A stretch of DNA of 64,000 bases from Candidatus Harrisonbacteria bacterium RIFCSPHIGHO2_02_FULL_40_20. GTDB taxonomy: Bacteria > Patescibacteriota > Minisyncoccia > UBA6257 > WO2-44-18. Both the position numbers and the translations under genes were made by a program. The notes under the pieces were generated by a model. That model ran no database searches. It was not told where the DNA came from and saw only the letters and a list, made by a program, of their open reading frames with translations. Shown here one piece after another: positions 1-64,000 of the stretch. Location of the stretch: assembly GCA_001818675.1 (NCBI GenBank), contig MHJF01000006.1, forward strand, positions 3,157 to 67,156. Direction: 5' to 3'. The first letter of the stretch is position 1, and every line of letters starts with the position of its first letter.

Positions 1-419
1 CCTGGATTAAGCCGGATGTTATGAACGGCGTTAATCGGGGAATTGTTAGCAGAATGCCAGCTGATACCATCAAGGGTTGGCATGTTCGGGTGACTGAATG
101 GAATACTCTTAGATTTGTTGTGCGCAGTGGAAATTATGACGTTGCTTGGACTGACACCCATCCGATTTCTGCCGGTCAATGGTATCAAGTCGTGGCTGTT
201 TGGGACGGCGCCAAGCCAATGATTTATGTTAATGGTGTTTTAGATTCAGCTTATGATATTGCAGGCGGACTTAGCACGATTGGTACCGCTGGCCATGCTT
301 ATATTGGTTATGATGAAACTAATAACCGATATTTTGATGGCGCGATTGACGAGGTAAGAATTTATAATAGGGCATTATCAGCTCAAGAAGTTTCCAATCT
401 TTTTAACGCAGAAAACTAA
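1..419 (+). CDS. Laminin-G/concanavalin-A-like lectin domain protein (C-terminal part; 5' end outside window)
   Basis: ORF runs to the window edge with no upstream stop; the C-terminal motif DEVRIYNRALSAQEV is typical of the LamG_3 fold. Confidence 0.5.
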   Translation, partial: WIKPDVMNGVNRGIVSRMPADTIKGWHVRVTEWNTLRFVVRSGNYDVAWTDTHPISAGQWYQVVAVWDGAKPMIYVNGVLDSAYDIAGGLSTIGTAGHAYIGYDETNNRYFDGAIDEVRIYNRALSAQEVSNLFNAEN

Positions 420-429
420 GATTTTTAAT

Positions 430-456
430 ATCTATGGACATCCGATGTCCATAGAT
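430..456. repeat. REP-like palindrome tctatggacatcCgatgtccataga flanking the Y1 transposase
   Basis: 25-nt near-perfect palindrome; its exact reverse complement is found at 1207-1231 on the other side of the gene. Confidence 0.7.
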
Positions 457-459
457 TCT

Positions 460-1173
460 TTATTCTAATAAAGTTTCTTTTATATCTTCTAAATTGAGGT
501 GTTTAATCCATTCTTTTATATTTTTTCCATATTCGGTAGTTCCACCAAAATAGTTTAATAAAAATTCTCTTTGGGTAACGGATTGAAAATTTTTCTTTCC
601 TAAATAATCTATATGGCTACTCCAACGGTAATTTTCTAAAAATTGTATTGCTTTGTTATAATCTTTGATTTTTCTTTCTCTCCATTCCGGCGCTATTAAA
701 TCAAGGGGATTTAAATGAATATAATAGGGGATATGTATGAAATGAGCCTCTTGGTTGATGTGCACTAGTTTATATCTACCCTGAAATAAGGCACCGGATC
801 TTTGATATTTTTCATTGAAATATTTTGCATAACCCATATTAATTTTCTTCATAAACTGAGAAATTCCCTGATCATTCAGCGGTCTTAATAAAAGGTGATA
901 ATGATTATTCATTAAACAGAAAGCCAGAATTTCTACAAGTAATTTTCTTGGCTTTCTTTTCGAATCAATATATGGACGTCCGATGTCCATATATTGATTT
1001 TTCTTGTTTTGGCGGAAAAAGTAATTAACATTATTAGCGGACTCTAAATTATTAAATTCAAATAAGTCGTGAATAAATCGGAATCGATCAGAATCATCAA
1101 GAAACAGTTTTCTTTTATCCACGCCCCTATTAAGAACATGGTAAATATTACCAGCCGTACTCTTTCTTTTCAT
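460..1173 (-). CDS. IS200/IS605-family Y1 (HuH) transposase, REP-associated tyrosine transposase (RAYT)-like
   Basis: HuH motif NHYHLLL, conserved YHVLNRG N-terminus, C-terminal GRYK tyrosine region (COG1943-like); flanked by inverted REP hairpins. Confidence 0.7.
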   Translation of the reverse strand: MKRKSTAGNIYHVLNRGVDKRKLFLDDSDRFRFIHDLFEFNNLESANNVNYFFRQNKKNQYMDIGRPYIDSKRKPRKLLVEILAFCLMNNHYHLLLRPLNDQGISQFMKKINMGYAKYFNEKYQRSGALFQGRYKLVHINQEAHFIHIPYYIHLNPLDLIAPEWRERKIKDYNKAIQFLENYRWSSHIDYLGKKNFQSVTQREFLLNYFGGTTEYGKNIKEWIKHLNLEDIKETLLE

Positions 1174-1206
1174 ATAATATGATTATATATATTTTATAAA
1201 ATAAAT

Positions 1207-1231
1207 CTATGGACATCGGATGTCCATAGAT
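1207..1231. repeat. REP-like palindrome, inverted copy of 430-456
   Basis: tctatggacatcGgatgtccataga; 9 nt downstream of the 3' end of tRNA-Ala(CGC). Confidence 0.7.
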
Positions 1232-1239
1232 TTGAAATT

Positions 1240-1310
1240 TGGACCTAGGCGGAATTGAACCGCCGTCTCGGCAATGCGAATGCCGCGTTCTGCCACTGAA
1301 CCATAGGCCC
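1240..1310 (-). tRNA. tRNA-Ala (anticodon CGC)
   Basis: Cloverleaf read on the minus strand: acceptor GGGCCTA/TAGGTCC with G3:U70, anticodon loop TTCGCAT. Confidence 0.8.
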
Positions 1311-2333
1311 TTATCTTTTCGGCAAGTAATAGAACAGCTCTAAAATAATAAGCACAAACCAGCCGACTTGCAAGATAAAAAATAAGACTATTTGAATTAG
1401 TTCCAGCCGTTCATTTTTAGAAATAGAAAAATTCTCCGCAATGATTGTATATAAATTTTTTAAGGAATCTAATTTTTCTTGAACGGATTTCTTCCACTCC
1501 TCAAGTTTAAATTTTTTAGAAATTAGATCATAAAGCCGGGCGGAATACCAATCGCCGATTAATTTAATTTCTCGTTCTAGGGCATTAAATTCCGCGATAG
1601 ATTGAGATTGGAACAAAATGATATCTTTAAATGCTTGGGCGGTTTCTTTTTGACTAAAAAATGTTCTAGGCCGTTTTTGAATAAGCCGATTGGCCTTACT
1701 TAAGCGGCTATCTAGGTCAAAATCCAACATTCGATAGCGCAGTAAATCTAAATTAGTCAGTTGAAAAAGGTCTACCATAGCTTCAATTTGGTCGTTTGGC
1801 TCAAGAATCAACGCGCCGTCCCAATCCACCACCACTAGATCGTTTTTGGCATATTTGAGCTGAGTAGCCAGCGTGTATTCTATTTCTTTTTCATCCAGCG
1901 GCAACGCCTCCGATTTTAAGAATTTTACTATTTCTGCAGAATGTTTTTTTAAAATATCTTCGGGTTCGCCAACATAACCAGAAAGCACAGCTAGAGAATA
2001 TTCTTCGCTTAAATCAAGTTTACCCCCGTAATTTTTAGAAATTTTATGGCAAGCATCTACTAAGGCATCTCGCAATTTAAAAGTATCATTAGAAAAAAGA
2101 TCAGCAACGTCCGCGATAGCCTCTATCATCAAAACATCTGGGCGATATCCTCGGATAGAAAATTTAATCTGCCGTCCCATAACTTGCATAGTTTCCGAGC
2201 CAATTTCAAATTGTTTCGGCATAGAAGACTCATAGTATTGAGGAGCGCTTTGGATCGGCTTAGATTCTAGGGGGTTGCCGGAGCGGAGTTTTGGCGCTTC
2301 AGCTAGGACAAATGATATAAGTTTTGGGGTCAT
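1311..2333 (-). CDS. hypothetical protein with a C-terminal transmembrane anchor
   Basis: 340-aa ORF with a hydrophobic C-terminus (LIQIVLFFILQVGWFVLIILELFYY); no confident family assignment. Confidence 0.5.
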   Translation of the reverse strand: MTPKLISFVLAEAPKLRSGNPLESKPIQSAPQYYESSMPKQFEIGSETMQVMGRQIKFSIRGYRPDVLMIEAIADVADLFSNDTFKLRDALVDACHKISKNYGGKLDLSEEYSLAVLSGYVGEPEDILKKHSAEIVKFLKSEALPLDEKEIEYTLATQLKYAKNDLVVVDWDGALILEPNDQIEAMVDLFQLTNLDLLRYRMLDFDLDSRLSKANRLIQKRPRTFFSQKETAQAFKDIILFQSQSIAEFNALEREIKLIGDWYSARLYDLISKKFKLEEWKKSVQEKLDSLKNLYTIIAENFSISKNERLELIQIVLFFILQVGWFVLIILELFYYLPKR

Positions 2334-2479
2334 ATTCGTGATCGAGGGCTCTTTATAAAAATGGCCTTATATAGTATATTTTAACATAGAAAGAGGGGGG
2401 AAGATAAAGCCAAAAGCCCAGTAATAATGAGGATTTTTACGGGATAGGCTGAAACTATTACCCCCCTTAATCGTTATCT

Positions 2480-3031
2480 ATGTTAGAAGGCGAAGATAAG
2501 CTAATAAAGCGAGCCCAAAAAGGTGAGGGGGATTGTTTTGGCGATTTATACGACCATTACTTGCCTCCGCTTTATAGATACATTCTTTTAAGGGTGAGCA
2601 GCAAACAAGAGGCTGAAGATTTAACTCACGAAGTGTTTGTCAGCGCTTGGGAAAATCTGAAGGGCTATCGCTTACGTGGATTTCCGTTTTCTAGCTGGTT
2701 ATATAATATTGCCAGGAATAAAGTGATTGATTATTACCGTACCCGCAAGATTAATGTGGATATTGATGAGGTTGATCCAGATTTATTTAAACTTGCATCT
2801 AGCGTGGAAAAAGAAATAGACTTCGCTTTGGATTTTAAAAAAGTTAAAACCGCAATGTCTAAATTAGGAGAAGAACAGCAAGATGTTTTGATAATGCGTT
2901 TTGTAGATGATCTATCCCATAGAGAAATTGCCGTGGCAATGGAAAAGACAGAGGGAGCAGTACGCTTAGTACAACACAGGGCGCTGCAATCATTAAGAGA
3001 AATTTTAGAACATGGAAGACCAAATAATTAA
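2480..3031 (+). CDS. ECF-type RNA polymerase sigma-70 family factor
   Basis: Region 2 (EDLTHEVFVSAWENL...YNIARNKVIDYYR) and region 4 (LSHREIAVAMEKTEGAVRLVQHRALQSLRE) motifs. Confidence 0.85.
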   Translation: MLEGEDKLIKRAQKGEGDCFGDLYDHYLPPLYRYILLRVSSKQEAEDLTHEVFVSAWENLKGYRLRGFPFSSWLYNIARNKVIDYYRTRKINVDIDEVDPDLFKLASSVEKEIDFALDFKKVKTAMSKLGEEQQDVLIMRFVDDLSHREIAVAMEKTEGAVRLVQHRALQSLREILEHGRPNN

Positions 3032-3443
3032 AATTTTACAGTCTGCTCATAAATTAGAGCCAGACCAAGCATTTAAGAACCGTTCTCGCGCGTTGATTTT
3101 GAATCTGCCCAAACCAAAAAAATCGATTTTACGTTTTGGTATTTTTGAAAGCTTGCAGTTCGGCGCTGCCATTGGTTTTGCCACCATTCTTTTATTTGTT
3201 TTGGCCGGTGGACTTACTTATTTTATAGCCAGAGTTTCGCCAACGTTATTGGCAAGTTTTGACGAAAAGGGTTTATTAGAAGAAGCTTCCGGATTAGATT
3301 TTAGAATTCAGCTTGGCGAAGCTAAATATTTTGATGATTCTGCTCAACAGATCGCTGCGGTTTTAGAAGAAATTTCTAAGCAAAATAAAAAAGATAAAAA
3401 TAGTAATTCCGAGGATATTAATCTGAATTCTTTTATATTATAA
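3012..3443 (+). CDS. putative anti-sigma factor (single-pass membrane protein)
   Basis: Overlaps the sigma factor stop by 20 nt; one TM helix; assignment from context only. Confidence 0.4.
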   Translation: MEDQIIKILQSAHKLEPDQAFKNRSRALILNLPKPKKSILRFGIFESLQFGAAIGFATILLFVLAGGLTYFIARVSPTLLASFDEKGLLEEASGLDFRIQLGEAKYFDDSAQQIAAVLEEISKQNKKDKNSNSEDINLNSFIL

Positions 3444-3445
3444 GT

Positions 3446-3563
3446 CCCGTTAGAGACGGGTCGCCAAAGGCGACCGTAACTCGGCCGTTTTAATAAAAAT
3501 CGACTTTTTATGATTAAAATTAAACAATATTGCAGAAATCATAGATTGGTTGTCTCTAGCGGG
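3446..3563 (+). mobile_element. 118-bp MITE-like element, copy 1 (terminal inverted repeats cccgttagagac / gtctctagcggg)
   Basis: Near-identical inverted copy at 31433-31550; ends 3 nt before an ATG. Confidence 0.6.
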
Positions 3564-3566
3564 ATA

Positions 3567-4346
3567 ATGTTTTTACTGGTTTTATTACCGGTTTTTTGGG
3601 TTCATCCCACGAATGCCCAATCCGAAGATTTAAAGACCGCTAAAGAAGCGGTTCAGCAAAGCTATGATAAATTAGTGGAAGTTCAGGGCGAGCAGACGTT
3701 AACTAAAGAAGAACAAGCTAAACAAGAGTTAGAAGCTTTAATTGCCGCTTTAAAAGAAGTTGTGCAATTTACCATTACTGAAACTGAAAGTTTAATTCAG
3801 CATTTATCGGCTATTAAGGGATTATCTGTAGAAACCGCCAAATTACAATTAGATTATTTAAAAGAATTAGACGAATTTTTAATTTATCAGCAAGAATTTT
3901 TGATTAAAATAACTCCTCAAGAAGAGGTTGGAGCCTTGACCTTAGTTGAGATTAAACAATTAGCTTTAGATTTTAAAAATTGGAGAGAAACGGTTTATGA
4001 TCCTGAAATTAAAAAGATAGTTAGTTTTATTATGGTATTTAAGGGTTCCGAGCTATTGAGTATAGCGACTAGCCGTTTTAATAAAATTGCTTTGGATTTG
4101 CGGCTATTCCAAAATTCAAAGTTAATTAAAGTAGATCTTTTGATGCCAGTATTACAGCAAGCCGGCGATTATTTGAAAGAGGCATCAAAATTAAATCAAG
4201 TAGCAATAAAATCTTTATTAGCTACTTCCACTGATCCAGTAGATACTAATAAATTAGTGGAGCGGGTGGTTGGGCTTATTAAATCTTCTTACGGCAAATT
4301 TTTAGAGATGAGTTCTTTGGTGAAGAAGATGCTTAATATCCAGTAA
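3567..4346 (+). CDS. secreted coiled-coil protein (start moved from 3510 to 3567)
   Basis: The ORF-track N-terminus lies inside the repeat element; Met at 3567 starts a signal peptide MFLLVLLPVFWVHPTNAQS. Confidence 0.5.
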   Translation: MFLLVLLPVFWVHPTNAQSEDLKTAKEAVQQSYDKLVEVQGEQTLTKEEQAKQELEALIAALKEVVQFTITETESLIQHLSAIKGLSVETAKLQLDYLKELDEFLIYQQEFLIKITPQEEVGALTLVEIKQLALDFKNWRETVYDPEIKKIVSFIMVFKGSELLSIATSRFNKIALDLRLFQNSKLIKVDLLMPVLQQAGDYLKEASKLNQVAIKSLLATSTDPVDTNKLVERVVGLIKSSYGKFLEMSSLVKKMLNIQ

Positions 4347-4402
4347 TTAAGAGACAACAAAAAATTCCCATTAGGGGAATTTTTGTTTTGATCTTGAAAA
4401 TT

Positions 4403-4681
4403 TTATTTATTCACAGCTTCTTTTAGAGCCTTACCAGCGCGGAATTTTGGTTTGATGGAGGCGGCGATTTGAATTTTTACGCCGGTCTTAGGATTGATAC
4501 CCATGCGGGCAGCTCGCTTGGCAACTTTGAAAGTGCCAAAGCCGGTAAAAGCAACTTCCTCGCCTCGGCTTAGCGCTTTGACGACCGTATCTAATAAGGC
4601 ATCTACTACGGTTTGGGCCTGTTTTTTGCTTTCTAATCCAGCGGTTTTCATCACTGCGTCTACAACATCATCTTTTTTCAT
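4403..4681 (-). CDS. hup: HU family DNA-binding protein
   Basis: GFGTFKVAKRAARMGINPKTGVKIQIAASIKPKFRAGKALKEAVN; start taken at MKKDD (alternative upstream start at 4732). Confidence 0.85.
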   Translation of the reverse strand: MKKDDVVDAVMKTAGLESKKQAQTVVDALLDTVVKALSRGEEVAFTGFGTFKVAKRAARMGINPKTGVKIQIAASIKPKFRAGKALKEAVNK

Positions 4682-4838
4682 ATACTTAAGATTTATAATA
4701 CGAACTATACGAAATTTATACGAATGACACAATTTTTTTGTTCGTGTTATTCGTGTTTAGTTCGCGTTGTTGGTATTATTATTTCCCCTCGACCTTTTTT
4801 AAATAGGTTTTAATATCTTGGTTTTATTATAACAAATG

Positions 4839-6299
4839 CTACCTGGCGTATTCTACCGCTCTAGTCTCTCTCACCACATTAACTTTAATTTCTCCCGGGT
4901 ATTTCATTTCGGTTTGAATTTTATGGGCGATATCTTTGGCTAATTGAAACGCGCCAAAGTCATCAATTTTTTCTGGCACTACGAAGACTCGGATTTCCCG
5001 GCCGGCGGATAAGGCATAGACGGTTTTTACGCCCGCAAAGCCAGAGGCGATTTTTTCCAATTCTTCCAAGCGTTTCAGATAGTTTTCTACGGTATCGCGC
5101 CGGGCGCCGGGACGGGCGGCGGAGATAATATCTGCGGCGGCTACGACAAAAGATTCTGGGGTGGCGAAAGGATATTCTTCATGATGAGCCTCCATAGCCT
5201 GGACTACCTCATCTTTAATGCCATATTTTTGAAGTATTTTTCGCCCCAGTTCCACATGGGTTCCTTCCACTTCATGGCTGATGGCTTTTCCGATATCGTG
5301 CAATAAAGCGCCCTTTTTCGCTGTTTCCACGTTCATTTTTAGTTCTGCGGCGATAATGCCGGAAATGTGGGCCATTTCCACGGAGTGCACTAAAACGTTC
5401 TGGCCATAGCTGGTTCGGAAATGCAGTTTGCCTAAAAGCTGGAGCAGTTCTTTTGGCAAATCAATAATTCCTACTTCTAAAGCGGATTGTTCACCAATTT
5501 CTATCATCCGTTTGTTAAGTTCTTGGCGGGCTTCCTCTACTTTTTCTTCAATTTTTGCTGGCTGAATTCGGCCGTCTTTAATTAATTTTTCTAATGCCAT
5601 TCGGGCAATTTCGCGTCGAACTGGATCAAAAGAAGAAATTATAATACTTTCCGGCGCCTCATCAATCACCAGCTCAACGCCAGTGGCTTTTTCTAGCGTA
5701 CGGATATTTCTGCCTTCGCGGCCAATAATTTTTCCTTTGATTTCTTCGTTAGGAAGCTGGAAAGAAGTAGTGGTGATATCGGCAACGTGGGATCGAGAAT
5801 AACGTTGGATTGCCCCAGTAATTATTTCCAACGATTTTTTTTCTATTTCTTCTTTTCTATCTTTTTCTAGTTTTTGGATAGTTTTTACGATTTCTTCCTG
5901 ATGACTTTGCTCTAGCATTTTCATAAGTTGCGCTAGGGCATCTTTGGCAGTTAAACCGGCGATTTTTTCAAGATCCGCCATGGTTCTTTTTCGTAATTCG
6001 CTTACTTCAAATTTATCGTTTTCTAAAGTTTTTTCTTCTTTTTCTAAGCGACTTTCTTTAAACCGAATATCGCTGGAATATTTTTCCAGCGTTTCTTCTT
6101 TTTTAATCAGCCGTTCTTCTAGGCGATCTAGCTGACTCTTTTTTTCTTGCCCTTCTTTTTTGGCCTCCTCTAGGAGTTGGGCGGCCTTTTGTTCAAGCGA
6201 TTTAGCTTTTTGGGAGGAGAGTAAGTAGTTTGCGAAGTAGCCTACGGCTAAGCCTAATACAAGAAATCCCCCCGCTGTTAATAGGGTTATTGAGTCCAT
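4839..6299 (-). CDS. rny: ribonuclease Y
   Basis: N-terminal TM helix, coiled coil, KH domain (IIGREGRNIRTLEKATGVELVIDE) and HD domain (LLHDIGKA). Confidence 0.9.
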   Translation of the reverse strand: MDSITLLTAGGFLVLGLAVGYFANYLLSSQKAKSLEQKAAQLLEEAKKEGQEKKSQLDRLEERLIKKEETLEKYSSDIRFKESRLEKEEKTLENDKFEVSELRKRTMADLEKIAGLTAKDALAQLMKMLEQSHQEEIVKTIQKLEKDRKEEIEKKSLEIITGAIQRYSRSHVADITTTSFQLPNEEIKGKIIGREGRNIRTLEKATGVELVIDEAPESIIISSFDPVRREIARMALEKLIKDGRIQPAKIEEKVEEARQELNKRMIEIGEQSALEVGIIDLPKELLQLLGKLHFRTSYGQNVLVHSVEMAHISGIIAAELKMNVETAKKGALLHDIGKAISHEVEGTHVELGRKILQKYGIKDEVVQAMEAHHEEYPFATPESFVVAAADIISAARPGARRDTVENYLKRLEELEKIASGFAGVKTVYALSAGREIRVFVVPEKIDDFGAFQLAKDIAHKIQTEMKYPGEIKVNVVRETRAVEYAR

Positions 6300-6348
6300 A
6301 AACGAAATATTGTTTTATAATTTGCATCGACGTGTTAATTCTACCTTC

Positions 6349-6377
6349 TTGCTTTATTGCTGTCAATTTGTTATAAT
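6349..6377 (+). promoter_or_regulatory. sigma-70-like promoter (TTGCTT, 17 nt spacer, TATAAT)
   Basis: Read directly from the sequence in the rny-murB intergenic region. Confidence 0.5.
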
Positions 6378-6384
6378 CGTTTAT

Positions 6385-6478
6385 AGAGTGAGTGTTAGTA
6401 TTCCTTGACGATGATATCGACCAAGGAATGTCTTAACAAATTGTGGCTAAAAGACCCGCTTCGGCGGGTCTTTTAGTT
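6385..6478 (+). ncRNA. candidate small RNA (about 94 nt) with an internal hairpin and an intrinsic terminator
   Basis: Promoter at 6349-6377; hairpin attccttgacgatgatatcgaccaaggaat; terminator gacccgcttcggcgggtc followed by a T-run; no ORF. Confidence 0.4.
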
Positions 6479-6804
6479 TGCGGCAAAAACCTTTCTGTTT
6501 TAATATTAATTTATTGGATTATCCTGTAGAACTGCTAGTCTGTGTGTTGTGCATTAGGCGCCCTAAGGGGCTGCATAGACGCGCACTCACTTAACACCCC
6601 GCACTAAAAATTGGATTGCCCTTTGGAGTCGCCAGGACGCGCACTCACTTAACACAATTTGTATAAGAGGTCACCACTGGCGATTCCATAGGACAATTCA
6701 ATTGATCCAATTTTAGTGACGGGGCAGGCAATTTTGTATTAGGAGGTCACCACATGCAGCCCCTTAGGTTGCTTAGGTGTTGTTGCTGGCAGTTCCATAG
6801 GGCA

Positions 6805-7767
6805 ATGCAAGATTCTCTTTCTATGTTTCAATCCGAGGTTAATTTAAAGCACCTCAGCAATTATAAAATTGGCGGCGGAGCAGATTATTTTTTTAGCGCC
6901 AAAGATATTCAGAGACTAATCGGGGCTGTAGCCGTAGCTGAAAAAAACAACCTGCCAATTTTTATTTTAGGCGGAGGCACCAATCTGCTTATTAATGATG
7001 GCGGCTTTAAAGGGTTGGTATTAAAACCCGATATTAAAAAATTAGAAATTGAAAAATCGGATAAAGAGCAGGTATTAGTCAGGGTGGGCTCTGGCATTTT
7101 GGTTACGGAATTTTTGAATTTTTTGATTAGCAATTCTTTATCCGGAATGGAGTGGGCTGGAGGTTTGCCGGGTACTGTTGGTGGCGCAATTCGAGGTAAT
7201 GCCGGAGCTTTTACTGGCGAAACTAAGGATGCGGTAGCGGAGGTAGTGAGTTTAGATATTTCCAAGAAGCAGCCTAAAATAATTCGTCGCGATAATAAAG
7301 AATGTAAATTTGGATACCGAAATAGCATATTTAAAATTAATGATGGAAGAGAAATAATTACGGAAGCTGTTTTTTATTTTCAGAGAGGAGATAAACAAGC
7401 GATTAAGAAATTGGTGGAAGAAAAAATCAATTATCGCCGTTCTCGGCATCCTATGGAATATCCGAATATCGGCAGTATTTTTAAAAATGTTGATTTAAGG
7501 TTGATTCCTAAAAATAAACAAAAAAACTTTGCTAATATAGTTAAAAAGGATCCCTTTCCGGTTATTCCTACTGCTTATTTAATTTCTGAAGCTGGATTAA
7601 GGGGTGTGAGTTATGGCGGAGCAATGATTTCTCCTAAGCACCCTAATTTTATAGTGAATGCTTTGGACGCGAATGCCAAAGATGTAAAAACGCTTATCAA
7701 TTTAGTGAAGGCTTCAGTTAAAAGAAAATTTGGAGTAAGTTTAGAAGAGGAAATTATTTATGTGTAG
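6805..7767 (+). CDS. murB: UDP-N-acetylenolpyruvoylglucosamine reductase
   Basis: FAD-binding N-terminus NLKHLSNYKIGGGADYF and MurB C-terminal domain; start placed at MQDSLS (ORF-track start 6754 lies inside a repeated segment). Confidence 0.8.
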   Translation: MQDSLSMFQSEVNLKHLSNYKIGGGADYFFSAKDIQRLIGAVAVAEKNNLPIFILGGGTNLLINDGGFKGLVLKPDIKKLEIEKSDKEQVLVRVGSGILVTEFLNFLISNSLSGMEWAGGLPGTVGGAIRGNAGAFTGETKDAVAEVVSLDISKKQPKIIRRDNKECKFGYRNSIFKINDGREIITEAVFYFQRGDKQAIKKLVEEKINYRRSRHPMEYPNIGSIFKNVDLRLIPKNKQKNFANIVKKDPFPVIPTAYLISEAGLRGVSYGGAMISPKHPNFIVNALDANAKDVKTLINLVKASVKRKFGVSLEEEIIYV

Positions 7768-7874
7768 GGGTTAGGGTATGGCCAAAAGCCAATAGGTTAT
7801 AATGAAGTTTTGAAAATGCTACACGGTCTTAATAAATCACTATTGGCTAAACCCTAGACCCTATTGGTTATATT

Positions 7875-8237
7875 ATGAAAATAAATATAAAATACTCTAA
7901 CTTAGATTCTACGCTGGCGATTGAGGAATATATTAATCAGAAGATTGGCGCGCTGGAAAAATTTGTTGAGGCCTTAGATAAAAAAGGCGCCGTTAAAGCG
8001 CGAGTAGAAATTGCGCGTACCACTAAGCATCATCAAAAAGGCGAGGTTTATCATGCGGAGTGTAACTTAGAATTGCCCGGAAAGTTATTGCGCGCGGAAG
8101 CTGAAAATTGGGATATTCGTTTAGCGATAGATGAAATAAGAGATATTCTGGCTTTAGAAATTAAACAATATAGCGAAAAGTTTCGGCCGCAGGACGGCAG
8201 GGGACAGGAAAAGTTGCGTAACTTGCGTGGGAAATAA
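7875..8237 (+). CDS. hpf: ribosome hibernation-promoting factor / RaiA (short form)
   Basis: MKINIKYSNL...LEEYINQKIGALEKF S30AE-family N-terminus; 120 aa. Confidence 0.75.
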   Translation: MKINIKYSNLDSTLAIEEYINQKIGALEKFVEALDKKGAVKARVEIARTTKHHQKGEVYHAECNLELPGKLLRAEAENWDIRLAIDEIRDILALEIKQYSEKFRPQDGRGQEKLRNLRGK

Positions 8238-8239
8238 AA

Positions 8240-8275
8240 AACCCGCTCCGATGTTCTGGAGCGGGTTGATGATTT
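8240..8275. terminator. bidirectional intrinsic terminator
   Basis: aaaaaacccgctccgatgttctggagcgggtt followed by a T-run; lies between hpf (+) and the convergent paralogue gene (-). Confidence 0.6.
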
Positions 8276-8276
8276 T

Positions 8277-8600
8277 TTATATTTCCGGAAGATTTTCTGG
8301 ATTCACAATTTGAGGCGCGATGGTTTCTGTGTTCCAGTTGATTCGGCCTTCTGCGTGAAGTTGGTTCAGTATGCGGGCGATCTTTGTCGCTTTGAACCAG
8401 TCGTGGAGGTCGTGGAAATTACTTGGTGAATTTCTGGGTATTGCGCAATATGATGTGACCCCTGTTCGGAACGTGCCAGCAACTGCAAAATCACGGATTG
8501 TCGGATTTTTGAGATCGTGGCGATCATCCACGAAAAAAGGTGGTTTGGCCGGATCTCTTTGTTTCGGCCACACTGACAGAACCTCTATGAGTTCGTCCAT
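8277..8600 (-). CDS. hypothetical protein, paralogue A of a tandem pair
   Basis: Shares WP(K/R)xRDPxxPFFV, AGTFxxGxT...AIPxN and LNxLHxxGxIxW motifs with the adjacent ORF; start taken at MDELIEV. Confidence 0.55.
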   Translation of the reverse strand: MDELIEVLSVWPKQRDPAKPPFFVDDRHDLKNPTIRDFAVAGTFRTGVTSYCAIPRNSPSNFHDLHDWFKATKIARILNQLHAEGRINWNTETIAPQIVNPENLPEI

Positions 8601-8616
8601 GTTAGGTCTCCTTAGG

Positions 8617-8979
8617 TTACCGAGTTGAGGATTCAAAAATTTGGTTAGTTTCGGCAGCCATTGCGGAGATCAGATCTCCTTTTTCTTGAGATTCACCGTC
8701 TTGAATGATTTTTGGAAGCGCATTACTCCAATCAATTTGCCCCTTTTTATGAAGACGATTCAAGTGTTTTGCCGCTTCCTCGGCTTGCTGAAGATTAGTC
8801 CAATTAAGCCAAGATTTATCTTTAACGTTGGTTGGTATTGCCGTAAGGCAAGTTGAGCCATCAGGAAAAGTTCCGGCAATCACACATCGTTTTATTTCAT
8901 CTTCAAAAACAAAAAATGGGATAGTCGGGTCGCGCTTGCGCGGCCAGAGAACACAAACCTCAATCGGAGATTCGAGCAT
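8617..8979 (-). CDS. hypothetical protein, paralogue B of a tandem pair
   Basis: Homologous to 8277-8600 over about 90 aa; family not recognised. Confidence 0.55.
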   Translation of the reverse strand: MLESPIEVCVLWPRKRDPTIPFFVFEDEIKRCVIAGTFPDGSTCLTAIPTNVKDKSWLNWTNLQQAEEAAKHLNRLHKKGQIDWSNALPKIIQDGESQEKGDLISAMAAETNQIFESSTR

Positions 8980-9092
8980 AACAGCTCCCTTCGGTTTAAA
9001 TAAAGTTTGCGAAGAACTAGCTATATTCTATCACATTATAATAATTTGTCAATCAGGGTCATCTCGGCTTATACTAATAAGACTTACTTTCA

Positions 9093-11615
9093 ATGTTTAG
9101 ATGGTTTTTAAAAATTTTTAAATCTGACAATAAATATGTCCGCAATTTAGTTGCGGCTATTAACGCAATAGAGCCGGAGATTAAAGAATTTTCTAATGAA
9201 CGGCTGTTAGAAGATTCTCAAAGTTTAAGGCGACTGATTCAAGATAAGAAAATGAATTTAGAAGAGGCGTTGCCTCGGGCTTTTGCTTTGGTTCGGGAAT
9301 CGGCTAAAAGAACTTTAAATCAGCGGCATTTTGATGTTCAGTTAATGGCGGGCATTGCGTTGCATCAAGGAAGAATCGCGGAAATGAGAACCGGTGAAGG
9401 AAAAACTTTAGCCGCTACCGCGCCTGCTTATTTAAACGCGCTTTTTGGAAAAGGCGTGCATGTGGTAACGGTTAATGAATATCTGGCAAAAAGAGATGCG
9501 GTATGGATGGGGCAAATTTATCACGCGCTTGGCTTGAGGGTTTCTTGTTTAATTCACGAGGGAGCTTTGGCATATGACCCTTCTTATATTAAACAGTCAG
9601 CCGATGACCTGATTGATAAAGAGCGGGATATTACCGGAAGTTTTTTAGTTCAGGAAGAATTTTTAAGGCCGATTAGTCGTCGCGAAGCTTATTTAGCAGA
9701 CATTACTTATGGCACTAATCATGAGTTTGGTTTTGATTATCTGCGCGATAATCTTGTCCATCGTTTAGAAGATCAAGTGCAGGGCGGCCGCCGTTATTTT
9801 GCGATTGTTGACGAAGTGGATAGCATTTTAATTGATGAAGCTCGGACACCGCTGATTATTTCCGCCCCGGATACGGAATCCAGCCAATTCTATAAAGTTT
9901 TTGCCCGTGTTGCGCAGAATCTTGAGCCGGATACGGATTATTTGGTAGATGAAAAATTAAAAACCGCCGATATTACTCAAGGCGGCATTGATAAAGTGGA
10001 ACAACAGCTTCGGATTAAAGATTTATTTAGCGCGGAGAATTTGCGACTGACGCATTACTTGCAGGAAAGTTTGCGAGCCAAGGCTTTATTTTTGAAAGAC
10101 CGAGATTATGTTGTTAAAGATGGAGAGGTGATTATTGTTGATCAATTTACTGGCCGGATGATGCTGGGTAGGCGTTATTCTGGTGGGTTACATCAGGCAA
10201 TTGAGGCTAAAGAGGGTTTAACCGTGAATCAAGAGTCCCGCACTTATGCTCAAATTTCTATCCAAAATTATTTTCGGCTTTATGAAAAATTATCCGGTAT
10301 GACTGGCACAGCGCAAACTTCGGCGGAAGAATTTGATAAAGTTTATGGTTTGGAAGTTGTGAGTATTCCGACTAATAAAATAATGATTAGAAAAGCTTTG
10401 CCAGACACGATTTATAAAACTATAGAAGCTAAGTATCAGGCGATCGCCCAAGAAATAAAAGCCAGGCATAAAGCTGGCCAGCCGGTTTTAGTTGGCACTA
10501 TTTCTATTGAAAAGAACGAATATCTTTCTAAGATTTTAAAACAAGAGGGCGTGCCTCATGAAATGTTGAACGCCAAAAATCATGAACGGGAAGGTTCTAT
10601 TATTGCGCAAGCTGGCAAACCGGGCGCGGTTACGGTAGCAACGAATATGGCTGGCCGCGGCGTGGATATTATTTTGGGCGGCAATCCTCCGGAAATTTTA
10701 GAGTCGCAGAAGATAAAAGATTTAGGTGGTTTATTTGTTATTGGCACAGAACGGCATGATTCGCGGCGCATTGATAATCAGCTTCGCGGACGCGCAGGTC
10801 GGCAAGGTGATCCTGGATCTTCGCAATTCTTTTTATCTTTGGAGGATGATTTGATGAGGATTTTTGGCGGCGACAAACTTAAAAGTATGATGCAGTGGTT
10901 GAAAGTTCCGGACGATATGCCTATTGCTTCTAAGTCAGTTTCTCGCGCAATTTCGCAAGCGCAATCAAAAGTTGAAGGAATGAACTTTGACGCGCGTAAA
11001 CATTTATTGGAATATGACGATGTTTTAAATAAGCAACGTTTGGCGATTTATTTCAAAAGGCAAGATATTTTGGAGAATGGTGTTGTTGCGAGGATTCCAA
11101 AAAGCGAGGGAGAAGCTTTGCTTGCTGGCAGGCAGGAAATTAATATTAGCGGTGATGAAAATTCGCCCCGTAACAATGAGCCACTATCCCATGGAATAGC
11201 ACGGCAAATTTTAGGGATGTTGGATTTATTATGGATGAATCATTTGGAAAATATGGAAGCTTTGCGGGAGTCGGTTCGTTTGCGCGCGTATGGTCAGCAT
11301 GATCCGTTAGTTGAATACAGGCGTGAGGGGCATTTGCTTTTCCAACAACTGTTGGCGGATTTTGATAAGTGGCTAAAACAATCCGCTGAAGGTGGATTAT
11401 TCGCCCGACCAGATTTAAAAGATAAATCTGGTTTAGGGATGGAGGAAAACAGAGAAAATTTGCAAACTATGACTAATAACAATGACAATAACAAAATACC
11501 GAATCCGGATGTCATTAGTCATTCGTCATCGGTTATTATTAATAATAAGGTAGGTCGCAATGATCCTTGTCCCTGCGGCAGCGGGAAAAAGTATAAGAGG
11601 TGTCATGGAAAATAA
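9093..11615 (+). CDS. secA: preprotein translocase subunit SecA
   Basis: DEAD-like motor, preprotein cross-linking domain and C-terminal zinc finger CPCGSGKKYKRCHG. Confidence 0.95.
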   Translation: MFRWFLKIFKSDNKYVRNLVAAINAIEPEIKEFSNERLLEDSQSLRRLIQDKKMNLEEALPRAFALVRESAKRTLNQRHFDVQLMAGIALHQGRIAEMRTGEGKTLAATAPAYLNALFGKGVHVVTVNEYLAKRDAVWMGQIYHALGLRVSCLIHEGALAYDPSYIKQSADDLIDKERDITGSFLVQEEFLRPISRREAYLADITYGTNHEFGFDYLRDNLVHRLEDQVQGGRRYFAIVDEVDSILIDEARTPLIISAPDTESSQFYKVFARVAQNLEPDTDYLVDEKLKTADITQGGIDKVEQQLRIKDLFSAENLRLTHYLQESLRAKALFLKDRDYVVKDGEVIIVDQFTGRMMLGRRYSGGLHQAIEAKEGLTVNQESRTYAQISIQNYFRLYEKLSGMTGTAQTSAEEFDKVYGLEVVSIPTNKIMIRKALPDTIYKTIEAKYQAIAQEIKARHKAGQPVLVGTISIEKNEYLSKILKQEGVPHEMLNAKNHEREGSIIAQAGKPGAVTVATNMAGRGVDIILGGNPPEILESQKIKDLGGLFVIGTERHDSRRIDNQLRGRAGRQGDPGSSQFFLSLEDDLMRIFGGDKLKSMMQWLKVPDDMPIASKSVSRAISQAQSKVEGMNFDARKHLLEYDDVLNKQRLAIYFKRQDILENGVVARIPKSEGEALLAGRQEINISGDENSPRNNEPLSHGIARQILGMLDLLWMNHLENMEALRESVRLRAYGQHDPLVEYRREGHLLFQQLLADFDKWLKQSAEGGLFARPDLKDKSGLGMEENRENLQTMTNNNDNNKIPNPDVISHSSSVIINNKVGRNDPCPCGSGKKYKRCHGK

Positions 11616-11916
11616 AAATAAATTATTTATTTACGGTACCTTAATTGATCCTGAAATTCAGGAGTTAGTTTGGGGAAGAAAAATTAAAGGCACTGCCGAT
11701 ATTTTAAAGGGATACAAAAAATCAAAAATTAAAATTGACGGCGCAATTTATCCACTGATTGTTTTGAGCAAAAATGGGAAAGTGGAAGGATTAGTGATTA
11801 AAGTAACTGATGATGAGTTAAAGAAGATTGATAAATACGAAACCGACTCTTATAAAAGAATTGAAGTTGATTTGGAAAGTAGAAAATCTGCCTGGGTTTA
11901 CGTAAAAAATTATTAG
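11605..11916 (+). CDS. gamma-glutamylcyclotransferase-like (AIG2/GGCT fold) protein
   Basis: N-terminal LFIYGTL motif; start taken at MENKNK, overlapping the secA stop by 11 nt. Confidence 0.6.
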   Translation: MENKNKLFIYGTLIDPEIQELVWGRKIKGTADILKGYKKSKIKIDGAIYPLIVLSKNGKVEGLVIKVTDDELKKIDKYETDSYKRIEVDLESRKSAWVYVKNY

Positions 11917-12032
11917 GTAAAAAAAGCCCCCCCACTTGCGTGAAGGGCTGGAATACGTAGTGTTGTAGATCGATCTACGTCAGGAGCAAAGCCACTAATT
12001 AGTGGCTATGTAGAAAAATACCCGTCTATTTT

Positions 12033-12179
12033 TTAGAAATATTGTGTATCGTTAGAAAAATCATATGGTTTGTAAGTGCGAGAAAAACGGTAATTTTCTA
12101 GATGGGCGGCAAACTTCAAAAGATTCCAAATTGCAATAAATGGATTAAAGAGCTTCAGGATATAACGCAGATATTTCAT
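12033..12179 (-). CDS. small hypothetical protein (48 aa), absent from the ORF track
   Basis: GGAG Shine-Dalgarno 8 nt upstream of the ATG; MKYLRYILKLFNPFIAIWNLLKF; coding potential only. Confidence 0.25.
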   Translation of the reverse strand: MKYLRYILKLFNPFIAIWNLLKFAAHLENYRFSRTYKPYDFSNDTQYF

Positions 12180-12325
12180 TGTATTTCTCCATTAGAGAAA
12201 TTAAGTTTTGAATTTAAAGTAGCATAATATCTTACCATAAGTCTATGTGTAGTCGTCAATAAAACGCAGTCACGGGAGATAGGGTTATTTTTAACGTCAC
12301 TCCTTCTCCCGGAGCTTCCAATTGT

Positions 12326-12523
12326 TTAGATAATCCATTTTTCTTCTATAAATTTGAGGATGTTTTCTTCAGTCAGCTCTCCGTAATTTTTTACAATTTG
12401 ATTTAGAAACCATTTTATCGGTCTATTTCTTATAATGGCGCCGTCTTGGAGAAAGCCATAAGTTTTTTCCGTGATTTCCGTAGATTCAATCTTGCCATCA
12501 ATCTCAATCCAAATTTTAATCAT
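12326..12523 (-). CDS. small hypothetical protein
   Basis: 65-aa ORF followed by a terminator hairpin at about 12270-12315. Confidence 0.4.
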   Translation of the reverse strand: MIKIWIEIDGKIESTEITEKTYGFLQDGAIIRNRPIKWFLNQIVKNYGELTEENILKFIEEKWII

Positions 12524-12609
12524 CTGCTTCCTTTCTGTGAACCCTAGTATTTGTAAAAGAACTATTTCACTATAATATTAAAGAAGCATTATTTCAAGTA
12601 AAAACTTTT

Positions 12610-12795
12610 ATGAAAATATTAATTTTAGGAATTATTATATTTATAATCGGAGCAATGGGCTGGGTAGTTGCGGTAGTTTTAAGCGTTATTACTGGAGGCG
12701 CTTTTAAGATTCTCGTCAACATTTTTGGTTGGATTATGGTTTTGAGTTTACCAGTGGCAATAATTTGGGTAATTATAAAAAAGACCCGTCGATAG
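12610..12795 (+). CDS. small membrane protein (2 TM helices)
   Basis: 61 aa, almost entirely hydrophobic. Confidence 0.4.
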   Translation: MKILILGIIIFIIGAMGWVVAVVLSVITGGAFKILVNIFGWIMVLSLPVAIIWVIIKKTRR

Positions 12796-13068
12796 TTATC
12801 GCAGGGCCTTATTTTTATAATAAATGTTTTGTAGGATCAAGATTGATGTGAGAATGACTCCCGTTGTATCTGTCACAATGAGGAAGAGATCGGGTTTAGT
12901 CCACGCATAAAGAGTCCAGAGCAGGTAAGAAATAAAAGCGGAATATATTAGAACAGGAGCTATTCCGTCACAATTTTGCCTTTTATAATTTCGGTAAATT
13001 TGTGTCGGAAAACCTACAAGAGCAATAGTCATTGAGGCAATTACCGCCAGTGTTCCAAAGATAGGCAT
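12796..13068 (-). CDS. PQ-loop / SemiSWEET-like small transporter (3 TM helices)
   Basis: 90 aa with a PQ motif in TM1 (GFPTQIYRNYKRQ) and three hydrophobic segments, matching the SemiSWEET architecture. Confidence 0.5.
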   Translation of the reverse strand: MPIFGTLAVIASMTIALVGFPTQIYRNYKRQNCDGIAPVLIYSAFISYLLWTLYAWTKPDLFLIVTDTTGVILTSILILQNIYYKNKALR

Positions 13069-13161
13069 TCGCCACCTTCTTTTATTTTCAAGCCAAACTT
13101 TCTATATATTAAGTTCTTTTTAGAATTTTGGCAAAGTTAATTAAATAATTATACTAATGGG

Positions 13162-13848
13162 ATGAAAAAGATTTTAGTAATCGGGCATCGGGGCGCGTCG
13201 GGTTATGTTTTAGAAAACTCTTTAGAGTCTTTTAAAAAAGCCATAAAAATGGGCGTGGATGAAGTAGAGTTTGATATTCGCCGCACTAAAGATGGTAAGG
13301 CGATAGTTATGCATGACGCGAAATTAAATCGTACTACCAATGGCAGGGGAGTTATTAAAAAGCTAACTTTAAAAGAAATTCGCCGGTTTCGGATGGAAAA
13401 TGGAGAAATTATTCCTACGCTAGAAGAGGTTTTATTAGTATTAAAAAATAAAATTGGTTGCACCATTGAAGTTAAAGATTATGGGCTAGAAAAAGAAATA
13501 GTGCGTTTGATTAAAAAGTTAAAGGTTAAAAATTGGGTGATCGTAGGCAGTTTTAAGAAAACTGTGATTAAAAAGGTTAAAAAACTTATGCCAGAGGCGC
13601 GCACCCAGTTAATTGCTGATCGTGTTTTTTCTGTTAGGCATTTTATTAAAAAGTCTTTAAGTTTAGGAGCGAGTATTATTGCTTTAGATTACAAAAAAAT
13701 AAGTAAGAAGTTCATTGATGTCGCGCATAAAAATAATCTGAAAGTTTATGTTTGGACAGTGAATGATCGCAAAATAGCAAATAAAATGCGCCGTTTAGGC
13801 GTAGATGGAATGGAAGGGAATTATCCGGATCGTCTAAATCAAATCTAA
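13162..13848 (+). CDS. ugpQ: glycerophosphodiester phosphodiesterase
   Basis: IGHRGASGYVLENSLESFKKAIKMGVDEVEFDIRRTKDGKAIVMHD GDPD signature. Confidence 0.85.
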   Translation: MKKILVIGHRGASGYVLENSLESFKKAIKMGVDEVEFDIRRTKDGKAIVMHDAKLNRTTNGRGVIKKLTLKEIRRFRMENGEIIPTLEEVLLVLKNKIGCTIEVKDYGLEKEIVRLIKKLKVKNWVIVGSFKKTVIKKVKKLMPEARTQLIADRVFSVRHFIKKSLSLGASIIALDYKKISKKFIDVAHKNNLKVYVWTVNDRKIANKMRRLGVDGMEGNYPDRLNQI

Positions 13849-14991
13849 AAATTCCTTTTTAAATCTTTCTTTAGAAAATCTTTTTGCTTTTTCGGCGATT
13901 TCCGCGCGGCTGTTAAGTCCTGAGTTTATCGAAGGATTAAACTTTTTATTTTCAAATTCTTTAATGGCCGTAACGATTGCGTCCGATGTTTGTTCTTGAA
14001 AGAAAATTCCAGTTTTTTTATTTTCTATAATTTCCAGCGCTCCGCCGGCGGCATAGGCAATGACCGGCAGTCCGCAAGCTTGCGCTTCCGCGGCCACTAA
14101 TCCAAAATCTTCCACTTGGGGGAAAATTAACGCTTGCGCTTCGTTATATAGCCCCCTTAATTTATCATCACTGACATTGCCAAGAAATTCTATATTTTTG
14201 ATTTTTGTCCGCCGGCTGGCGGATTGATTTTTGATTTTTTTTTCTTCTGGCCCCGATCCAACAATTTTTAAAGGCAATCCTAAGTTTGCAAAAGCCTCAA
14301 TAATTAAATCAAAGCGTTTGTAGTGCATGAGCCGCCCAACGGCTAAATAGTAGGGCGTTCGAGGTTCGAGGTTCGAGGTTCGAGGTTCAAAGAAGAAATT
14401 ATCAGTATTCACTGGCGGATAGATTACTGTCGCTTTTCGGTTATAATACTTTTTGATTTTATCCGCGATAAATTGAGAGTTGGCAATTAAAACATCTGGC
14501 TTTTGCGCTGTTTTATAATCCCATTTTCGCAGAGCGGACAACAGCGGTTTTAAAATCAAATTCCTTAATTTTGAATTTTGAATTTTGAATTTTGAATTTA
14601 TGTATTCCGGTTCCCACGCGTATCGTAGGGGAGTATGAATATAAGAAATGTGTTTGGTGTGAGATGTGGGATGTGAGGGGTTGCGGGCAACGCGAATTCC
14701 TTTTGCGTATCCAGCTGTGTCGGAAATTATCAGGTCGTAATCCGCGTTTAACTTCAAACTGCTAACAGCCAACGGCATTAACGGAATAAACCAGCGATGA
14801 TATTTTCGGATAAATGGAATATCTAAAAAACTGGTTTTTTGTACCCGATCGTGAAAACGATTGAGGGTTTTTTCTGGGTCATGAAGTAGGGTATAAATTG
14901 GAGCCTCTGGAAAAATTTCTATTAGTGTCTCTAAAACTCGTTCTCCGCCTCCGAGTTGGTTGAGATAATCGTGCAATAAAGCGACTTTCAT
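13834..14991 (-). CDS. GT4-family glycosyltransferase
   Basis: GT-B fold with the C-terminal EDFGLVAAEAQACGLPVIAYAAGGALEII motif; contains two in-frame heptanucleotide tandem repeats. Confidence 0.85.
   Translation of the reverse strand: MKVALLHDYLNQLGGGERVLETLIEIFPEAPIYTLLHDPEKTLNRFHDRVQKTSFLDIPFIRKYHRWFIPLMPLAVSSLKLNADYDLIISDTAGYAKGIRVARNPSHPTSHTKHISYIHTPLRYAWEPEYINSKFKIQNSKLRNLILKPLLSALRKWDYKTAQKPDVLIANSQFIADKIKKYYNRKATVIYPPVNTDNFFFEPRTSNLEPRTPYYLAVGRLMHYKRFDLIIEAFANLGLPLKIVGSGPEEKKIKNQSASRRTKIKNIEFLGNVSDDKLRGLYNEAQALIFPQVEDFGLVAAEAQACGLPVIAYAAGGALEIIENKKTGIFFQEQTSDAIVTAIKEFENKKFNPSINSGLNSRAEIAEKAKRFSKERFKKEFLDLI
14357..14391. repeat. heptanucleotide tandem repeat (gttcgag) x4 plus a partial copy, inside the GT4 CDS
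   Basis: Perfect 7-nt tandem copies that encode EPRTSNLEPRTP on the minus strand. Confidence 0.8.
14567..14594. repeat. heptanucleotide tandem repeat (aattttg) x4, inside the GT4 CDS
   Basis: Perfect 7-nt tandem copies that encode NSKFKIQNSKL on the minus strand. Confidence 0.8.
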
Positions 14992-14996
14992 ATATT

Positions 14997-15080
14997 TAGC
15001 GACTAGCGACTAGTGGTTAGCCACTAGTTTACAGGCGTTATTAGTATTCTACTCGTGGCTAGTGGCTAGTGGCTAGTGGC
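14997..15080. repeat. intergenic heptamer repeats (gcgacta x2, palindrome actagtggttagccactagt, tggctag x3.5) in the divergent promoter region
   Basis: Read directly; lies between the GT4 start and the sugar-transferase promoter. Confidence 0.75.
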
Positions 15081-15082
15081 TT

Positions 15083-15092
15083 TGTGTATAAT
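15083..15092 (+). promoter_or_regulatory. extended -10 element tgtgTATAAT, 7 nt upstream of the sugar transferase ATG
   Basis: Sequence match; the tggctag repeats occupy the -35 and spacer region. Confidence 0.45.
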
Positions 15093-15099
15093 AAGTATT

Positions 15100-15687
15100 A
15101 TGCGTAGATTGTTTGATATCACTGGCGCTTTGGTGGGGTTAGCAATAACTTTTCCTTTTTGGCCTCTGATAGTTTTAGCGATTAAAATAGATTCACGGGG
15201 CCCGGCTCTTGTTCGTTTAGCGCGCGTGAGTAGGGGGAAATTGATTTATGTGTATAAATTTCGTTCTATGGTTGCCTGCGCTCATCTTTTGAAGAATAAG
15301 TTTTTTAATCTTAATGAGCGCCAAGACGGGCCATTTTTTAAGATTAAACAGGATCCGAGATTAACTCGCGTGGGTAAAATCATTAGAAAATTTCGTTTAG
15401 ATGAGCTTCCGCAATTCTTTAATGTTTTAAAAGGAGATTTGGCGCTAGTTGGCCCTCGGCCTCATGAGCCTGAAGAAGTCATTCATTATCCGGATGAATA
15501 CAAACATTTAATTTTGGCAAAAGCTGGCCTTACCGGTTTGTCACAGGTGAATGGCGCTTCTAGTTTGCCATTTTTATCCGAACTTAATTTAGACCATTAT
15601 TATGTTAAAAATCGAACTTTGGGTATGGATATTCAGATATTAAAGAAGACGATCGGGGTATTTTTTACCGATTCTACAGCGGTTTGA
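15100..15687 (+). CDS. undecaprenyl-phosphate sugar phosphotransferase (bacterial sugar transferase, WbaP/PglC C-terminal domain type)
   Basis: DELPQFFNVLKGDLALVGPRP motif; N-terminal TM helix; start taken at MRRLFDITG. Confidence 0.8.
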   Translation: MRRLFDITGALVGLAITFPFWPLIVLAIKIDSRGPALVRLARVSRGKLIYVYKFRSMVACAHLLKNKFFNLNERQDGPFFKIKQDPRLTRVGKIIRKFRLDELPQFFNVLKGDLALVGPRPHEPEEVIHYPDEYKHLILAKAGLTGLSQVNGASSLPFLSELNLDHYYVKNRTLGMDIQILKKTIGVFFTDSTAV

Positions 15688-15751
15688 ATATTGTTCTCTT
15701 GTGGATAAGCCCCCCTACTTTAAAGGTCGCATTTAGAGTATAATCATTATT

Positions 15752-16138
15752 ATGAAAACATTTTTTAAAAAATTTTTATATTTATTGGTCGTTTTAGCGA
15801 TAGCGGTCGTATTTTTCCTTTTGGTTTGGAAGGTTATTTATCCCGCAATTTCTAGCACTATTGCGAGGGGCGGAAATTATCAGGGAGTATTTTTGGATGA
15901 TGGCACAGTTTATTTTGGAAAAGTTTCTAATCTTAGCTCTGCTTTTATTTATATGGAGGATGTTTTTTATTTACAGACTAATAAGGGGCAAAATCCCGTG
16001 TTAGTTGAGTTTGGCACCGTTGAGGCTTATGGCCCAGAAAATCATCTTCAGATTAATAGGGATAAAGTACGGTCTATTCAAGATTTGAAATCCGACTCCC
16101 AAGTGGTTCGAGCCATTCGTGATTACCGCGCTAAATAA
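15752..16138 (+). CDS. hypothetical membrane-anchored protein
   Basis: N-terminal TM helix; no recognised motifs. Confidence 0.45.
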   Translation: MKTFFKKFLYLLVVLAIAVVFFLLVWKVIYPAISSTIARGGNYQGVFLDDGTVYFGKVSNLSSAFIYMEDVFYLQTNKGQNPVLVEFGTVEAYGPENHLQINRDKVRSIQDLKSDSQVVRAIRDYRAK

Positions 16139-16149
16139 TAAATAAAAAT

Positions 16150-16347
16150 ATGTTTGATAAAATTTTTAGATTATTTCGGAAAGCTGATCAGGCGATGAGC
16201 GCGGCGGAAAGCATGCAGCGCACTGTTCAGCGGACAGAATATCAGGCGCAGAATGTTTCTAGTGTCAGCGCCAGTGGCAAGAAGTGGAAATGGGTTTTAC
16301 TTATAGTGATTTTGGCGGTAGCGGTGTTATATATAATATTCGGATAA
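16150..16347 (+). CDS. small hypothetical protein with a C-terminal TM helix
   Basis: 65-aa ORF followed by a terminator. Confidence 0.4.
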   Translation: MFDKIFRLFRKADQAMSAAESMQRTVQRTEYQAQNVSSVSASGKKWKWVLLIVILAVAVLYIIFG

Positions 16348-16393
16348 AAAACCCCCTCTTTTTACACATTCGTGTGAAAAAGAGGGGGTTTTT
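16348..16393. terminator. long bidirectional terminator hairpin (ccccctcttttt ... aaaaagaggggg); a second copy is at 57489-57536
   Basis: 12-bp GC-clamped stem with T-runs on both sides. Confidence 0.6.
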
Positions 16394-16397
16394 GTTT

Positions 16398-16469
16398 TGT
16401 CCCCGCGAAGAATCGAACTTCGATCTACTCCTTAGAAGGGAGTCGTTCTGTCCATTGAACTACGGGGAC
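16398..16469 (-). tRNA. tRNA-Arg (anticodon TCT)
   Basis: Cloverleaf: acceptor GTCCCCG/CGGGGAC, anticodon loop CTTCTAA, T-loop TTCGATT. Confidence 0.75.
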
Positions 16470-16573
16470 ATCGGACAAAAAAATATTAGCAGATTCTATT
16501 GACATTAGCCACTTTTGTATTTTAAAATCTCTTTAGATTTTTGAAACCTCAGATTAGATAGAAAGGAAGAAAA

Positions 16574-17833
16574 ATGACTTATCGGCAACTGCGCACTGAT
16601 TTTGGAGCCTGGCTTTATGTGGCAGGAATGCCTCACGTCCATAGTGTTTCTTCCGGAGTCTTGGTATATGCCGGCACTATAGATGAAAGTTGGCCAAAAG
16701 AAGCTGGATTAGCCCATGCTTTTGAACATATGGTTTTTCAGGGGACTGCCCGTTTTCCTGATAGCCGGTCTGCCGCTGATTATTTGGAGAGCGTGGGTGG
16801 TTCGTCTAATGCTTGGACTTGGAAAGAGCACACTTTTTTCCACGCGCACGCGCCCGATACTGATTGGAAAAGGACTATAATTTGGCTGGCGGAAATTTTA
16901 AACGCCCCGCGATTTGATTCTAAGAAGATCGGTTCCGAAATGAAAATTATTTTAGAGGAGATTAAACGGCATCGGGACAATCCCAGTTCTTATGTCGGCG
17001 AGGCGGGTGAGGCGTTATTATATAGCGATCACCCTTTAGGCCGGTCTACTTTAGGGCTGGAAGAATCAGTATCGAGTTTTCAGAAAGAGGATTTTTTATC
17101 TTGGCAGGCGCAACATTATTATCCGGAGAATTTTGCTTTTTTGGTTGCCGGCAATGTAAATGCGAAAAGTGTATTAGATTTTATCAATAAATCTTTTAGT
17201 TCCGCAGCTACTAAACAGAATCGGAGATTGCCGCTTTTTGATCTTCCGCATCCGCCTGATTTTAAGCCGCCGATTAATGCGGAAAAAATTGTGGAGCGGG
17301 AAGTTGAGCAGGTGAATATTTATCTCGCCGCTCCGATTCCCGGTTTTTATACTCGAGAAACCGCAGTTTTGGATTTTTTTTCTGATATGTTGGGCGCTGG
17401 ATCGTCTTTCCCTCTTTTCCAGGAAGTTCGGGATAAGCTTGGTCTTTGTTATTCTATCGGGTCTGGGGTATATCGGTGGGACGATGTCGGTTCTTTTATT
17501 ATTTTTTTAGGAACAGACGTTAAACGTTGGAAGCTGGCTTTGGATACTATTTTTAAAGTTATTCGGAAAAGCGCTGGTGATCCGGCGCTGCTTAAAAAAA
17601 CCAAGCGGGTATTAAAGGGCCGGTTGGCGATAGGCGTGGATAGTTCTTTTGAAGTTCTTAATAAAATGTCTATGGATATGGTTTTTTGCGGATTGCCTCG
17701 GGGTCTTGAAGAAACGTTGGCGGAAATTCAAAGCGTTACTTTAAATGAAGTGTGGCAGGCAGTTAGACATTATTTAACTCCGGAAAAATTTGTGCGCGCG
17801 TTTGTTGCCCCGAAAGGATTTAAAACCAGTTAA
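16574..17833 (+). CDS. M16-family zinc peptidase (pitrilysin/insulinase-like)
   Basis: HxxEH zinc-binding motif HAFEHMVFQG and the two-domain M16 architecture. Confidence 0.8.
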   Translation: MTYRQLRTDFGAWLYVAGMPHVHSVSSGVLVYAGTIDESWPKEAGLAHAFEHMVFQGTARFPDSRSAADYLESVGGSSNAWTWKEHTFFHAHAPDTDWKRTIIWLAEILNAPRFDSKKIGSEMKIILEEIKRHRDNPSSYVGEAGEALLYSDHPLGRSTLGLEESVSSFQKEDFLSWQAQHYYPENFAFLVAGNVNAKSVLDFINKSFSSAATKQNRRLPLFDLPHPPDFKPPINAEKIVEREVEQVNIYLAAPIPGFYTRETAVLDFFSDMLGAGSSFPLFQEVRDKLGLCYSIGSGVYRWDDVGSFIIFLGTDVKRWKLALDTIFKVIRKSAGDPALLKKTKRVLKGRLAIGVDSSFEVLNKMSMDMVFCGLPRGLEETLAEIQSVTLNEVWQAVRHYLTPEKFVRAFVAPKGFKTS

Positions 17834-17870
17834 TAAATTTTTCTCCCCCGCAAAGCGGGGGATTTCTTTT

Positions 17871-17926
17871 TGGACCTACGGGGAGTCGAACCTCGACTTT
17901 CCCGATGTCCATCGGGACGTAACATC
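17871..17926 (-). pseudogene. tRNA-Ala-like 3' fragment (T-arm plus acceptor arm) containing a REP-like hairpin
   Basis: GTTCGACTCCCCGTAGGTCCA matches 18 of 21 positions of the 3' end of the adjacent tRNA-Ala; contains the hairpin tcccgatggacatcggga, which shares the REP core cgatgtccat; no 5' half is present. Confidence 0.45.
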
Positions 17927-17930
17927 TTTT

Positions 17931-18004
17931 TGGTGGACCTAAGGAGAATCGAACTCCTACCTTTTCCATGCCATGGAAACGTAATACCATTTTACTATAG
18001 GCCC
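17931..18004 (-). tRNA. tRNA-Ala (anticodon GGC), CCA encoded
   Basis: Acceptor GGGCCTA/TAGGTCC with G3:U70, anticodon loop ATGGCAT, 3' CCA present. Confidence 0.8.
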
Positions 18005-18101
18005 TAAAACAATTATTGAATAATTGTTCGGGCGATTCACTAGTTGGTGAATTTAGCCCGAGCAGGCAAAATTTGCCCTTGAAAAGGATTATAAAGTAAA
18101 T

Positions 18102-18548
18102 TTATAAAATAACAATCTCGGCTTTTTGAAGCCCGAATTTACGGGCTTGAGCAGTGCTGGCAAACCAAATATCTACGCGATGAAAATAACGCGAAGCCAT
18201 GCGGTCTTCCACAATAAAAATCTTATCGCCATAAAGTTCTGGAATTTTAATTTTAGCTCCAATTTTTAAAAAGTTAGCTGCTACAATACCATCACGAACA
18301 TGAGTTCCCGAAGCTGTAATAAACGGAGTGTTATCAGTTTGATCAGGAGTAGAAGAATAAGCTGTGATATCCACAGTCAATCTAGTAGGTTGATATAATT
18401 GAGGAGCCATAATCAGATTGATTGAGGTAGAATTGATTTGATCCTCAAAAAGCTCTTTTGTAATAGAAATAGGGCCCGAAAAATTAAGGGTTTGAAAAGA
18501 AAACGCTAGAAATAAAGCAAAACTTAAGCTTTTGGTCATAGGTTTCAT
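18102..18548 (-). CDS. 3D-domain (MltA/YuiC-like) cell-wall-associated protein
   Basis: ITAYSSTPDQTDNTPFITASGTHVRDGIVAAN...IFIVEDRMASRYFHRVDIWF; signal peptide; start taken at MKPMTKS. Confidence 0.65.
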   Translation of the reverse strand: MKPMTKSLSFALFLAFSFQTLNFSGPISITKELFEDQINSTSINLIMAPQLYQPTRLTVDITAYSSTPDQTDNTPFITASGTHVRDGIVAANFLKIGAKIKIPELYGDKIFIVEDRMASRYFHRVDIWFASTAQARKFGLQKAEIVIL

Positions 18549-18644
18549 AATGCTTTTTATCACTGGAGGTAACAAAAAATGCCCTTTCAGGCAGTAGTGT
18601 TTGTACTCTTCAGTTTGGATATATACTAGCAAATGGCAACCGAT

Positions 18645-18673
18645 TTGTCAAGTGCCTTAAAATCTGGTATAAT
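18645..18673 (+). promoter_or_regulatory. sigma-70-like promoter (TTGTCA, 17 nt spacer, TATAAT) for the tRNA cluster
   Basis: Consensus-like boxes about 30 nt upstream of tRNA-Arg(CCT). Confidence 0.55.
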
Positions 18674-18704
18674 ATTGGCTATAATTAGCCAGAGAGCAAC
18701 AAAT

Positions 18705-18776
18705 GCCCTCGTAATTCAATGGACAGAATAGCTCCGTCCTAAGGAGAAAATGACTGTTCGATTCAGTCCGAGGGCA
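18705..18776 (+). tRNA. tRNA-Arg (anticodon CCT)
   Basis: Acceptor GCCCTCG/CGAGGGC, anticodon loop GTCCTAA, T-loop TTCGATT. Confidence 0.75.
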
Positions 18777-18778
18777 AA

Positions 18779-18832
18779 GGCTAAATCTGCCAGCTGGCGG
18801 ATCGCCCGATTGCCAATAGCGGTTTAGGGAGG
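18779..18832 (+). promoter_or_regulatory. partial copy of the recurrent ggctaaatc...ccagctggcgg...gtttagggagg motif in the tRNA-Arg/tRNA-Ser spacer
   Basis: First 32 nt match the motif upstream of 40929 and 55413; 3' end overlaps the 5' end of tRNA-Ser. Confidence 0.5.
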
Positions 18833-18914
18833 GTTGGCAGAGTGGTTTAACGCGCCGCACTCGAAATGCGGTTGGGGAGAAATCCCCTCGGAGGTTCGAA
18901 TCCTCCACCCTCCG
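18828..18914 (+). tRNA. tRNA-Ser (anticodon CGA)
   Basis: Long variable arm; anticodon loop CTCGAAA; acceptor GGAGGGT/ACCCTCC. Confidence 0.8.
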
Positions 18915-18916
18915 TT

Positions 18917-18987
18917 GGGCCTATAGTTCAGTGGCAGAACGCCTCGTTTGCAACGAGGAGGCGCCAGTTCAATTCTGGCTAGGTCCA
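18917..18987 (+). tRNA. tRNA-Ala (anticodon TGC)
   Basis: Acceptor GGGCCTA/TAGGTCC with G3:U70, anticodon loop TTTGCAA. Confidence 0.8.
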
Positions 18988-19013
18988 TTACAGAAAAGGT
19001 ACGGGGCAAGTGA

Positions 19014-19044
19014 GGAAGCGCGAGTTCGATTCTCGCCGAGTCCA
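19014..19044 (+). pseudogene. tRNA 3' fragment (T-arm plus acceptor arm), a diverged copy of the 3' end of tRNA-Ala(TGC)
   Basis: GGAAGCGCGAGTTCGATTCTCGCCGAGTCCA; no matching 5' half. Confidence 0.4.
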
Positions 19045-19081
19045 AAATTTAATTTAAATTTACTGGTACCTACATTTATTT

Positions 19082-19660
19082 ATGGAGAGCAAAGAAAAAC
19101 ATTATAAGGAAATATCCGCAACTTGGAGGAATTTTGAACAAATTATCGAAGAGTTAAAGTTAAAACAAGAAGACTTAGAGGATAAAATAATTCTTGATAT
19201 AGGTAGCGGTGGCGGCGGTTTTGCCGCGGGCGTTAAAGAAAATCCCGAACTTAACTCAAGAGTTATTTCTCTTGACCCTAACTATAATCTAGAAAAATTG
19301 TCGGAAGAAAACGCCAATTTAATTAAGAAGGCTGTACGAGAATTAAAATCAGAGCAATTACCAATGGTAGCGGGTTTATCTCAAGAGCTTCCGTTTAAGG
19401 ATGAAAGCATAGATTTAGTAATATCCAACCACGCCGTTCCGTGGCACATATTAGATAGCGCAGACAAGGTTTCTAAAAGCATTAAGGAGATGATAAGAGT
19501 TTTAAAACCTGGAGGCGAAATAAGGCTTCATCCGGTAGATGAAAAAATTTATAACATAGTCGCCATCATCATAGAAGGCGTTAAACGAAAAGAATTAGAA
19601 TTAAAAAGACGAGAAGATTTGGTTATTATAAGAAAAGTTGTTATGGAAAATAAAGAATGA
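19082..19660 (+). CDS. class I SAM-dependent methyltransferase
   Basis: Motif I ILDIGSGGGGFAAG and post-I LKPGGEIRL. Confidence 0.7.
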   Translation: MESKEKHYKEISATWRNFEQIIEELKLKQEDLEDKIILDIGSGGGGFAAGVKENPELNSRVISLDPNYNLEKLSEENANLIKKAVRELKSEQLPMVAGLSQELPFKDESIDLVISNHAVPWHILDSADKVSKSIKEMIRVLKPGGEIRLHPVDEKIYNIVAIIIEGVKRKELELKRREDLVIIRKVVMENKE

Positions 19661-19675
19661 TACCATAAACTTACG

Positions 19676-20098
19676 ATGAGATTTTTTGGAGGAATGGGAA
19701 TGTATGAAGGAATGATGGAATTTAGTGATGTTTCCGTTTTTATCGGCAGGTTTTTCGGGTTTTATCTTTTGATAGTGGCGGTGGCCTTGCTGGTTAATCG
19801 CAAGCGTCTAATTTCAATTGTAAAGAGTTTTGCTGATAATCCGGCATTGATGATCTTCTCTGGATTTGTGAATTTAGTTTTGGGGCTTTTAGCGGTAATG
19901 TTCCACAATATTTGGGTTAGTGATTGGCGGTTGGTGGTGACTATTTTAGCTTGGTTGACTTTAGTAAAGGGGCTTGGTCGCTGGTTTTTCCCGGACGTCG
20001 CTAAAAAAATGGCCGTTAAAGTGAATGATCGCTGGGTGGTTATCACCGCTTTGAGTTGTTTGGTTGTCGGGTTATATCTTCTTAGTAATACTTTTTAA
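19676..20098 (+). CDS. hypothetical integral membrane protein (about 4 TM helices)
   Basis: Hydrophobicity pattern only. Confidence 0.45.
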   Translation: MRFFGGMGMYEGMMEFSDVSVFIGRFFGFYLLIVAVALLVNRKRLISIVKSFADNPALMIFSGFVNLVLGLLAVMFHNIWVSDWRLVVTILAWLTLVKGLGRWFFPDVAKKMAVKVNDRWVVITALSCLVVGLYLLSNTF

Positions 20099-20183
20099 TT
20101 TTAATCATCATAGTTTTTCTTTGAAAAAATCTGGTAATAGCTTATTATATTCTTAGTTCTTTAATTATGACGAGGAGGAATTT

Positions 20184-20702
20184 ATGAAAAATTTGCGGTC
20201 CAAGAAAGTTTCGGAATCCGCGACGAATGATCATACTCATCTTCTTTTCCCCAATGATCTTAATGCCATTGGTACGGCTTTTGGCGGCAGGGTAGTGGAA
20301 ATTGCCGATCGCTTGGCATCCACTGTGGCGCGCCGCCATAGCGGCAGAACTTGCGTGACTTTACTTATAGATTCCGTGCGTTTTTTGGGTCCGGCCGCTC
20401 AAGGCGAAATTTTAGTTTTTAAAGCCGCGGTCAATCGAGTCTGGAATACTTCTATGGAAGTAGGCGTGAAAGTGCTGGCAGAAAATTCAAAAATCGGGAA
20501 GCAAAGGCACGTGGCCTCAGCTTATTTTACTTTCGTAGCGATTAATTCTAAAAACAGTCCGGTGAAAATTCGATCGGTTGTATCGGAAACTGAAGAGGAA
20601 AAGCGGCGTTATCGTGAAGCCGATGAGCGGCGCGAAGAACGGCTACGTCATTGTATAGTTAAAGGATGTCGTAATAAGAAAGGAGCAAAGAGTGGCGACT
20701 AA
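20184..20702 (+). CDS. acyl-CoA thioesterase (hotdog fold, YciA-like)
   Basis: LFPNDLNAIGTAFGGRVVEIADRLAS...LLIDSVRFLGPAAQGEIL; GGAGG ribosome-binding site. Confidence 0.75.
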   Translation: MKNLRSKKVSESATNDHTHLLFPNDLNAIGTAFGGRVVEIADRLASTVARRHSGRTCVTLLIDSVRFLGPAAQGEILVFKAAVNRVWNTSMEVGVKVLAENSKIGKQRHVASAYFTFVAINSKNSPVKIRSVVSETEEEKRRYREADERREERLRHCIVKGCRNKKGAKSGD

Positions 20703-21135
20703 AAAAAGTTCGATTTTGCGGCTGGCAGAAATAAATCATCTTTTAAGCCAGCTCTCGGAAAGAGCTAAGCCCCTTACTTTAAAAAAGTTTAATGAAACAA
20801 TTCTTAAGCAGAAGAATTTTTGTCTTCTTAGGGCCTATCTTGAAGATTCTTCTGAAACCGGACAGTTAGTTGGTATGGGAAGTATTTATTTTGAGCATAC
20901 ATTGAGCGGGTTTAAGGGTTATATTGACGATGTGGTGGTTGATAAGATGTATCGCGGATTAAGCATTGGCGAGCAGATTACTCGCGGTTTAATTAGGGTC
21001 GCAAAAAAGCGCGGGGCAGAATGGATTGATTTGACCAGCAATCCAAAGCGCAAAGCCGCCATCGCTTTGTATAAAAAATTAGGATTCCGGAAACGAGACT
21101 CTAAGCCCTATCGCTTAGTTTTGAAGAAAAAATAA
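20692..21135 (+). CDS. GNAT-family N-acetyltransferase
   Basis: Acetyl-CoA-binding motif YRGLSIGEQITRGLIRVAKKRGA. Confidence 0.75.
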   Translation: MATKKSSILRLAEINHLLSQLSERAKPLTLKKFNETILKQKNFCLLRAYLEDSSETGQLVGMGSIYFEHTLSGFKGYIDDVVVDKMYRGLSIGEQITRGLIRVAKKRGAEWIDLTSNPKRKAAIALYKKLGFRKRDSKPYRLVLKKK

Positions 21136-21326
21136 CTTTTGTAAGTTGATATTGAAATAGCGTCTCAAAGACGCTATTTTTATTAGAGTTGGTGGGGGTG
21201 GTTTGACTACCGCCGTTGGCGGGGCCTCGCTATGAACGGTGGGTGGTTTAAAGAGTTTGTCTTGTTTTCGTTTTGTTTGATCTGCCGGTTGGCGGAGAAG
21301 CTACAAAACGCAATCCCGCACAAAGC

Positions 21327-21413
21327 GGAAGGTTGGCAGAGTGGTCTAACGCGCCGCACTTGAAATGCGGTATCCCGGAAACGGGATCGGAGGTTCGAAT
21401 CCTCCACCTTCCG
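21327..21413 (+). tRNA. tRNA-Ser (anticodon TGA)
   Basis: Long variable arm, anticodon loop CTTGAAA. Confidence 0.8.
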
Positions 21414-21460
21414 AAAAAATAAAAATCCTCGACGTAAGGTCGGGGATTTTGTGTATAAAT

Positions 21461-22603
21461 TTATTCGTTTTTTCGAATTTCAAATCTTGGATATAATTCT
21501 TTCATTCGTTCCACTAAACCGGTGTAAGCGATTTCTTCTTCAGAAGCCATCGCGACTCCGAAAAATCCTTGTTCGCGCATATAGCTGGATTTAGCTAGAG
21601 CTTTTTGTCGCGCCTCTTCCCATTCCAAGCCTTCAAATATATCAATCTCTTCTTCGGTAAATTGCCCATTTTGATTCATAGAAAAAGCGAGACAAGAAAC
21701 AATTGGCTGGCAATATCCGCCGCGCACTGGCGTTTGAATAGATACTGGCATCAGAGCCATTGTATGGCTGCCGCGGCAATCGCCAGTGACAAACGGGCAG
21801 TCTTTAAACGGTTCTACAACTTCTTCTGTCGCCGAGAAAATTCCTTGCGTTCGGACAATCATTATAGGATCATCTTTACCGGTGTATTTTCCGGCAATAT
21901 TGTGCAGGCGCGTGGCGGAAACAGATACGAATTGTTCATTAGGATAAGCGTTAGAGTAGGCCGCTTCTATGGCAAATCGATCAATATTTCTTAAGAGCGC
22001 TGCTAATTTGATATGCCCAAGCCCTTCAGCTGTATTAATTTTGATAATTCGATCAGTATTTTTGTCTTTATGGTCCATATCAATGACGGTTGCGGTAAAT
22101 CCTAGGAAGAGTTTTGGGGAAAGAAGTAATCCGCCGTTTCGCATCGGATTGCAGAGTGTGTTCCAAAGCGCGAAATTGTACGCGCCCGGGCCGCATTTAT
22201 CCGCGGCAAACACTAAAAATGCTTCGGCTGGCCGATGGTTAGGTAAAAGTTCAAATTCTGTTTCTGCCACTGCCGGGCCTGCGCCCCGAACGTTCCCCGA
22301 AGGCGCATCCACTAATAGATCCTGCCCCGCTCCATAAAAACCGTAATGCTTGGCGATACGAGTTGCTTCTTTAAAAACATTCCAAGCAAATAAATGAATT
22401 AACGAAGCGCCTTTGCCAAGAGTATGGCTCATAATTAAACAAAGATCGTCGCCGGTGTAAGTAACTATTCCGTCAATCAATAAACCGGAGGTTTTGGCTT
22501 GGCGCATTAAATCTTCGCAAGATTGAACCATCGTATCGCCTGGTTTAGTGTGGCCACCAATACTTCCTACATCAGCTTTGATCACTGATAGAGTAACGCG
22601 CAT
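21461..22603 (-). CDS. fbp: fructose-1,6-bisphosphate aldolase/phosphatase (class V FBPase, archaeal type)
   Basis: N-terminus MRVTLSVIKADVGSIGGHTKP and full-length similarity to bifunctional FBP aldolase/phosphatases; GC content above its surroundings. Confidence 0.8.
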   Translation of the reverse strand: MRVTLSVIKADVGSIGGHTKPGDTMVQSCEDLMRQAKTSGLLIDGIVTYTGDDLCLIMSHTLGKGASLIHLFAWNVFKEATRIAKHYGFYGAGQDLLVDAPSGNVRGAGPAVAETEFELLPNHRPAEAFLVFAADKCGPGAYNFALWNTLCNPMRNGGLLLSPKLFLGFTATVIDMDHKDKNTDRIIKINTAEGLGHIKLAALLRNIDRFAIEAAYSNAYPNEQFVSVSATRLHNIAGKYTGKDDPIMIVRTQGIFSATEEVVEPFKDCPFVTGDCRGSHTMALMPVSIQTPVRGGYCQPIVSCLAFSMNQNGQFTEEEIDIFEGLEWEEARQKALAKSSYMREQGFFGVAMASEEEIAYTGLVERMKELYPRFEIRKNE

Positions 22604-22609
22604 AGTCGT

Positions 22610-22670
22610 CTCCCTAAATCAAAACGGGGTTTTGATCGGCTATAGCCCGATGGGCTCGCCCATTTAGGGG
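22610..22670 (-). promoter_or_regulatory. 5'-UTR structured motif, fbp copy (cccctaaatgggcgagcccatcgggctatagccgatcaaaaccccgttttgatttagggag)
   Basis: Minus-strand copy of the ctaaat...caaaacCYCgttttg...atttagggag motif, 6 nt upstream of the fbp ATG. Confidence 0.55.
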
Positions 22671-22793
22671 CGAACAATTTACGAAGCAAATTGTTTTAGC
22701 CTTTTCAATTTTAAAGAACATTTTTCGCTAAAATATTAGCGTACTAAATATAACTTGGTCAAATGCGAATTAGTTATTTGATATAATAAAGAA

Positions 22794-25394
22794 GTGATTA
22801 CAAAAGACATTTTAAGCCGGAGTTTTTGGGCGCTTCCGAAGCATGAAGTTTTAGATATCTTAGAAACTAGTTTTGACGGTTTAGTGGAAGAGGATGCTAA
22901 AGAACGGCAGGGGATTTTTGGAAAGAATATTTTATTAAAGAGGACGCGGACCGCCGCGCTTCAGATTTTTTTACGCCAATTTGAGAGTCCGCTTATCTTT
23001 TTGCTTTTGATCGCTGTTGCTATAACGGGATTTTTACAAGATTACAAGGACGCGGTTTTTATTGGCTTAGCGGTAGCCATTAATGTCGCTTTGGGATTTT
23101 ATCAAGAGAATAAAGCGGAATCGGTTATTGCCCATATTCAAAGCTATGTTCGAGAAAAAGCAAAGGTTTTTCGAAACAATCAAGAATTAGAAATAGATGC
23201 GGAGGAATTAACGCCAGGAGACATTGTGCATGTTACCCAAGGCGACCGAGTGCCTGCTGACTGCCGGTTGATTTATATCAATGATTTAATGGTAGATGAA
23301 TCAATTTTAACAGGGGAGTCTTTGCCTTCTGTTAAAACCACCGAGCCTTCTAGTTTTAAAGCGGTTCTAGGAGATCAGCGATCCATGATTTTTAAAGGCA
23401 CTTCTGTTGTGCAAGGTTTTGCTAACGTTGTTGTTTGCCGAACTGGATTAAATACAGAATTGGGTAAAATCGCTTCATTGGTAGCGGCGGCAGAAAAAGA
23501 AAAAACTCCTTTGCAGCTTGCTATTAGCCGTTTTGCCCTAAAAGCCAGTATTTTTTTAATATTTTTAACCACCGTAATTTTTTTCACAGGCATTGCTTTG
23601 GGCAAGTCAATGCTAGAAATGTTTTTAACTTCGGTAGCAATCGCTGTTGCCGCGGTGCCGGAAGGATTGCCGGTTGCGATGACGGTGATTTTAGCGATTG
23701 GCGTCCAGCGTTTAGCAGAAAGGCGTGGCGTAGTGAGAAAATTATTAGCGGCGGAAACTTTGGGGAGCACGTCTATAATTCTTACTGATAAAACCGGAAC
23801 GCTTACGGAAGCTAAAATGTCTCTGTCTTTAGTGGAGTGTTTTGCGTCTACTTGCGATCGGGATGATTTATTAAAATTCGCGCTTTTAAATAGCGATGTG
23901 GTGATTGAAAATCCTCGTGAACATCCGGAGAATTGGCGAATTATCGGGCGCCCCTTAGAAGCGGCGATGGTGAGTTCGGCGGCTGGTTATGGAGTATTAC
24001 TGCCGAAATTAAGAAAAGAAAATAAAATTATAGACTCCCTGCCTTTTAATTCTTCTAATAAATTCTCCGCTTCGTTATTAGAACATGCCGATTACCATCT
24101 TTTGACGATGTTTGGCGCTCCGGAGATATTGTTAAAATTTTCTGATTTGCCGGCAGAAGAGAAAAAACGCATTAATCATGAAATCAATAAGTTGGCTACT
24201 AGCGGCGAGCGAGTTTTAGCTATTGCCACAAAAAGATTTACTCCAGAAAGCGAAATCTTTTTGCGGGATAAAAAAACTTATAATGATATAAATTTTTTGG
24301 GCATTGTGGCTTTTCGCGATCCGGTCAGGCCACATGTTAGAGATGTTATTGAACGCGTTAAAGAAGCAGGCGTCAAAGTGGTTATTGTCACTGGAGATCA
24401 CCAAGGGACTGCAGAAGCTGTAGCAAGAGAGGTGGGTTTGGCGGCGCGGCCCGACGAAATCATCAATGGCGCTGAATTGGATGCATTAACTGAAGATGAA
24501 TTAAAAATGAAATTGCCGATTTTAAAAATCGTTTCTCGGGTAAGTCCGGAAGGCAAAGTTCGCATTGCTAAAGGCTATAAAGCTTTAGGTGAAACTGTGG
24601 CGATGACTGGTGATGGTCTAAACGACGCGGCGTCTCTAAAAGAAGCCGATATCGGAATTGCTATGGGATCGGGCGCTGATGTGGCGAAAGATGTTTCCGA
24701 CCTCGTTCTTTTAGATAATGATTTTTCTACGATTGTTACTGCTATTGAAGAGGGTCGAAGAATTTTAGAAAATATCCGGAAAGTGATTGTTTATTTAATG
24801 TCTTCGATTTTTGATGAACTAATTTTAATAGGCGCTGCTTTGGCTTTTGGAGTGGCTCTTCCTTTGAACGCGCTACAAATTTTATTTATCAACTTTGTTA
24901 CAGATAGTTTTCCGGCTATGGGATTAGCCTTTGAAGATCATATTGATTACTTAATGACAAAGCGCCGGAAAGCTAGTTTAAATTTATTTGATAAAGAAAT
25001 GAGATTGCTGACTTTGACGATTGGAATACCTACCAGCCTGATGCTGTTTGTAATTTATTGGGGCTTATTGAAATATGGATTAGACCCTGCTGAAGTTAAA
25101 ACTTTTATTTTTGCCGCTTTCGGAACTTATTCTTTGTTCCTGATTTTTTCTGTTCGGAGCTTGCGCAAGCCCATTTTTACTTATAATCCTTTTTCCAATT
25201 TTTATTTATTGGGCGCGGTATTTTTCAGCGCTGGCTTTATAGTTGCCTCTATCTATTGGATTCCGCTACAACAACTTTTGGGAAATGTTGCTTTATCGCC
25301 ATTGTGGTTAGTGGGAGTTGCTGGTGTGGGATTAATCAATATCATAGCGGTTGAGACGGGGAAATTTTTTATACGTAAAAAGGCAAATCTATAA
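22794..25394 (+). CDS. P-type cation-transporting ATPase (type II, Ca2+/Mg2+-like)
   Basis: DKTGTLT phosphorylation motif, TGDGLNDAASLKEADIGIAMG hinge, 10 TM helices. Confidence 0.9.
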   Translation: MITKDILSRSFWALPKHEVLDILETSFDGLVEEDAKERQGIFGKNILLKRTRTAALQIFLRQFESPLIFLLLIAVAITGFLQDYKDAVFIGLAVAINVALGFYQENKAESVIAHIQSYVREKAKVFRNNQELEIDAEELTPGDIVHVTQGDRVPADCRLIYINDLMVDESILTGESLPSVKTTEPSSFKAVLGDQRSMIFKGTSVVQGFANVVVCRTGLNTELGKIASLVAAAEKEKTPLQLAISRFALKASIFLIFLTTVIFFTGIALGKSMLEMFLTSVAIAVAAVPEGLPVAMTVILAIGVQRLAERRGVVRKLLAAETLGSTSIILTDKTGTLTEAKMSLSLVECFASTCDRDDLLKFALLNSDVVIENPREHPENWRIIGRPLEAAMVSSAAGYGVLLPKLRKENKIIDSLPFNSSNKFSASLLEHADYHLLTMFGAPEILLKFSDLPAEEKKRINHEINKLATSGERVLAIATKRFTPESEIFLRDKKTYNDINFLGIVAFRDPVRPHVRDVIERVKEAGVKVVIVTGDHQGTAEAVAREVGLAARPDEIINGAELDALTEDELKMKLPILKIVSRVSPEGKVRIAKGYKALGETVAMTGDGLNDAASLKEADIGIAMGSGADVAKDVSDLVLLDNDFSTIVTAIEEGRRILENIRKVIVYLMSSIFDELILIGAALAFGVALPLNALQILFINFVTDSFPAMGLAFEDHIDYLMTKRRKASLNLFDKEMRLLTLTIGIPTSLMLFVIYWGLLKYGLDPAEVKTFIFAAFGTYSLFLIFSVRSLRKPIFTYNPFSNFYLLGAVFFSAGFIVASIYWIPLQQLLGNVALSPLWLVGVAGVGLINIIAVETGKFFIRKKANL

Positions 25395-25418
25395 GGCGTT
25401 CGTAACGGCTTAGATAGA

Positions 25419-26135
25419 TTATTCGGCTTTGGCTATCGTAATGGCGATTATCTTTTTAGCGCCGGAGGATTTTAAAGTTTTCGCGGCTTCGGTTAGGGTA
25501 GATCCCGAAGTTACGATGTCATCCACCAGCACAATAATTTTCCCTTTTATTAATTCAGGATTTTTTACAAAAAAAGAATTAACAACGTTCTTAGTTCTTT
25601 GTTCAAGGTTTTTAAGTTCCATCTGGGGCAGGGTATTTTTATTTTTTAATAGGCAATTTTTAACTAAAGGCAAGTTTAATTTTGCGCTGGCGGTTTCGGC
25701 AATTAATTTAGATTGGTTAAAGCCGCGTTGGCGTTCTTTTGTGGGATGAAGCGGAAGAGGAATAACGATCGGGCTTATTCGGCCAATTGGGCTGATAAGC
25801 TCAATAAGCTGAAGTTTATTCAGATAAGTTTCCATAATCATTTTTAATGGCTTGGCGGCCGCGGTTTTCTTGTTATATTTTAATTCCCAAATTATTTTTT
25901 TTATTGGATCGGCGTATTTAGTCGCGGATCCTAAGACGTAGAGAGAATTTTTATGGCAGATTTTTTTATTTTCTGGCAATCGCGCGCGGCAAAGGCCGCA
26001 AAAGAGCGTTGAATAGATAGGAATTTTAGCAAAACATTCAGCGCAAAGGAAAGACTCTTCTTTTTTTACAATCTTGTCGCAGTTAAAACACAGTCGGGGG
26101 AAAATGGCATTTAGTATGTGATATAATAATGACAT
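25419..26135 (-). CDS. comFC: ComF-family competence protein (phosphoribosyltransferase domain)
   Basis: N-terminal double CxxC zinc finger and a C-terminal PRTase motif IVLVDDIVTSGSTL. Confidence 0.8.
   Translation of the reverse strand: MSLLYHILNAIFPRLCFNCDKIVKKEESFLCAECFAKIPIYSTLFCGLCRARLPENKKICHKNSLYVLGSATKYADPIKKIIWELKYNKKTAAAKPLKMIMETYLNKLQLIELISPIGRISPIVIPLPLHPTKERQRGFNQSKLIAETASAKLNLPLVKNCLLKNKNTLPQMELKNLEQRTKNVVNSFFVKNPELIKGKIIVLVDDIVTSGSTLTEAAKTLKSSGAKKIIAITIAKAE
26117..26127 (+). promoter_or_regulatory. extended -10 element tgtgaTATAAT, 9 nt upstream of the pilM ATG
   Basis: Sequence match; implies a leaderless or very short-leader pilM transcript. Confidence 0.4.
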
Positions 26136-26136
26136 A

Positions 26137-27198
26137 ATGGCTTTCTTTGGAGATAAAACTTATTTGGGCGCGGAGATTGGCACTACCACCATCAAATTAG
26201 TGGAATTAATTAAAAGCGGCAAAGAGATAAGGTTGAAAAACTACGGAATTTTAGAAACTTATGGTTATTTAGAACGGTTTAATAACGCTCTTCAAACCAG
26301 CAGCCTGAAGGCTTTAGAGTCCGAGATTTCCGCTTATCTTAGCATCATTTTGCAGCGCGCCAAAATCAGGTCGCGCAATGCCACAGTTTCTTTGCCGGCT
26401 TTTTCCGCCTTTACTACCTTGATTGAATTGCCGGATATTCCAGAAGGGGAATTGCCATCCGCAATGGCGTTTCAAGCGAAACAGTACGTTCCTTTACCCA
26501 TCGCTTCAGTAAAACTAGATTATATTAAAGTGGGAGAACGGACGGATGAAAATGGTTTAAAGTTACAGCAGATTTTTTTGGTTTCTATTCCCAATGAACA
26601 GATAGATCGTTATCAAAAAATTTTTAATGGAGCAAGCCTTAATCTGAACGCTTTAGAAGTTGAGGGCATGAGCTTGGCCAGAGTTCTTACAAAAGGCATT
26701 AAAGAGGCTACGATGATTGTGGATTTGGGCGCTCGATCTACTTCTTTTGCGGTTGCTAAAGATGGATTTTTGCGTTTTGAGGCGCAGACCGATTTTGCCG
26801 GAGGATCTTTAACGCAAGCTTTGGCTTCGGGCATGAACATTTCTCCGCGCCGGGCCGAAGAATTAAAGCAACAGCGAGGCTTGTTAGCGGCTGGCGCCGA
26901 GTCCGAGTTATCCACACTGATGTTGCCGATATTGGATGTTATAATTAATGAAGCAAGGCGGGCAAAAGAAAACTTTGAAAAAAGCTATAAAGAGGGGATT
27001 ACGAGTTTAGTTTTGACAGGTGGCGGCGCTAATTTGCTTGGCATAGAAGACTACTTTACTAAACAATTAGCCGTTAAAACTGTCAGGGCAAATCCGTTTA
27101 GAAATATTATTTATCCCCCAGAAATTGAGCCGATTATTAAAAAATCTGGCCCGGCCTTTGCTGTTGCCTTAGGGGCAGCTATTAGGAATTTAGTTTAA
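26137..27198 (+). CDS. pilM: type IV pilus assembly protein PilM
   Basis: Actin-like ATPase fold with N-terminal GAEIGTTTIKLVEL; sits within the pil cluster. Confidence 0.8.
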   Translation: MAFFGDKTYLGAEIGTTTIKLVELIKSGKEIRLKNYGILETYGYLERFNNALQTSSLKALESEISAYLSIILQRAKIRSRNATVSLPAFSAFTTLIELPDIPEGELPSAMAFQAKQYVPLPIASVKLDYIKVGERTDENGLKLQQIFLVSIPNEQIDRYQKIFNGASLNLNALEVEGMSLARVLTKGIKEATMIVDLGARSTSFAVAKDGFLRFEAQTDFAGGSLTQALASGMNISPRRAEELKQQRGLLAAGAESELSTLMLPILDVIINEARRAKENFEKSYKEGITSLVLTGGGANLLGIEDYFTKQLAVKTVRANPFRNIIYPPEIEPIIKKSGPAFAVALGAAIRNLV

Positions 27199-27200
27199 AA

Positions 27201-27734
27201 ATGGATACCCAAAATCTTTTAGAAAGAGAGCGAATGACAACTGTCTGGCCCTGGCGTCTTTTTGTTACTTCCTTAATCGTCTTGATTGCGGCGGTTTTAT
27301 ATTATGTTGGTTTGGCTTTTGGATACAAAACTTATTTAAATAGCGGCATTGAAAAAAAAGACGTGGAAATTGCTGAACTCGCCGCTTTAATTCCGAAAGA
27401 AGATCAGGCTAGGCTGATGAGATTTTATAATCAGATTCAGAGTTTGAAGAATCTTTTAGACCAGCATGTTGTCAGTTCTAAAATTTTGCCCTTAATAGAA
27501 AAAAATACTAATAAGAAAATTTTTTATAATAAGCTGGATTTAGACGTGGCGCAACGGAGTTTAAATTTAGACGGCATCGCGGAATCTTATCAAATTTTAG
27601 CCCAACAATTAGAAGCATTTAAACAGACCCCGGGGGTGGAAAGATTCCTTCTTAACAATTCGCAATTTAATCAAGGGGTAGTGCGGTTTAATGTAACTGT
27701 GGTTTTAAAATCAGAATTATTTAAATCCAAATGA
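27201..27734 (+). CDS. pilN: type IV pilus assembly protein PilN-like
   Basis: Single N-terminal TM helix plus a periplasmic coiled coil; position after pilM. Confidence 0.55.
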   Translation: MDTQNLLERERMTTVWPWRLFVTSLIVLIAAVLYYVGLAFGYKTYLNSGIEKKDVEIAELAALIPKEDQARLMRFYNQIQSLKNLLDQHVVSSKILPLIEKNTNKKIFYNKLDLDVAQRSLNLDGIAESYQILAQQLEAFKQTPGVERFLLNNSQFNQGVVRFNVTVVLKSELFKSK

Positions 27735-28273
27735 GCTCTTCCACTAAAAGATCTACTAGCGTTTTATTAAGCCTTTTATTTTTAGTTGGGGCTTTAGCGG
27801 TTTATGCCAATTTTGTCCGTCCCGAGTTTAAAGAAGTTCAGCAGCTTCGCGCCATGTTGGCCGCGAAAACCCAGTTATTAGAAAATCAAAAAACCATTAT
27901 GGTCCAGATTCAAAATCTGCTAGATCAGTTTAAAGGCGCGGTGCAGCTCCAACAGACTGTGAATATGGCTTTGCCCACTAACGAAGATGCTGCCGCTATC
28001 GTTCAGCAAGTCAATGCTATTGCTAATGCCAACGGTTTGGTTGTGCAAGCCCTTGGATTAAATCCTTTAGCTCTTAGTCCGACTAAACTAGGCTCAGTGA
28101 GGGGCACTCTTAGGCTCATTGGAGCCTATGATGGAATTAAAAAATTCCTCCAAGCGTTAGAAACCAATGTCAGGGTGATTGATTTGGTAAGCCTGCGTTT
28201 AGAGCAAGGATCAAAGGCTAATCAAGATGTTTATGCCTATACGGTCGTGTTTAACGCGTATTATCAACAGTAA
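27731..28273 (+). CDS. pilO: type IV pilus assembly protein PilO-like
   Basis: Single TM helix plus coiled coil; overlaps the pilN stop. Confidence 0.55.
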   Translation: MSSSTKRSTSVLLSLLFLVGALAVYANFVRPEFKEVQQLRAMLAAKTQLLENQKTIMVQIQNLLDQFKGAVQLQQTVNMALPTNEDAAAIVQQVNAIANANGLVVQALGLNPLALSPTKLGSVRGTLRLIGAYDGIKKFLQALETNVRVIDLVSLRLEQGSKANQDVYAYTVVFNAYYQQ

Positions 28274-28274
28274 C

Positions 28275-28565
28275 ATGGCAATTATTATACAAGAACAAAA
28301 AAAATCTATTAATTTATTCGCGATTATTATCGTGGCGATTATTTTATTTGTTATTCTTCTTAGCGTCTACTTTCTATTTTTTGCGTCTCAACCAGTTATT
28401 GAAATTATTGTTCCAGCCCCCTTAGAAACAGCCGCGGAAATTACTAAGGCGCAATTTGATCCGGCGATAGTTATTAATAGTTCAGAATTTCGAGCTCTTC
28501 GTTCTTATGCTGGCTTGCCGACCGTTGGTTCTCTTGGCCGGTCAAACCCGTTTATTAGTTACTAG
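28275..28565 (+). CDS. small membrane protein in the pil operon (PilP-like position)
   Basis: Start taken at MAIIIQEQ; one TM helix; assignment from context only. Confidence 0.35.
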   Translation: MAIIIQEQKKSINLFAIIIVAIILFVILLSVYFLFFASQPVIEIIVPAPLETAAEITKAQFDPAIVINSSEFRALRSYAGLPTVGSLGRSNPFISY

Positions 28566-28587
28566 CAGCTAATTAACATTCATTGTT

Positions 28588-30315
28588 ATGGAAAATAATC
28601 GTCTTTTAACTGCCTTAGTTGAGGCGAAACTTTTAAATAGCGGGGATGCCTCTAAATTAGAGGCGGATTCCGTTAGTCTAAAAAAAGACGCTGAAAGCCT
28701 TATTTATCAGCGTCATTTAATTAGCGAAGAAGAATTAGCAAAAGTTAAGGGAAAAATTTTAGGCATCCCTTATAAGAAAATTGATTCTAAACAGATTAAA
28801 GACGATTTATTAGAATTAATACCTAAAGAAACCGCTTTTTCTTATAAAATAGTTCCTCTCTCTAAAGTTGATAATATGCTGGTGGTGGGAATGGTGGCTC
28901 CTGATAATCCTCTTGCTCAAAATGCCTTAAAATTTATTGCTAAACAAAAAGGTTTCAATGTTGGGGTTTATTTAATTACTCCTACCGATTTCGATCTTTT
29001 GTTGCGTCGCTATTCTCCCTTGAGCGATGATGTTCAGCAGGCGTTGGGCGCTTTAAGCGGGCGCAAGGGGCAACCTCTAACTTTTCAGCAAATTATCCAG
29101 TTAGAAGAAACTAAAAGCGCCATTGCCGAAGAAGCGCCCATCATTAAAATAGTCGCCTCGTTATTAAAAGAAGCCGTTAATATTCAAGCTTCGGATATTC
29201 ATATTGAGCCGCAGAGAAAGCAGATGCGGGTGCGATTTCGGGTGGATGGGGTTTTGCAAATTGTGCAGGTTTTGCCGATTGAAATTTATCAGCAGATAAT
29301 TTCTCGCATCAAGGTTTTATCAAATTTGAAACTCGATGAGACTCGGATACCCCAAGATGGTCGTTTTAGAACTATAATTTTTGATCGGGAAATTGATTTT
29401 CGTATTTCTACTTTTCCGACTCCTTTGGGAGAAAAAGCGGCCATTCGGGTTTTGGATCCGAATGTAGGATTAAAAGGCTTTGGGGATTTAGGTTTAGTTG
29501 GCAAGAACCAGCAAGTTTTTTCTGAAGGATTAATTAAACCCTATGGTATGGTTTTGCTTACTGGCCCAACGGGTTCGGGGAAAACCACCACTTTATACGC
29601 GGCTATGCAAATTCTTAATAAAGAAGGGGTAAACGTTGTTAGTTTGGAAGACCCGGTAGAATATTCTATTGACGGATTGAATCAATCTCAAGTTCGGCCC
29701 GAAATTGGCTATGATTTCGCTTCGGGCTTAAGGCAAATTTTGCGGCAAGATCCCGACGTGATTTTGGTGGGAGAGATTCGGGACAGCGAAACCGCTTCTT
29801 TGGCTGTGCACGCCGCGTTAACGGGCCATATTGTCCTTACCACTTTACACACTAATAATGCCGTTGGAGTTATTCCTCGCTTGGTAGATCTAAAATTAGA
29901 GCCCTTTTTACTGCCGAGCTCGGTTAATTTAATGGTGGCGCAACGATTAGTGGCGCGGCTCTGCCAAAATTGTAAAAAACCTAAAGAAGCGCCGCCGTCA
30001 GTGGCTTCTATCATTAAAAAGAATTTGGAAGTTATAGGAGAAAAAAAATATAAAGAGCCTTATAAAATTTATTATTCTCCAGGCTGCGGTATTTGCAAAA
30101 ATAAAGGCACCACTGGCCGGTTGGCTTTATTTGAGGTTTTTGCCATGACTCCAGAATTAGCCGATATTCTTGCTGAAGAAATTTCTGAAAATAAACTGAT
30201 CAATGAAGCTAAACGGCAGAATATGATCAGTTTGCGGCAGGACGGAATATTAAAAGCTTTAGATGGATTAGTGATGATTGAAGATGTTTTAAGGGAAACC
30301 GAAGAGTTATGGTAA
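28588..30315 (+). CDS. pilB: type IV pilus assembly ATPase PilB (GspE family)
   Basis: GSPII_E N-terminal domain, Walker A LLTGPTGSGKTTTLYA, tetracysteine motif. Confidence 0.9.
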   Translation: MENNRLLTALVEAKLLNSGDASKLEADSVSLKKDAESLIYQRHLISEEELAKVKGKILGIPYKKIDSKQIKDDLLELIPKETAFSYKIVPLSKVDNMLVVGMVAPDNPLAQNALKFIAKQKGFNVGVYLITPTDFDLLLRRYSPLSDDVQQALGALSGRKGQPLTFQQIIQLEETKSAIAEEAPIIKIVASLLKEAVNIQASDIHIEPQRKQMRVRFRVDGVLQIVQVLPIEIYQQIISRIKVLSNLKLDETRIPQDGRFRTIIFDREIDFRISTFPTPLGEKAAIRVLDPNVGLKGFGDLGLVGKNQQVFSEGLIKPYGMVLLTGPTGSGKTTTLYAAMQILNKEGVNVVSLEDPVEYSIDGLNQSQVRPEIGYDFASGLRQILRQDPDVILVGEIRDSETASLAVHAALTGHIVLTTLHTNNAVGVIPRLVDLKLEPFLLPSSVNLMVAQRLVARLCQNCKKPKEAPPSVASIIKKNLEVIGEKKYKEPYKIYYSPGCGICKNKGTTGRLALFEVFAMTPELADILAEEISENKLINEAKRQNMISLRQDGILKALDGLVMIEDVLRETEELW

Positions 30316-30333
30316 AATTTTTATATACCCACC

Positions 30334-31401
30334 ATGGATTTTAAATCAAAACTTAACGAACTTCTTTTAATAACTGCCCAACAAAATGCTTCTGATTTGC
30401 ATATTGCGGTTGGTTTTAAGCCCACTATTAGAATTGACGGCGATTTAGTGCCTTTAGCTAAAGAACAGATTGTTAATAGTGAAATCGCGGAGGGATTAGT
30501 TGGCGCGCTTTTAACGTCCGAACAGAAAGCTAAATTTTTGCAAGATCAGCAACTGGATTTCGCTTATACTTTTGAAGATAAAGCTAGATTTAGGGTTAAT
30601 GTCTTTTTTCAAAGAGGCTTTATGGCTGCAGCTTTGCGGTTAATTCCTAATAAAATTCGCACTATACAAGAATTAAGTTTACCTCCGGTGCTTTATGAAT
30701 TTACCAAGCTTTCCCAGGGGTTTGTTTTGGTGGTAGGCCCGGCCGGACATGGCAAATCTACGACGCTCGCCGCGATGTTGGATGAAGTTAATCATCAAAG
30801 AATGAATCATATTATTACCGTTGAAGATCCTATTGAATATCTTTTTACTCAAGACCGCTGCATCATTTCGCAAAGAGAAGTAAAAGTAGATACCCCTAAT
30901 TTTCACTCCGCCCTTAGTTCTCTTTTACGGCAGGACCCAGATGTGATTATGATCGGCGAGATGCGCGATGCCGAGTCTATGGCCGTAGCAATGACCGCCG
31001 CGGAAACTGGCCATCTGGTTCTGGCTACTTTGCATACTAATTCGGCGGCCCAGACTATTGATCGCATCATTGACAGCTTCCCTCCAGCCCAACAAGGGCA
31101 GATTACTTCGCAATTAGCTTCTACCTTAGTGGGTATTATTTCCGAGCGTTTAATTCCCAGAATGAATGGCGGCCGCATACCAGCGTGTGAAATTATGATT
31201 GCTAATTCTGCGGTTCGCAATTTAATCCGTGAGCGCAAGGCTTATCAGATTGATTTAGTGATTGAAACCAGCATGCAAGAGGGCATGATTACCCTTAATC
31301 GTTCCTTGGCGCATTTAGTGAAAAATAAACAGATTTCCGTAGAGAACGCGGAACTCCACTCTTTAAATCCAACCGAGTTAAGGTTGTTGTTGAAAAGATA
31401 A
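30334..31401 (+). CDS. pilT: twitching motility (pilus retraction) ATPase PilT
   Basis: Walker A VLVVGPAGHGKSTTLAAML and PilT family motifs. Confidence 0.9.
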   Translation: MDFKSKLNELLLITAQQNASDLHIAVGFKPTIRIDGDLVPLAKEQIVNSEIAEGLVGALLTSEQKAKFLQDQQLDFAYTFEDKARFRVNVFFQRGFMAAALRLIPNKIRTIQELSLPPVLYEFTKLSQGFVLVVGPAGHGKSTTLAAMLDEVNHQRMNHIITVEDPIEYLFTQDRCIISQREVKVDTPNFHSALSSLLRQDPDVIMIGEMRDAESMAVAMTAAETGHLVLATLHTNSAAQTIDRIIDSFPPAQQGQITSQLASTLVGIISERLIPRMNGGRIPACEIMIANSAVRNLIRERKAYQIDLVIETSMQEGMITLNRSLAHLVKNKQISVENAELHSLNPTELRLLLKR

Positions 31402-31432
31402 AAAATAAAAGTTGTATAATTAGTACATGAAT

Positions 31433-31550
31433 CCCGTTAGAGACAACCAATCCATGATTTCTGAAATATTATTTGATTTTAGATATAAAAAGTCGATTGC
31501 CGTTAAAACGGTTGAGTTACGGTCGCCTCTGGAGACCTGTCTCTAACGGG
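31433..31550 (-). mobile_element. 118-bp MITE-like element, copy 2 (inverted orientation relative to copy 1)
   Basis: Its reverse complement aligns with 3446-3563 over the full length; ends immediately before the pilC ATG. Confidence 0.6.
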
Positions 31551-32759
31551 ATGAAATTTCGATACAGCGCGAGGACAAAATTAGGAGAGCTTCAAGTCGG
31601 TTTTGTAGAGGCGGCTAGCCGAGAAGCAGCTTTTGGCCTTTTGAGCGGTCACGATCTTTTTATTTTGAAATTGGAAGCAGAGCTGGAGAAGCGGCCGTTC
31701 GCCGCATTGTTGGGTATTTTCCGCCGCGTGAGCAGAAAAGATTTAATGATTTTTACTCGGCAGTTCGCGACTTTATTGCAAGCCGAAGTAGTATTGGGGG
31801 ATTCTTTAAAAATCCTTCATACCCAAACTTCCAATAAAACTTTACAATCAGTTATTTTAGAAGTTTCCTCGGATATTGATGCTGGACTTTCTTTATCTCA
31901 AGCCCTGGAAAGGCATGGCGATATTTTTTCAGAATTCTATATTAATTTAATCCGTTCCGCGGAGGTCACTGGGCGTATGGATGAGTCTATGAGTTTTTTA
32001 GCCGACTTTTTAGAAAAGGATATGAATCTGGTGGCAAAAATTCGGAACGCTTTAATTTACCCGGCTTTTATTTTAGGTTTATTTTTTGTGGTGGTAATTA
32101 TTTTGGTAGTGGCGGTTTTCCCCCAATTGCGGCCGATTTTTGCAGATGCCCAAGTGGATTTGCCGTTAGTTACGAAGCTGCTTTTGGATGGCGGCGCTTT
32201 GCTTCTGGACTGGTGGTGGGCGATGGTTGTTATCTTTGGCGTTTGTATTTGGGTGATTATAGATTATTTTCGCACTAAAGAGGGAAGGGCTGTTTGGAAT
32301 CAGCTGATTATTGGTTTGCCTGTACTAGGCCAGGTTTTTAGAAAAATGTATATAGCGAGATTTGCTGAAGCGGCTAGAATTTTATTAAAAGGCGGTATTC
32401 CTATTGCTCAAGCCATAGAAATTAGCGGACATACTTTAGCCAATGTGGTTTATCGGGAAGTTTTGCAAGAAGCAGCGGAAGGAATCCGCAGAGGGGAATC
32501 GTTATCCCAGATTTTATCTAAATATTCTTCAGCTTTCCCGCCGTTAGTGAGTCAAATGGTTGCGGTTGGAGAAAGCACTGGGCGTTTAGAAGAAATGTTG
32601 GGGCGAATAGCGACTTTTTATATTCGAGAAGTGGATACGGTGGTAGATAATTTAGTAGAATTAATTCAGCCAGTGGTAATGGTGATAGTGGGTGTTTTGG
32701 TCGGATTGCTTTTTGCTTCAATTTTGATCCCGATTTATCAATTGGCGCAAGGGTTCTAA
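31551..32759 (+). CDS. pilC: type IV pilus inner-membrane platform protein PilC (GspF family)
   Basis: Two GspF repeats; start moved to MKFRYSARTK because the ORF-track N-terminus lies inside the repeat element. Confidence 0.85.
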   Translation: MKFRYSARTKLGELQVGFVEAASREAAFGLLSGHDLFILKLEAELEKRPFAALLGIFRRVSRKDLMIFTRQFATLLQAEVVLGDSLKILHTQTSNKTLQSVILEVSSDIDAGLSLSQALERHGDIFSEFYINLIRSAEVTGRMDESMSFLADFLEKDMNLVAKIRNALIYPAFILGLFFVVVIILVVAVFPQLRPIFADAQVDLPLVTKLLLDGGALLLDWWWAMVVIFGVCIWVIIDYFRTKEGRAVWNQLIIGLPVLGQVFRKMYIARFAEAARILLKGGIPIAQAIEISGHTLANVVYREVLQEAAEGIRRGESLSQILSKYSSAFPPLVSQMVAVGESTGRLEEMLGRIATFYIREVDTVVDNLVELIQPVVMVIVGVLVGLLFASILIPIYQLAQGF

Positions 32760-33034
32760 AATTATGATAAAATAATTAAAACGGTCGAGAAAGAACCCAT
32801 CTTAATAATAATTCCTAAGCGCGTTGAGAGAATAAATAGAATAGATCGAGGAATGACGACGAAACTGTGCTTTTAGCACGTTGAGGAGGAATGACGCTGA
32901 AATATTCTATTTAAGCCGCAACCCTTCGGGATACTGCCAATTTATATTAATAACTGCGTTGTTCGTCGAAGATGTAGACTATCTACAATCTTCTCCTCAC
33001 GCCTTGTTCTAAATAAAATTGGCAAGTATCGCGC

Positions 33035-33547
33035 TTGGAAGCTATTATTAAGATGGGTTCCAAAATAAAACTTATGATAAGAATTACTAATTCAAGATTT
33101 TATAATAAAAAAGGTTTTACGTTAATTGAAATGCTGATTGTCATTTCTATTATTGGCATTTTGGCGTCTATTGTTTTAGTTGGCTTGGGAGCTTTTCGTT
33201 CCCGGGGCCGCGATACTAGAAGAATTGCTGATTTAAGGGAGGCGCAGGGAGCTTTGGAGCTTTACTATACTAAGTTTCAGCAATATCCAAGCAGCGGTTT
33301 AAATTCTTGGGGTACTATGAGCCAGGCTATTATCAACGGAGGGGTTGGAGTGAATACTGTTTCTAATGATCCATTATCGCCAGCCAAAACTTATGTTTAT
33401 GGCGCTAGCTCCGATCAGCAGCAGTATGTTTTAATGGCTACTTTGGAAGAAGCTTCGCATCCAGGCTTGAAGGATGATGTAGATGGCACTGTTTTTGGAG
33501 TTAATTGCGGTGATGCTCCACAAGGAAATTATTGCGTAAGACTCTAA
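33035..33547 (+). CDS. pilA: type IV major pilin (prepilin)
   Basis: Class III signal KKGFTLIEMLIVISIIGILA; the true start is probably an internal Met (33053 or 33074). Confidence 0.85.
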   Translation: MEAIIKMGSKIKLMIRITNSRFYNKKGFTLIEMLIVISIIGILASIVLVGLGAFRSRGRDTRRIADLREAQGALELYYTKFQQYPSSGLNSWGTMSQAIINGGVGVNTVSNDPLSPAKTYVYGASSDQQQYVLMATLEEASHPGLKDDVDGTVFGVNCGDAPQGNYCVRL

Positions 33548-33557
33548 TTTAGAAGAT

Positions 33558-34460
33558 TTGCCTATGGTCTATTTTTGGTACGCGTTTTTATTTTTCATTG
33601 GCGCAGCCATAGGCAGTTTTTTAAATGTCCTGGCTGTTCGTTATGATCCTGGTAAAAAAATTTTAACCCGGGATATATTTTTGGGCAGATCGCATTGCGT
33701 TCATTGCGGAAAAGTTTTGCGGTGGTACGAGCTTTTTCCAATTTTTAGTTATTTAATTCAGAGGGGAAAATGTTTGAGCTGCGGAGCCTCTCTTTCTTTC
33801 CAATATTTTGTTGCTGAATTGATTGCCGGGGCGATTTTAGTGTTTTTTACTTGGCATTTTTATAAATTTTTTAATTTAGCGGATATTATTTCGCAAGGCG
33901 GGAATATTGGGCCATACTATATTTTTTTGTGCGTTTGGATTCTGGTGGCTTACGGCCTTTTATTAATGTCGCTGATAGATTTTCGTTTAAAGATTATTCC
34001 TGATCAGATTAATGTTTTTTTGTTAGTATTAGGGGCAGCTCTTGTAGCGCTCAAATATTTTTATTCTTTTACTAATACTTCTTTTCTTGGCAAATACTCG
34101 TTATTATTCAATATTTCTGCTCAACCTTTGTTAAGCCATTTTTTGGCGGCTATTTTTGGTTTATTTTTATTCGGCTTAATCGTGGTTTTAAGCCGAGGTA
34201 GGGGAATGGGAATAGGCGATGTGAAATTAGCCGGAGCTTTAGGTTTATTATTAGGATTACCAGATATAGTTTTCAGTTTTTTTAGCAGTTTTATTATAGG
34301 AGCGATCGTTGGGGTTTTTTTATTACTGTTGGGTAAAAAATCCTTAAAAGACGCGGTGCCTTTTGGGCCATTTTTAGCTCTCGGAGTTTTCCTAACAATT
34401 TTCTGGGGTGAAAATTTACTGGATTATTACTTTAGCTTATTTCAGTTTTTAACCTATTAA
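33558..34460 (+). CDS. pilD: prepilin peptidase / N-methyltransferase (A24 family)
   Basis: Cytoplasmic CxxC...CxxC motif and polytopic membrane domain with a catalytic Asp. Confidence 0.85.
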   Translation: MPMVYFWYAFLFFIGAAIGSFLNVLAVRYDPGKKILTRDIFLGRSHCVHCGKVLRWYELFPIFSYLIQRGKCLSCGASLSFQYFVAELIAGAILVFFTWHFYKFFNLADIISQGGNIGPYYIFLCVWILVAYGLLLMSLIDFRLKIIPDQINVFLLVLGAALVALKYFYSFTNTSFLGKYSLLFNISAQPLLSHFLAAIFGLFLFGLIVVLSRGRGMGIGDVKLAGALGLLLGLPDIVFSFFSSFIIGAIVGVFLLLLGKKSLKDAVPFGPFLALGVFLTIFWGENLLDYYFSLFQFLTY

Positions 34461-34484
34461 GATTAAGTGTTAAAATATATATAC

Positions 34485-34979
34485 ATGCAAAAAGGGTTTA
34501 CTTTAGTAGAAATGATGATTGTTATCACTATTTCCGCGATTTTAATGGCGATGGTGATTTTTTATGGCAGGGGCGGAGAGAAGCAGATTATTTTATTAAC
34601 CGAGCAAGCAAAGCTTGTGAATACTATTTTACGGTCAAAATCTTTGGCTATTCAGACTTTTAACCAGCCACGACGCCCTTGCGGTTACGGGGTGCATTTT
34701 GTCCCCAACGGTTATATCTTATTTAAAGATCTTTCCGAGGATTGTTCGGTCAGTGATAAAAGGTATTCTGGGCCAGATGAGGACGTGGAAAATATTATTT
34801 TAAATAAAGCGGTGAAATTCTTGCCGCCTCCTCTTTTAGATGTTCTGTTTATTCCGCCCGATCCGACTGTTATTTTAATTCCATCGCAACCAGAGGCGGT
34901 GCTTACCATTGCTACTTTAGATGAAGCTTCTTCTTTAAAAGTTAAAGTTACGGAAGCTGGCCAGGTGACTTTTCAATAA
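34485..34979 (+). CDS. minor pilin / pseudopilin
   Basis: Prepilin N-terminus MQKGFTLVEMMIVITISAIL. Confidence 0.7.
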   Translation: MQKGFTLVEMMIVITISAILMAMVIFYGRGGEKQIILLTEQAKLVNTILRSKSLAIQTFNQPRRPCGYGVHFVPNGYILFKDLSEDCSVSDKRYSGPDEDVENIILNKAVKFLPPPLLDVLFIPPDPTVILIPSQPEAVLTIATLDEASSLKVKVTEAGQVTFQ

Positions 34980-34991
34980 GATAACAAGACT

Positions 34992-35495
34992 ATGATTCTA
35001 AAAGCTAAAATTTATAATTTAAAATCTCAAAGTGGCCAGTCTCTTATAGAAGCTATTATTGCTATGTCTATAATTTTTTTTGGGATTTTAGGAGTCTACG
35101 GTTTAGCGGCAAGGGCTGTCAGTTTAAATCGTGTTGTGGCCGACAGATACATAGCTATTTATATTGCTTCGGAGGGCGTTGAGCTGGTTAAAAATATGAT
35201 TGATGCCAATATTCTTGAACGCCGTCCGTGGAATGACGGATTGTTTAGCGGCGCTTATGAAGTGGAATATCGCGACCAAGATTTGCGTTTAAGCCAGGGC
35301 CGGACGCTTCTTTTTGATGAAAATAACGGAACTTATAATTACATTTCTGGAAAAGAAACTACTTTTCAGAGAACCATTAAGATTGAGGTTTTAGGCAATG
35401 GCAATGAATTAAAAGTAAATTCTCAAGTCAATTGGCTCTCCCGAGGAGGAGACTATAGCGTTGATTTAGAAGACCATTTCTTTAATTGGAGATAA
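34992..35495 (+). CDS. minor pilin / pseudopilin
   Basis: GQSLIEAIIAMSIIFFGILG prepilin-like N-terminus. Confidence 0.6.
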   Translation: MILKAKIYNLKSQSGQSLIEAIIAMSIIFFGILGVYGLAARAVSLNRVVADRYIAIYIASEGVELVKNMIDANILERRPWNDGLFSGAYEVEYRDQDLRLSQGRTLLFDENNGTYNYISGKETTFQRTIKIEVLGNGNELKVNSQVNWLSRGGDYSVDLEDHFFNWR

Positions 35496-35498
35496 ACT

Positions 35499-36023
35499 AT
35501 GAAACAACTAAAATTTAAAATTCAAAATTTAAAATTAAGGCATGGTTTTACAATGATAGAGCTCTTGGTGGCAATGGGCGTATTTATTATAATTGTTGGC
35601 GTTTCTATAGGAATCTTTGTAAGATCTTTGCGCACCCAGAGAAATATTATTAATTTAATGGCTATTAATGATAATGCCAGCTTAGCCATTGAACAGATGA
35701 CAAGGGAAATTCGCACTGGACAGTTATTTTCTTCTTTAGGCCCATCCGCTTTAAAATTTCTTAATTATCAAGGTAGGGACATAACTTATAGATGGAATAC
35801 CAGCGCGGAATCTTTAGAGCGTGGAGAAGGAGATATTTTTAAGGCTATTACGGCAAGCGAAGTAAAAATTAAACGATTGCAATTTATTTTATCTGGAGAA
35901 GAGGATGGAGATAATATTCCTACTAGGGTTACGGTCGTATTAGGTGTCGGTTCTAATCAGCGAGACTTAACCGGAGTTTTGAATAATATTCAAACCACAA
36001 TTTCCCCGCGGGTTAACCAATAA
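35499..36023 (+). CDS. minor pilin / pseudopilin
   Basis: HGFTMIELLVAMGVFIIIVGV prepilin N-terminus. Confidence 0.7.
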   Translation: MKQLKFKIQNLKLRHGFTMIELLVAMGVFIIIVGVSIGIFVRSLRTQRNIINLMAINDNASLAIEQMTREIRTGQLFSSLGPSALKFLNYQGRDITYRWNTSAESLERGEGDIFKAITASEVKIKRLQFILSGEEDGDNIPTRVTVVLGVGSNQRDLTGVLNNIQTTISPRVNQ

Positions 36024-36035
36024 TATTTTTAATCT

Positions 36036-36386
36036 ATGGCAATGTTTAAATACATCAATTTTCAAGGAAAAAATAGCGGGCAGGTTTTGATCTTAACCGT
36101 TTTAATTTTATCCGGAACAGTTTTAGCGGTTACTACCATTGCGGGCATTTTGATGGTTTATCAAATACGGCAGACGGGCAATGTGACGGATTCCGCTAAG
36201 GCGATTTTTGCCGCTGATACTGGATTAGAATGGGAATTATACAAAAAAATTAAAGATCCAGATTATCCAAAGCCAGTTTTTACTAATCGCGCCGATGTGG
36301 AGACTTCCATATCCGAGGATGGCCAGGCGATTAAATCTATTGGCAGCGCCGGAAATGTCCGCCGCGCGTTTGAGCTCAGGCTTTAA
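36036..36386 (+). CDS. pilin-like small protein
   Basis: NSGQVLILTVLILSGTVLAV N-terminal hydrophobic helix; context in the pil operon. Confidence 0.45.
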   Translation: MAMFKYINFQGKNSGQVLILTVLILSGTVLAVTTIAGILMVYQIRQTGNVTDSAKAIFAADTGLEWELYKKIKDPDYPKPVFTNRADVETSISEDGQAIKSIGSAGNVRRAFELRL

Positions 36387-36443
36387 AGTATTGTGAGGCG
36401 CCCCTTGAAAAAAATAGCCGATTTGTATTATAATATTTTTCAT

Positions 36444-37241
36444 ATGTCAGTTGTTGAAGATATTGCTGAAGTAAAAAATAACGCTTCTGAAAATACCGAA
36501 GAGGCTATTAAGGATTTTCCTATTTTGGAAGAAATGGCTCAGGCCGGCGTTTTATATGGAAGAAAAAAGGCTAGTACCCATCCCAAGATGCTGGGTTTTA
36601 TTCAAGCAGTCCGTAATGGCGTAGGTATTTTTGATTTACCCCAAACTTTAGAAGCAGTTGAGAAGGCACGGGTATTTTTAAAAGATATTGTTCAAAAAGG
36701 AGGCCAAGTTCTTTTGGTGGGGACTCAACCCTCCGCGAAAGATCTTATTAAGCAGTTTTCGGAGAAATTTAATTTTCCCTACGTGATTCAGCGATGGTTG
36801 GGGGGCACTTTAACTAATTTTAAAACCCTATCTACCCGCATCAATCGTTACCTTCAATTAAAAGCTGATCGGGCAGCTGGCAAGTTAGATAAATATACTA
36901 AAAAAGAACGGTTAGATTTTGATCGGGAGATAGATCGGATGGAAAGGCTCTTTGGCGGTTTGGATAATATGCAGAAATTGCCTGACGCGGTTTTATTAGT
37001 AGACTCTAAGGTCCATATTACCGCCCTTAAAGAGGCTAGTCTTTTAAAAATTCCGGTCGTGGCTATTATTAATAGCGATAGCGATCCGGATTTAGTCCAG
37101 TATCTCATTCCTGCCAATTCCGGATCTAAAACCAGTGTTCAATGGATTCTTGCAAAATTAGAGTCTGCGATGGAGGAAGGGAAAAAGTCCGGAGTAATCG
37201 CGAATAATGCGAATGCGATTCAAAATAATGCGAATAAATAA
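36444..37241 (+). CDS. rpsB: 30S ribosomal protein S2
   Basis: ILEEMAQAGVLYGRKKASTHPKM...LLVGTQP; start taken at the ATG at 36444 (the ORF-track GTG is at 36393). Confidence 0.9.
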   Translation: MSVVEDIAEVKNNASENTEEAIKDFPILEEMAQAGVLYGRKKASTHPKMLGFIQAVRNGVGIFDLPQTLEAVEKARVFLKDIVQKGGQVLLVGTQPSAKDLIKQFSEKFNFPYVIQRWLGGTLTNFKTLSTRINRYLQLKADRAAGKLDKYTKKERLDFDREIDRMERLFGGLDNMQKLPDAVLLVDSKVHITALKEASLLKIPVVAIINSDSDPDLVQYLIPANSGSKTSVQWILAKLESAMEEGKKSGVIANNANAIQNNANK

Positions 37242-37685
37242 TTGATGAGCAGCGATGTTAAAAAATTACGGGAGGTTACTGGGGCTGGAGTGATGGAGTG
37301 TAAAAAAGCTTTTGTGGACGCCAAAGGAGATTTTGATGTCGCCATCAAATTAATTCAGGAGCGAGGCATAATTAAAGCGGAAAAAAAAGCCACTCGAGCC
37401 ACGGGCGCTGGTTTTTTGGAGTCTTATGTCCATAATGGGCGCGTAGGCGTCTTGTTAGAAATACGCTGTGAAACTGATTTTGTGGCTCATTCTGATCTTT
37501 TTAAAGATTTGGCGCATAATTTATCCATGCAAATAGCGGCGATGAATCCGGAAAATATAGATGGGCTTTTGAAACAGCCATATATTCGTGATGAAGCCCT
37601 TACTGTTGAGCAATGCATTAAGGGCGTAATTGCTAAAGTAGGAGAAAATATTAGGATAGAAAGATTTTGCCGATACGAGTTATAA
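37242..37685 (+). CDS. tsf: elongation factor Ts (short form)
   Basis: LREVTGAGVMECKKAFVDAKGDFDVAIKLIQERG UBA-like N-terminus and dimerisation core. Confidence 0.85.
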   Translation: MMSSDVKKLREVTGAGVMECKKAFVDAKGDFDVAIKLIQERGIIKAEKKATRATGAGFLESYVHNGRVGVLLEIRCETDFVAHSDLFKDLAHNLSMQIAAMNPENIDGLLKQPYIRDEALTVEQCIKGVIAKVGENIRIERFCRYEL

Positions 37686-37903
37686 GGCTTGGTTGAAAAA
37701 TTCAAGTCAAATGCGTAGTATTTTTCAATACCAAACCTTACCCCGCCCTCTATGCGCGGAGAATAAATATGTAGCTATATGAATAAACTAAATATAAAAA
37801 TAAATATCCAAAAAAGGTCCAGGTGCTTAGAGGGCGGGGTGCTCGGTTTTGTAGCTAAATTGTCTTCGCTACATACGGGCTCTAAAATTTAGACAAAAAC
37901 GGC

Positions 37904-38227
37904 ATGTATGAATTTATATTACAACTAGTTATATTTTTGAGTTTGGGCGTAATCCTTTTTATAATGGCGCGAGCGGTGCCGCGGATTCAGTCAAACTCTG
38001 AAGTTATTTCACAAGGCTCTAAATTTGATTATTTTGATCGCATTTTAGCAAAAATTCCTTTGAATAGATTGGACTTTTTAATGAATACTTTTTTAAGTAA
38101 AACTCTTCGAAGGATTAAGGTAGTGGTTTTAAAGATTGATAATTTTATTACTAATTATCTTAATAAGTTGTTGAAGAAAACTCATAATAATGGCACAATA
38201 AACGGTGGCAACGATAAGCCGGAGTAG
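37904..38227 (+). CDS. small hypothetical membrane protein
   Basis: One N-terminal TM helix. Confidence 0.4.
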   Translation: MYEFILQLVIFLSLGVILFIMARAVPRIQSNSEVISQGSKFDYFDRILAKIPLNRLDFLMNTFLSKTLRRIKVVVLKIDNFITNYLNKLLKKTHNNGTINGGNDKPE

Positions 38228-38376
38228 AGTTGGGCAAGCCCAGCACCGAATCGAGTATTTCGTTTTTTTCAACGCTGGCAACCCAATGTAATTTAAGGCT
38301 TAGAACGGGTATTATTAACTCTCAAAATATAGTAGGCAAAAACGTTTTGAGCGTTGCAATACTCGATCTGGTGACT

Positions 38377-38460
38377 GGGCAGGTGGCAGAGCGGTCAATT
38401 GCATCTCGCTGTAGACGAGACGCCTTTCAGGCTACGGGGGTTCGAATCCCTCCCTGCCCA
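38377..38460 (+). tRNA. tRNA-Tyr (anticodon GTA)
   Basis: Long variable arm, anticodon loop CTGTAGA, acceptor GGGCAGG/CCTGCCC. Confidence 0.75.
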
Positions 38461-38505
38461 TAAAAATTCCCGAAGCAGTATTTATGCTGCTTCGGGAATT
38501 TTTAT
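38461..38505. terminator. perfect palindromic bidirectional terminator aaaaattcccgaagcag...ctgcttcgggaattttt
   Basis: Read directly. Confidence 0.6.
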
Positions 38506-38557
38506 GGATGGATTCGAACCTAGTAACTCTTGATGATTTTTAGTATAATCTACTGAT

Positions 38558-38628
38558 GCCGGTGTAGCTCAATGGCAGAGCAACGCTTTTGTAAAGCGAA
38601 GACAGGTGTCCGATTCACCTCACCGGCT
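38558..38628 (+). tRNA. tRNA-Thr (anticodon TGT)
   Basis: Acceptor GCCGGTG/CACCGGC, anticodon loop TTTGTAA, T-arm AGGTG-TCCGATT-CACCT. Confidence 0.7.
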
Positions 38629-38724
38629 CCCAAGCGGCAGACCTCGCATTATGCGGGGCCTTTATGTTTTAGAAGGCTTCATAGTTGGAAAGAACTTGGT
38701 TTGTTGATTTTTTAAAATAGCAGT

Positions 38725-39321
38725 ATGATGTTATTAATGTTATCAAAAGAAAAATTACAAACGCTTTATTTTAAAAGAGGGAAATCAATGCAGGATATTG
38801 CAACAATTTTGAATTGTTCTTTAAGCAAAATTAAATATTGGATGGAAAAATATTCTCTACAAACTCGATCAATTAGTGAGGCTATTTATTTAAAACATAA
38901 TCCCGATGGAGATCCATTCCGATTTAGATACCCAAAAAATATAAAAGAAGGAGTATTGTTTGGTTTGGGTCTTGGATTGTATTGGGGAGAGGGTACTAAA
39001 GCCAATCTGAATTCAATACGTTTAGGTAACACAGATCCGCAGCTTATTAAAAAATTTATTGAATTCTTGGTTCATTTTTTTTCAATTAAAAAACGAGATT
39101 TTAAATTCGGACTGCAATTATTTAATGATATAGGGGTTTTAGAGGCTATGGACTTTTGGACAAAAAACCTTAAAATAAATAGGAGCCAGTTCTTTAAACC
39201 AACAATTACAAAATCTGGCTCCATAGGCACTTATAAAAAGAAAAGTAAGTATGGGGTCATAACGGTAATGTATCATAATAAAAAATTAAGAAATTTGCTG
39301 GTTAGTTTATTGCCAATGTAG
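38725..39321 (+). CDS. LAGLIDADG-family homing-endonuclease-like protein (single-motif type) with an N-terminal HTH
   Basis: LFGLGLGLYWGEGTK occupies the LAGLIDADG position and downstream blocks are I-CreI-like (DFKFGLQLF); the stop overlaps the first 10 nt of the intron-containing tRNA-Thr. Confidence 0.45.
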   Translation: MMLLMLSKEKLQTLYFKRGKSMQDIATILNCSLSKIKYWMEKYSLQTRSISEAIYLKHNPDGDPFRFRYPKNIKEGVLFGLGLGLYWGEGTKANLNSIRLGNTDPQLIKKFIEFLVHFFSIKKRDFKFGLQLFNDIGVLEAMDFWTKNLKINRSQFFKPTITKSGSIGTYKKKSKYGVITVMYHNKKLRNLLVSLLPM

Positions 39322-39577
39322 CTCAGCTGGTAGAGCAACTCCATGGTAGGCCGCTGGCCCTGCCCACTATGCAGGTAACCGCATAGTGAATCCTGAATAA
39401 CGGTTAAAGACCTTTCGTTAGGTTAAGACCGTGGCACGTAAAAAGGCCCGAACGACTGACAAGGGTTCGCCTAAGGCGGAAAGATACAGTCTAGCCCTTC
39501 TATAATCCGTTTAAGCTACGGAAAAATGAAGGTATAAGCGAAGGAGTAGGTCGCCGGTTCAATCCCGGCCATTGGCT
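39312..39577 (+). tRNA. tRNA-Thr (anticodon GGT) interrupted by an intron of about 193 nt (exons 39312-39347 and 39541-39577)
   Basis: 5' half GCCAATG..GCTC-AGCTGGTA-GAGC-A-ACTCC-ATGGT; 3' half AA-GGAGT-AGGTC-GCCGG-TTCAATC-CCGGC-CATTGGC-T; the acceptor and anticodon stems pair perfectly across the gap. Confidence 0.7.
39348..39540 (+). other. putative group I intron in the anticodon loop of tRNA-Thr(GGT)
   Basis: 5' exon ends in U, intron ends in G (omega-G); gccg just inside the intron can pair with the exon end UGGU to form P1; internal blocks resemble the R/S core elements (agatacagtctagccc); length is similar to the small bacterial tRNA group I introns. Confidence 0.5.
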
Positions 39578-39747
39578 CAAAAATCGCTTCGCGATTTTTA
39601 CTTTTTTGATCTAATAAAAAAGTTGAAATATCATAATTCAGTCAGTACTAAATCTTTGCGACAACACATTTCTCTTGAAATTTTTCGGACAGAAGAGTAT
39701 TCTTTATGTAGAAGAAATTAGAAGGCGGGAAAAACAGATTAATTCGT

Positions 39748-39915
39748 ATGCCATCAAAATTCAGCGCTAATTTAATCAAGTTAAAATGTTCGGTTTGTAG
39801 CCGGTTTAATTATTCTACCCGTAAGAATAAAAAATTGGTGACTCGAAAAATAGAATTTAAGAAATTTTGTAATCATTGCCGCAAACACACGATACATAAA
39901 GAATCTAAGAGATAA
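39748..39915 (+). CDS. rpmG: 50S ribosomal protein L33 (absent from the ORF track)
   Basis: MPSKFSANLIKLKCSVCSRFNYSTRKNKKLVTRKIEFKKFCNHCRKHTIHKESKR with a zinc-ribbon CxxC...CxxC, followed by a terminator hairpin. Confidence 0.8.
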   Translation: MPSKFSANLIKLKCSVCSRFNYSTRKNKKLVTRKIEFKKFCNHCRKHTIHKESKR

Positions 39916-40010
39916 AAAATCCTCTGTTATTCAGGGGATTTTTTATTATGTACAAATCATCATTTATAGGTATAATCTTTTTATCGGTTTTGTACTTTGA
40001 AAGGAGAAAA

Positions 40011-40649
40011 ATGTTTTGGTTCCAAGCAGTTGGAAATCTGTTGATGGGAATTTTAGATATGGCAGTGGGTATTTTCGTAGTATTTTTTATTGGATCATTA
40101 TATGGCCACGATGTGGGTTGGGCAGGTTATTTTTTAGGCGCGGCTTTAGGTGTATCTCCTGATATTGATCTTGTTTATCTTTTAATCCGCCGCGGCGGAT
40201 TTTCTGAAAATCATCACGAATATCTTACTCATCGTCCTATTATCGGTATTCCTGCGGCAGTTTTAATTGGCGGATTATTGGGTGGATGGTTTTGGGCGTT
40301 TATTGCTGGGATTTGCGTTTGTTGTCACTACGTACATGATACTAAAGGATTTGGGGGCGGGGGAATTGCTTGGTTCTGGCCATTTTCTAGATTTTATTAT
40401 TCCCCGTTTGGAATAGGGGATCCGGAACAGACTAAGAAAGTTAGAAATCATCATAAAGCGATTGAGCGCTTGATGCTTTCTCCTAGCCGTAAAGTGATCG
40501 TAGAGAATGCTATTGTCGCGATTTTAATTATGATTGTTGGAGGTAATCTTTGGGGTTGGCAGATTGGATTTTTATTAGCTGGCGCTTTTTGGGTCGGTAT
40601 CTTTACCATTTGGTTTTTATATTCTCGGTATGCTGTAAAAAGTTTATAA
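40011..40649 (+). CDS. membrane-bound metal-dependent hydrolase-like protein (DUF457/YdjM-like)
   Basis: Polytopic membrane protein with His-rich motifs (ENHHEYLTHRP, CHYVHD); start taken at MFWFQAV. Confidence 0.4.
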   Translation: MFWFQAVGNLLMGILDMAVGIFVVFFIGSLYGHDVGWAGYFLGAALGVSPDIDLVYLLIRRGGFSENHHEYLTHRPIIGIPAAVLIGGLLGGWFWAFIAGICVCCHYVHDTKGFGGGGIAWFWPFSRFYYSPFGIGDPEQTKKVRNHHKAIERLMLSPSRKVIVENAIVAILIMIVGGNLWGWQIGFLLAGAFWVGIFTIWFLYSRYAVKSL

Positions 40650-40712
40650 ACCAGTTTCGACTTAATGTTGAAACTGGCTTTTTTTATCAAATTTATTAGA
40701 ATCAAGAAGCAA

Positions 40713-40783
40713 GGGGGTGTCGTCCAACGGCAGGACTCTGGTCTCCAAAACCAGGTATTACGGTTCGAATCCGTACGCCCCCG
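40713..40783 (+). tRNA. tRNA-Trp (anticodon CCA)
   Basis: Acceptor GGGGGTG/CGCCCCC, anticodon loop CTCCAAA. Confidence 0.75.
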
Positions 40784-40866
40784 CAAAATTTTTCGATTCC
40801 TTCATAATTGGCAATTCTCAAATTGCGTGATAAAATTTTGACAGCGGATTTTTGAAAATTAAAAAA

Positions 40867-40924
40867 GGCTAAATCCGCCAGTTGGCGGATCGCCCGATCA
40901 AAACCTCGTTTTGATTTAGGGAGG
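40867..40924 (+). promoter_or_regulatory. 5'-UTR structured motif, copy upstream of the 40929 gene (ggctaaatccgccagttggcggatcgcccgatcaaaacctcgttttgatttagggagg)
   Basis: Matches 55349-55406 at nearly every position; ends 4 nt before the ATG and contains the Shine-Dalgarno sequence. Confidence 0.6.
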
Positions 40925-40928
40925 AAGC

Positions 40929-41894
40929 ATGAGCCGCTTTTGCCTATTATTTTTATTAACGCCATTTTTCACCTTGCTTTGTTCCTGTGTTCACTATCAG
41001 ATGGATAACCCCAGTTACGCGGGTCCAAAGCCGTTGCCTGATGAAATAGCCCAGCTATATTCCTATGAAAAACACTCGATTAAGTATATAGAAAAAATAG
41101 TAGAGGAAAGCCCGAGATATACCCTTAAAAGAGTTGAGTTTATTGCGCCAGTCAAAGTTGCGGCGATTAAAAAAACCAAGATTGAAATTGATTATTACGA
41201 TGTTAAAGAACCGAAAATCGCTCCGGTTATTTTGGTCTTGCCAATTTTAGATGGCAATAGCGCTATATCTAATTTTTACGCGAAATATTTTGCTAATAAT
41301 GGTTACGCCGTTTTAATAGTAAATCGCAACGCCACGATTTTGCAGGCAGAAAGCATTAAGGGAATTGAACTTGCCCTTAGGCAAAATGTTATAGACCTAA
41401 AACGGGTACTGGATTGGGTAGAAACTAAAAATGATTTGGATAAAAATAATATCGGGGTTTTTGGAATTAGTTTAGGCGCCATCAACAGTGCTCTGATTGC
41501 TGCGTTGGATAAACGGATTAAAGCAGCGGTTTTAGGATTAGCCGGGGGCGACTTGCCTTATATTTTAACTCATTCTCACGAAAAAACCGTTCAAGAAGGA
41601 ATCGCCCGAATTAAAGAAAAAAATCATTGGAACGACGATGTTTTTTATTGCGAACTCCGGTGCGCGATCCAAACTGATCCGATAAAATACGCCAAATATA
41701 TAGACGCGCGGAAAGTTTTAGTGGTGGTCGCATTATTGGACAACGTAATTCATACCAAAAAAGGGAAGGCGTTGATTGCGGCGATTGGTATGCCCGAACG
41801 GATCTATATCGTTAGCGGCCATTATACTGCTATTTTTTATATTTTTTATACACGAAGCAAGACTTTACAGTTCTTTAATGAACGTTTGCGATAG
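40929..41894 (+). CDS. alpha/beta-hydrolase fold esterase-like lipoprotein
   Basis: Signal peptide with Cys (FFTLLCSC); nucleophile elbow GISLG; dienelactone-hydrolase-like layout. Confidence 0.55.
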   Translation: MSRFCLLFLLTPFFTLLCSCVHYQMDNPSYAGPKPLPDEIAQLYSYEKHSIKYIEKIVEESPRYTLKRVEFIAPVKVAAIKKTKIEIDYYDVKEPKIAPVILVLPILDGNSAISNFYAKYFANNGYAVLIVNRNATILQAESIKGIELALRQNVIDLKRVLDWVETKNDLDKNNIGVFGISLGAINSALIAALDKRIKAAVLGLAGGDLPYILTHSHEKTVQEGIARIKEKNHWNDDVFYCELRCAIQTDPIKYAKYIDARKVLVVVALLDNVIHTKKGKALIAAIGMPERIYIVSGHYTAIFYIFYTRSKTLQFFNERLR

Positions 41895-42041
41895 AAACGT
41901 GGCGCCCTATTAGAAATAGGGCGCTATTTATTATTTCCTAACCAATACCACGGGCGTAAGCCCGTGGTTATTTACTTAATTGTTCCAGCTTTGCAGCCTC
42001 TTTTCGCTTATCCACAACGCTTGGTTAAGCGTTCATAACGT

Positions 42042-42052
42042 TGTGATATAAT
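42042..42052 (+). promoter_or_regulatory. extended -10 element tgtgaTATAAT, 11 nt upstream of the 42064 ATG
   Basis: Sequence match. Confidence 0.4.
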
Positions 42053-42063
42053 AAATTATAATA

Positions 42064-42303
42064 ATGTCAAAATTATTTTTTATTGCTATTGTGGTTGTCG
42101 CGTTAGTTGCGGCAGGAATTTTGTATTGGTTAAATCAGCCGGAGCCAATCAAAACTACCGGCGATGCTATTGAAGCGGTATCCGAATCGCCTCTGGCTGA
42201 CATTGGCACCGAAAGCAATCCTGGAAAGAAATTGCCGGATGTCAATCCAGTCACCCAAACCAATCCTTTTAAAGATGTTTATCAAAATCCTTTTGCTCCT
42301 TAA
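42064..42303 (+). CDS. small secreted/membrane-anchored hypothetical protein
   Basis: N-terminal TM helix, Pro-rich tail. Confidence 0.4.
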   Translation: MSKLFFIAIVVVALVAAGILYWLNQPEPIKTTGDAIEAVSESPLADIGTESNPGKKLPDVNPVTQTNPFKDVYQNPFAP

Positions 42304-44241
42304 ATGATAAAACTCAAAGTTTATTTTTCTAAAGATTTTTTAGTAACAGCTATTATTTTTTTGTTCGCGGTTTTAGCGAGCGGCTTTATTATTCAGGCAA
42401 CTTACGCTCAAGTCAGCCGGAATTCGTCCATTTCTTTTAAAAAAGACTCACAAGGGCTTTTTACTGTAACGATTAGAGATCCGCAAGGCATTAAGGAATT
42501 TTCATTACAGCCTAAGGGTAAATTTCCTTATGGCGGAGGAATTAGCCAGTGTCCGACGAGTCGGGTGATTGCCAATGTTGCTTTTGATGATCCTTTTGAT
42601 TTTACTCCAGCAATGGGCGCTTATGTTATTGATTGCCAGAACAATCAAGATGATTTGCAGATTCCGTCGCCAAAGGATGGGTTGACAGTATCGGCTCGGG
42701 TTGGAGTGGAGGCAGAGCTAAAAAAAGAATCGGTTCAAGAAGCTCCTGCTTCAGTAGCGCCGGTTAAACCAACTTCTGCTCCGGAAAAAGCGCCTTTGGC
42801 AGAAATTATTTATCCGGTAGCGGAATTGGGAAATTGCGGCACGGAATTTGAGTGTCGAGCTTATTGCGATCAGCCGGAGAATTTAAACAAGTGTGTTGCG
42901 TTTGCCGAATCTCATGGATTGATGACTAAAGAAGACGCAGATTTAGCCCGAAAGTTTAAAGACGTTGTGAAAAATGGCGGTCCTGGCGGCTGTAATTCTC
43001 AACAATCTTGCGAAGCTTACTGCAATGATATTGACCACATTGATACTTGCCTTGTTTTTGCGGAGCAACATGAAATTTTAAGCGGCAAGGAATTAGAAGA
43101 AGCTAAAAAAGTTCAGTCAGCGATTAAGCGGGGAGCGAAAATGCCCGGCAATTGCCGCAGTAAAGGCGCTTGTGAAGCTTATTGCACCAACTCCGATAAT
43201 ATGGATGAGTGTATCGCTTTTGCCAAAGAGAATGGTTTTATGACAGAAGAAGAATTAAGGGAAGTAGAAAAGTTTTTGCCATTGATGAAGAGCGGGCAAA
43301 CTCCTGGCGCTTGCAAATCTAAGACAGCTTGTGAAGCTTATTGCGAAGCAGAGGGAAATTTTGATGAATGCATTGCTTTCGCGGAGAAAGCCGGCCTGAT
43401 CTCCGATGAAGAACTTAAACATATAGATAAATTTAAAAAAGCCGGAGGCGTAGGTCCGGGCGGATGCCGCGGCCGGTCTTGCCAGACTTATTGTGAAAAG
43501 CCGGAAAATCAAAAAGCCTGTTTTGCGTGGGCAAAAGAAAACGGTTTTATTGAAGAAGCGGATTTGCGGCGGATGGAGGAAGGAAAGCAGCAGTTGAAAA
43601 AGGCGTTGGAGCAGATGCCGCCTGAAGCTAAAGAATGCGTGGATGCGATTATCGGGCCGGGCGGCTTAGAAGGCGATTTCGTTGGTGGGCCGGAAATCGG
43701 CGATCAAATTCGTGTTTGTTTTGAACAGGCATTTTCTCAATTTAGCGGTCCAGGCGGCCCTGGTGAACATGGAGGTTTTCCAGGGGGCGATTTTTCGGGT
43801 CCCGGCGGTTGTACTAGCGAAGAAGAATGCCAAGTTTATTGCCAAGAAAATCCGGATGATTGTCAGGGATTTGGTCCGCCGGGCGGCGGAGGCGGTCCAG
43901 GCGGTGGAGGATCTGGTGGTGGCGGTTTTTCCGGTCCCGGCGGCTGTAGTAATCCGACAGAATGCATGTCTTATTGCAAGGAACATTATAATGATCCTGC
44001 TTGCAGTGCTTTTGGAGGCGGTGTTGAATCCAGCTCTGTTCCTAGCCAGAATTACCAACAACAATATCAACAGTCACCGCTAGTTCCTCAATATATTCAA
44101 CCTTCTGGCGGGTCGTCATACGAAATTCCTATCACGCCGGAGCTTTGCGTTAACTTCCAAGCCGTTCCTGCTTGTTCTTATGTTGGGGCGCCAGATTCTC
44201 AAAATTATCAGCTTTGTAAAAAGTGTTATCCGGATAAATAA
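42304..44241 (+). CDS. secreted repeat protein with seven tandem 4-Cys modules (C-x5-C-x3-C-x7-9-C followed by an AFAxxxG helix), a Gly-rich linker and a Gln-rich tail
   Basis: N-terminal signal/TM; repeated CxxxxxCEAYCxxxxxxxEC(I/V)AFAxxxG units; family not recognised. Confidence 0.6.
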   Translation: MIKLKVYFSKDFLVTAIIFLFAVLASGFIIQATYAQVSRNSSISFKKDSQGLFTVTIRDPQGIKEFSLQPKGKFPYGGGISQCPTSRVIANVAFDDPFDFTPAMGAYVIDCQNNQDDLQIPSPKDGLTVSARVGVEAELKKESVQEAPASVAPVKPTSAPEKAPLAEIIYPVAELGNCGTEFECRAYCDQPENLNKCVAFAESHGLMTKEDADLARKFKDVVKNGGPGGCNSQQSCEAYCNDIDHIDTCLVFAEQHEILSGKELEEAKKVQSAIKRGAKMPGNCRSKGACEAYCTNSDNMDECIAFAKENGFMTEEELREVEKFLPLMKSGQTPGACKSKTACEAYCEAEGNFDECIAFAEKAGLISDEELKHIDKFKKAGGVGPGGCRGRSCQTYCEKPENQKACFAWAKENGFIEEADLRRMEEGKQQLKKALEQMPPEAKECVDAIIGPGGLEGDFVGGPEIGDQIRVCFEQAFSQFSGPGGPGEHGGFPGGDFSGPGGCTSEEECQVYCQENPDDCQGFGPPGGGGGPGGGGSGGGGFSGPGGCSNPTECMSYCKEHYNDPACSAFGGGVESSSVPSQNYQQQYQQSPLVPQYIQPSGGSSYEIPITPELCVNFQAVPACSYVGAPDSQNYQLCKKCYPDK

Positions 44242-44243
44242 GA

Positions 44244-44459
44244 ATGGAAAAGTTACCTACAGAACCAAGCCGTGAAAATTTAGAGTTAGAAATTAATCAG
44301 CTTTTAGAGCGATTAGATGAGTTGGGTGATTTATATAGCCCGGAATTAGCGGAACAGTGGTGGGCCGTAGAAGAAGAAGCGAGATGCGGCAAGGACCGGC
44401 AAAAAGCCAAAGAACGCCTTGGAGATTTTATAAAACTATTAGAATCGGCTAAAAGATAG
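44244..44459 (+). CDS. small acidic hypothetical protein
   Basis: 71 aa, starts 3 nt after the preceding gene. Confidence 0.4.
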   Translation: MEKLPTEPSRENLELEINQLLERLDELGDLYSPELAEQWWAVEEEARCGKDRQKAKERLGDFIKLLESAKR

Positions 44460-44540
44460 ATTATATTTTTTTGTTTAAGATATTTGGTGTAAAGAAAGAC
44501 TATTTTAACGCCGTTTTTTAATGATAATATAAGATATATA

Positions 44541-45332
44541 ATGAAATTTTTTGGAGGCGAACCTCAGCATTTAGAAACAGAAGAAAAACCTCATTCGGCA
44601 GGAGAGAATTTAGAAACTCAAAAAGAAAAAGCATTACAATCATTAGAAATAGAGCGGAGCGTTAAATTAATCGGCAATGCTAATAATAAGAGAATTAATG
44701 AGGTGTTTTTGGTAGAGTTGCATGGCGATGGCTCAGCAATATTTAAGCCGGCCAGTGGAGAAAAGTTTCCATTTGATTGGGCCGGGGAGCTTTATAAAAA
44801 TGAACGGGCGTCCTATTTGGTGGATAAATTTTTAGGATTTAATTTAGTGCCCACGACTGTTATCAGGGAAGTAAATGGGGAAATCGGCAGTATGCAGGAA
44901 TTTGTTTTTGAATCGACAGTCGGATTGGAAATTGACGATAAATTATTAAAAACTAATTATCGAGATGCTCTTAAAAAAATGTGGGTTTTTGATTATATAG
45001 TTTGGAATGGCGACAGACATGACGCAAATTTTCTTGTTAATTCGGATGGTTTACATGCTATTGATCACGGATTAACGTTTGTAAGGGAGCATATTCAACC
45101 CAGTATATATGAAGACTTTTATGACGAGTCGATGCCGGAAGATATTATTAGAAATTTGGAACAATTCTCTGATTCAGCCGAACAACAAAATCTTTTACGA
45201 CAGGCAATGTTAGAAATTTTAAATGAAAGAACAGTGGATGCTTGTTTGAAAAGAATTGAATTTATGGCCGCCATTTTAAAGAAATATAAAGGCGTAATAC
45301 CCAAATCGCTAAAGCCGTCTTTAAATTACTAA
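44541..45332 (+). CDS. atypical protein kinase with a PI3/PI4-kinase / HipA-like catalytic core
   Basis: Catalytic loop WNGDRHDANFLV and activation segment AIDHGLTF (GDRHxxN ... DxG). Confidence 0.45.
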   Translation: MKFFGGEPQHLETEEKPHSAGENLETQKEKALQSLEIERSVKLIGNANNKRINEVFLVELHGDGSAIFKPASGEKFPFDWAGELYKNERASYLVDKFLGFNLVPTTVIREVNGEIGSMQEFVFESTVGLEIDDKLLKTNYRDALKKMWVFDYIVWNGDRHDANFLVNSDGLHAIDHGLTFVREHIQPSIYEDFYDESMPEDIIRNLEQFSDSAEQQNLLRQAMLEILNERTVDACLKRIEFMAAILKKYKGVIPKSLKPSLNY

Positions 45333-45348
45333 AATTGTCTAAATTTTC

Positions 45349-45615
45349 ATGCAATTTGTAGAAATTTATAAATTAAAAACCGGCGGAGAACAAGAAGTAA
45401 TCGCGCGATGTGAAATAGGGGATGGCGGTATTGTTAAATGTTTAGGCGACAAAATTTTTGTTAGTAATTTAGAAAAAGAGGGGATTTTTGAATATTCTGA
45501 ATCCGGCAGATCAGAAACAAAACTTTTTCCTAAAGACGGATTAAAATTTTTAGAACAGTTGTCATATAATTTTAAATCTGGTTATCTAAACGCTTCGGAT
45601 ATTAAAAATATTTGA
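45349..45615 (+). CDS. hypothetical protein
   Basis: 88-aa ORF. Confidence 0.35.
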   Translation: MQFVEIYKLKTGGEQEVIARCEIGDGGIVKCLGDKIFVSNLEKEGIFEYSESGRSETKLFPKDGLKFLEQLSYNFKSGYLNASDIKNI

Positions 45616-45696
45616 CGCGACTTGTTCTTTATGGAATACTAACTCAAGAGTTAGATGCTAGTTGTTCTTTAAAATTCTTTTTTAAAGGAGGCGATC

Positions 45697-47046
45697 ATGA
45701 GGCGTTTTTGCGTGTTGCTAGCGTTGGTTTTTAGTTTTTCTTTGACTGGCTGCCAAATCTGCCTTACCGTTCCTAATCCTGTAAAAATAGTTTGGGATCT
45801 TTTTGATAAACCAAGCGGAACGGAAGTTGTTTTCGGGACATACCAAGATTTAGAGCGTTTATTTTATGATCCGATGCGTTTAAAGCCATCTAGGCTTTTT
45901 AATGCCGCTCTTGATGGTATAGCGGAAGAATTGAAATCTAAAAACGCGGAGTTTAATTTTTCCAGGATTGACGATTCCGCGTCCGTCGTAAAAGCAAAAA
46001 AACATTTTGCTGCCGAATATAAAAAAGCTGAAGATTTAAACGCGGCTATTAATAACAGCGCGCAATTGGAATTTGCGGCGTTAAAAGGATTATTGGATGC
46101 CGTAGATAGCTCCCATACCGCTTTTATCACGCCTGAAAGGCTTAATGAGATTAGAAAAAGCAGAAGAGGAAAAAGCGGGTATGCCGGCATTGGCGTAGTT
46201 TTAAAAAAATTAGAAGATAATTTTTACTATATTGATTGGGTTACGCCTGGCAGTCCGGCTGCCGAAGTTGGCCTGCGAAAGTTCGATCGGCTGGTTAAAG
46301 TTAACGCGCTTGCTATTCCAAACGATATTGGCGAAATTTTTAAATTATTTCGAGGGGAAGAAAGAATTTCAGTTAAAGTTACGGTTGAGAGAGGAGGGAA
46401 AACTCTTGATTTTACTATCGCGCAAAGAGAGTTTGATTTACATTTAATCACTAGCCGTTATATTAACAGCGGGAATTCACGCTTTATCTATATTGAGCTC
46501 CGCGGTTTTGATCCTGATTCGGCTACAAAACTCAAAAATATTATCCGGCGCGCAGAGAAAGAAAACGTAAAAGGCATTATTCTGGATTTAAGAGGAAATC
46601 GCGGCGGACTGCTTGATTCCTTGATGGTGGCTTTAGAAATTTTTTCGAAAAAGGAAAGCGTAATGTTTATTCGCAGGCATTATGAAGAACAAGAGCTTCT
46701 TGTTTCTGGTAATCCCTTAACTGATTTGCCGATGGTGATGCTGGCAGATTCCCGTTCAGCTTCAGCCGCCGAAATTATGGCCGCTGTTCTTCAAGAAGCA
46801 AAAAGGGCGATAGTGGTAGGAACGAAGACAGCCGGCGCGGTGGAAGTTTCCATTCAGATATCCTTGCCATTAGGTTCGGCTATGACAGTGGCAATCCAGG
46901 AAGTTTTTACTGCGGAAGGAACAGTATTGGAAAAAGTGGGCGTTAAACCGGACAAAGAAGTTCAACTTTCTAAGGATGATATCAGCGCCGCTCAAGACAT
47001 GCAGTTAGAAGCGGCCCTAGTTGAATTATCCAAGTTAGTGAAATAG
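45697..47046 (+). CDS. ctpA: S41-family C-terminal processing peptidase (lipoprotein)
   Basis: Lipobox LTGC; PDZ-like region; catalytic motifs ILDLRGNRGGLLDS and Ser/Lys VMLADSRSASAAEIMA. Confidence 0.8.
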   Translation: MRRFCVLLALVFSFSLTGCQICLTVPNPVKIVWDLFDKPSGTEVVFGTYQDLERLFYDPMRLKPSRLFNAALDGIAEELKSKNAEFNFSRIDDSASVVKAKKHFAAEYKKAEDLNAAINNSAQLEFAALKGLLDAVDSSHTAFITPERLNEIRKSRRGKSGYAGIGVVLKKLEDNFYYIDWVTPGSPAAEVGLRKFDRLVKVNALAIPNDIGEIFKLFRGEERISVKVTVERGGKTLDFTIAQREFDLHLITSRYINSGNSRFIYIELRGFDPDSATKLKNIIRRAEKENVKGIILDLRGNRGGLLDSLMVALEIFSKKESVMFIRRHYEEQELLVSGNPLTDLPMVMLADSRSASAAEIMAAVLQEAKRAIVVGTKTAGAVEVSIQISLPLGSAMTVAIQEVFTAEGTVLEKVGVKPDKEVQLSKDDISAAQDMQLEAALVELSKLVK

Positions 47047-47047
47047 A

Positions 47048-47082
47048 TAAAAGTAAAAGCCCACCGACATTATGTCGGGGGC
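47048..47082. terminator. bidirectional terminator aaaagcccaccgacattatgtcgggggctt
   Basis: Hairpin with the gacat..atgtc core between convergent genes. Confidence 0.55.
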
Positions 47083-48240
47083 TTATTTTATTAGATCAGC
47101 TACATATTCGGCAATTGCCATACTGGACGACAAGCCGGGAGATTCAATGCCGATTAAGTTAATTAAAGGCGGACTTTTTCGATCCATTTGAATAATGAAA
47201 TCATGTTCGCCGGGATTGTTAGTAATTTTCGCTCGAATGCCGGAATAAGCCCATTCTAAATTTTCCGGTTTTAAGGAAGGGCAGAATTTTTGCACGGCTT
47301 TCAAAAAATCTTCTTTTGGGGTTTTATTTTCAGTATAGTAATTTTTACTGGGCACAGGCCTCGTGTTTGGGCCGATGAATAAATCGCCATTAACGCGTGG
47401 GCTGAAATGAATGCCTTTGCCTGGAGAACTCGCGGGTATCGCCGGATAGATCAATCGTTTCATGAATCCTGCCGGTTTTCCAATAATTTTATAATATTCG
47501 CCTCGCCAGGGATAAATTTCATAACCGTAATATCCCGCCAGACGAGAAATTTTATCGGCGTAGAGTCCGGCGGCGTTAATAATCATTTTCGTTTCTACGC
47601 CCATATTCAGTGTTTGAATACGATAACCGCCAGAAATTAATTCAATATTGTTTACCGGATTATCAAAGAAAAATTGCGCGCCATTTTTTTTCGCGTCCGC
47701 CCAAAGTTGCCTTGTAAATATCAGCGGATTAATCACCCAGACTGCCGGAATAAAAATGCCTCCTAGCCCTCGAATATTTGGTTCTAAGGCACGGATTCCG
47801 ATTGGACTTAAGAATTTGAATTTTATGCCCTGCGCTCTGCCGCGTTTAATCAGCTCAAACAGCGACCAAACTTCTTTATAAAGACCGCTCCGGATTGCCT
47901 CTAAGGAAATTACTACCATCATGCCGGTATGAAGAATTGGCAGTTTTTTTGACTGGCAATATTTTACTGCCAGCTGATTTCCTCGAAACGACAGTCGCGC
48001 TTTCAGCGAACCTGGTTTTTGATGCAAGCCGGTATGAAGCACGCCGCTGTTGAATTGACTGGTTTCCATTCCAGAATTGGATAATTTTTCCAAAACAACA
48101 ATTTTTTTATCCGGATAGCGCAAGGACAGTTCGCGCGCGATAGCGCAACCCACAACCCCAGCGCCTATAATGACAATATCGTACTTCATTGTTAGTTTCT
48201 TTTTAGCAACCCCTTTATTTAATAATATCAAAGTTCTCAA
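47083..48240 (-). CDS. FAD-dependent oxidoreductase (L-2-hydroxyglutarate oxidase / glycerol-3-phosphate dehydrogenase-like)
   Basis: Rossmann motif YDIVIIGAGVVGCAIARELS and DAO-family layout. Confidence 0.7.
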   Translation of the reverse strand: MRTLILLNKGVAKKKLTMKYDIVIIGAGVVGCAIARELSLRYPDKKIVVLEKLSNSGMETSQFNSGVLHTGLHQKPGSLKARLSFRGNQLAVKYCQSKKLPILHTGMMVVISLEAIRSGLYKEVWSLFELIKRGRAQGIKFKFLSPIGIRALEPNIRGLGGIFIPAVWVINPLIFTRQLWADAKKNGAQFFFDNPVNNIELISGGYRIQTLNMGVETKMIINAAGLYADKISRLAGYYGYEIYPWRGEYYKIIGKPAGFMKRLIYPAIPASSPGKGIHFSPRVNGDLFIGPNTRPVPSKNYYTENKTPKEDFLKAVQKFCPSLKPENLEWAYSGIRAKITNNPGEHDFIIQMDRKSPPLINLIGIESPGLSSSMAIAEYVADLIK

Positions 48241-48328
48241 TTATCAATTGAATACAGCTTCGCAGGCAGTTGTCAAATAAGCTGGGCTTTGTTAAAATGC
48301 CCTCGGCATCTTTTAAAGGAGGTGGCAT

Positions 48329-49057
48329 ATGAGAACCGCTAGTTTTTTATTGAGTGTTATTTTATTGCTTGGCGCTAGTGATTCGCAAAGTCCGGTTGGG
48401 CTACGCCTAGAAGAAATAGCCATTCTGAAATTTGATAAAGAAGTAGAATATGATTTTCAAAAGGACGACGATCGAAATTATAAATTAATTTTTGTGGCAT
48501 TCCCGCCTGAGTTCAGCGTGCCAATTAATTTATACGCCTATCCTCAATCTATAACAGTGGTGGTGAGAAAGGATGGCAAAGATTTTACAACGTTGTCGGC
48601 CGAACTAGCCGAGCCGATGGCAGAATTTGAAGGCCAGGGGCGTTATCGCTGTAAATCTCTGACGATTAAAGTTCCGGTAGAAGAGGATGCCGAGCGTTGG
48701 CAAAAATACGTGGAAGGAAAATATAAATTTGTTTCTTTCAATTCCCTTTATAAATATTCTCCTGATCAATATTATTCTCACTGGCTTATTAAAATCGGGG
48801 AATTTGGGCCGGATGCTTTGGTCCCGGTGGACAAGATAGATTTGGTTTTAAAAGAAAAGGTTAGCGATAAAGAGCCGGTAAAGATTTTTCTGGCTGTAGA
48901 CGCTGATGATTTTGGAGGAATTTTGTACTCGGCTCGATCCGCTACGATCTATGCTTTTAGCCAAGAAGAATACAGCCGACTACAAAAAGATTTGGAGGAA
49001 ACTAAACAAAAAAGAGATGATATGAAACAGCCGAAACGTGTAGTGCCTAATAAATAA
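48329..49057 (+). CDS. secreted hypothetical protein
   Basis: Signal peptide MRTASFLLSVILLLGASDS. Confidence 0.45.
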   Translation: MRTASFLLSVILLLGASDSQSPVGLRLEEIAILKFDKEVEYDFQKDDDRNYKLIFVAFPPEFSVPINLYAYPQSITVVVRKDGKDFTTLSAELAEPMAEFEGQGRYRCKSLTIKVPVEEDAERWQKYVEGKYKFVSFNSLYKYSPDQYYSHWLIKIGEFGPDALVPVDKIDLVLKEKVSDKEPVKIFLAVDADDFGGILYSARSATIYAFSQEEYSRLQKDLEETKQKRDDMKQPKRVVPNK

Positions 49058-49122
49058 TATTGAAAATAAAACATTGTTTTGCTATACTATTTTTAGATTT
49101 TTAAAAAATATGGGAGGGATTT

Positions 49123-49374
49123 ATGGCTTGGTATCGAGCAGAAGTTAGTGGAATTGGCTTTACTATGCAAGCCGGGGAAAAGTTACGAGATGTTAAGGCT
49201 GTTTGTTATGAATTTTCGGCTGACAACGACGAAAATGCCATTGAGAAAGCTGTCCAGTTTGCGAAAACCGGGCAGGTCATTGAATCATTCTGGTTTGATG
49301 GCACCTATACAAAAATTAACATAATGAAATTTATTACTCCTCTGCCAACTGAATCAAAAGCTTATCTTGTTTAA
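49123..49374 (+). CDS. small hypothetical protein
   Basis: 83-aa ORF followed by the terminator ttacccccgacataacgtcggggttttt. Confidence 0.4.
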   Translation: MAWYRAEVSGIGFTMQAGEKLRDVKAVCYEFSADNDENAIEKAVQFAKTGQVIESFWFDGTYTKINIMKFITPLPTESKAYLV

Positions 49375-49476
49375 AACTCTTCACCCTGAGTGAATTTACC
49401 CCCGACATAACGTCGGGGTTTTTATATACCTAGAGTTATGCACATCTTTAAGGCTGATTTATGGTAAATTTATTAT

Positions 49477-49620
49477 ATGCCCGGTAGCGACAACTGCGAT
49501 AAGGGCAATTCGATGCGTCAATGAATTTAACTAAAACTATGTTTTTTCAAAGGTCATAATCAATAATAATGATTGCGAGACATTGTCTAAAGCAGCGCAA
49601 TCGCAATTGTAGCACCGGGT
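49477..49620 (+). mobile_element. 144-nt repeated element, copy A (closing inverted repeat cccggtagcgacaactgcgat / atcgcaattgtagcaccggg; contains a 15-codon mini-ORF MPGSDNCDKGNSMRQ)
   Basis: Near-identical copy at 61266-61410; ends exactly at the ATG of the 49621 gene. Confidence 0.55.
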
Positions 49621-52335
49621 ATGAGAAAAATTGTCACTTTAATAAGCGCGGGAGTGTTTCTTTTCTTTTCTGGAGCTTTAGCGCAGGTTTCCGCTCCTAC
49701 TAATTTTCCATCGCCTATAGATGAGCCGGAATTAGCCGCCGTGGAACCCATATCCGCGATTGAGGCCACCAGGCCGATTGTTTATCTTCAAGATTTTTCT
49801 CTTTCCGGATCGGAATTTAAACCGGGAGGAAGCATAGGTATTAGATTTACCGCGGTTAGCGGCAATGAAGTTGCTTTAAGCGACGTTCAATATTCCGTTG
49901 CCCTTTTAAAAAATGTGTTATTGTTTGACGAAAAAATTTTTGAGGAAAAACTTTTAATCTATCCAGAAGATAAAATCAGAAAGAGTATCCAATATAAATT
50001 GCCGGAAAAGCTGGCGGATGGAGAATATTTGATCGGCGTTTATTTAGTGAATGCGAAAGGAATGACTTATGGTTTTGCTGACCCTTTGCCTATTAAGATT
50101 TCCGGAGGCGGCGCGTTTGTGGAGCTAAGTAATCCCCAGATTATTGTTCGCGGCGCAACCTATCCCGCGGCTGCTGGAGTAACAGTTAAATCTAATGACA
50201 CGATAAGAGGCGAAGCAGCTTTCCATAATCTGTCTAATGAAACTATTTTAGTAATGCCACGCGTCAAAATTTTAAAACGAGGATTGAGCGATCAAATTCT
50301 TCAATCTTATGATGAACCGGCATTTTCTTTAGACGGCGATGACAGCGATATTTTATCTTTTGATTTTAGATATAAATATTCGGATCCGGAAGCGTTGGTT
50401 GCTGATATAGTTCTACTTGATAAAGAGGGCAATACAATTTCTAATCATGCTTTATTTAGATGGGTAACCGAGGGTATCGGAGGAGAAGTGGTGGCTATTC
50501 AAGCTCTGCCGCCTGACCCCACTTTTAAAACTTATAAAGCAGTTGTTTATTATTATGGGCCTGCTGATGCCCAAACTAAAGCCGGATCGGCGGAATTAGT
50601 AGTTACTTTAATTGATCAAGGCAAAGTTATCGGGCAAACAACAGAATCCATTAATCTTAATAGATTAGATAGTAGAACGGTTACGGTGATCGCCAATGCT
50701 TACGCGGAATCGCCCGAGATAAAAGCAGAAATAGTAAAAAGCGGGAAAGTTTTGGATAACTATTCTATTACTCAACCGCCGATTAAAGCCGTTTTTCCAG
50801 CCACTGCGGCATTATGGATTGTTGTTGCTAGCTTAGCAGCTGGCTTAATCGTGTTTTTAGTAAAAAAAATAGGTATGAGAAAATCACAAGTTATTTTACC
50901 TCTTTTGTTTGTCGCTGGATTTTTATTTTTAAACGTGGACATTGCGAAGGCCTCTATTGTTGAAGTTCGTAATGATTACGGTTTTGGTTATTCTTTGCAA
51001 GACCCAACGCATAATCAGACTGTGATAGCTGGCGATACCATCAGGTTTTCTGGCCAAATTTATCAAGAAGGATGTGGGAATGTTACTAATACTTCAGATA
51101 AAGATAAAATTAAATTTTATATTGACAATACGGAATTATCCGGTTATTTATCCCTAACAGAAGTTTTTTGTGGAGCGGGAAAATATTGTTTAAGTTTTAA
51201 TTATTCTTTTTCCGTACCGGCGGATTTAGCCGCGGGACCGCACAAAGCCGGATTTTTCTTTGCTGGTTATCATCCTTGGATTTGCGAAGCCGATCCTAAT
51301 AATCCTGTTTGCCAGAGGCCGTTAGAAGAGCAAGGATATTATTATTTAGATGTTTACGAGCATATTTTAGTGAGTAATCCGGGAACAGAGCAGCCAACTA
51401 ATCTTTCCAGTTTTTGTCCGGTTCCCGGAACTCGAGCGACGATTGCTTGGTTCCCGGTTAGCGGCGCGAAATTTTACGCTTTGAGAATTAATAATTTAGC
51501 TGATGATTGGACAGGGACTTGTTCATCTGCGGCCGGCGATTTTTGCCAGGATATTCAAGCTCCAGCCACTTCTTTTAGTTTTATTTCTCGCCTCAACAAT
51601 GCTTATCAATGGTGGGTTCATGCTTGTAATGATATTTCTTGCGGCAATGCGGCTTTAGGCCAAAATTTTATTTGTCGGGATCGTTTGCCCCAATGTTCAG
51701 ATTCTTTAGATAACGATGGCGACGGAAGAATAGATTATCCCAATGATCCGGGCTGTTCTTCGGCTGATGACGATGATGAAACTAATATCGTAAACCCGCC
51801 TCAATGTTCCGATGGCTTGGATAATGATGGCGATGAGCTTTCTGATTATCCCAATGATCCGGGCTGTTCTTCGGCTGATGACGATGATGAGCTTAATGAT
51901 GGAGGTAGCGGCGGAGGCGGCAATGGCGGTGGAAGTGGAGGAGGTAGCGGCGGAGGTGGAGAACAATTGCCCCAATGTTCAGATTCTTTAGATAACGATG
52001 GCGACGGTTTGCCGGATTTTCCAAATGACCCTAGCTGTTTTTCGGCAACCGACAATAATGAAAATGTTTCTTTCATCATTGAATTCAATTCTAGCCCAGC
52101 GTCTATTGGAATTGGAGGCGTCTCTAATCTTATTTGGTCTACTGTTGGTTTAAATTCTTGCTCTATTAATCAGGGCATTGGATCGGTTTTGGTTAATGGT
52201 TCACGCCCGGTGAGCCCCGCCCAGACTACAACTTATACCCTCAATTGTTTGCAGGGGCCAAATTCTAATAATCCGATTTCTCGACAAGCCACTGTGCAGG
52301 TTAGAAGTTCAAGTTTAGAAGAGGTTATCCCTTAG
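49621..52335 (+). CDS. large surface protein with three TSP3-like Ca-binding repeats (CSDSLDNDGDG...DYPNDPGCSSADDDDE), a Gly/Ser linker and an internal TM hairpin
   Basis: Signal peptide; internal DNA repeats of about 120 bp at 51688-52030. Confidence 0.55.
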   Translation: MRKIVTLISAGVFLFFSGALAQVSAPTNFPSPIDEPELAAVEPISAIEATRPIVYLQDFSLSGSEFKPGGSIGIRFTAVSGNEVALSDVQYSVALLKNVLLFDEKIFEEKLLIYPEDKIRKSIQYKLPEKLADGEYLIGVYLVNAKGMTYGFADPLPIKISGGGAFVELSNPQIIVRGATYPAAAGVTVKSNDTIRGEAAFHNLSNETILVMPRVKILKRGLSDQILQSYDEPAFSLDGDDSDILSFDFRYKYSDPEALVADIVLLDKEGNTISNHALFRWVTEGIGGEVVAIQALPPDPTFKTYKAVVYYYGPADAQTKAGSAELVVTLIDQGKVIGQTTESINLNRLDSRTVTVIANAYAESPEIKAEIVKSGKVLDNYSITQPPIKAVFPATAALWIVVASLAAGLIVFLVKKIGMRKSQVILPLLFVAGFLFLNVDIAKASIVEVRNDYGFGYSLQDPTHNQTVIAGDTIRFSGQIYQEGCGNVTNTSDKDKIKFYIDNTELSGYLSLTEVFCGAGKYCLSFNYSFSVPADLAAGPHKAGFFFAGYHPWICEADPNNPVCQRPLEEQGYYYLDVYEHILVSNPGTEQPTNLSSFCPVPGTRATIAWFPVSGAKFYALRINNLADDWTGTCSSAAGDFCQDIQAPATSFSFISRLNNAYQWWVHACNDISCGNAALGQNFICRDRLPQCSDSLDNDGDGRIDYPNDPGCSSADDDDETNIVNPPQCSDGLDNDGDELSDYPNDPGCSSADDDDELNDGGSGGGGNGGGSGGGSGGGGEQLPQCSDSLDNDGDGLPDFPNDPSCFSATDNNENVSFIIEFNSSPASIGIGGVSNLIWSTVGLNSCSINQGIGSVLVNGSRPVSPAQTTTYTLNCLQGPNSNNPISRQATVQVRSSSLEEVIP

Positions 52336-52341
52336 CTTCTT

Positions 52342-53685
52342 ATGGGCATTAGTTTTTTATTCAAGTTTAGATTGGTTTTTGCCGCGGCTGTTATGATATT
52401 TTTAACAGTTTCAGCTTTTGCGCAAATAGCGCAACAGGTAATTTTTACCTTTGTTAATGGAGCAAGCCCGGTGAGTAACCTTACTTTATTTATATTTTTT
52501 CCGGAACAAATTCAGCCTGTAAATTTAAGCGCTGGGATGGTTTGGAATTTAGGAACTCGAACTCTGAATGTGGCGATCAGCCAAGTAGAGTCTAATCAAA
52601 AAGTAAGTTTGCCAGTTTCCATTATTGGTCCGGCTGGGACTTATCAAATTTCCGGAAAGTTGCGCGGACAATGGACTCAAATAGGCCAAAACTTTGAAAG
52701 CGATTTGATTACAGTGGAAACCACGATTCGCGGTACGGGCGCTGTATCGGTTGTGCAATCTATTCGATCTAATCTGCAAGTAGTGGCAGTTGCTAAAAAT
52801 GTAGCTTTGCCAATAGCAATCACTTTAGAGGTGGCTGGAGCTAGCGCTTTAGTAAGTAGCGCTGTTACTGCTAACGCTTCTTTAGCAGTTCATATTGCTG
52901 AAGCATTAAGGTTTCTGCAGTTTATTGGTTTAGGATCATTTCGCATTAGGCGGCATAAACCCTGGGGAAAAGTTTTTAATAGATTAACTGGCAGAGCTAT
53001 TAAAAATGCCACGGTCAGGGTTTTTGAGGTTACATTTCAGAAATTAAAAGATACTCAATTTACGGATGAAAACGGGCGTTTTGGATTTTTAATTTCTCCG
53101 GGGTCCTATTATCTGGTTATTTCTAAAGAAGGATTTCAAGATGTAAAAACAGCGGCATTGAATGTCAAAGGCGGAGAAGAGGCTTTTAACATAGAAGTGG
53201 CTTTAATACCCGAAAGCGGCGCTATTGCCGTAGCGAAGCCATTAGTTAAATTTTTGAATTCTTTAATGAAAATTATTAACATTCTTAATCCTTGGATTTT
53301 GGCTCTTGGAACGCTTGCGAGCATCGGAATTTTAGTGATTTTACCGACACTTTTTAATGTTATTGTTTTGTTAGTTTATGTCAGTTTAGATATAGCCAAA
53401 TTTTTCTTATCTAAGAAAATACTTAAATCTTTTGGTCGGGTAATAGATAAATTAACTCAACAGCCTTTAGCTTTAGTGGTAGTAAGAATTTTTGATGTAG
53501 ATAAAAATTGGCTTTTAACCAGTAGGGTTACCGATGCCTACGGAAGGTTTAAATTTTTAGTCACGCCGGGAAACTATTATATAACCTGCGCTAAGGAAGG
53601 CTATAGGGCTTATGCTTCACAGCCTTTGGCGGTTACTAAAGCCAGTTTGGTAAGTTGGGATATTATTTTAGAACCAGGGGTTTAG
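52342..53685 (+). CDS. membrane protein with two carboxypeptidase-regulatory-like (CarbopepD_reg/Cna-B-like) beta-sandwich domains
   Basis: Two copies of the RxxDxxNGRFxFLxxPGxYYL pattern plus TM segments. Confidence 0.45.
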   Translation: MGISFLFKFRLVFAAAVMIFLTVSAFAQIAQQVIFTFVNGASPVSNLTLFIFFPEQIQPVNLSAGMVWNLGTRTLNVAISQVESNQKVSLPVSIIGPAGTYQISGKLRGQWTQIGQNFESDLITVETTIRGTGAVSVVQSIRSNLQVVAVAKNVALPIAITLEVAGASALVSSAVTANASLAVHIAEALRFLQFIGLGSFRIRRHKPWGKVFNRLTGRAIKNATVRVFEVTFQKLKDTQFTDENGRFGFLISPGSYYLVISKEGFQDVKTAALNVKGGEEAFNIEVALIPESGAIAVAKPLVKFLNSLMKIINILNPWILALGTLASIGILVILPTLFNVIVLLVYVSLDIAKFFLSKKILKSFGRVIDKLTQQPLALVVVRIFDVDKNWLLTSRVTDAYGRFKFLVTPGNYYITCAKEGYRAYASQPLAVTKASLVSWDIILEPGV

Positions 53686-55225
53686 CTTCACTTAAAAGAC
53701 TTCGGCCAGCCATCTCTTTTGCTTTAGTAATACTCATAAGCTCTAAAATAGTGGGCGCCACATCAGCAAGAATGCCGTTAGGAATAATCGGTTCTAGGTT
53801 CGGTTCACCCGGGTTTTTTAATTTTAAGTCTTGAGCAATCATCCAACATGGCACAGGATTGGTAGAGTGTTCTGTATCTACTTTGGTTGTAGCTAAATTG
53901 ATCATTTCTTCGCAATTTCCGTGATCCGCAGTAATGACCAAAGCCCCATTATTTTTTTCTAAAACGGTCCAAATTTTTCCCAAACAATCATCTACGGCTT
54001 GGATAGCTTGGATAGCGGCTTCAAAATTACCGCTATGCCCAAGAATATCCGTAGCGGCAAAATTTACTGCTAAAAATTCGTATTTTTTTGACTCAATCGC
54101 TTTGATTAATTCTTCGGTAATTTTATAGCTAGACATTTCCGGGGTTTTTACATATCCAAAAGCGTCTACTTTTGGAGAAGGAACAATAATGCGCTCTTCT
54201 CCGGAGAAAGCTTTTTCTGTGCCGCCATTTAAAAAATAAGTTATGTGGGCGTATTTTTCAGTTTCGGCTACATGAAATTGTTTTTTCCCTGATTCCGCAA
54301 CAACCTTAGCAAGGGGATTATGGATTGCTTGGGGAGTCACAGCAATTTTCAGGGGATAATCTTTGTTATATTCCGTCATAGTTGCCAAGAGCATTTTTTT
54401 ATAGTTTTGTTTTAGGAAAACGTCCGTTAATTGCCTGGCGCGATCAGCGCGAAAATTATAAAAGAAGACAGAATCATTTTCTTGAATTAATCCTTTTTCA
54501 TCTAAAAGCGTGGGTTCAAAAAATTCATCTCCAGAGTTTTGTGAATAATTTTTATCTATTACTTCTTGCGGAGATTTGGCCTTAGCCTCACATTTTCCTT
54601 CGGTGAGGCAGAGAAAGGCTTTTTCGGTTAAATCTATTTTTAAGCTTTTATCCATTGCGTAATAACGGCCCATTATCGTGGCAACTTTGGCAATTTTTAA
54701 TTCCTGCATTTTCTTTTCTAGCATATTAAAAAAAGTGAGCGCGGATTTTGGGGAAACGTCTTGACCATCAGTAAAAACATGGATATAAACTGGGCGACTT
54801 ACTTTTTTAATGGCTAAAATATTTAGGATCTCTAAAAGATGGTCAATATGTGAGTGAATGCCCCCATTAGAAAGTAGGCCCATTAGTTGAATGGAAGATT
54901 TATTTTTTTCCGCGTGTTCAATGAGCTCATCCCAAATCTTTAACTTAGCAAAAGATCCATCTTGGATGGCAAATTGGATGCGGGATAAACTTTGATAAAC
55001 AATTAAACCCGCCCCTATATTAATGTGGCCGACTTCTGAATTGCCCATTTCTCCCCAAGATAGCCCAACTTCAACGCCAGAGGCTTGCAGAGCAACGCCG
55101 GGGAAATTACGGCTAAAAAATTCTAGGTTGGGAGTCTTAGCGGCTAAAATGGGATTGCCGCGTTTTTCGCGCCAAATGCCGAATCCGTCTAAAATTGCTA
55201 AAACTACCGGACGAGATTTTGCCAT
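53663..55225 (-). CDS. gpmI: 2,3-bisphosphoglycerate-independent phosphoglycerate mutase
   Basis: MAKSRPVVLAILDGFG N-terminus and the iPGM phosphatase/transferase domains. Confidence 0.9.
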   Translation of the reverse strand: MAKSRPVVLAILDGFGIWREKRGNPILAAKTPNLEFFSRNFPGVALQASGVEVGLSWGEMGNSEVGHINIGAGLIVYQSLSRIQFAIQDGSFAKLKIWDELIEHAEKNKSSIQLMGLLSNGGIHSHIDHLLEILNILAIKKVSRPVYIHVFTDGQDVSPKSALTFFNMLEKKMQELKIAKVATIMGRYYAMDKSLKIDLTEKAFLCLTEGKCEAKAKSPQEVIDKNYSQNSGDEFFEPTLLDEKGLIQENDSVFFYNFRADRARQLTDVFLKQNYKKMLLATMTEYNKDYPLKIAVTPQAIHNPLAKVVAESGKKQFHVAETEKYAHITYFLNGGTEKAFSGEERIIVPSPKVDAFGYVKTPEMSSYKITEELIKAIESKKYEFLAVNFAATDILGHSGNFEAAIQAIQAVDDCLGKIWTVLEKNNGALVITADHGNCEEMINLATTKVDTEHSTNPVPCWMIAQDLKLKNPGEPNLEPIIPNGILADVAPTILELMSITKAKEMAGRSLLSEAKPLVLK

Positions 55226-55348
55226 ATCTTAAATATTGTACAATTTTTAATTTTTAATTTCTAATTTTAGATTAAGAGGCCACTTGATTTTTTAAAAGTT
55301 TTCCGCGAAAATCATTTTAGTAGTTTTCCGCACCTTAATAAATGAAAA

Positions 55349-55406
55349 GGCTAAATCCGCCAACTGGCGGATCGCCCGATCAAAACCTCGTTTTGATTTA
55401 GGGAGG
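55349..55406 (+). promoter_or_regulatory. 5'-UTR structured motif, copy upstream of the 55413 gene
   Basis: ggctaaatccgccaactggcggatcgcccgatcaaaacctcgttttgatttagggagg, 6 nt before the ATG. Confidence 0.6.
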
Positions 55407-55412
55407 TATGCA

Positions 55413-57488
55413 ATGACAAAGAAAGTGGTTAGTCCCGAATTGACGGCGATAGAACAGAAGATGGTAGAAATTTTAACTGCCGGTCCTTGTCATATTAAGA
55501 CATTATCTTCGGCTTTAGATAAGTCTTCAGCTGGCGTTGTTGAGGTGGCGCAGAAACTTCGTGATAAAGGGATTTTTATTGTAAAGCATGAAGAGGTTTT
55601 TTATCTAGGCAATGCGTCAATTGAATTATCGCCTGAAGATATGATGATCAAAGATTTTGAAGTGAAAATCGGTTTTATTGCGGATACAATGTTAGGTAGT
55701 AAATCTGAACAGCCGACGAATTTGTGCCGCGCTTTTCAGATTGCGGAAAATGAAGGCGTGGATGTTATGATTCACCTTGATGTTTCCGCCGGTAAACCAA
55801 CGCCTCTTAAGCAAGATGAATTTCATAAATTAACTGCTGATGAGCAGGCGCAGTATATTGTTCAGAATTATCCTCAATCTAAGAAATTTAGAACTCGCCT
55901 TATTTCCGGTTATCACGATATGCAATGGCGAAAAGATGGCAGGAATATTTTAGCGGAAATTTGTATGCAGCGTGATGATCTTGTCTATCGCGGAGATTGG
56001 CAATCTGATTTCCCTTTACGGCGAGGCCCCGAAAAAGGCAAACGTTGGCCAGTTTTAAAAGCCGCTTATCATGGCGGTGATGATTCGCCTTATTCCAAGT
56101 CTTATCCTATTCAGGGATTTGCGGAAAATCTTATTCAGGACGTGAAAGATCTTTATTCCGGCGATCGTCCAGATATTGTGGCGGTGGCTGGGCAAGGTAT
56201 TTTCTGCGATCTTTCCGGCGGTATTATTCCGGAGTTAATTTCTGTCCCGGGTTTGCGAACGATTCCGCAGTCAATGATGAGAAAGAAGCGCCGTTCGGTA
56301 GTTCCGACTATCGGGTTAACAATTCTCAATATTCGATTCACTAAAGAAGGCGCATTTTCGGTTCAAAAAGCCATTTATCCGCTTTTAGCGATTAAGGATG
56401 ATTATCGTGAAAAATTCTCCGATAACGAATCTATTATGAAAAGCTTGACTGTTGATGGCAAAAAGATTTTGAAATTATTGGAGCAATCTCCAAAGAGTTT
56501 AGGCGAACTTACGCAGGCCATGGATCGTAGCGATGATTCCGTGAAGGCTTTGATTATTAAGCTGCAAAAAGTTGGATTTAATATTCAAGAGCCGGATAAC
56601 GGAGAGAATCCGTCTAAAAATTATCAACTTTGGATGGGTTCACGAGCGGGTTTTAACGCTCCCAAAATTGATTTTAAGAAATATTTTCACACAACCATTA
56701 GGCGCGGCGGAGTTTCCGACACCCATATTGGGCACAATTCTGAACTTTTAAAGATTGTTCACGAGGCTTACGATCTTTTTGTGGAGAAAAAAATTGAAGT
56801 TGTGTATCATTGCGGCGATATTACTAATGGTTTGCCAAAACACGAAGAATACAATAAAGGTGAGGTGCGTGAATCGCGCGCTACGCCACTGACTAATGAT
56901 GTGATTGCTCTTTTTCCGGAACGCAAAGGCATTACGACTCTTGCTATTACCGGAGATCACGACCGTTGGTTTTTAGATAAAGTTGGTTATGATCTTTTAG
57001 ATCCGATTTCAAAAATTCGCCCAGATATTAGGCATCTTGGCATTCAAGAAGGTGAACAATCAGATGGCCAGATTATAACTTGGCTTCGGCATTACAACTG
57101 GGGCACTGGATACGCCAAGTCGTATAAGGGCCAGCAGGTTGCCGAGGGCTTACTGAAAGAAATTGAAAAGGAAAATTCTAAGTATCGCGGTAAAATTTTT
57201 TCTCTGTTGTCGGGTGGCGGCCATGTTTATTGCGCTATGCTTTATAAGGGCATTGTTTTCATTATGATGCCCTGCTTGCAGGGTAAGACGAAATTTATCA
57301 CTGGCTTAGGAAAGCTTTCTGATGTCGGGTATGTGATTTATTCGATTACCCATAGCGAGTCTGGTTTGTTAACAAGATTTACGATTGAATATTTTGATCG
57401 CGGCGCTGAAGCCCTAGCTTTGATTCGTCAGGATGTTGAAATAAGAAAGAGAAACCTTGAAACGGTTTTAATTAAATCTAAAAAGTAA
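55413..57488 (+). CDS. duplicated-module protein: [winged helix + degenerate metallophosphoesterase] followed by [winged helix + intact calcineurin-like metallophosphoesterase]
   Basis: C-terminal half carries MPE motifs SDTHIGH, GDITNG and GDHDRW; N-terminal half has degenerate equivalents (IGFIADTMLG, VMIHLDVSAGK); two wHTH-like segments. Confidence 0.5.
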   Translation: MTKKVVSPELTAIEQKMVEILTAGPCHIKTLSSALDKSSAGVVEVAQKLRDKGIFIVKHEEVFYLGNASIELSPEDMMIKDFEVKIGFIADTMLGSKSEQPTNLCRAFQIAENEGVDVMIHLDVSAGKPTPLKQDEFHKLTADEQAQYIVQNYPQSKKFRTRLISGYHDMQWRKDGRNILAEICMQRDDLVYRGDWQSDFPLRRGPEKGKRWPVLKAAYHGGDDSPYSKSYPIQGFAENLIQDVKDLYSGDRPDIVAVAGQGIFCDLSGGIIPELISVPGLRTIPQSMMRKKRRSVVPTIGLTILNIRFTKEGAFSVQKAIYPLLAIKDDYREKFSDNESIMKSLTVDGKKILKLLEQSPKSLGELTQAMDRSDDSVKALIIKLQKVGFNIQEPDNGENPSKNYQLWMGSRAGFNAPKIDFKKYFHTTIRRGGVSDTHIGHNSELLKIVHEAYDLFVEKKIEVVYHCGDITNGLPKHEEYNKGEVRESRATPLTNDVIALFPERKGITTLAITGDHDRWFLDKVGYDLLDPISKIRPDIRHLGIQEGEQSDGQIITWLRHYNWGTGYAKSYKGQQVAEGLLKEIEKENSKYRGKIFSLLSGGGHVYCAMLYKGIVFIMMPCLQGKTKFITGLGKLSDVGYVIYSITHSESGLLTRFTIEYFDRGAEALALIRQDVEIRKRNLETVLIKSKK

Positions 57489-57536
57489 AGTTTACCCCCT
57501 TCTTTTACACATTTGTGTGAAAAGGAGGGGGCTTTT
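57489..57536. terminator. long terminator hairpin (cccccttctttt...aaaaggaggggg), second copy of the 16348 hairpin
   Basis: Same acacattYgtgtg loop and G/C-clamped 12-bp stem. Confidence 0.55.
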
Positions 57537-57748
57537 TATTCTCTATGTGTGTCATTGCGAGGCCATAAAGCCGAAGCCCTGCCTGCCGGCAGGCAGGAAT
57601 CTAACATTAATGTTTTTTGTAAGATCGCCGCGCTCCTTGCGGTCGCTCGCGATGACAAAACAAAATAAGGGAGTTGCCAAATTTATTTTTCAGATTATTA
57701 TTAAGAATAGTCAGTTGAAGCGTACTTTAAAAATAAAATCTTGATTTT

Positions 57749-59215
57749 TTGAAAGGAGCCGGTATGACTAGCAAAGAAAAAAAACGTGCTCCAAAGTTTC
57801 TAAAATTAGATTTTGGAGAATTGTCTCCGGAAACTCGGGAAATTTTAAATGTTTGCCAACGTTATATTAAGGGGCAAAATAGGGCTTTAGAATATGTTGT
57901 GGATGCTTTAGAGGTTTTTAAAGCTGGAATGAGAAATCCGGAAAAACCTATTTCCGTAATGGCGTTTCTTGGCCCCTCTGGTGTGGGGAAAACTCGTGTT
58001 AGCGAGGTTTTGGCAAAATGTTTATTTGGGAATTTTAACGCTTTTACTAAAGTTCGTTGCGCGGAATATAATCACGGCCACGAAGCCTCCCGTTTAACTG
58101 GCGCGCCTCCTGGTTTTATCGGTCATGTTAAAAATTCTCCGGAAGATCCTTGGGCAGAACAAAAATATTTGCCATTTTCACAATTTAATCTTGATAGATT
58201 TGATCTTTTACAAAAATTAAGAACTGGGGAATTAATAAATATTTTATCGGTTAATAATACTAGTGATCAAATTAATCTTGCTAAGTTGAAGACGGAGATG
58301 GAAAAGAAACTCGAAGAATCAAATAAAAGAGCCGCTTATGATGCGGAGGCTAAAAAATCGGCTGAAATCCTTAAAAAAGCGATCCTTAAAATAGAAAAAG
58401 TGGCGCGCAATCATAATGAATATTATCAATGGCTTGTGGAGTGCACAAAAAATAATCAAGTAGAGTCCTTACCCATTGAAACTTTATTGGATATTCATAA
58501 AACATGTTCTGAACTAATGAAATTTAACTCCATTATTTTATTTGATGAAATTGAAAAAGCGCACCCGGACTTTCGTAAACATTTATTAGAAATTATGGAT
58601 CGGGGAGTATTGGGAGTTGGAAGTGGCGTTACTTCTTTTAGGAATTCTTTTATTTTTATGACGTCTAATGTTGGCAGTGATGAAATAGCCGCCTTGTTGG
58701 GAATGAAAAAAGCTAATTTAGGTTTTTATCCCGCCACAGAGGCTCCGCGAGATTCAGCGTTATTAGATAAAGAAATTTTTAAAGTTGCGAATGCGGCGGC
58801 TGAAAAAGAATTTAAGCCAGAATTTTTAGGACGGATTGATAAAATTGTAGTTTTTCGGCCGTTAAGCCGGGAAACAATGTCCGAAATCTTTGATTTAGAA
58901 CTGGATCTTTTTAATGAGCGTAATTTAACCCAGGGAATTTTAGGCATCATTGTCCGATTTACTGAAGCAGCTAAGAATTTTATTCTTGACGGGGCGATGA
59001 AATATAATTCTTATGGAGCGAGAATGATTGAAAAGAGATTAGATAGAATATTAAAAGTTGGGCTGGCTCGATTAGTGAATCAAAAAAAGGGCTTGATTGT
59101 TAACGGAGATGTGCTCTGGGTTGATCGGGATGGGGAAGAATTAATCTTTAAAAAAGAAATTTTTGAAAAAGATCAGCTTGCTGGTGGAGATTCGCCCGTA
59201 ATAATTAAACTCTAG
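57749..59215 (+). CDS. stand-alone AAA+ ATPase related to the D2 domain of ClpA/ClpB/ClpC, with a coiled-coil insertion of about 140 aa
   Basis: Walker A GPSGVGKT, substrate loop YNHGHEASRLTGAPPGFIGH, Walker B ILFDEIEKAHPDF, sensor 2 EFLGRIDKIVVFRPL. Confidence 0.65.
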   Translation: MKGAGMTSKEKKRAPKFLKLDFGELSPETREILNVCQRYIKGQNRALEYVVDALEVFKAGMRNPEKPISVMAFLGPSGVGKTRVSEVLAKCLFGNFNAFTKVRCAEYNHGHEASRLTGAPPGFIGHVKNSPEDPWAEQKYLPFSQFNLDRFDLLQKLRTGELINILSVNNTSDQINLAKLKTEMEKKLEESNKRAAYDAEAKKSAEILKKAILKIEKVARNHNEYYQWLVECTKNNQVESLPIETLLDIHKTCSELMKFNSIILFDEIEKAHPDFRKHLLEIMDRGVLGVGSGVTSFRNSFIFMTSNVGSDEIAALLGMKKANLGFYPATEAPRDSALLDKEIFKVANAAAEKEFKPEFLGRIDKIVVFRPLSRETMSEIFDLELDLFNERNLTQGILGIIVRFTEAAKNFILDGAMKYNSYGARMIEKRLDRILKVGLARLVNQKKGLIVNGDVLWVDRDGEELIFKKEIFEKDQLAGGDSPVIIKL

Positions 59216-59334
59216 ACCGGCAAATGCCGGTCTTTTTTTGGCTATTTGACATATTGTCTTACGTTATGCTAATATATAAAAACTTAAGCAACTTTGCTTA
59301 AGCGCACCCCAAATCTATTTCGGAGGAACCGGCT

Positions 59335-59613
59335 ATGTCTTTTAAGTGCATGTTCGGTGATGGACACATCACTCTTCCTGGTCAGCGGCAAATTTTAGTT
59401 CCTACGACGATTCGTAGGGTTCAGGATCGTCATCTTTATGGCTGGAATCCGATTAAGGGCGAGGCGAGGTTTCAGAAGTTTGGAGAAGGCACAGAGATCG
59501 TTCACACGGAAGCTTTCTGTGATGAACATGCGGCGATAGTTGTTCCTATTGAGATGGAGGAAGTTGCGCGGCGCACTCATTTCCATCGGGATGGTGTTTT
59601 GGCCCGAAGATAA
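59335..59613 (+). CDS. small GC-rich hypothetical protein
   Basis: 92-aa ORF; GC content well above its flanks. Confidence 0.35.
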   Translation: MSFKCMFGDGHITLPGQRQILVPTTIRRVQDRHLYGWNPIKGEARFQKFGEGTEIVHTEAFCDEHAAIVVPIEMEEVARRTHFHRDGVLARR

Positions 59614-59666
59614 ATAAAACCCTCCTTCAGCATTACGTTGAAGGAGGGCATTTTTTTAAAAAATTG

Positions 59667-59737
59667 AGCGAGAGACGGGAATCGAACCCGCGTATCCTGC
59701 TTGGAAGGCAGGCGCACTACCACTGTGCTACTCTCGC
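59667..59737 (-). tRNA. tRNA-Gly (anticodon TCC)
   Basis: Acceptor GCGAGAG/CTCTCGC, U73 discriminator, anticodon loop CTTCCAA. Confidence 0.75.
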
Positions 59738-59816
59738 AGACAATTCTTCTTTTGGTGCGGAAGAAAAAATGGGCTTACTTGCTAAGAAGACGCCTATATA
59801 CTATAAATAATTTAAG

Positions 59817-60422
59817 ATGAAATTAAAATCAAGATATAGAATTTTCATAATCGCAGGCATCTTTGTGGGCGGTTTTATTTTATTAGGCAAGATGGTGTTT
59901 TTTCCGTCTACGTACATACCAGCTAAATTCACCGAGGCTAGGCTGGAAGGCGCCGCTATTGCCCAAAAAATCGTTGCTTTATCTGGAGGAGCGTTGGCAA
60001 GTTTAGAAAAAATATCAGAATATGATAAAAATGGCGAAACCGCCGAAGCTTTGATTTTAATTTCTCAGCAATTGATTGCTAACCGCGTTACTCAAGAAGA
60101 AGCAGTTAATCTTTCCAGACAGTTAGAAAAAATGGCTCGATTTTTATCAAGTATTAAGCCATCGAATGCTCGCCAGAAAGCTATGGAAGCCATAACTTCG
60201 GAAGTCGCTTTAGTTAGCCGATTGATAAGTTATAATGATTATTTAAAACAGCTTTTTGAAGTATTAAGCGCTAAATTTAATCATCGTTACAGCAATATTT
60301 ATGAATCCAGGGATCAAGTAGGGGGATTGATCCAAAAAGTGAACGAAGAAGCGCAAGCTATTAATGAATTTGACGGGCGTTTCAATAAAGCCCTCGCAGA
60401 ATTAGATAAAATCGTATTATAA
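59817..60422 (+). CDS. hypothetical membrane-anchored protein
   Basis: One N-terminal TM helix, then a helical domain. Confidence 0.45.
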   Translation: MKLKSRYRIFIIAGIFVGGFILLGKMVFFPSTYIPAKFTEARLEGAAIAQKIVALSGGALASLEKISEYDKNGETAEALILISQQLIANRVTQEEAVNLSRQLEKMARFLSSIKPSNARQKAMEAITSEVALVSRLISYNDYLKQLFEVLSAKFNHRYSNIYESRDQVGGLIQKVNEEAQAINEFDGRFNKALAELDKIVL

Positions 60423-60518
60423 TTGCAAGAAGTGTTTGGTCAGGCAACCGGAGTGTAGTATAACGGCAGTACCTGCCTGCCGGCAGGCAGGCGCGTGTCT
60501 ACCCCGTATCAAAATTAA

Positions 60519-60589
60519 CAGGGTATAGTGTAACGGCAGCACGAGTCCTTTGGGAGGATTTAGTCTCGGTTCGAATCCGAGTACCCTGA
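60519..60589 (+). tRNA. tRNA-Pro (anticodon TGG)
   Basis: C1:G72 pair, anticodon loop TTTGGGA with G37, T-arm CTCGG-TTCGAAT-CCGAG. Confidence 0.7.
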
Positions 60590-61265
60590 TAGAAAATTTT
60601 TGGTACGGGGCTTTGGGAGCCCAGTACCAGAGCAAAGCTCGGTACTGGACAAGCACGTAGCCTGGGTTCCCGCCCCGATCGCAGTCGGGGCGAGGCTCGC
60701 CCAAAATAAATTTGGGCGGCAATTCCCAGCACTCCGAAGAAAGAATGTTTAAAAATATTATTGTTAGATTTTTAAGATGGATTGAGATTCAGAGATCTCT
60801 AATTATGGTTTTAACAGCCTTTTTATTTGTTTGGCAGTTAATCCATCTTTATTGATTGACTGCTAATGTGGTGGCTTTGCGTTTATTGGATAGAAGTTTT
60901 TTAGAATTATCTGACATACTTAATATTTTAATTGCTTTAGTGGATTACACAGAAATTCCGGCTTTAATCACTGCCACCCTGCTTTATTTCGGCCAGTTTT
61001 ATACTCAATTTAATTGGAAGAGCCTTTGGTTTTTGATTTTAATTAATAGCCAATGGCCGCACCTTTTATGGATAACTGATGAATTTGTAGTGAATCGTTT
61101 TTCAGAAGCTGGCCATGTAATTTTTCTGGTTTAGCTAGCCTGGATAGCAATTTTTATTGATTATCTTGAACTGCCTGTATTTTTTGACACCCTTAAAGAT
61201 TCTTTCAAAATTGGGCTCAATAAAATACGTAGTTTATGATAAAATTATATTCATAGAGAGTTTTT

Positions 61266-63462
<2,197 letters not shown>

Positions 63463-63472
63463 AATATATCGT

Positions 63473-63769
63473 ATGTCAGAAATCAATAAAAAATCCTTAG
63501 AACATTTAGCGGATTTGGCTCGTTTAGAGATTAATCCTAAAAAAGAGGAAAAATTTATTAAAGACCTCCAGAGCATTCTTGGTCATTTTCAAGAATTGCA
63601 AAGTTTAAATACAGAAAATGTTTTGCCAATGACCGGTGGGACCCAAATGAAAAATGTTTTCCGGGAAGATGATCAAAAAAGAGACAAAACCGTGGAAACT
63701 CGCAATGTCGTTGATGCTTTCCCTGAAAGAGAAAAAGGATACCTTAGAATACCCCCGGTATTCAAATAA
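63473..63769 (+). CDS. gatC: Asp/Glu-tRNA amidotransferase subunit C
   Basis: LEHLADLARLEINPKKEEKFIKDLQSILGHFQEL. Confidence 0.8.
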   Translation: MSEINKKSLEHLADLARLEINPKKEEKFIKDLQSILGHFQELQSLNTENVLPMTGGTQMKNVFREDDQKRDKTVETRNVVDAFPEREKGYLRIPPVFK

Positions 63770-63845
63770 ATTCTAAACACCAAATCCTAAATAAATTTCA
63801 ATGACCAAAGTCCAAAACGTTTAGGATTTAAGATTTTAATTTTGT

Positions 63846-64000
63846 ATGCATTTACACGATCTTACAATTAAAAAATTTCATCAAGGGCTTTTAGACAAGA
63901 AATTTTCTGCCGCAGAAATAGTTAAAGAATATTACAATCGTATTGAAGTTCGAGATCGAGAAATCAATGCTTATTTGTCTTTAGCCAAAGAAGACGCTTT
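63846..64000 (+). CDS. gatA: Asp/Glu-tRNA amidotransferase subunit A (N-terminal part; continues past the window)
   Basis: MHLHDLTIKKFHQGLLDKKFSAAEIVKEYYNRIEVRDREINAYLSL amidase-signature N-terminus. Confidence 0.75.
   Translation, partial: MHLHDLTIKKFHQGLLDKKFSAAEIVKEYYNRIEVRDREINAYLSLAKEDA

Follow-up and report, generated by a model that had tools for sequence, protein, structure and literature searches.

The closest described relatives of the intron reported here are the 'divergent group I introns' of Patescibacteria (Nakagawa et al. 2026, PMC13011429; Williams 2020, tFind), which interrupt the same host tRNA with the same anticodon, tRNA-Thr(GGU), between positions 36 and 37, fall into a 180-230 nt class and contain no ORF. 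They were found in 3 of 95 complete Patescibacteria genomes, are not seen by the Rfam model RF00028 and are miscalled by ARAGORN as Arg(GCG) 34/35 (PMC13011429); Castelle et al. 2018, as cited in Nakagawa et al. 2026 (PMC13011429), is a further source for divergent tRNA-Thr(GGU) introns in this phylum. The self-splicing tests of that study dealt with Asn and Asp introns, not with Thr (PMC13011429), and in the accessible literature we found no record of self-splicing for the divergent tRNA-Thr(GGU) family. The introns in tRNA-Ile(CAU) of Azoarcus and tRNA-Arg(CCU) of Agrobacterium (Reinhold-Hurek and Shub 1992) likewise sit at 36/37, after a U as the third anticodon base, and share with our intron a very short P1 of three exon base pairs including a U.G pair, a compact core of about 200 nt and the lack of an ORF. 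They differ in that they belong to subgroup IC3 and are detected by RF00028, whereas the tRNA-Thr(GGU) family has a different core, with J8/7 AAGAUACAGUC, and has been grouped with IA introns (PMC13011429).

F-CphI (psbA, cyanophage), T4 MobE with I-TevIII and the Seg enzymes of phage tRNA clusters are free-standing homing endonucleases that take part in intronless or collaborative (trans) homing and, like the ORF described below, show presence/absence polymorphism (PMC3984707, PMC2790892). These are phage GIY-YIG or HNH enzymes. Our ORF, in contrast, belongs to a cellular CPR genome and specifies a putative LAGLIDADG-fold protein with an N-terminal helix-turn-helix (HTH); its place is constant, exactly at the 5' boundary of a tRNA gene whose sequence contains the stop codon of the ORF. 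With the single-motif, homodimeric LAGLIDADG endonucleases I-CreI, I-CeuI, I-MsoI and I-Vdi141I the protein has in common a single LAGLIDADG-type helix that ends in an acidic residue and Gly, but it has no significant sequence similarity to them, is not intron-encoded and carries the additional N-terminal HTH.

The window, that is, the whole stretch of 64,000 nucleotides from Candidatus Harrisonbacteria bacterium RIFCSPHIGHO2_02_FULL_40_20 that we analysed, contains a tRNA-Thr(GGU) gene which is split by such an intron and directly preceded by such an ORF, all on the forward strand. The intron is nothing new but one more member of the published family, and it is the ORF that is worth following: earlier surveys looked inside introns only, and here an endonuclease-type gene lies just outside the intron, as it does at about half of the intron loci.

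The split tRNA-Thr(GGU) gene and its group I intron

When introns were permitted, ARAGORN called tRNA-Thr(GGU) at 39312-39578 and placed an insertion of 193 nt behind position 36 (output tRNA-Thr(ggt), i(37,193)); without introns the gene was not called. The 5' exon (positions 1-36, 39312-39347) ends in ACTCCATGGT, the last bases being the anticodon GGU, and the 3' exon (positions 37-73, 39541-39577) begins with AAGGAGT and does not encode CCA. Joined in silico, the exons fold into a 74-nt cloverleaf of tRNA-Thr(GGU), in which the acceptor stem has 7 bp and the anticodon stem 5 bp. The same split at 36/37, with a 5' exon ending in U and an insertion ending in G, is present in 49 of the 80 loci retrieved through the ORF, and a split tRNA-Thr(GGU) was also found in 97 of 121 matches retrieved through an intron-core pattern. 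The ARAGORN call, the spliced cloverleaf and this recurrence bear out the split gene proposed in an earlier note on this DNA, together with its splice junctions (...AUGGU, ...GCG and AAGGAGU) and the regenerated loop AUGGUAA. The remark in the same note that tRNA-Thr is an uncommon intron host is outdated, as tRNA-Thr(GGU) is a reported host in Patescibacteria (PMC13011429).

The insertion itself (39348-39540, AGGCCGC...AAGCG) has no internal ORF and, by comparative sequence analysis, is a group I intron. In an alignment of 46 homologous introns, in which 53 pairs were scored across P1 to P9 including the P3 pseudoknot and P9.0, 96.9% of the cells are occupied by pairs as compared to 79% in shuffles and 33-44% with slid partners, and 33 of the 53 pairs show compensatory changes; none of 500 shuffles reached the observed values. 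RNAalifold independently returned the anticodon stem, P1, P2 and P4-P9, with compensatory changes in 28 of 48 pairs. The full group I topology P3-[P4-P5-P6]-P7-P3'-P8-P7', a pseudoknot, followed by P9 is present and every helix is at least 91.8% paired. Covariation is seen in P2, P3, P5, P6, P8, P9 and P9.0, while P4 and P7 are invariant across the 46 introns and hence uninformative in this respect.

At the 5' splice site P1 would be formed by exon bases G-G-U (39345-39347) and the internal guide G-C-C (39362-39364), which are paired as GC, GC and UG in all 46 introns, the wobble U39347.G39362 marking the splice site itself; an intron-internal hairpin that extends P1 between its two strands covaries. 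P2 (CACTATGC / GCATAGTG, 39365-39388) has compensatory changes in 8 of 9 pairs. The P3 pseudoknot, CCU at 39392-39394 with GGG at 39463-39465 (98.6% paired, changed on both sides at 3 of 3 pairs), encloses P4-P6, that is, the invariant and 100% paired P4 (39400-39405 with 39427-39432), P5 (39410-39413 with 39420-39423, compensatory in 4 of 4 pairs), flanked by A-rich J4/5 and J5/4 within 39400-39432, and P6 (39433-39435 with 39446-39448, compensatory in 4 of 5 pairs across the family). The invariant P7 pairs GACUG at 39454-39458 with CAGUC at 39487-39491 (99.6% paired); its 5' strand is followed by J7/3 (ACAA) and then by the 3' strand of P3. After the P8 hairpin (39466-39480, compensatory in 4 of 4 pairs), the invariant columns of J8/7 (AAGAUA) and the 3' strand of P7 form the group I 'S' element (39481-39491), which resembles the group I 'S' consensus AAGAUAUAGUC. 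The R/S-like core blocks picked out earlier are thus real elements, GACTGACAAG corresponding to P7 (the 'R' block) with J7/3 and AGATACAGTC to J8/7 with P7', both in columns that vary little or not at all among the 46 aligned sequences. P9.0 (39494-39539) consists of G39494-C39539 and C39495-G39538, which are 100% paired and show 20 and 16 both-sides changes, respectively (GC/AU and CG/UA); inside it lie P9 (39496-39500 with 39528-39532, compensatory in 4 of 5 pairs) and P9a (39506-39510 with 39518-39522). The intron terminates at the 3' splice site with a guanosine (omega-G, 39540), a G in all 46 introns. The group I assignment made in the earlier note is upheld for the architecture, which follows from covariation together with the universal U.G pair and terminal G; as regards splicing, the chemistry would be that of the family.

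All indications are that this intron belongs to the already known divergent family. Host tRNA-Thr(GGU), site 36/37, size class and detection behaviour agree with the published description in a Patescibacteria genome, without any substantive difference, and these features are the basis of the assignment, sequence homology being established with 45 and about 97 loci that have the same host and site and that all come from Patescibacteria MAGs. RF00028 matched the window intron neither at its gathering score nor at E<=10, nor did it match any of 19 homologous loci at the gathering score, although the same search scored a canonical tRNA-Tyr intron at one of the loci, L016, with 61.7 bits and so had a positive control; the ARAGORN miscall as Arg(GCG) 34/35 was seen here as well. 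The silence of RF00028 is what could be cited in favour of an artefact of assembly or an intervening sequence of another kind. However, the miss does not refute a group I intron, because covariation demonstrates the core and because the blind spot is documented for this family (PMC13011429); RF00028, put forward earlier as a check, would wrongly have rejected it. As covariation backs every group I helix, the pseudoknots P3 and P9.0 among them, as the U.G pair and terminal G are universal, and as the element is present in more than 140 independent assemblies, we regard anything other than a group I intron as excluded for practical purposes. A consequence is that tRNA-Thr(GGU) can seem absent from CPR genomes when RF00028 and default tRNA finders are relied upon.

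The upstream ORF and its predicted protein

The 198-aa ORF (38725-39321), for which the start used in the family is probably the ATG at 38737, is a free-standing gene upstream of the tRNA gene and is neither intron- nor intein-encoded. As proposed earlier, it ends 10 nt within the 5' exon and thus outside the intron, its stop codon TAG (39319-39321) being tRNA positions 8-10. It has 1733 homologues from Patescibacteria, nearly all of about 194 aa. The protein is conserved at 50-70% identity, with 39 invariant columns. That the ORF might be spurious was considered and rejected.

Residues 8-43 (38746-38853) form a predicted HTH DNA-binding module, with HTH_23 recognized in 22 of 30 members, and residues 6-55 match, with E about 2e-6, PHROG families that bear the annotation HNH endonuclease. 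The LAGLIDADG-like motif LFGLGLGLYWGEG (residues 78-90, 38956-38994; residues 78-92 read LFGLGLGLYWGEGTK) places Glu-Gly (E89-G90) at the C-terminal end of helix 73-89, which has the small residues and the terminal acidic residue and Gly of a LAGLIDADG-type helix. G80, G82, G84, Y86, W87, G88, E89 and G90 are invariant in 30 sequences, including the whole of YWGEG, and the protein has the alpha-beta-beta-alpha-beta-beta-alpha core fold of LAGLIDADG endonucleases. The motif suspected earlier is therefore well founded by its invariant residues, the helix and the LAGLIDADG-type fold. The 'I-CreI-like downstream blocks' are not: they are undetectable in the sequence, hhalign of the family profile against I-CreI gave a probability of 0.2%, and the resemblance is one of fold only. 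Nor did the HMM check suggested at the time find a LAGLIDADG family, since neither 30 close nor 42 diverse members matched Pfam LAGLIDADG_1, _2 or _3 above the gathering score; the best sub-threshold model was LAGLIDADG_3, which came up at E 0.009-0.014 in 9 of the 30 close and 4 of the 42 diverse members. The protein has Glu where single-motif LAGLIDADG endonucleases usually have Asp. Foldseek against the PDB returned nothing at E<0.001, and sequence and profile searches against PDB chains matched the HTH only. Judged from its sequence and predicted fold, the protein most likely acts as a homing endonuclease in homodimeric form or descends recently from such an enzyme. The strong conservation is unusual for a selfish gene, and a host function would also fit it.

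Linkage of the ORF to the tRNA gene

In all 80 loci retrieved through the ORF, tRNA-Thr(GGU) follows directly downstream, 49 times with and 31 times without an intron, and in 51 of 75 loci the two genes overlap by exactly 10 nt. The 97 loci retrieved through the intron comprise about 30 with an intact ORF, six with decayed remnants that have lost the motif region and about 45 with none, the remainder being not assessable; where the ORF is missing, an upstream tRNA can be as near as 25-77 nt. No conservation was seen among the protein genes that flank the ORF loci. Because every ORF locus adjoins tRNA-Thr(GGU) whether the intron is present or absent, the ORF goes with the tRNA gene and not with the intron. 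The suggestion of a tRNA intron 'paired' with an endonuclease hence stands as far as adjacency goes, but not as to pairing, as ORFs without introns and introns without ORFs are both common.

Diverged paralogs extend this picture. They retain a CEG (xCEGxK) motif, and 16 of 17 lie directly next to a tRNA gene, namely one for Trp, Tyr, Thr(UGU) or Met or one that bears an intron, the gaps measuring -120 to +22 nt. To tell vertical from horizontal inheritance, ORF identity was compared with that of EF-Ts, RpsB and DnaE; rho was 0.06-0.16, values that are uninformative given few shared flanking genes, saturated divergences and a wrong paralog in four loci. In nucleotide comparisons of the ORF-tRNA segment with its flanks the one suggestive case is L035/L036 against L042, with 89% in the segment and 0-74% in the flanks, and it is not decisive.

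A probable case of two independent elements on one tRNA gene

How, then, did an ORF-less intron and an endonuclease-type gene come to share one gene? We favour the view that they are two independent selfish elements, the group I intron and an HTH-LAGLIDADG gene that has docked at the same tRNA-Thr(GGU), and consider it probable, if not strongly so. In the transcript, exon G-G-U and the guide G-C-C would form P1, whose U.G wobble would mark the splice site. This site would be attacked by a free guanosine that occupies P7; the terminal G, placed by the two base pairs of P9.0, would then replace that guanosine, so that the exons are ligated and the anticodon loop AUGGUAA is restored. The ORF would have entered exactly where the tRNA gene begins, at its 5' edge, and there tRNA bases U8-A9-G10 supply its TAG stop, and its presence or absence independently of the intron, its decay to remnants and its tRNA-docked paralogs would be the behaviour of a selfish, dispensable element. 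If its protein cleaves in or near the tRNA gene, repair of the break could co-convert the intron, which is conceivable because the end of the ORF is only 36 bp away from the insertion site; such co-conversion would explain the frequent co-occurrence of ORF and intron.

A tighter partnership would be collaborative (trans) homing, in which the endonuclease cuts intron-less tRNA-Thr(GGU) genes at or near 36/37, the intron protects its carrier and both spread by co-conversion. The layout, a free-standing endonuclease gene beside a gene with an ORF-less intron, is that of the phage cases (PMC3984707), the short distance to the insertion site fits, and 49 of 80 ORF loci carry the intron as against 3 of 95 complete Patescibacteria genomes (PMC13011429), counts which ignore phylogeny. 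Moreover, intron-bearing tRNAs have a near-uniform anticodon arm (ACTCC-ATGGTAA-GGAGT) whereas intron-less, ORF-bearing ones are diverse, which fits exon co-conversion or target immunity, and the ORFs of L052, with an intron, and L075, without, are 83% identical even though their tRNA exons are very different. But two further loci, L004 and L063, combine the ORF with an intron-less tRNA that has the anticodon arm of the intron group and is identical in its first 44 nt to the spliced window tRNA; not every intron-less allele, therefore, can simply be a substrate of the enzyme. Some half of the intron loci have no ORF, and paralogs are neighbours of Trp, Tyr and Met tRNA genes that have no intron. 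We consider collaborative homing rather unlikely. The ORF may also have been domesticated into a DNA-binding host factor without nuclease activity or mobility, which regulates, for instance, tRNA transcription, as its HTH module, its strong conservation and constant length and its fixed position relative to the tRNA gene across distant lineages would suggest. The analogue is WhiA, a LAGLIDADG-derived transcription factor of Gram-positive bacteria, in which two degenerate LAGLIDADG domains without the catalytic acids are combined with a C-terminal HTH and which is universal in its clade. Our protein has a single domain and an N-terminal HTH, and keeps the acidic residue of the motif invariant, even in diverged paralogs; its distribution is patchy, with clean absences and the six decayed remnants, and each paralog has its own tRNA gene, as expected of target-specific homing genes. 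Domestication thus appears improbable to us.

LAGLIDADG maturases are known in organelles, and the ORF product could accordingly be imagined to bind the intron RNA and to be needed for efficient splicing of a divergent ribozyme, the more so as the ORF adjoins the intron, often co-occurs with it, and the intron is a short one that departs from the standard model. A maturase would however be expected to accompany its intron obligatorily. About 45 of some 85 assessable intron loci have no ORF and six more have dead remnants only, 31 of 80 ORF loci have no intron, paralogs flank intron-less tRNA genes, and conservation of the intron core is complete whether an ORF is there or not; we thus rejected this reading, to which we would assign hardly any probability.

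Beyond the favoured reading of two independent elements, the paralogs raise a wider and decidedly tentative possibility, which we think is more probably wrong than right: the free-standing HTH-LAGLIDADG genes of Patescibacteria may make up a superfamily of homing endonuclease genes in which each member is devoted to one tRNA gene (Thr-GGU, Trp, Tyr, Thr-UGU or Met), docked at its exact 5' boundary and using the universally conserved U8-A9-G10 as a stop codon. Processing of the tRNA by RNase P would then strip the stop codon from the ORF mRNA, and with the stop codon inside the tRNA it would therefore couple expression of the endonuclease negatively to tRNA maturation; at tRNA-Thr(GGU) the enzyme would also mobilise the adjoining ORF-less intron by co-conversion. 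The stop codon inside the tRNA also suggests a possible link between RNase P processing and the expression of the upstream gene. Should the protein be active, it would provide a route of mobility for tRNA-Thr(GGU) introns, a natural case in which a free-standing endonuclease and an ORF-less intron of a cellular genome meet at one target, and a group of proteins able to recognise particular tRNA genes.

Finally, an intrinsic-terminator-like hairpin with a T-run (39579-39609) lies directly 3' of tRNA-Thr(GGU) and a second terminator-like hairpin (38642-38658) follows the upstream tRNA-Thr(UGU), both found by a consensus scan that returned 2 hairpins where 1.1 were expected. Because these hairpins bracket both the ORF and tRNA-Thr(GGU), the two genes probably form one transcription unit.

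The split tRNA-Thr(GGU) gene and its intron

The tRNA gene at 39312-39577 is absent from the default ARAGORN and Rfam output, in which 12 other tRNAs of the window are found. The sequence of 38500-39900 is as the earlier note had described it, with the two halves of a tRNA-Thr(GGU) gene, and ARAGORN with introns allowed places a tRNA-Thr(ggt), interrupted by 193 nt of intron, at 39312-39578. Splicing in silico yields a regular 74-nt cloverleaf with the anticodon loop AUGGUAA. The sole junction that fits group I chemistry joins the exon ending in ...GGU (39347) to AAGGAGU, with the intron, 39348-39540, ending in G; the intron therefore sits between tRNA positions 36 and 37.

RF00028, the Rfam covariance model for group I introns that the earlier note had named as a check, gives no match in 39250-39650 even at E<=10, and none at gathering score in a scan of the window, so that comparative data were needed. 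Homologues of the 198-aa ORF upstream of the tRNA led to 80 genomic loci, all of them from Patescibacteria MAGs. In 49 of these tRNA-Thr(GGU) is split at the identical position, with the same U/...G boundaries and by inserts of 180-230 nt, which bears out the junctions proposed from the window; ARAGORN often miscalls such split genes as Arg(gcg) or His. When 46 distinct introns were aligned together with 10-nt exon flanks, the two blocks that had been taken for an R/S-like core, GACTGACAAG and AGATACAGTC, fell in invariant or nearly invariant columns. Unguided RNAalifold recovers the anticodon stem and helices P1, P2, P4, P5, P6, P7, P8 and P9, with compensatory changes in 28 of 48 pairs. The pseudoknot helices P3 (columns 94-96 with 200-202) and P9.0 (260-261 with 309-310) were added by eye; with them, 96.9% of cells are paired and 33 of 53 pairs show changes on both sides. 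None of 500 shuffles reaches the observed values, and slid controls are only 33-44% paired. P9.0 is paired throughout (100%), alternating between GC/AU and CG/UA. Finally, all 46 introns have a U.G at the 5' splice site, beside two G-C pairs (exon GGU with guide GCC), and a terminal G. This helix set, the splice-site U.G and the terminal G are the defining architecture of group I introns. The identity read from the sequence alone is thereby upheld, and the covariation contradicts the view that the insertion is anything else.

The window intron belongs to a published family and is as such already known. Introns of tRNA-Thr(GGU) at 36/37 were described in 3 of 95 complete Patescibacteria genomes as 'divergent group I introns', a term for which Castelle et al. 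2018 are cited (Nakagawa et al. 2026, PMC13011429), so that tRNA-Thr can no longer count as an uncommonly reported host, as the earlier note had it. The same survey found them undetectable by RF00028, placed them with IA by its own assignment, and lists an ARAGORN call of Arg(GCG) 34/35 for two of the three (Table 1 of PMC13011429). Both the miss and the miscall were reproduced at our homologous loci: at gathering score RF00028 matched none of 19 homologous Thr introns, and in the same test it detected a positive control, the canonical tRNA-Tyr intron of locus L016, at 61.7 bits. This 212-nt intron (RF00028 match 2660-2872) lies in a tRNA-Tyr(GUA) gene at 2632-2926 of L016, just upstream of the ORF, and one tRNA cluster thus holds two intron families. 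In another locus, L088, a protein-coding gene (MATYASSSSSIAVLKELYVDNSDF...) is split by at least two introns, at 6290-6470 and 6745-6935, with a third probable near 7640. They share the core blocks CGAACGACTGACAAGGG ... ATACAGTC with the tRNA-Thr intron, so that the 'divergent' family extends beyond tRNA-Thr; the joined exons matched none of the PHROG families.

A gene docked on the 5' edge of the tRNA

The ORF occupies 38725-39321 on the forward strand and its TAG (39319-39321) lies, as had been noted, at the end of a 10-nt overlap with the tRNA gene. The local order, with protein names assigned by eye from translations, is rpsB, tsf, tRNA-Tyr, tRNA-Thr(UGU), ORF, tRNA-Thr(GGU), rpmG, membrane protein and tRNA-Trp. 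Downstream of tRNA-Thr(UGU) and of tRNA-Thr(GGU) lie hairpins with T-runs that resemble terminators (38642-38658 and about 39579-39609, respectively); they bracket the ORF and its tRNA, which suggests a single transcript. On such a transcript, the RNase P cut at the tRNA 5' end would remove the last ORF codons and the stop. The window also contains, at 42304-44241 (+), a 645-aa ORF with a signal-like N-terminus, many Cys-rich modules (C..C.AYC...D.C..FA...G) and a Gly/Pro-rich tail.

But is the ORF linked to the intron or to the tRNA gene? In all 80 loci tRNA-Thr(GGU) lies immediately 3' of the ORF on the same strand, 49 times with and 31 times without the intron; the link is to the tRNA gene. 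In 51 of the 75 loci where this could be measured (28/47 with intron, 23/28 without), the last base of the stop is tRNA position 10, which makes the stop codon the universally conserved U8-A9-G10, and the conserved C-terminus '...LPM*' is no more than a translation of the acceptor stem. Beyond this, gene neighbours are not conserved, and their largest cluster comprises 16 loci. Conversely, when metagenome contigs were scanned with an exact pattern for the intron core, 121 matches were obtained, 97 of which resolve to tRNA-Thr(GGU) 36/37 introns. According to an ORF HMM run on the translated upstream regions (recounted, approximate tallies), about 30 of these loci carry intact ORFs, six carry decayed remnants and about 45 are clean absences, the rest being too short to judge. 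Where the ORF is absent, the next tRNA may be as close as 25-77 nt. The remnants, directly upstream of intron-bearing tRNA-Thr in L086, L091, L163, L168, L180 and L199, are C-terminal fragments or carry internal deletions, frameshifts or in-frame stops; all have lost the motif region and kept the tRNA-proximal end, and one deletion joins residues 1-46 to 168-192. Even closely related ORFs can differ in intron state: L052, with the intron, and L075, without it, share 83% ORF identity. ORF and intron thus occur in all four combinations, and the ORF can decay where it stands. Of the pairing implied by the earlier note, the frequent co-occurrence stands (49/80), whereas an obligate partnership does not, given 31 intronless ORF loci and about 45 intron loci without the ORF.

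The ORF family and its paralogs

The ORF is a real gene, with 1733 homologues at E<=0.001, mostly of 194-198 aa, from Patescibacteria and unnamed or 'hypothetical'. Against 1.84 billion cluster representatives its profile matched 1717 at E<=1e-10, some of them unrelated multi-HTH proteins. Long proteins of 500-820 aa (P0131, P0137, P0141, P0153 and others) match the N-terminal HTH of the profile alone, in 6 to 14 tandem copies; they are repeat proteins with multiple HTHs. The 'CAP repeat' chain 8vd6, whose structure is solved, behaves in the same way. Within the ORF family Pfam detects a weak N-terminal HTH alone, which resembles PHROG families annotated as HNH endonuclease (E about 2e-6). Of the LAGLIDADG_1/2/3 models proposed as a check none exceeds threshold, the best being LAGLIDADG_3 at E 0.009-0.014, and Foldseek of the AlphaFold model against the PDB gave no match at E<0.001. 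The model itself (30 sequences, pLDDT 88.6) begins with a helical N-terminal domain, after which come helix 73-89 and an alpha/beta core. This helix is the motif LFGLGLGLYWGEG and bears Glu89-Gly90 at its C-terminal end, and G80, G82, G84, G88, E89 and G90 are invariant in the 30-sequence alignment. The LAGLIDADG-like character read from the sequence, in an ORF outside the intron, is thereby supported. With moderate confidence, resting on structure and motif rather than on curated sequence models, we take the protein to be an HTH joined to a single LAGLIDADG-fold domain. The ORF is a putative free-standing homing endonuclease gene, a kind of gene already known.

Among the fetched loci there are also weaker profile matches, of 35-115 bits, which represent diverged paralogs; their motif reads YWCEGAK or YGCEGAK. 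Of 17 such matches, two of which are copies of the ORF itself cut by contig ends, 16 have a same-strand tRNA gene next to their 3' end (gaps from -120 to +22 nt): Trp(CCA) five times (L017 4196-4834, L019 4533-5198, L038 2800-3468, L058 5210-5986 and L117), Tyr(GUA) three times (L110, L128, L151), Thr(UGU) twice (L100, L147), Met(CAU) twice (L104, L182) and intron-bearing tRNA genes four times. The L017 and L019 paralogs overlap tRNA-Trp by the same 10 nt as the ORF overlaps tRNA-Thr. Such an arrangement would be expected if the family consisted of target-specific homing genes for which tRNA genes serve as conserved landing sites. The latest survey sought endonuclease genes inside introns only (PMC13011429), and we found no paper, within limited literature coverage, describing HTH-LAGLIDADG genes docked on tRNA 5' edges in Patescibacteria; to that extent the docking seems to be unreported.

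Proposed homing and its alternatives

We propose that splicing of the intron is autocatalytic and follows the standard guanosine-initiated two-step route, and that the ORF protein acts as a homodimeric endonuclease. If it cut within or close to the tRNA-Thr(GGU) gene, the break would be repaired from an ORF-carrying donor, and the intron, only 36 bp from the ORF, could be co-converted during that repair. The intron is present in 61% of ORF loci versus 3 of 95 complete genomes (PMC13011429), as raw frequencies that ignore phylogeny, and the anticodon arm is nearly uniform among intron-bearing tRNAs; both observations fit the scheme of collaborative or trans homing (see the review PMC3984707). 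In L004 and L063 the ORF is present without the intron, next to a tRNA whose 5' part is identical to that of the spliced window tRNA, so that the intron is not required for self-immunity everywhere. That ORF and intron so often occur apart contradicts a maturase role of the ORF. It is possible that the ORF encodes a domesticated DNA-binding protein resembling WhiA. However, its patchy distribution, the decayed remnants, the retained acidic residue and the presence of one tRNA per paralog all speak against this.

The ORF-tRNA-intron segments of L035/L036 and L042 are 89% identical over 949 nt, whereas their upstream 2 kb are dissimilar and the alignable part downstream is limited to 508-917 nt, with 72-74% identity. 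Horizontal movement of the unit may have left this contrast, or it may reflect no more than a rearrangement.

What the first reader, a model, noticed from the sequence alone, without database searches (positions are those of the whole stretch)
42064..47046. Secreted-protein neighbourhood: 4-Cys tandem-repeat protein, atypical PI3/4-kinase/HipA-like kinase and S41 protease
42304-44241 encodes a signal-anchored protein with seven repeats of a 40-aa module, C-x5-C-x3-C-x7-9-C followed by the helix (I/V)AFAxxxGxxxxxEL. It also has a Gly-rich spacer and a Gln/Tyr-rich tail. It matches no family I recognise. It is followed closely by a 71-aa acidic protein (3-nt gap), then by a 263-aa kinase with the GDRHxxNFL...IDHG catalytic signature of the PI3K/PI4K/HipA fold, and then by a lipoprotein C-terminal processing protease. 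An episymbiont-style effector or adhesin module is one possible reading; co-function is not shown.
Basis: partly seen in the sequence, partly recalled or inferred. Interest (0 to 1): 0.5.

Follow-up and report, generated by a model that had tools for sequence, protein, structure and literature searches.

The report
Two unrelated gene pairs, not one module
The six genes are real, but they are not one functional unit: the part worth attention is an uncharacterised secreted protein built from cysteine-stapled helical modules that, across Parcubacteria, always follows a tiny membrane-protein gene, while the kinase forms a separate pair with a different small gene and the protease stands alone.

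Summary

In 80 non-redundant loci encoding relatives of the Cys protein, the kinase, the 71-aa ORF and the 88-aa ORF never occur. An S41 gene appears once, at a different position.

It is a single-pass membrane protein whose tail carries NP…NPFK..Y.NPF motifs. It lies next to the Cys gene in 78 of 78 loci that can be assessed.

The kinase instead pairs with the 88-aa ORF, in 5 of 5 independent loci.

The Cys modules are helical (three helices each, pLDDT>90), so they are not knottin- or EGF-like. They match nothing in Pfam, NCBIfam or the PDB. All four cysteines are present in 1334 of 1342 module copies. The family has about 1,700 clusters at 50% identity.

My best reading is a disulfide-stapled helical surface scaffold held by, or assembled with, the small membrane partner. 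That mechanism is inferred, not shown.

The parts
42064..42303 (+). tm79: a 79-aa single-pass membrane protein. It has an N-terminal TM helix (aa 4-22) and a roughly 55-aa tail carrying the conserved motifs NPxxxKxPxxNPxxxxxNPFKxxYxNPF. It is the obligate partner of the Cys-repeat gene, and its stop codon directly abuts that gene's ATG.
   Evidence: ORF. (family alignment and motifs); tblastn finds a homolog upstream of the Cys gene in 77 of 90 loci; the family HMM hits 78 of 80 non-redundant loci; 77 are adjacent upstream on the same strand, 1 has one gene in between, and the other 2 contigs are truncated upstream. No Pfam or NCBIfam family. Membrane topology is ambiguous.
42304..44241 (+). 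A 645-aa secreted Cys-repeat protein with 36 Cys. It belongs to a Parcubacteria-wide uncharacterised family.
   Evidence: (100% identical to a Candidatus Harrisonbacteria hypothetical protein; more than 1,468 homologs).
42304..42408 (+). Sec-type signal peptide, aa 1-35. It has a Lys-rich n-region, a 19-aa hydrophobic core and a TYA|Q site; the family consensus there is AQA.
   Evidence: Read directly from the sequence, with the family consensus. Cleavage is inferred; no dedicated signal-peptide predictor was available.
42421..42708 (+). N-terminal Ig/FN3-like β-sandwich, aa 40-135, with a nearly invariant Cys pair (C83, C111).
42823..43602 (+). Five full Cys4 modules (aa 174-223, 226-275, 279-330, 333-380, 384-433). 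Each has the form GPGG-C-x5-C-E-x-Y-C-x8-C-[ILF]-x-F-A-E-x-x-G...EEL...KK and folds as three helices. They share 27-48% pairwise identity.
   Evidence: HMM domain E-values 1e-19 to 1e-23; pLDDT 88-96; helices 181-188/191-203/209-222 and so on. The four Cys are invariant in 72 homologs and in 1334 of 1342 distinct module copies.
43621..43737 (+). Helical cap after module 5 (aa 440-478), with a Cys pair at C445 and C472.
   Evidence: helices 440-450 and 463-478, pLDDT 78-91. (C472 invariant).
43798..44016 (+). Two mini-modules (aa 499-524 and 544-571). They keep GPGGC-x5-C-x3-C-x6-8-C but lack helices 2 and 3, and they sit in Gly-rich linkers.
   Evidence: HMM E 2.7e-8 and 6.7e-9; pLDDT 80-91 in the modules, below 50 in the linkers. 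Family members carry 0-5 such mini-modules.
44017..44241 (+). A Gln/Tyr/Pro-rich low-complexity segment (aa 572-610), then a C-terminal 4-Cys knob, C..F..VP.C.Y.G.PDSQNY..CK.CYPDK (aa 611-645), then the stop codon.
   Evidence: motif found in 31 of 120 homologs; 34 by the wider search. (76% identity over 30 aa to L010). (pLDDT 64-77).
44244..44459 (+). A 71-aa acidic ORF predicted to be helical. It is lineage-specific and not conserved with either gene pair.
   Evidence: No tblastn hit in any of 95 other loci. It sits in a cluster of 2 members and is annotated as hypothetical.
44541..45332 (+). A 263-aa PI4K-type-II-like kinase. It has no signal peptide or TM segment, so it is taken to be cytoplasmic.
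45349..45615 (+). p88: an 88-aa protein that is the conserved partner of the kinase. Its C-terminal motif KDGxKFLEQLxxNFKSGYLNAS is nearly invariant.
   Evidence: 65 homologs at 50-81% identity. (the motif). In L011, L012, L093, L094 and L095 it lies directly downstream of a PI3_PI4_kinase gene.
45697..47046 (+). A 449-aa S41 C-terminal-processing-type protease with a PDZ domain and an LTGC lipobox. It is not co-conserved with either pair.
   Evidence: Peptidase_S41 1.4e-36; PDZ_2 2.2e-7; prc TIGR00225 at 191 bits, below the 218.6 cut-off.
41899..41968 (+). Two terminator-like hairpins after the upstream α/β-hydrolase gene. They mark the start of the six-gene same-strand block.
   Evidence: pattern scan only.
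47064..47078 (+). A terminator-like hairpin after the S41 gene. No comparably placed intergenic hairpin lies inside the block.
   Evidence: pattern scan only.

Best explanation
The block is a lineage-specific juxtaposition of three independent units, possibly co-transcribed.

Unit 1 (42064-44241) is a Parcubacteria-wide two-gene envelope cassette.
- A small single-pass membrane protein (tm79) is translated immediately before a Sec-exported protein.
- The invariant core of the exported protein is a rigid array of five three-helix modules. Each module is locked by four invariant cysteines, most likely as two disulfides: C2-C4 across the helix-1/helix-2 hairpin, and C1-C3 tying the GPGG N-terminal segment to helix 1.
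- The array is preceded here by an Ig-like domain. It is followed by flexible Gly- and Gln-rich spacers carrying mini-modules and a C-terminal Cys knob.
- The only universally retained parts are the helical array and tm79. I therefore infer that the array is held at, or assembled on, the membrane through tm79. One possible mode is that the NP...NPF tail lies along the repeat surface.
- The variable C-terminal half, which in relatives carries LamG or Kazal inserts, would then be the outward-facing, ligand-contacting part. In short, this is a surface scaffold or adhesin-like protein plus its anchor.

Unit 2 (44541-45615) is a cytoplasmic PI4KII-like kinase with its conserved 88-aa partner. The partner may be a regulator or a substrate; the kinase's substrate is unknown.

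Unit 3 is a stand-alone lipoprotein S41 protease.

Shown: the gene identities, the folds, the repeat anatomy and the co-occurrence statistics.
Inferred: export, disulfide pairing, the tm79-array contact and the surface or adhesive role.
For: Pairing:
- tm79 is adjacent in 77 of 80 non-redundant loci, separated by one gene in 1 more, and the remaining 2 contigs are truncated upstream.
- Clustered tm79 homologs occur only next to the Cys gene: near 64 loci, far 0. The more sensitive HMM scan adds only three marginal hits (E 2e-4 to 8e-4) more than 1.5 kb away.
- No other neighbour family recurs in more than 7 of 81 loci.
- The tm79 stop codon abuts the Cys gene's start codon.

Kinase unit:
- p88 follows a PI3_PI4_kinase gene in 5 of 5 independent loci, and none of them contains a Cys protein.

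Core array:
- Family members have 5 full modules (rarely 6-8) plus 0-5 mini-modules.
- The cysteines are invariant.
- pLDDT stays above 88 across aa 170-450 and above 78 to aa 480, including the inter-module linkers, which argues for a rigid array.

Disulfides rather than free thiols:
- Every structural unit has an even number of Cys: 2 in the β-sandwich, 4 in each of 7 modules, 2 in the cap and 4 in the knob.
- Isolated conserved Cys pairs occur in the non-repeat domains.
- Homologs carry Kazal inserts in the same chain. By general knowledge, Kazal domains are obligately disulfide-bonded.

Extracellular or adhesive context:
- The N-terminus is Sec-like.
- The N-terminal domain is Ig/FN3-like.
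- Homologs carry LamG / TafC-fimbrial-like inserts.
Against: - There is no direct evidence that tm79 and the helical array touch.
- The topology of tm79 is ambiguous by the positive-inside rule: about 1.9 K/R before the TM helix and 2.6 after it. The NP tail could therefore be cytoplasmic.
- I could not inspect model coordinates, so the disulfide pairing comes from helix geometry, not from measured S-S distances.
- All-or-none conservation of the four Cys fits a Cys4 metal site equally well.
- The window protein lacks both the LamG insert and the hydrophobic C-terminal tail that most relatives have. Its retention at the surface and any adhesive function are therefore less clear than for those relatives.
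- The six genes in this genome share a strand, have short gaps and have no intergenic terminator-like hairpin between them. Co-expression here cannot be excluded.
Confidence: 0.6

Rival explanations
1. Metal-binding array. Each module's four invariant cysteines, helped by the conserved His/Asn at C4-4 and the acidic residues at C4-1 and C4-2, would bind one metal ion (Zn or Cu). The secreted protein would then be an extracellular metal buffer, scavenger or chaperone, perhaps serving importers that lack a classical binding protein.
For: - The four Cys are conserved all-or-none in 1334 of 1342 modules, with H/N at C4-4 in 86% and D/E at C4-2 and E at C4-1 in 63-69%.
- Some loci place the pair directly after Znu-like ABC-ATPase and ABC-3 permease genes with no binding-protein gene (L002).
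- One locus places it next to a ZIP transporter (L004).
- One locus places it after a Cu P-type ATPase, DUF411 and a multicopper oxidase (L009).
Against: - Counted over 80 non-redundant loci, metal-related genes are not enriched near the pair: 9 of 389 genes within ±4 positions against 6 of 456 farther away (Fisher p=0.31).
- The protein also carries isolated Cys pairs in non-repeat domains, and relatives carry Kazal inserts. Both point to a disulfide-forming compartment.
- The N-terminus is Sec-like and has no twin-arginine motif. This argues against export of a pre-loaded cofactor such as an Fe-S cluster.
Confidence: 0.15
2. The Cys protein, the kinase and the S41 protease would work together as one secreted effector or adhesin module, for example with the protease processing the Cys protein or the kinase being exported alongside it.
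For: - In this genome the six genes lie on one strand with gaps of 0-81 nt. Terminator-like hairpins occur only before the first gene and after the last.
- S41 proteases act on C-terminal tails, by general knowledge of the family. Both tm79 and the Cys protein have conserved C-termini.
Against: - The genes are not co-conserved. The kinase, p88 and the 71-aa ORF occur in 0 of 80 Cys-family loci, and S41 occurs once at another position.
- None of 5 kinase/p88 loci contains a Cys protein or S41.
- The kinase family found by the word-indexed search is tiny (19 hits), compared with about 1,700 clusters for the Cys family.
- The kinase and p88 have no export signal.
- L096, the only other contig with this gene order, is the same lineage.
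Confidence: 0.05
3. tm79 is not an anchor. It would instead be a dedicated export or assembly factor, or a regulator, for the Cys protein. For example, it could be a membrane-tethered peptide that keeps the array unassembled until release, or that couples the array to the wall or S-layer. The Cys protein would then be released or wall-bound.
For: - The linkage and translational coupling are the same as for the main model.
- The window protein lacks any membrane-anchoring tail of its own.
- tm79 topology is unresolved.
Against: - tm79 has no Cys, no recognisable enzymatic or chaperone domain and no family hit.
- No evidence separates this reading from the anchor model.
Confidence: 0.2

Closest known systems
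Helicobacter cysteine-rich proteins (HcpA/B/C; Sel1-like repeat family, Pfam PF08238)
   Same: Both are secreted bacterial proteins built from tandem α-helical repeat units stapled by intramodule disulfides into a rigid solenoid-like array. This comparison draws on general knowledge of the Hcp family.
   Different: - No Sel1 or any other Pfam hit was found.
- The unit here is a 51-54-aa three-helix module with four invariant Cys and a GPGG-C...C..YC...C.F signature. Hcp units are roughly 36-aa helix pairs with one disulfide.
Gram-positive wall-associated surface proteins and adhesins (signal peptide, folded N-terminal domains, Gly/Pro-rich spacer, C-terminal sorting signal)
   Same: The overall layout matches: a Sec signal, an Ig-like domain plus a repeat array, low-complexity Gly/Gln/Pro spacers and, in most relatives, a short hydrophobic C-terminal tail ending in a basic residue. 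Some relatives also carry lectin-like LamG inserts.
   Different: - There is no LPXTG or other recognised sorting motif (sequence; no NCBIfam sorting-domain hit for relatives).
- The window protein has no hydrophobic tail at all.
- An obligate upstream small membrane protein is not part of the classical scheme.
Two-gene surface-layer systems with a large outer protein and a small membrane-anchored partner (for example Sulfolobus SlaA/SlaB)
   Same: Adjacent genes encode a large exported protein and a single-pass membrane partner, and the large protein is presumed to sit on the partner. This is a conceptual analogy from general knowledge.
   Different: - There is no sequence or fold relationship.
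- tm79 has only a roughly 55-aa non-helical tail with NP motifs, not a long coiled-coil stalk.
- Lattice formation was not assessed, and the protein's high Cys content would be unusual for an S-layer protein.
Type II phosphatidylinositol 4-kinase (PI4K IIα) and the bacterial SCO1664 family (TIGR03843). This entry concerns the kinase.
   Same: - Pfam PI3_PI4_kinase scores above threshold.
- The FKP lysine, the N-x-DR-H-x-x-N catalytic loop and the I-D-H-G metal-binding Asp are conserved.
- TIGR03843 scores E 6e-27.
   Different: - It is a minimal 263-aa protein with none of the membrane-binding inserts of PI4KII.
- It scores 94.5 bits against the TIGR03843 cut-off of 172.4, so it is not an equivalog.
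- It pairs with an 88-aa protein of unknown fold.
- The substrate is unknown; a lipid substrate in a CPR bacterium is not implied.
HipA toxin kinases (HipBA toxin-antitoxin systems)
   Different: - HipA_2 scores only E 0.021, below threshold.
- The partner gene lies downstream and shows no HTH or any other family hit. By general knowledge, HipB is an HTH protein encoded upstream.
- PADLOC gives only weak catalytic-loop matches.
CtpA/Prc C-terminal processing peptidases (MEROPS S41). This entry concerns the protease.
   Same: It has Peptidase_S41 and PDZ domains. Motifs resembling the Ser (SASAAE) and Lys (GTKTAG) catalytic motifs are visible in the sequence (interpreted from general knowledge of the family).
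   Different: It scores below the NCBIfam subfamily and equivalog cut-offs. It is lipoprotein-anchored, and no substrate can be assigned.

Membership tests
Pfam PI3_PI4_kinase (PF00454), for the kinase | Profile match above the curated gathering score | tested here: met
   42.6 bits against a cut-off of 27.1, E 8.9e-11
Pfam PI3_PI4_kinase (PF00454), for the kinase | Catalytic residues: the ATP-binding Lys, the DRHxxN catalytic loop and the metal-binding Asp of the DFG-equivalent | tested here: met
   K69 (FKP), D158-R159-H-x-x-N163 and D175 (IDHG). K69, D158, R159 and D175 are invariant in 17 homologs.
Pfam PI3_PI4_kinase (PF00454), for the kinase | PI3K/PI4K-type kinase fold | tested here: met
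SCO1664 family (NCBIfam TIGR03843 equivalog) | Score at or above the curated cut-off | tested here: not met
   94.5 bits against 172.4. It is related to the family but not a member.
HipA toxin kinase | HipA-family profile match above threshold | tested here: not met
HipA toxin kinase | Adjacent HTH antitoxin (HipB-like) | tested here: not met
   Neither the 71-aa nor the 88-aa neighbour has an HTH or any other family hit.
Peptidase S41 (C-terminal processing protease) | S41 catalytic domain together with a PDZ domain | tested here: met
   Peptidase_S41 at 1.4e-36, PDZ_2 at 2.2e-7, PDZ_6 at 7.5e-7
Peptidase S41 (C-terminal processing protease) | Membership of the prc subfamily (TIGR00225) or the CtpA/B/C equivalogs | tested here: not met
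   191.3 bits against 218.6. The Ctp equivalogs score far below their cut-offs.
Bacterial lipoprotein (for the protease) | Lipobox [LVI][ASTVI][GAS]C after a hydrophobic N-terminus | tested here: met
   MRRFCVLLALVFSFSLTGC. This is a sequence pattern only.
Knottin or EGF-like disulfide-rich mini-domains (for the Cys module) | Six-Cys, β-rich or irregular knotted fold | tested here: not met
   Each module has four Cys and is predicted as three α-helices at pLDDT above 88.
Sel1-like repeat / Helicobacter Hcp family (for the Cys module) | Sel1 (PF08238) profile match; roughly 36-aa α/α unit | tested here: not met
   No Sel1 hit at E≤0.1. The unit here is 51-54 aa with three helices.
Kazal-type inhibitor domain | Kazal_1 or Kazal_2 profile match | tested here: not met
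   No hit in the window protein. Hits in relatives P0067, P0077, P0079 and P0112 fall in separate inserted domains, not in the Cys4 modules.
LPXTG / sortase-anchored surface protein | C-terminal LPXTG-type motif, then a TM helix and a basic tail | tested here: not met
   The protein ends ...CKKCYPDK with no hydrophobic segment. Relatives with hydrophobic tails hit no NCBIfam sorting domain.
Uncharacterised Parcubacteria Cys4-helical-repeat family (defined here) | Five or more full modules with four invariant Cys, plus an adjacent upstream tm79-type gene | tested here: met
   Five full and two mini modules. tm79 directly abuts the gene. The family-wide pattern is shown.
Cys4 metal-binding repeat | Bound metal, or tetrahedral S4 geometry | not testable with these tools
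Gene context gives no enrichment for metal-related genes (p=0.31).

The most novel reading that the evidence does not exclude
The five-module Cys4 helical array would be a previously undescribed peptide-gripping or metal-loaded extracellular repeat fold. Together with the NP...NPF-tailed membrane protein, it would form a CPR-specific surface-anchoring or metal-handling system that replaces the sortase/LPXTG or binding-protein solutions of other bacteria. It would therefore be a core part of how Parcubacteria build the cell surface they use to contact hosts.
Probability: 0.2. Interest if true: 0.6.

Novelty: new variant of a known kind. Interest (0 to 1): 0.4.

Why it matters
Parcubacteria are among the most abundant uncultured bacteria. 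They are thought to live attached to other cells, yet almost nothing is known about their surface proteins.

This analysis yields three things:
- A large protein family (about 1,700 clusters at 50% identity) with a new Cys-stapled three-helix repeat that has no Pfam, NCBIfam or PDB relative.
- An obligately linked small membrane partner for that family.
- A second, rarer conserved pair: a minimal PI4KII-like kinase with an 88-aa partner.

All three are concrete targets for domain curation, structure determination and interaction tests. The analysis also corrects a tempting but wrong inference that adjacent genes form one effector module.

Tried and rejected
1. My single genome-contig scan used the protein alone as query and returned only one distant locus, L001, so that scan was wasted. 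The metagenome scan with alignment A1 and the exact-sequence look-ups supplied the comparative loci instead.

2. Metal-homeostasis link. The first six loci looked suggestive (ZnuBC-like, ZIP and a Cu ATPase/oxidase). A near-versus-far count over 80 non-redundant loci gave 9/389 against 6/456, p=0.31. I downgraded this to a minority rival.

3. Looking for paired loss of Cys to deduce disulfide connectivity. All four Cys are present in 1334 of 1342 modules, and the exceptions are truncations, so this was uninformative.

5. Sequence profiles against PDB chains, using both the whole family and a module-only alignment. These returned only low-complexity or chance matches.

6. PADLOC for a defence-system reading of the kinase and its small ORFs. 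Only weak catalytic-loop matches to candidate systems appeared.

7. tm79 topology by the positive-inside rule was ambiguous.

8. Literature searches found nothing describing the Cys family, and only one incidental mention of SCO1664.

9. I did not attempt a fused tm79+Cys prediction. A paired alignment could not be submitted, and no coordinates or PAE are returned to judge docking.

Full report
**Origin and gene content**

The 645-aa protein is 100% identical to a hypothetical protein of a Candidatus Harrisonbacteria MAG (RIFCSPLOWO2_02_FULL; Parcubacteria/CPR). The neighbouring proteins are deposited as hypothetical proteins of the same MAGs. Six + strand ORFs fill 42064-47046:
- tm79 (79 aa)
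- the Cys-repeat protein (645 aa)
- an acidic 71-aa ORF
- a 263-aa kinase
- an 88-aa ORF (p88)
- a 449-aa S41 protease

Gaps between them are 0, 2, 81, 16 and 81 nt. Terminator-like hairpins lie before the first gene (41899-41968) and after the last (47064-47078). The only other + strand terminator-like matches fall inside coding sequence. Co-transcription in this genome is therefore possible but unproven.

**Checking the observation**

The Cys motif is real and far beyond chance. There are seven matches to C-x4-5-C-x3-C-x6-8-C, against at most two in 20,000 shuffles. A module HMM recovers exactly these seven copies and nothing else in the window.

The period is 51-54 aa, not 40. Only five copies are full modules. 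Copies 6 and 7 are roughly 25-aa mini-modules embedded in Gly-rich linkers.

The kinase signature is confirmed at three levels:
- Pfam PI3_PI4_kinase scores above its gathering threshold.
- The catalytic residues are invariant across 17 homologs.

The protein resembles the SCO1664 family (TIGR03843, E 6e-27) but scores below the family cut-off.

The protease has S41 and PDZ domains and an LTGC lipobox.

The kinase, the 71-aa ORF and p88 show no hydrophobic N-terminus. Only tm79, the Cys protein and the protease are envelope proteins.

**Anatomy of the Cys protein**

An AF2 model built on a 72-sequence alignment (mean pLDDT 78) gives these parts:
- a long N-terminal hydrophobic helix with a TYA|Q site (the family consensus is AQA);
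- a β-sandwich at aa 40-135 (pLDDT 93-97) with a nearly invariant Cys pair;
- a disordered Pro/Ala/Glu linker;
- five three-helix modules from about aa 174 to 433, with pLDDT 87-96 across aa 170-450, plus a two-to-three-helix cap (aa 440-478, pLDDT 78-91) carrying another Cys pair;
- Gly-rich disordered linkers around two folded mini-modules;
- a disordered Gln/Tyr/Pro-rich stretch;
- a small C-terminal 4-Cys unit.

In each module C1 sits just before helix 1, C2 and C3 lie one turn apart in helix 1, and C4 lies in the second turn of helix 2. The modules are therefore helical, not knottin- or EGF-like.

By helix-hairpin geometry the natural disulfide pairing is C2-C4 and C1-C3. This is my inference, because the coordinates could not be inspected.

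**The family**

The word-indexed search returned more than 1,468 homologs, all from Patescibacteria/Parcubacteria where a source name exists. An exhaustive phmmer search with the five-module region found 1,706 50%-identity clusters at E≤1e-3 and 888 at E≤1e-30.

Across 1342 distinct module copies the four Cys are present in 1334, and the exceptions are truncated matches. Other strongly conserved positions are:
- Tyr/Phe before C3 (99%);
- Pro (85%) and Gly (93%) in the GPGG segment before C1;
- His/Asn at C4-4 (86%);
- acidic residues before C4.

Members have five full modules (rarely six to eight) plus zero to five mini-modules. The variable parts are:
- the N-terminal β-sandwich, which many metagenomic relatives lack (their matches start at about aa 165);
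- LamG inserts, whose closest NCBIfam match is the C-terminal part of TafC fimbrial proteins;
- tandem Kazal inserts;
- the C-terminus, which is either the 4-Cys knob seen here (34 of 120), a short hydrophobic tail ending in a basic residue (67 of 120), or both (7 of those).

The tail matches no known sorting-signal model.

**Neighbourhood test**

I collected 7 loci by exact-protein look-up and 80 by a metagenome scan with the family alignment.

- tblastn with the six window proteins found tm79 homologs immediately upstream of the Cys gene in 77 of 90 loci. It found no kinase, no p88, no 71-aa ORF, and a single S41 hit at a different position in L013.
- With a tm79 family HMM, 78 of 80 non-redundant loci have the gene. 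Of these, 77 are adjacent upstream on the same strand and one has a single gene in between. The remaining two contigs end less than 300 nt upstream.
- In the protein clustering, tm79 homologs occur only next to the Cys gene, and no other neighbour family recurs in more than 7 of 81 loci. The HMM scan adds only three marginal hits (E 2e-4 to 8e-4) elsewhere in the loci.
- The kinase has few relatives in the word-indexed search (19).
- In all five independent loci examined (L011, L012, L093, L094, L095) the kinase is followed within a few nucleotides by a p88 homolog of 53-60% identity. None of those loci has a Cys protein or S41 nearby.
- p88 is a compact family (65 hits) with a nearly invariant C-terminal motif, KDGxKFLEQLxxNFKSGYLNAS.
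- The only other contig with the six-gene order (L096) has identical gene lengths and flanks. It is the same lineage, not independent evidence.

Two different conserved pairs emerge instead.

**tm79**

The family has a short N-terminus, one TM helix with an aromatic belt, and a tail of about 55 aa. The tail is variable in its first half and ends in NP.(e)(n)K.P.(l)NP....(t)NPFK..Y.NPF. It contains no Cys and has no family hit. Charge counts on the two sides of the TM helix do not settle its orientation.

**Mechanism**

The helical array and tm79 are the only universally retained elements, and the two genes are translationally coupled. The most economical reading is that they form a complex at the membrane. 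The disulfide-stapled array would be the conserved base, and the flexible, domain-swapping C-terminal half would be the exposed part.

Three observations favour disulfides:
- every structural unit has an even number of Cys;
- isolated conserved Cys pairs occur in the β-sandwich and the cap;
- relatives carry Kazal inserts in the same polypeptide. Kazal domains are disulfide-dependent by general knowledge.

A Cys4 metal site in each module is not excluded. It was suggested by metal transporter and oxidase genes next to the pair in several early loci. A systematic near-versus-far count then showed no enrichment (p=0.31).

The kinase+p88 pair is best read as a cytoplasmic kinase with a small regulator or substrate. 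I found nothing that indicates its target. The S41 lipoprotein is an ordinary envelope protease with no assignable partner here.

**Comparison with known systems, and novelty**

Functionally, the Cys protein most resembles disulfide-stapled helical repeat proteins such as the Helicobacter Hcp/Sel1-like family. In layout it resembles Gram-positive wall-associated surface proteins. It fails the membership tests for Sel1, Kazal, knottin/EGF and LPXTG proteins.

The module is a domain family without a curated model or a structural relative, and it carries an unusual obligate small partner. I file it as a new variant of a known kind: a secreted Cys-rich repeat surface protein. It is not categorically new.

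The kinase is a new, minimal member of the PI3K/PI4K-like superfamily, closest to type II PI4K. The protease is ordinary.

**Verdict**

The functional-neighbourhood interpretation is not supported. The real finding is the tm79 + Cys4-helical-repeat cassette, with the kinase+p88 pair as a secondary result. I rate interest as moderate (0.4). The family is large, taxonomically focused and wholly uncharacterised, but the proposed mechanism rests on inference.

Noticed in passing
window 27201-32759 (+): A type IV pilus gene cluster: PilO (PF04350), two T2SSE ATPases (PilB- and PilT-like) and a T2SSF platform protein. A small TM ORF at 28227-28565, ending ...GRSNPFISY, gives a weak hit (E 1.2e-4) to the tm79 family HMM. 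The hit may reflect only a TM helix plus an NPF ending.
   Followed up: partly
window 49621-52335 (+): A 904-aa secreted protein with three acidic double-disulfide repeats (CSDxLDNDGDGxxDYPNDPGC; NF033662 at 29 bits, below the cut-off of 41), a Gly-rich stretch and a central TM-like segment. It is another Cys-containing envelope protein of this genome.
   Followed up: no
homologs P0007, P0018, P0028 and others (not in the window protein): Of 120 family members, 67 end in a short hydrophobic tail preceded by a P-[PT]-S-S-like motif, for example PPPTSSITSPLGLLLAPFLWLVR. It looks like a C-terminal sorting or anchoring signal but matches no NCBIfam sorting-domain model. It may be a CPR-specific signal.
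   Followed up: partly
homologs P0067, P0077, P0079, P0112: Some family members carry tandem Kazal-type inhibitor domains (Kazal_2, E 3e-6 to 2e-5) inserted between mini-modules. I do not know of many bacterial proteins with Kazal domains. The window protein's C-terminal knob (VPACSYVGAPDSQNYQLCKKC) loosely resembles the Kazal core (PVCGxDGxxYxxxC) but gives no profile hit.
   Followed up: partly
window 45349-45615 and loci L011, L012, L093-L095: p88 is more conserved (50-81% identity) than the kinase it accompanies (31-42%). Its C-terminal motif KDGxKFLEQLxxNFKSGYLNAS is nearly invariant. No family or fold has been assigned to it.
   Followed up: partly
L002 6216-10586; L004 6909-10241; L009 2385-10268: In a minority of genomes the tm79+Cys pair lies directly after Znu-like ABC-ATPase and ABC-3 permease genes with no binding-protein gene. 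In others it lies next to a ZIP transporter, or after a Cu ATPase, DUF411 and a multicopper oxidase. This is not statistically enriched overall (p=0.31), but the binding-protein-less Znu operon is curious.
   Followed up: yes
window 38377-40783: A tRNA-rich stretch (tRNAs at 38377-38460, 38558-38628 and 40713-40783) contains a 198-aa ORF (38725-39321) with a GLGLGLYWGEGTK motif. From memory, that motif resembles LAGLIDADG homing endonucleases; the only Pfam hit is a weak HTH_23. The stretch also encodes ribosomal protein L33 and a YdjM-family membrane protein.
   Followed up: no
L013 (Ga0209542_10077390) 54-3841: A relative whose Cys protein is 91% identical keeps the upstream α/β-hydrolase and tm79. 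Further upstream it has an S41-like gene (42% identity to the window's protease), where the window has a tRNA and the YdjM gene. Local gene order therefore shifts even between close relatives.
   Followed up: no

Follow-up and report, generated by a model that had tools for sequence, protein, structure and literature searches.

The window, by which we mean the whole 64,000-nt stretch of DNA analyzed here, contains two copies (A and B) of a repeat that is very probably a non-autonomous DNA transposon (MITE) of about 140 bp, with imperfect terminal inverted repeats (TIRs) of about 21 bp that begin CCCGGTAG and a 4-bp target duplication, here TATG. An earlier note had placed the two repeats at 49477-49620 and 61266-61410, where we find both, and had put forward a MITE-like mobile element as one reading of them; this reading is now favored by an empty site in a relative (L018), by the presence of the same arms in front of unrelated genes at two other loci (L001 and L024), by 4-bp flanking duplications, and by the existence of sister subfamilies. 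Copies A and B, which belong to the subfamily that we call F1, can be aligned end to end and lie 11.8 kb apart, with housekeeping genes around them. Patterns made from 33 nt of the left arm and 24 nt of the right arm match the 64 kb at copies A and B only, and have no match in 100 shuffles. The features of the two sites are as follows:

49400-49418: intrinsic terminator, which precedes the TAAATT hexamer of copy A
49465-49470, plus strand: -10-like hexamer TAAATT, with the first ATG 6 nt downstream as in leaderless-type genes; a putative promoter, predicted from its sequence
49476-49479, plus strand: left TATG flanking repeat of copy A, the ATG within it being the mini-ORF start; read by analogy with the empty site of copy B
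49480-49619, plus strand: F1 element copy A, 140 nt between the inverted-repeat ends, with left arm CCCGGTAGCGACAACTGCGAT at 49480-49500 and right arm ATCGCAATTGTAGCACCGGG at 49600-49619
49620-49623, plus strand: right TATG flanking repeat of copy A; a 904-aa protein, secreted or on the surface, starts at the ATG at 49621-49623
61237-61245, plus strand: extended -10 TGATAAAAT of ligA, outside the element; a close variant, tGTGATAAAAT, is found in L017 and in the empty-site relative L018
61265-61268, plus strand: left-hand TATG of the direct repeat around copy B; the equivalent place in L018 holds one TATG only
61269-61409, plus strand: F1 element copy B, 141 nt, with left arm at 61269-61289 and right arm at 61390-61409
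61410-61413, plus strand: right TATG flanking repeat of copy B; the ATG at 61411 is the ligA start codon

Because the window reads TATG-element-TATG where L018 has a single TATG, we take the natural boundaries of the element to be CCCGG...CCGGG, set within a 4-bp direct repeat. The earlier note had the element lying flush with the ATG, which holds, but its ends give way to the limits 49480-49619 and 61269-61409, each between TATG repeats. Judged from the sequence, what that note saw as a first ATG belonging to the repeat and the ATG of the downstream gene are the two halves of one target duplication. The reverse complementarity that it described between the 5' and 3' ends is real, and the ends form a helix of 22 pairs.

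The genes served by the two copies are unrelated, as had been claimed, and both of their ATGs were verified: the ORF from ATG 49621 is 904 aa long with a signal-peptide-like N-terminus, and the ORF from ATG 61411 is LigA, with a Pfam Nlig-Ia domain match from residue 7. In a public record the 904-aa protein is given as 810 aa. No Shine-Dalgarno sequence precedes the ATG at either copy, in agreement with the earlier observation; GGAGG is present at other window genes. The sequence of copy B is identical in seven further assemblies of the species and the spacing of copy A is unchanged in the two further assemblies fetched, with the same filled site found in other samples.

The insertion can be read most directly at ligA. 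In L018 (LigA 85% identical) the upstream region is collinear with the window and shares the extended -10, with no element; the junction is ...tGTGATAAAATtagatccatagagcattt-TATG-gataaaaaa with one TATG (in a longer stretch, ...catagagcattt-TATG-gataaaaaa). L017, the ligA orthologue of a sister species (LigA 92% identical), has TATG-element-TATG at the same point (148 nt), while L019 (LigA 72% identical) has TAAAAT-N7-ATG and the element is absent. The comparison with orthologous ligA loci that the earlier note had proposed thus finds a seamless single TATG in L018 and a second locus without the element in L019; the other copies and target-site duplications that it had suggested looking for are also seen, as further genomes carry copies with 4-bp flanking repeats. 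Two of these were found by exact two-arm pattern scans: L001, another Parcubacteria MAG, has the same arms upstream of a gene for a CAP-domain protein, and L024 has them upstream of an MreD-like gene. A locus from the same species as L024 (L044) has an mreC-mreD overlap and a different MreD N-terminus; we considered the two as a second F1 filled/empty pair and rejected them, as they differ over the entire upstream segment and in the first 17 codons. To find an empty site for copy A we looked at orthologues of the 904-aa gene; these came from only three relatives, none of them usable.

Sister subfamilies F2 and F3 extend the family beyond F1. F2 was found by screening every ORF start of the window for a helix that ends at the ATG, and is present there in two copies:

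3445-3564, minus strand: F2 copy 2b, 120 nt, with flanks TAAG and TAAT; it lies 2 nt before the ATG at 3567
31427: original ATG of the copy 2a site, 6 nt after TATAAT (31415-31420)
31432-31551, plus strand: F2 copy 2a, 120 nt, with inverted repeats TCCCGTTAGAGACA and TGTCTCTAACGGGA; TGAA at 31428-31431 and 31552-55
31551: A of the pilC (T2SSF) start codon, which is the terminal A of copy 2a

Copies 2a and 2b are about 86% identical and have opposite orientations. An ATG inside copy 2b has given rise to a false 278-aa gene call at 3510, the correct start being 3567. The F2 inverted repeat TCCCGTTAGAGACAAC equals the F1 left arm at 13/15 positions, and a CCCGKTAG terminus with a 4-bp flanking repeat is common to both sister subfamilies. 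The family termini are CCCGKTAG...CTAMCGGG and ...TAGCACCGGG, and the subfamilies have the signatures CCCGGTAGCGAC (F1), CCCGTTAGAGAC (F2) and CCCGTTAGAAGC (F3, with inverted repeat TCCCGTTAGAAGC).

About 156 kb of related contigs, fetched via LigA and PBP2 homologues, yielded two more copies in unbiased pattern and inverted-repeat searches. The first belongs to F2 and lies in L019 between gatA and the gene that follows, a junction at which the window species has TAAatATG; the second belongs to F3 and separates the ruvA stop codon of L037 from the ATG of a Mur ligase gene, where L041 has the overlap TAATG. At the site of copy 2a, L037 is itself an empty relative that reads TATAAG-N8-ATGAAGTTT (5540-5555), which fits a pre-insertion sequence TATAAT-N6-ATGAAATTT and duplication of TGAA at copy 2a. 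Grouped by their termini and flanks, the elements form a superfamily of at least three subfamilies, carried by Harrisonbacteria and by related groundwater Parcubacteria (CPR bacteria).

The properties of the superfamily are those of MITEs. Its members are 120-152 nt in length, and their sole ORF is of 15 to 45 codons with frame changes; their terminal inverted repeats have 22 paired positions in F1 and are perfect over 13-15 bp in F2 and F3. The duplication can be set against an empty site for copy B (L018), and the TGAA of copy 2a is consistent with ATGAAG in L037. Eight independent sites are known at non-homologous loci in at least five genomes, with differences in presence between relatives at ligA, downstream of gatA, at ruvA/mur and at pilC. 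The flanking repeat is exact at four sites and matches at 3/4 positions at the four others, and the empty site of F1 fits a duplication of 2, 3 or 4 bp alike.

All eight sites (four F1, three F2 and one F3) share a placement on start codons, the duplicated 4-mer lying within -2 to +5 of the start-codon A at 8/8; this zone makes up about 5.5% of the window positions that could take an insertion and leave every gene intact. If the 4-mer is taken to be an obligatory target, the start-located fraction of its tolerated occurrences is 34/98 for TATG, 14/100 for TGAA and 5/204 for TAAT, and the joint probability of start placement under this null is about 1e-6. Copies 2a and 2b were first seen in the start-anchored screen, and later unanchored searches gave no others. 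Leaderless-type starts are seen at L001 and L024, at copy 2a and probably at copy A, where the first ATG or GTG follows the end of a -10 box by 6-9 nt; such -10 geometry is found at 17 of the 65 window genes. Copy B and the F3 copy are not of leaderless type, so that a promoter is not required. The promoters lie outside the element, that of ligA being kept in the empty site of L018, and promoter prediction gives none on the plus strand within copy A or copy B. An outward promoter in the right arm was considered and rejected, right-arm sequences being poor -10 matches. A weak promoter-like site is present on the minus strand inside copy A.

Searches beyond the window indicate a low copy number. 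An exact two-arm scan of 185,579 species genomes returned one true match (L001) and nine chance matches with no similarity past the anchors; the corresponding metagenome scan returned the new copy L024, a re-sampling of copy B (L023) and one chance match. The genome and metagenome scans together thus hold only L001, L024 and re-samplings of copy B, and a left-arm scan of viral contigs gave chance matches in coding DNA only. No autonomous element with these inverted repeats was found in the approximately 220 kb examined, and neither the window nor the loci examined yielded a DDE or DDD transposase. The sole transposase of the window is a Y1/IS200-like (RAYT-like, Y1_Tnp) gene at 460-1173, flanked and interrupted by the palindrome TATGGACATCSGATGTCCATA (433-453, 971-991 and 1208-1228), which is unrelated to the F1 arms; because this gene has a different palindrome of its own, we do not assign the elements to it.

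The ends of the elements suggest another type of parent. The termini are CCCGG...CCGGG (F1) and (T)CCCG...CGGG(A), with flanking repeats TATG, TGAA, TSAA and TAAK. Elements of the piggyBac group have CCC termini and 4-bp TTAA duplications, with variants that include TATG and TCAA, and IS1380 is the prokaryotic outgroup used for piggyBac (PMC10813416). CCC...GGG termini and an AT-rich 4-bp duplication are both present in our elements, and on account of these we suggest a parent with a DDD transposase of the IS1380/piggyBac type, as a lead from end features rather than as membership. All four F1 sites are in one orientation, which would be unexpected for a plain DDE MITE (p = 0.125, not significant).

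We compared the fold and the interior of the element across five F1 copies (A, B, L001, L024 and L017). Their ends close into a helix of 22 pairs, interrupted by a bulged A and a G.A mismatch; 98% of the cells are paired, and 19/22 pairs are invariant. In the F1 copies the helix takes in the A and U of the start codon. For the arm duplex the predicted energy is -30 to -37 kcal/mol; folded whole, the two window copies have z = -3.7 and -4.8, the minus strand folding about equally well as the plus strand. Covariation in the helix is not above that of shuffles (the observed score was reached by 102/500), and invariant pairs with no covariation are the mark of inverted repeats that share an origin rather than of an RNA structure that evolves. 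On sequence grounds we dropped a reading of the helix as a K-turn, as attC or as RNase Z-type; in the case of the integron attC, the ends are CCCGG/CCGGG and the AAC...GTT lies 13-16 nt inside, off the consensus RYYYAAC/GTTRRRY.

While the arms are nearly invariant in the five copies, the interior is 57-76% identical for most pairs, is unrelated to the other copies in L001, and has had its 3' half replaced in L017. Between the window and L017 the arms are identical at 45/47 positions, as compared with 59% identity at the fourfold-degenerate sites of ligA and 66% in the element interior. The two arm changes (C-G to U.G and A.C to G-C) keep or improve pairing. It is possible that the hairpin is selected in front of an essential gene, that the arms are renewed by conversion, or that the same site was hit twice.

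The sequences show that the elements are mobile, have inverted repeats and flanking duplications, lie at start codons and have conserved arms. An F1 element inserts into TATG, a start codon with its preceding T, with duplication of the 4 bp; the ATG at the left end opens a meaningless mini-ORF and that at the right end stays the start codon of the gene. For F2 and F3, a TGAA-like target is duplicated, and the terminal A of the element rebuilds the ATG. Why the elements sit on start codons, and how the genes continue to be expressed, we can only infer. The target may be chosen as the AT-rich, easily melted region at the transcription or translation start of leaderless-type genes, with survivorship on top, in that only ATG-regenerating insertions would persist in a compact genome with very short spacers. 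The transcript would start at the left arm, or a few nucleotides before it, so that its 5' end would fold into a hairpin of -30 to -37 kcal/mol ending in AUG; since ligA must be expressed, this hairpin would have to allow initiation. Perhaps the hairpin loops the insert out and juxtaposes the flanks, such that the gene stays expressed; alternatively, RNase III could cut the hairpin, as with Correia elements and rRNA intervening sequences. At least 90% of CPR genomes have kept RNase III (PMC12641178), and the enzyme cleaves Correia inverted repeats in Neisseria mRNA (PMC10969869; PMC2649163). We put forward only tentatively, as a minority prospect, the full account in which a transposon lineage, possibly IS1380/piggyBac-like, actively targets leaderless starts and is kept silent by the rebuilt ATG and by a hairpin that is looped out or removed. 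Within this account, host selection maintaining the hairpin would explain why the arms are conserved far above the neutral rate.

Selection by the host could also be made the primary cause, with the repeat serving as a 5' processing or stabilizing hairpin whose helix directs RNase III, Y or J, or protects the 5' end, and with mobility accounting for its spread only. The conservation of the arms in orthologous copies (45/47 identical, against 59% at neutral sites) is what such a role would lead one to expect, the A and U of the start codon are in every case part of the helix, and many window genes look leaderless; the enzymes are at hand as well, RNase Y being encoded in the window and RNase III and RNase J being retained in CPR genomes. 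We nevertheless regard this role as improbable. The genes concerned are functionally unrelated (ligA, pilC, and those for the surface protein, the CAP-domain protein and the Mur ligase), the element is missing in the close relatives L018, L019, L041 and L011, F2 occurs in both orientations, covariation is absent, and gene conversion or repeated hot-spot insertion could also conserve the arms.

The Y1_Tnp/IS200-like gene in the window raises the prospect of a REPIN/PATE-like hairpin that is moved as single-stranded DNA by the Y1 (HUH) transposase (460-1173) and placed 3' of a short target, the apparent duplication being target plus element end. This is very unlikely. The Y1 gene bears its own, different palindrome (TATGGACATCSGATGTCCATA), and although the whole element makes up a single long, imperfect hairpin in which a bulge and a mismatch are conserved, its arms are not themselves palindromes. 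The F1 copies are uniformly oriented relative to TATG, but F2 copies point either way with respect to the start codon; the empty site is seamless, yet the flanking 4-mers vary (TATG, TGAA, TAAK), unlike a fixed guide-matched target.

We give even less weight to a cis-regulatory leader RNA (a riboswitch, attenuator or leader peptide) common to ligA and the surface-protein gene. The earlier note had offered a leader peptide or attenuator as its second reading, and the location of the element between promoter and start codon, the stable fold (z = -3.7 and -4.8) and the mini-ORF in both window copies would accord with it. However, the fold of the minus strand is about as good, the interior lacks conservation and is unrelated in L001, and the orthologous ligA leaders of L018 and L019 are without the element. 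The 15-codon mini-ORF described as conserved has this length in copies A and B only, the other three copies having 17, 31 and 45 codons, with frame changes; the duplicated ATG, together with the conserved left arm, produces it as a by-product. We also rejected the mini-ORF as a leader peptide or coupling uORF, since the uORF ends near the AUG of the gene only in copy 2a and L024. Rfam matched tRNAs only when the whole window was searched at the gathering threshold, and returned nothing credible, only noise, when both copies were searched at E-values up to 10. The two genes share no class, and what is conserved is sequence, in place of the covariation, conserved interior and Rfam match of a riboswitch or attenuator.

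Just as remote is an invertible promoter (inverton), in which the inverted repeats would be recombinase sites and the interior would flip to turn the gene on or off: inverted repeats do surround an AT-rich segment of about 100 bp upstream of surface and pilus genes, among others, F2 orientation differs between loci, and copy A has the weak minus-strand promoter-like site, but the interior of copy B keeps one orientation in the window and seven further assemblies, the spacing of copy A is unchanged in two further assemblies, F1 copies all have one orientation, the promoter is external and conserved at the empty site, no invertase or other recombinase was found in the window, and ligA is an unlikely phase-variable gene.

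The reading of the repeats as MITEs has consequences for the genomes that carry them. CPR genomes are about 1 Mb in size and are thought to be poor in mobile DNA, and to our knowledge MITEs have hardly been described in CPR/Patescibacteria; here, four copies (A, B, 2a and 2b) lie within 64 kb of a CPR genome. All copies are on start codons with the ATG regenerated, indicating either an unusual target choice or survivorship. Our literature search found no precedent for MITEs in CPR, for leaderless genes in Patescibacteria or for REPINs at start codons, and a recent review of prokaryotic MITEs makes no mention of start codons or leaderless genes (PMC10969869). The elements cause annotation errors, and they provide a way into leaderless translation and the processing of 5' ends in organisms that cannot be grown by themselves. 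A parent enzyme, if there is one, would be a piggyBac relative from bacteria whose insertion preference is defined, and would have value as a tool; if leaderless starts are actively targeted, the elements would follow an intron-like stealth strategy at the first codon.

Small mobile sequences, both intergenic and intragenic, are known from other bacteria (PMC2229807). The closest likeness is to the Correia elements (CREE/NEMIS) of Neisseria, which are non-coding, 100-155 bp in length, carry inverted repeats of about 26 bp and duplicate a short AT target, and which are often located just upstream of genes and co-transcribed, the RNA hairpin being bound or cleaved by RNase III (PMC2649163; PMC10969869). 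The likeness lies in the size and the inverted-repeat hairpin, with co-transcription and RNase III cleavage presumed for our elements. Correia elements differ in having a TA duplication, hundreds of copies per genome, promoters at their ends, IHF binding and no tie to start codons, whereas the F1-F3 elements have few copies, a 4-bp duplication and an external promoter, and every copy overlaps an ATG. For the ends alone the closest match is IS1380/piggyBac, in the CCC termini and the AT-rich 4-bp duplications, and the seamless empty sites are compatible with precise excision; set against this comparison, no transposase gene was found.

Other systems share single aspects. The rRNA intervening sequences are inserts of 100-150 nt with a long end helix, which RNase III excises without re-ligation, and this excision from the RNA is why they are tolerated; they resemble our elements in insert size and in the helix formed by the two ends, and differ in being located in 23S or 16S rRNA. 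REP/REPIN-RAYT systems are likewise long-conserved extragenic hairpin repeats, and a RAYT-like Y1 gene with palindromes is present in the window. REPINs, however, are doublets of palindromic REPs, mostly in 3' regions and with no target duplication, while here the arms are not self-complementary and the palindrome of the RAYT-like gene is unrelated to them. Rickettsia palindromic elements (RPE) lie in-frame within coding regions and are translated. Like RPE and intragenic MITEs, our elements are palindromic and non-autonomous, and persist in compact genomes only at places that leave the host gene working; they differ from RPE in their position at the first codon, outside the protein. As a class, then, these MITEs are ordinary, and it is their strict placement on start codons with regeneration of the ATG, their CPR host and the long-term conservation of their arms that are unusual.

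Both copies of the F2 subfamily in the window, a sister to the MITE-like F1 elements of about 140 nt, are 120 nt long, carry the inverted repeat TCCCGTTAGAGACA, share approximately 86% identity, and lie in opposite orientations at the 5' ends of genes:

31432-31551, + strand: copy 2a, 120 nt; overlaps the ATG of pilC/T2SSF at 31551
3445-3564, inverted: copy 2b, 120 nt; ends 2 nt upstream of an ATG at 3567

Gene calling is misled by these elements. The longest open reading frame at copy 2b starts at 3510, within the element, while the true start is probably 3567. Similarly, the 904-aa surface protein preceded by an F1 copy (start 49621) is given as 810 aa in a public record (P0121, Candidatus Harrisonbacteria RIFCSPLOWO2_02_FULL). 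Across the window, 17 of the 65 genes, roughly one in four, have a TAnnnT hexamer ending 5-9 nt 5' of the ATG and lack a Shine-Dalgarno sequence, and a clear GGAGG precedes others; leaderless and Shine-Dalgarno-led initiation seem to coexist in this organism.

Comparison with other loci adds further structures. The F1 element at the orthologous ligA of a sister species (L017) contains a perfect 31-nt hairpin (234-264; CCCGGTATCACAAgaaTATTGTGATATCGGG), the arms of which are similar to the inverted repeats of the element that carries it (CCCGGTAGCGACAA), as though a relative consisting of a solo hairpin had nested there. Two assemblies of one species (L024, 2574-4086, and L044, 5440-5660; PBP2 99% identical) differ in the sequence 5' of mreD: in one, mreC overlaps mreD, whereas in the other mreD is preceded by two unrelated genes, a terminator, a perfect TTGACA-16-TATAAT promoter, and an F1 element. 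The first 17 codons of MreD also differ between the two; the entire segment, and not the F1 element alone, is swapped. Another element, of 154 nt with 23-nt inverted repeats (AGAAATATCCGAAATTATCTTCC...), is found at L035 (2469-2622) and also in L036. It extends from the stop codon of the prepilin peptidase gene to 52 nt upstream of the following gene and does not abut a start. Its sequence is unrelated to those of F1 and its sister subfamilies F2 and F3.

Long inverted repeats are found at the 5' ends of two genes in the window:

32793-32823 / 33030-33060: 87% complementary; a pilin-like gene (33053) has its start codon and first codons in the 3' arm
6555-6576 / 6754-6775: 86% complementary; at the 5' end of murB (6754)
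6611-6635 / 6786-6810: 80% complementary; also at the 5' end of murB

The start and first codons of murB, too, lie within 3' arms; the 5' ends of both genes are therefore duplicated in inverted form about 200 nt upstream. These repeats may represent segments that can invert, or they may have been left behind by rearrangement.

Elsewhere, divergently oriented glycosyltransferase and sugar-transferase genes have between them a run of CTAGTGG-type heptamer repeats plus their complement (15005-15081; AGCGACTAGTGG...CTAGTGGCTAGTGGCTAGTGGCT), and a TATAAT-N7-ATG start (15100) follows a short way downstream. A hairpin at 38458-38507, with 24-nt arms that are 96% complementary (CCATAAAAATTCCCGAAGCAGTAT/ATGCTGCTTCGGGAATTTTTATGG), abuts the 3' end of a tRNA (38377-38460).

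The window also encodes a transposase:

460-1173, - strand: Y1/IS200-like (RAYT-like) transposase gene, adjoining a tRNA

The palindrome TATGGACATCSGATGTCCATA flanks this gene on both sides (433-453 and 1208-1228) and occurs once in frame within its coding region (971-991); the window holds no copies beyond these three. Together, the gene and its palindromes look like a REP-RAYT unit.
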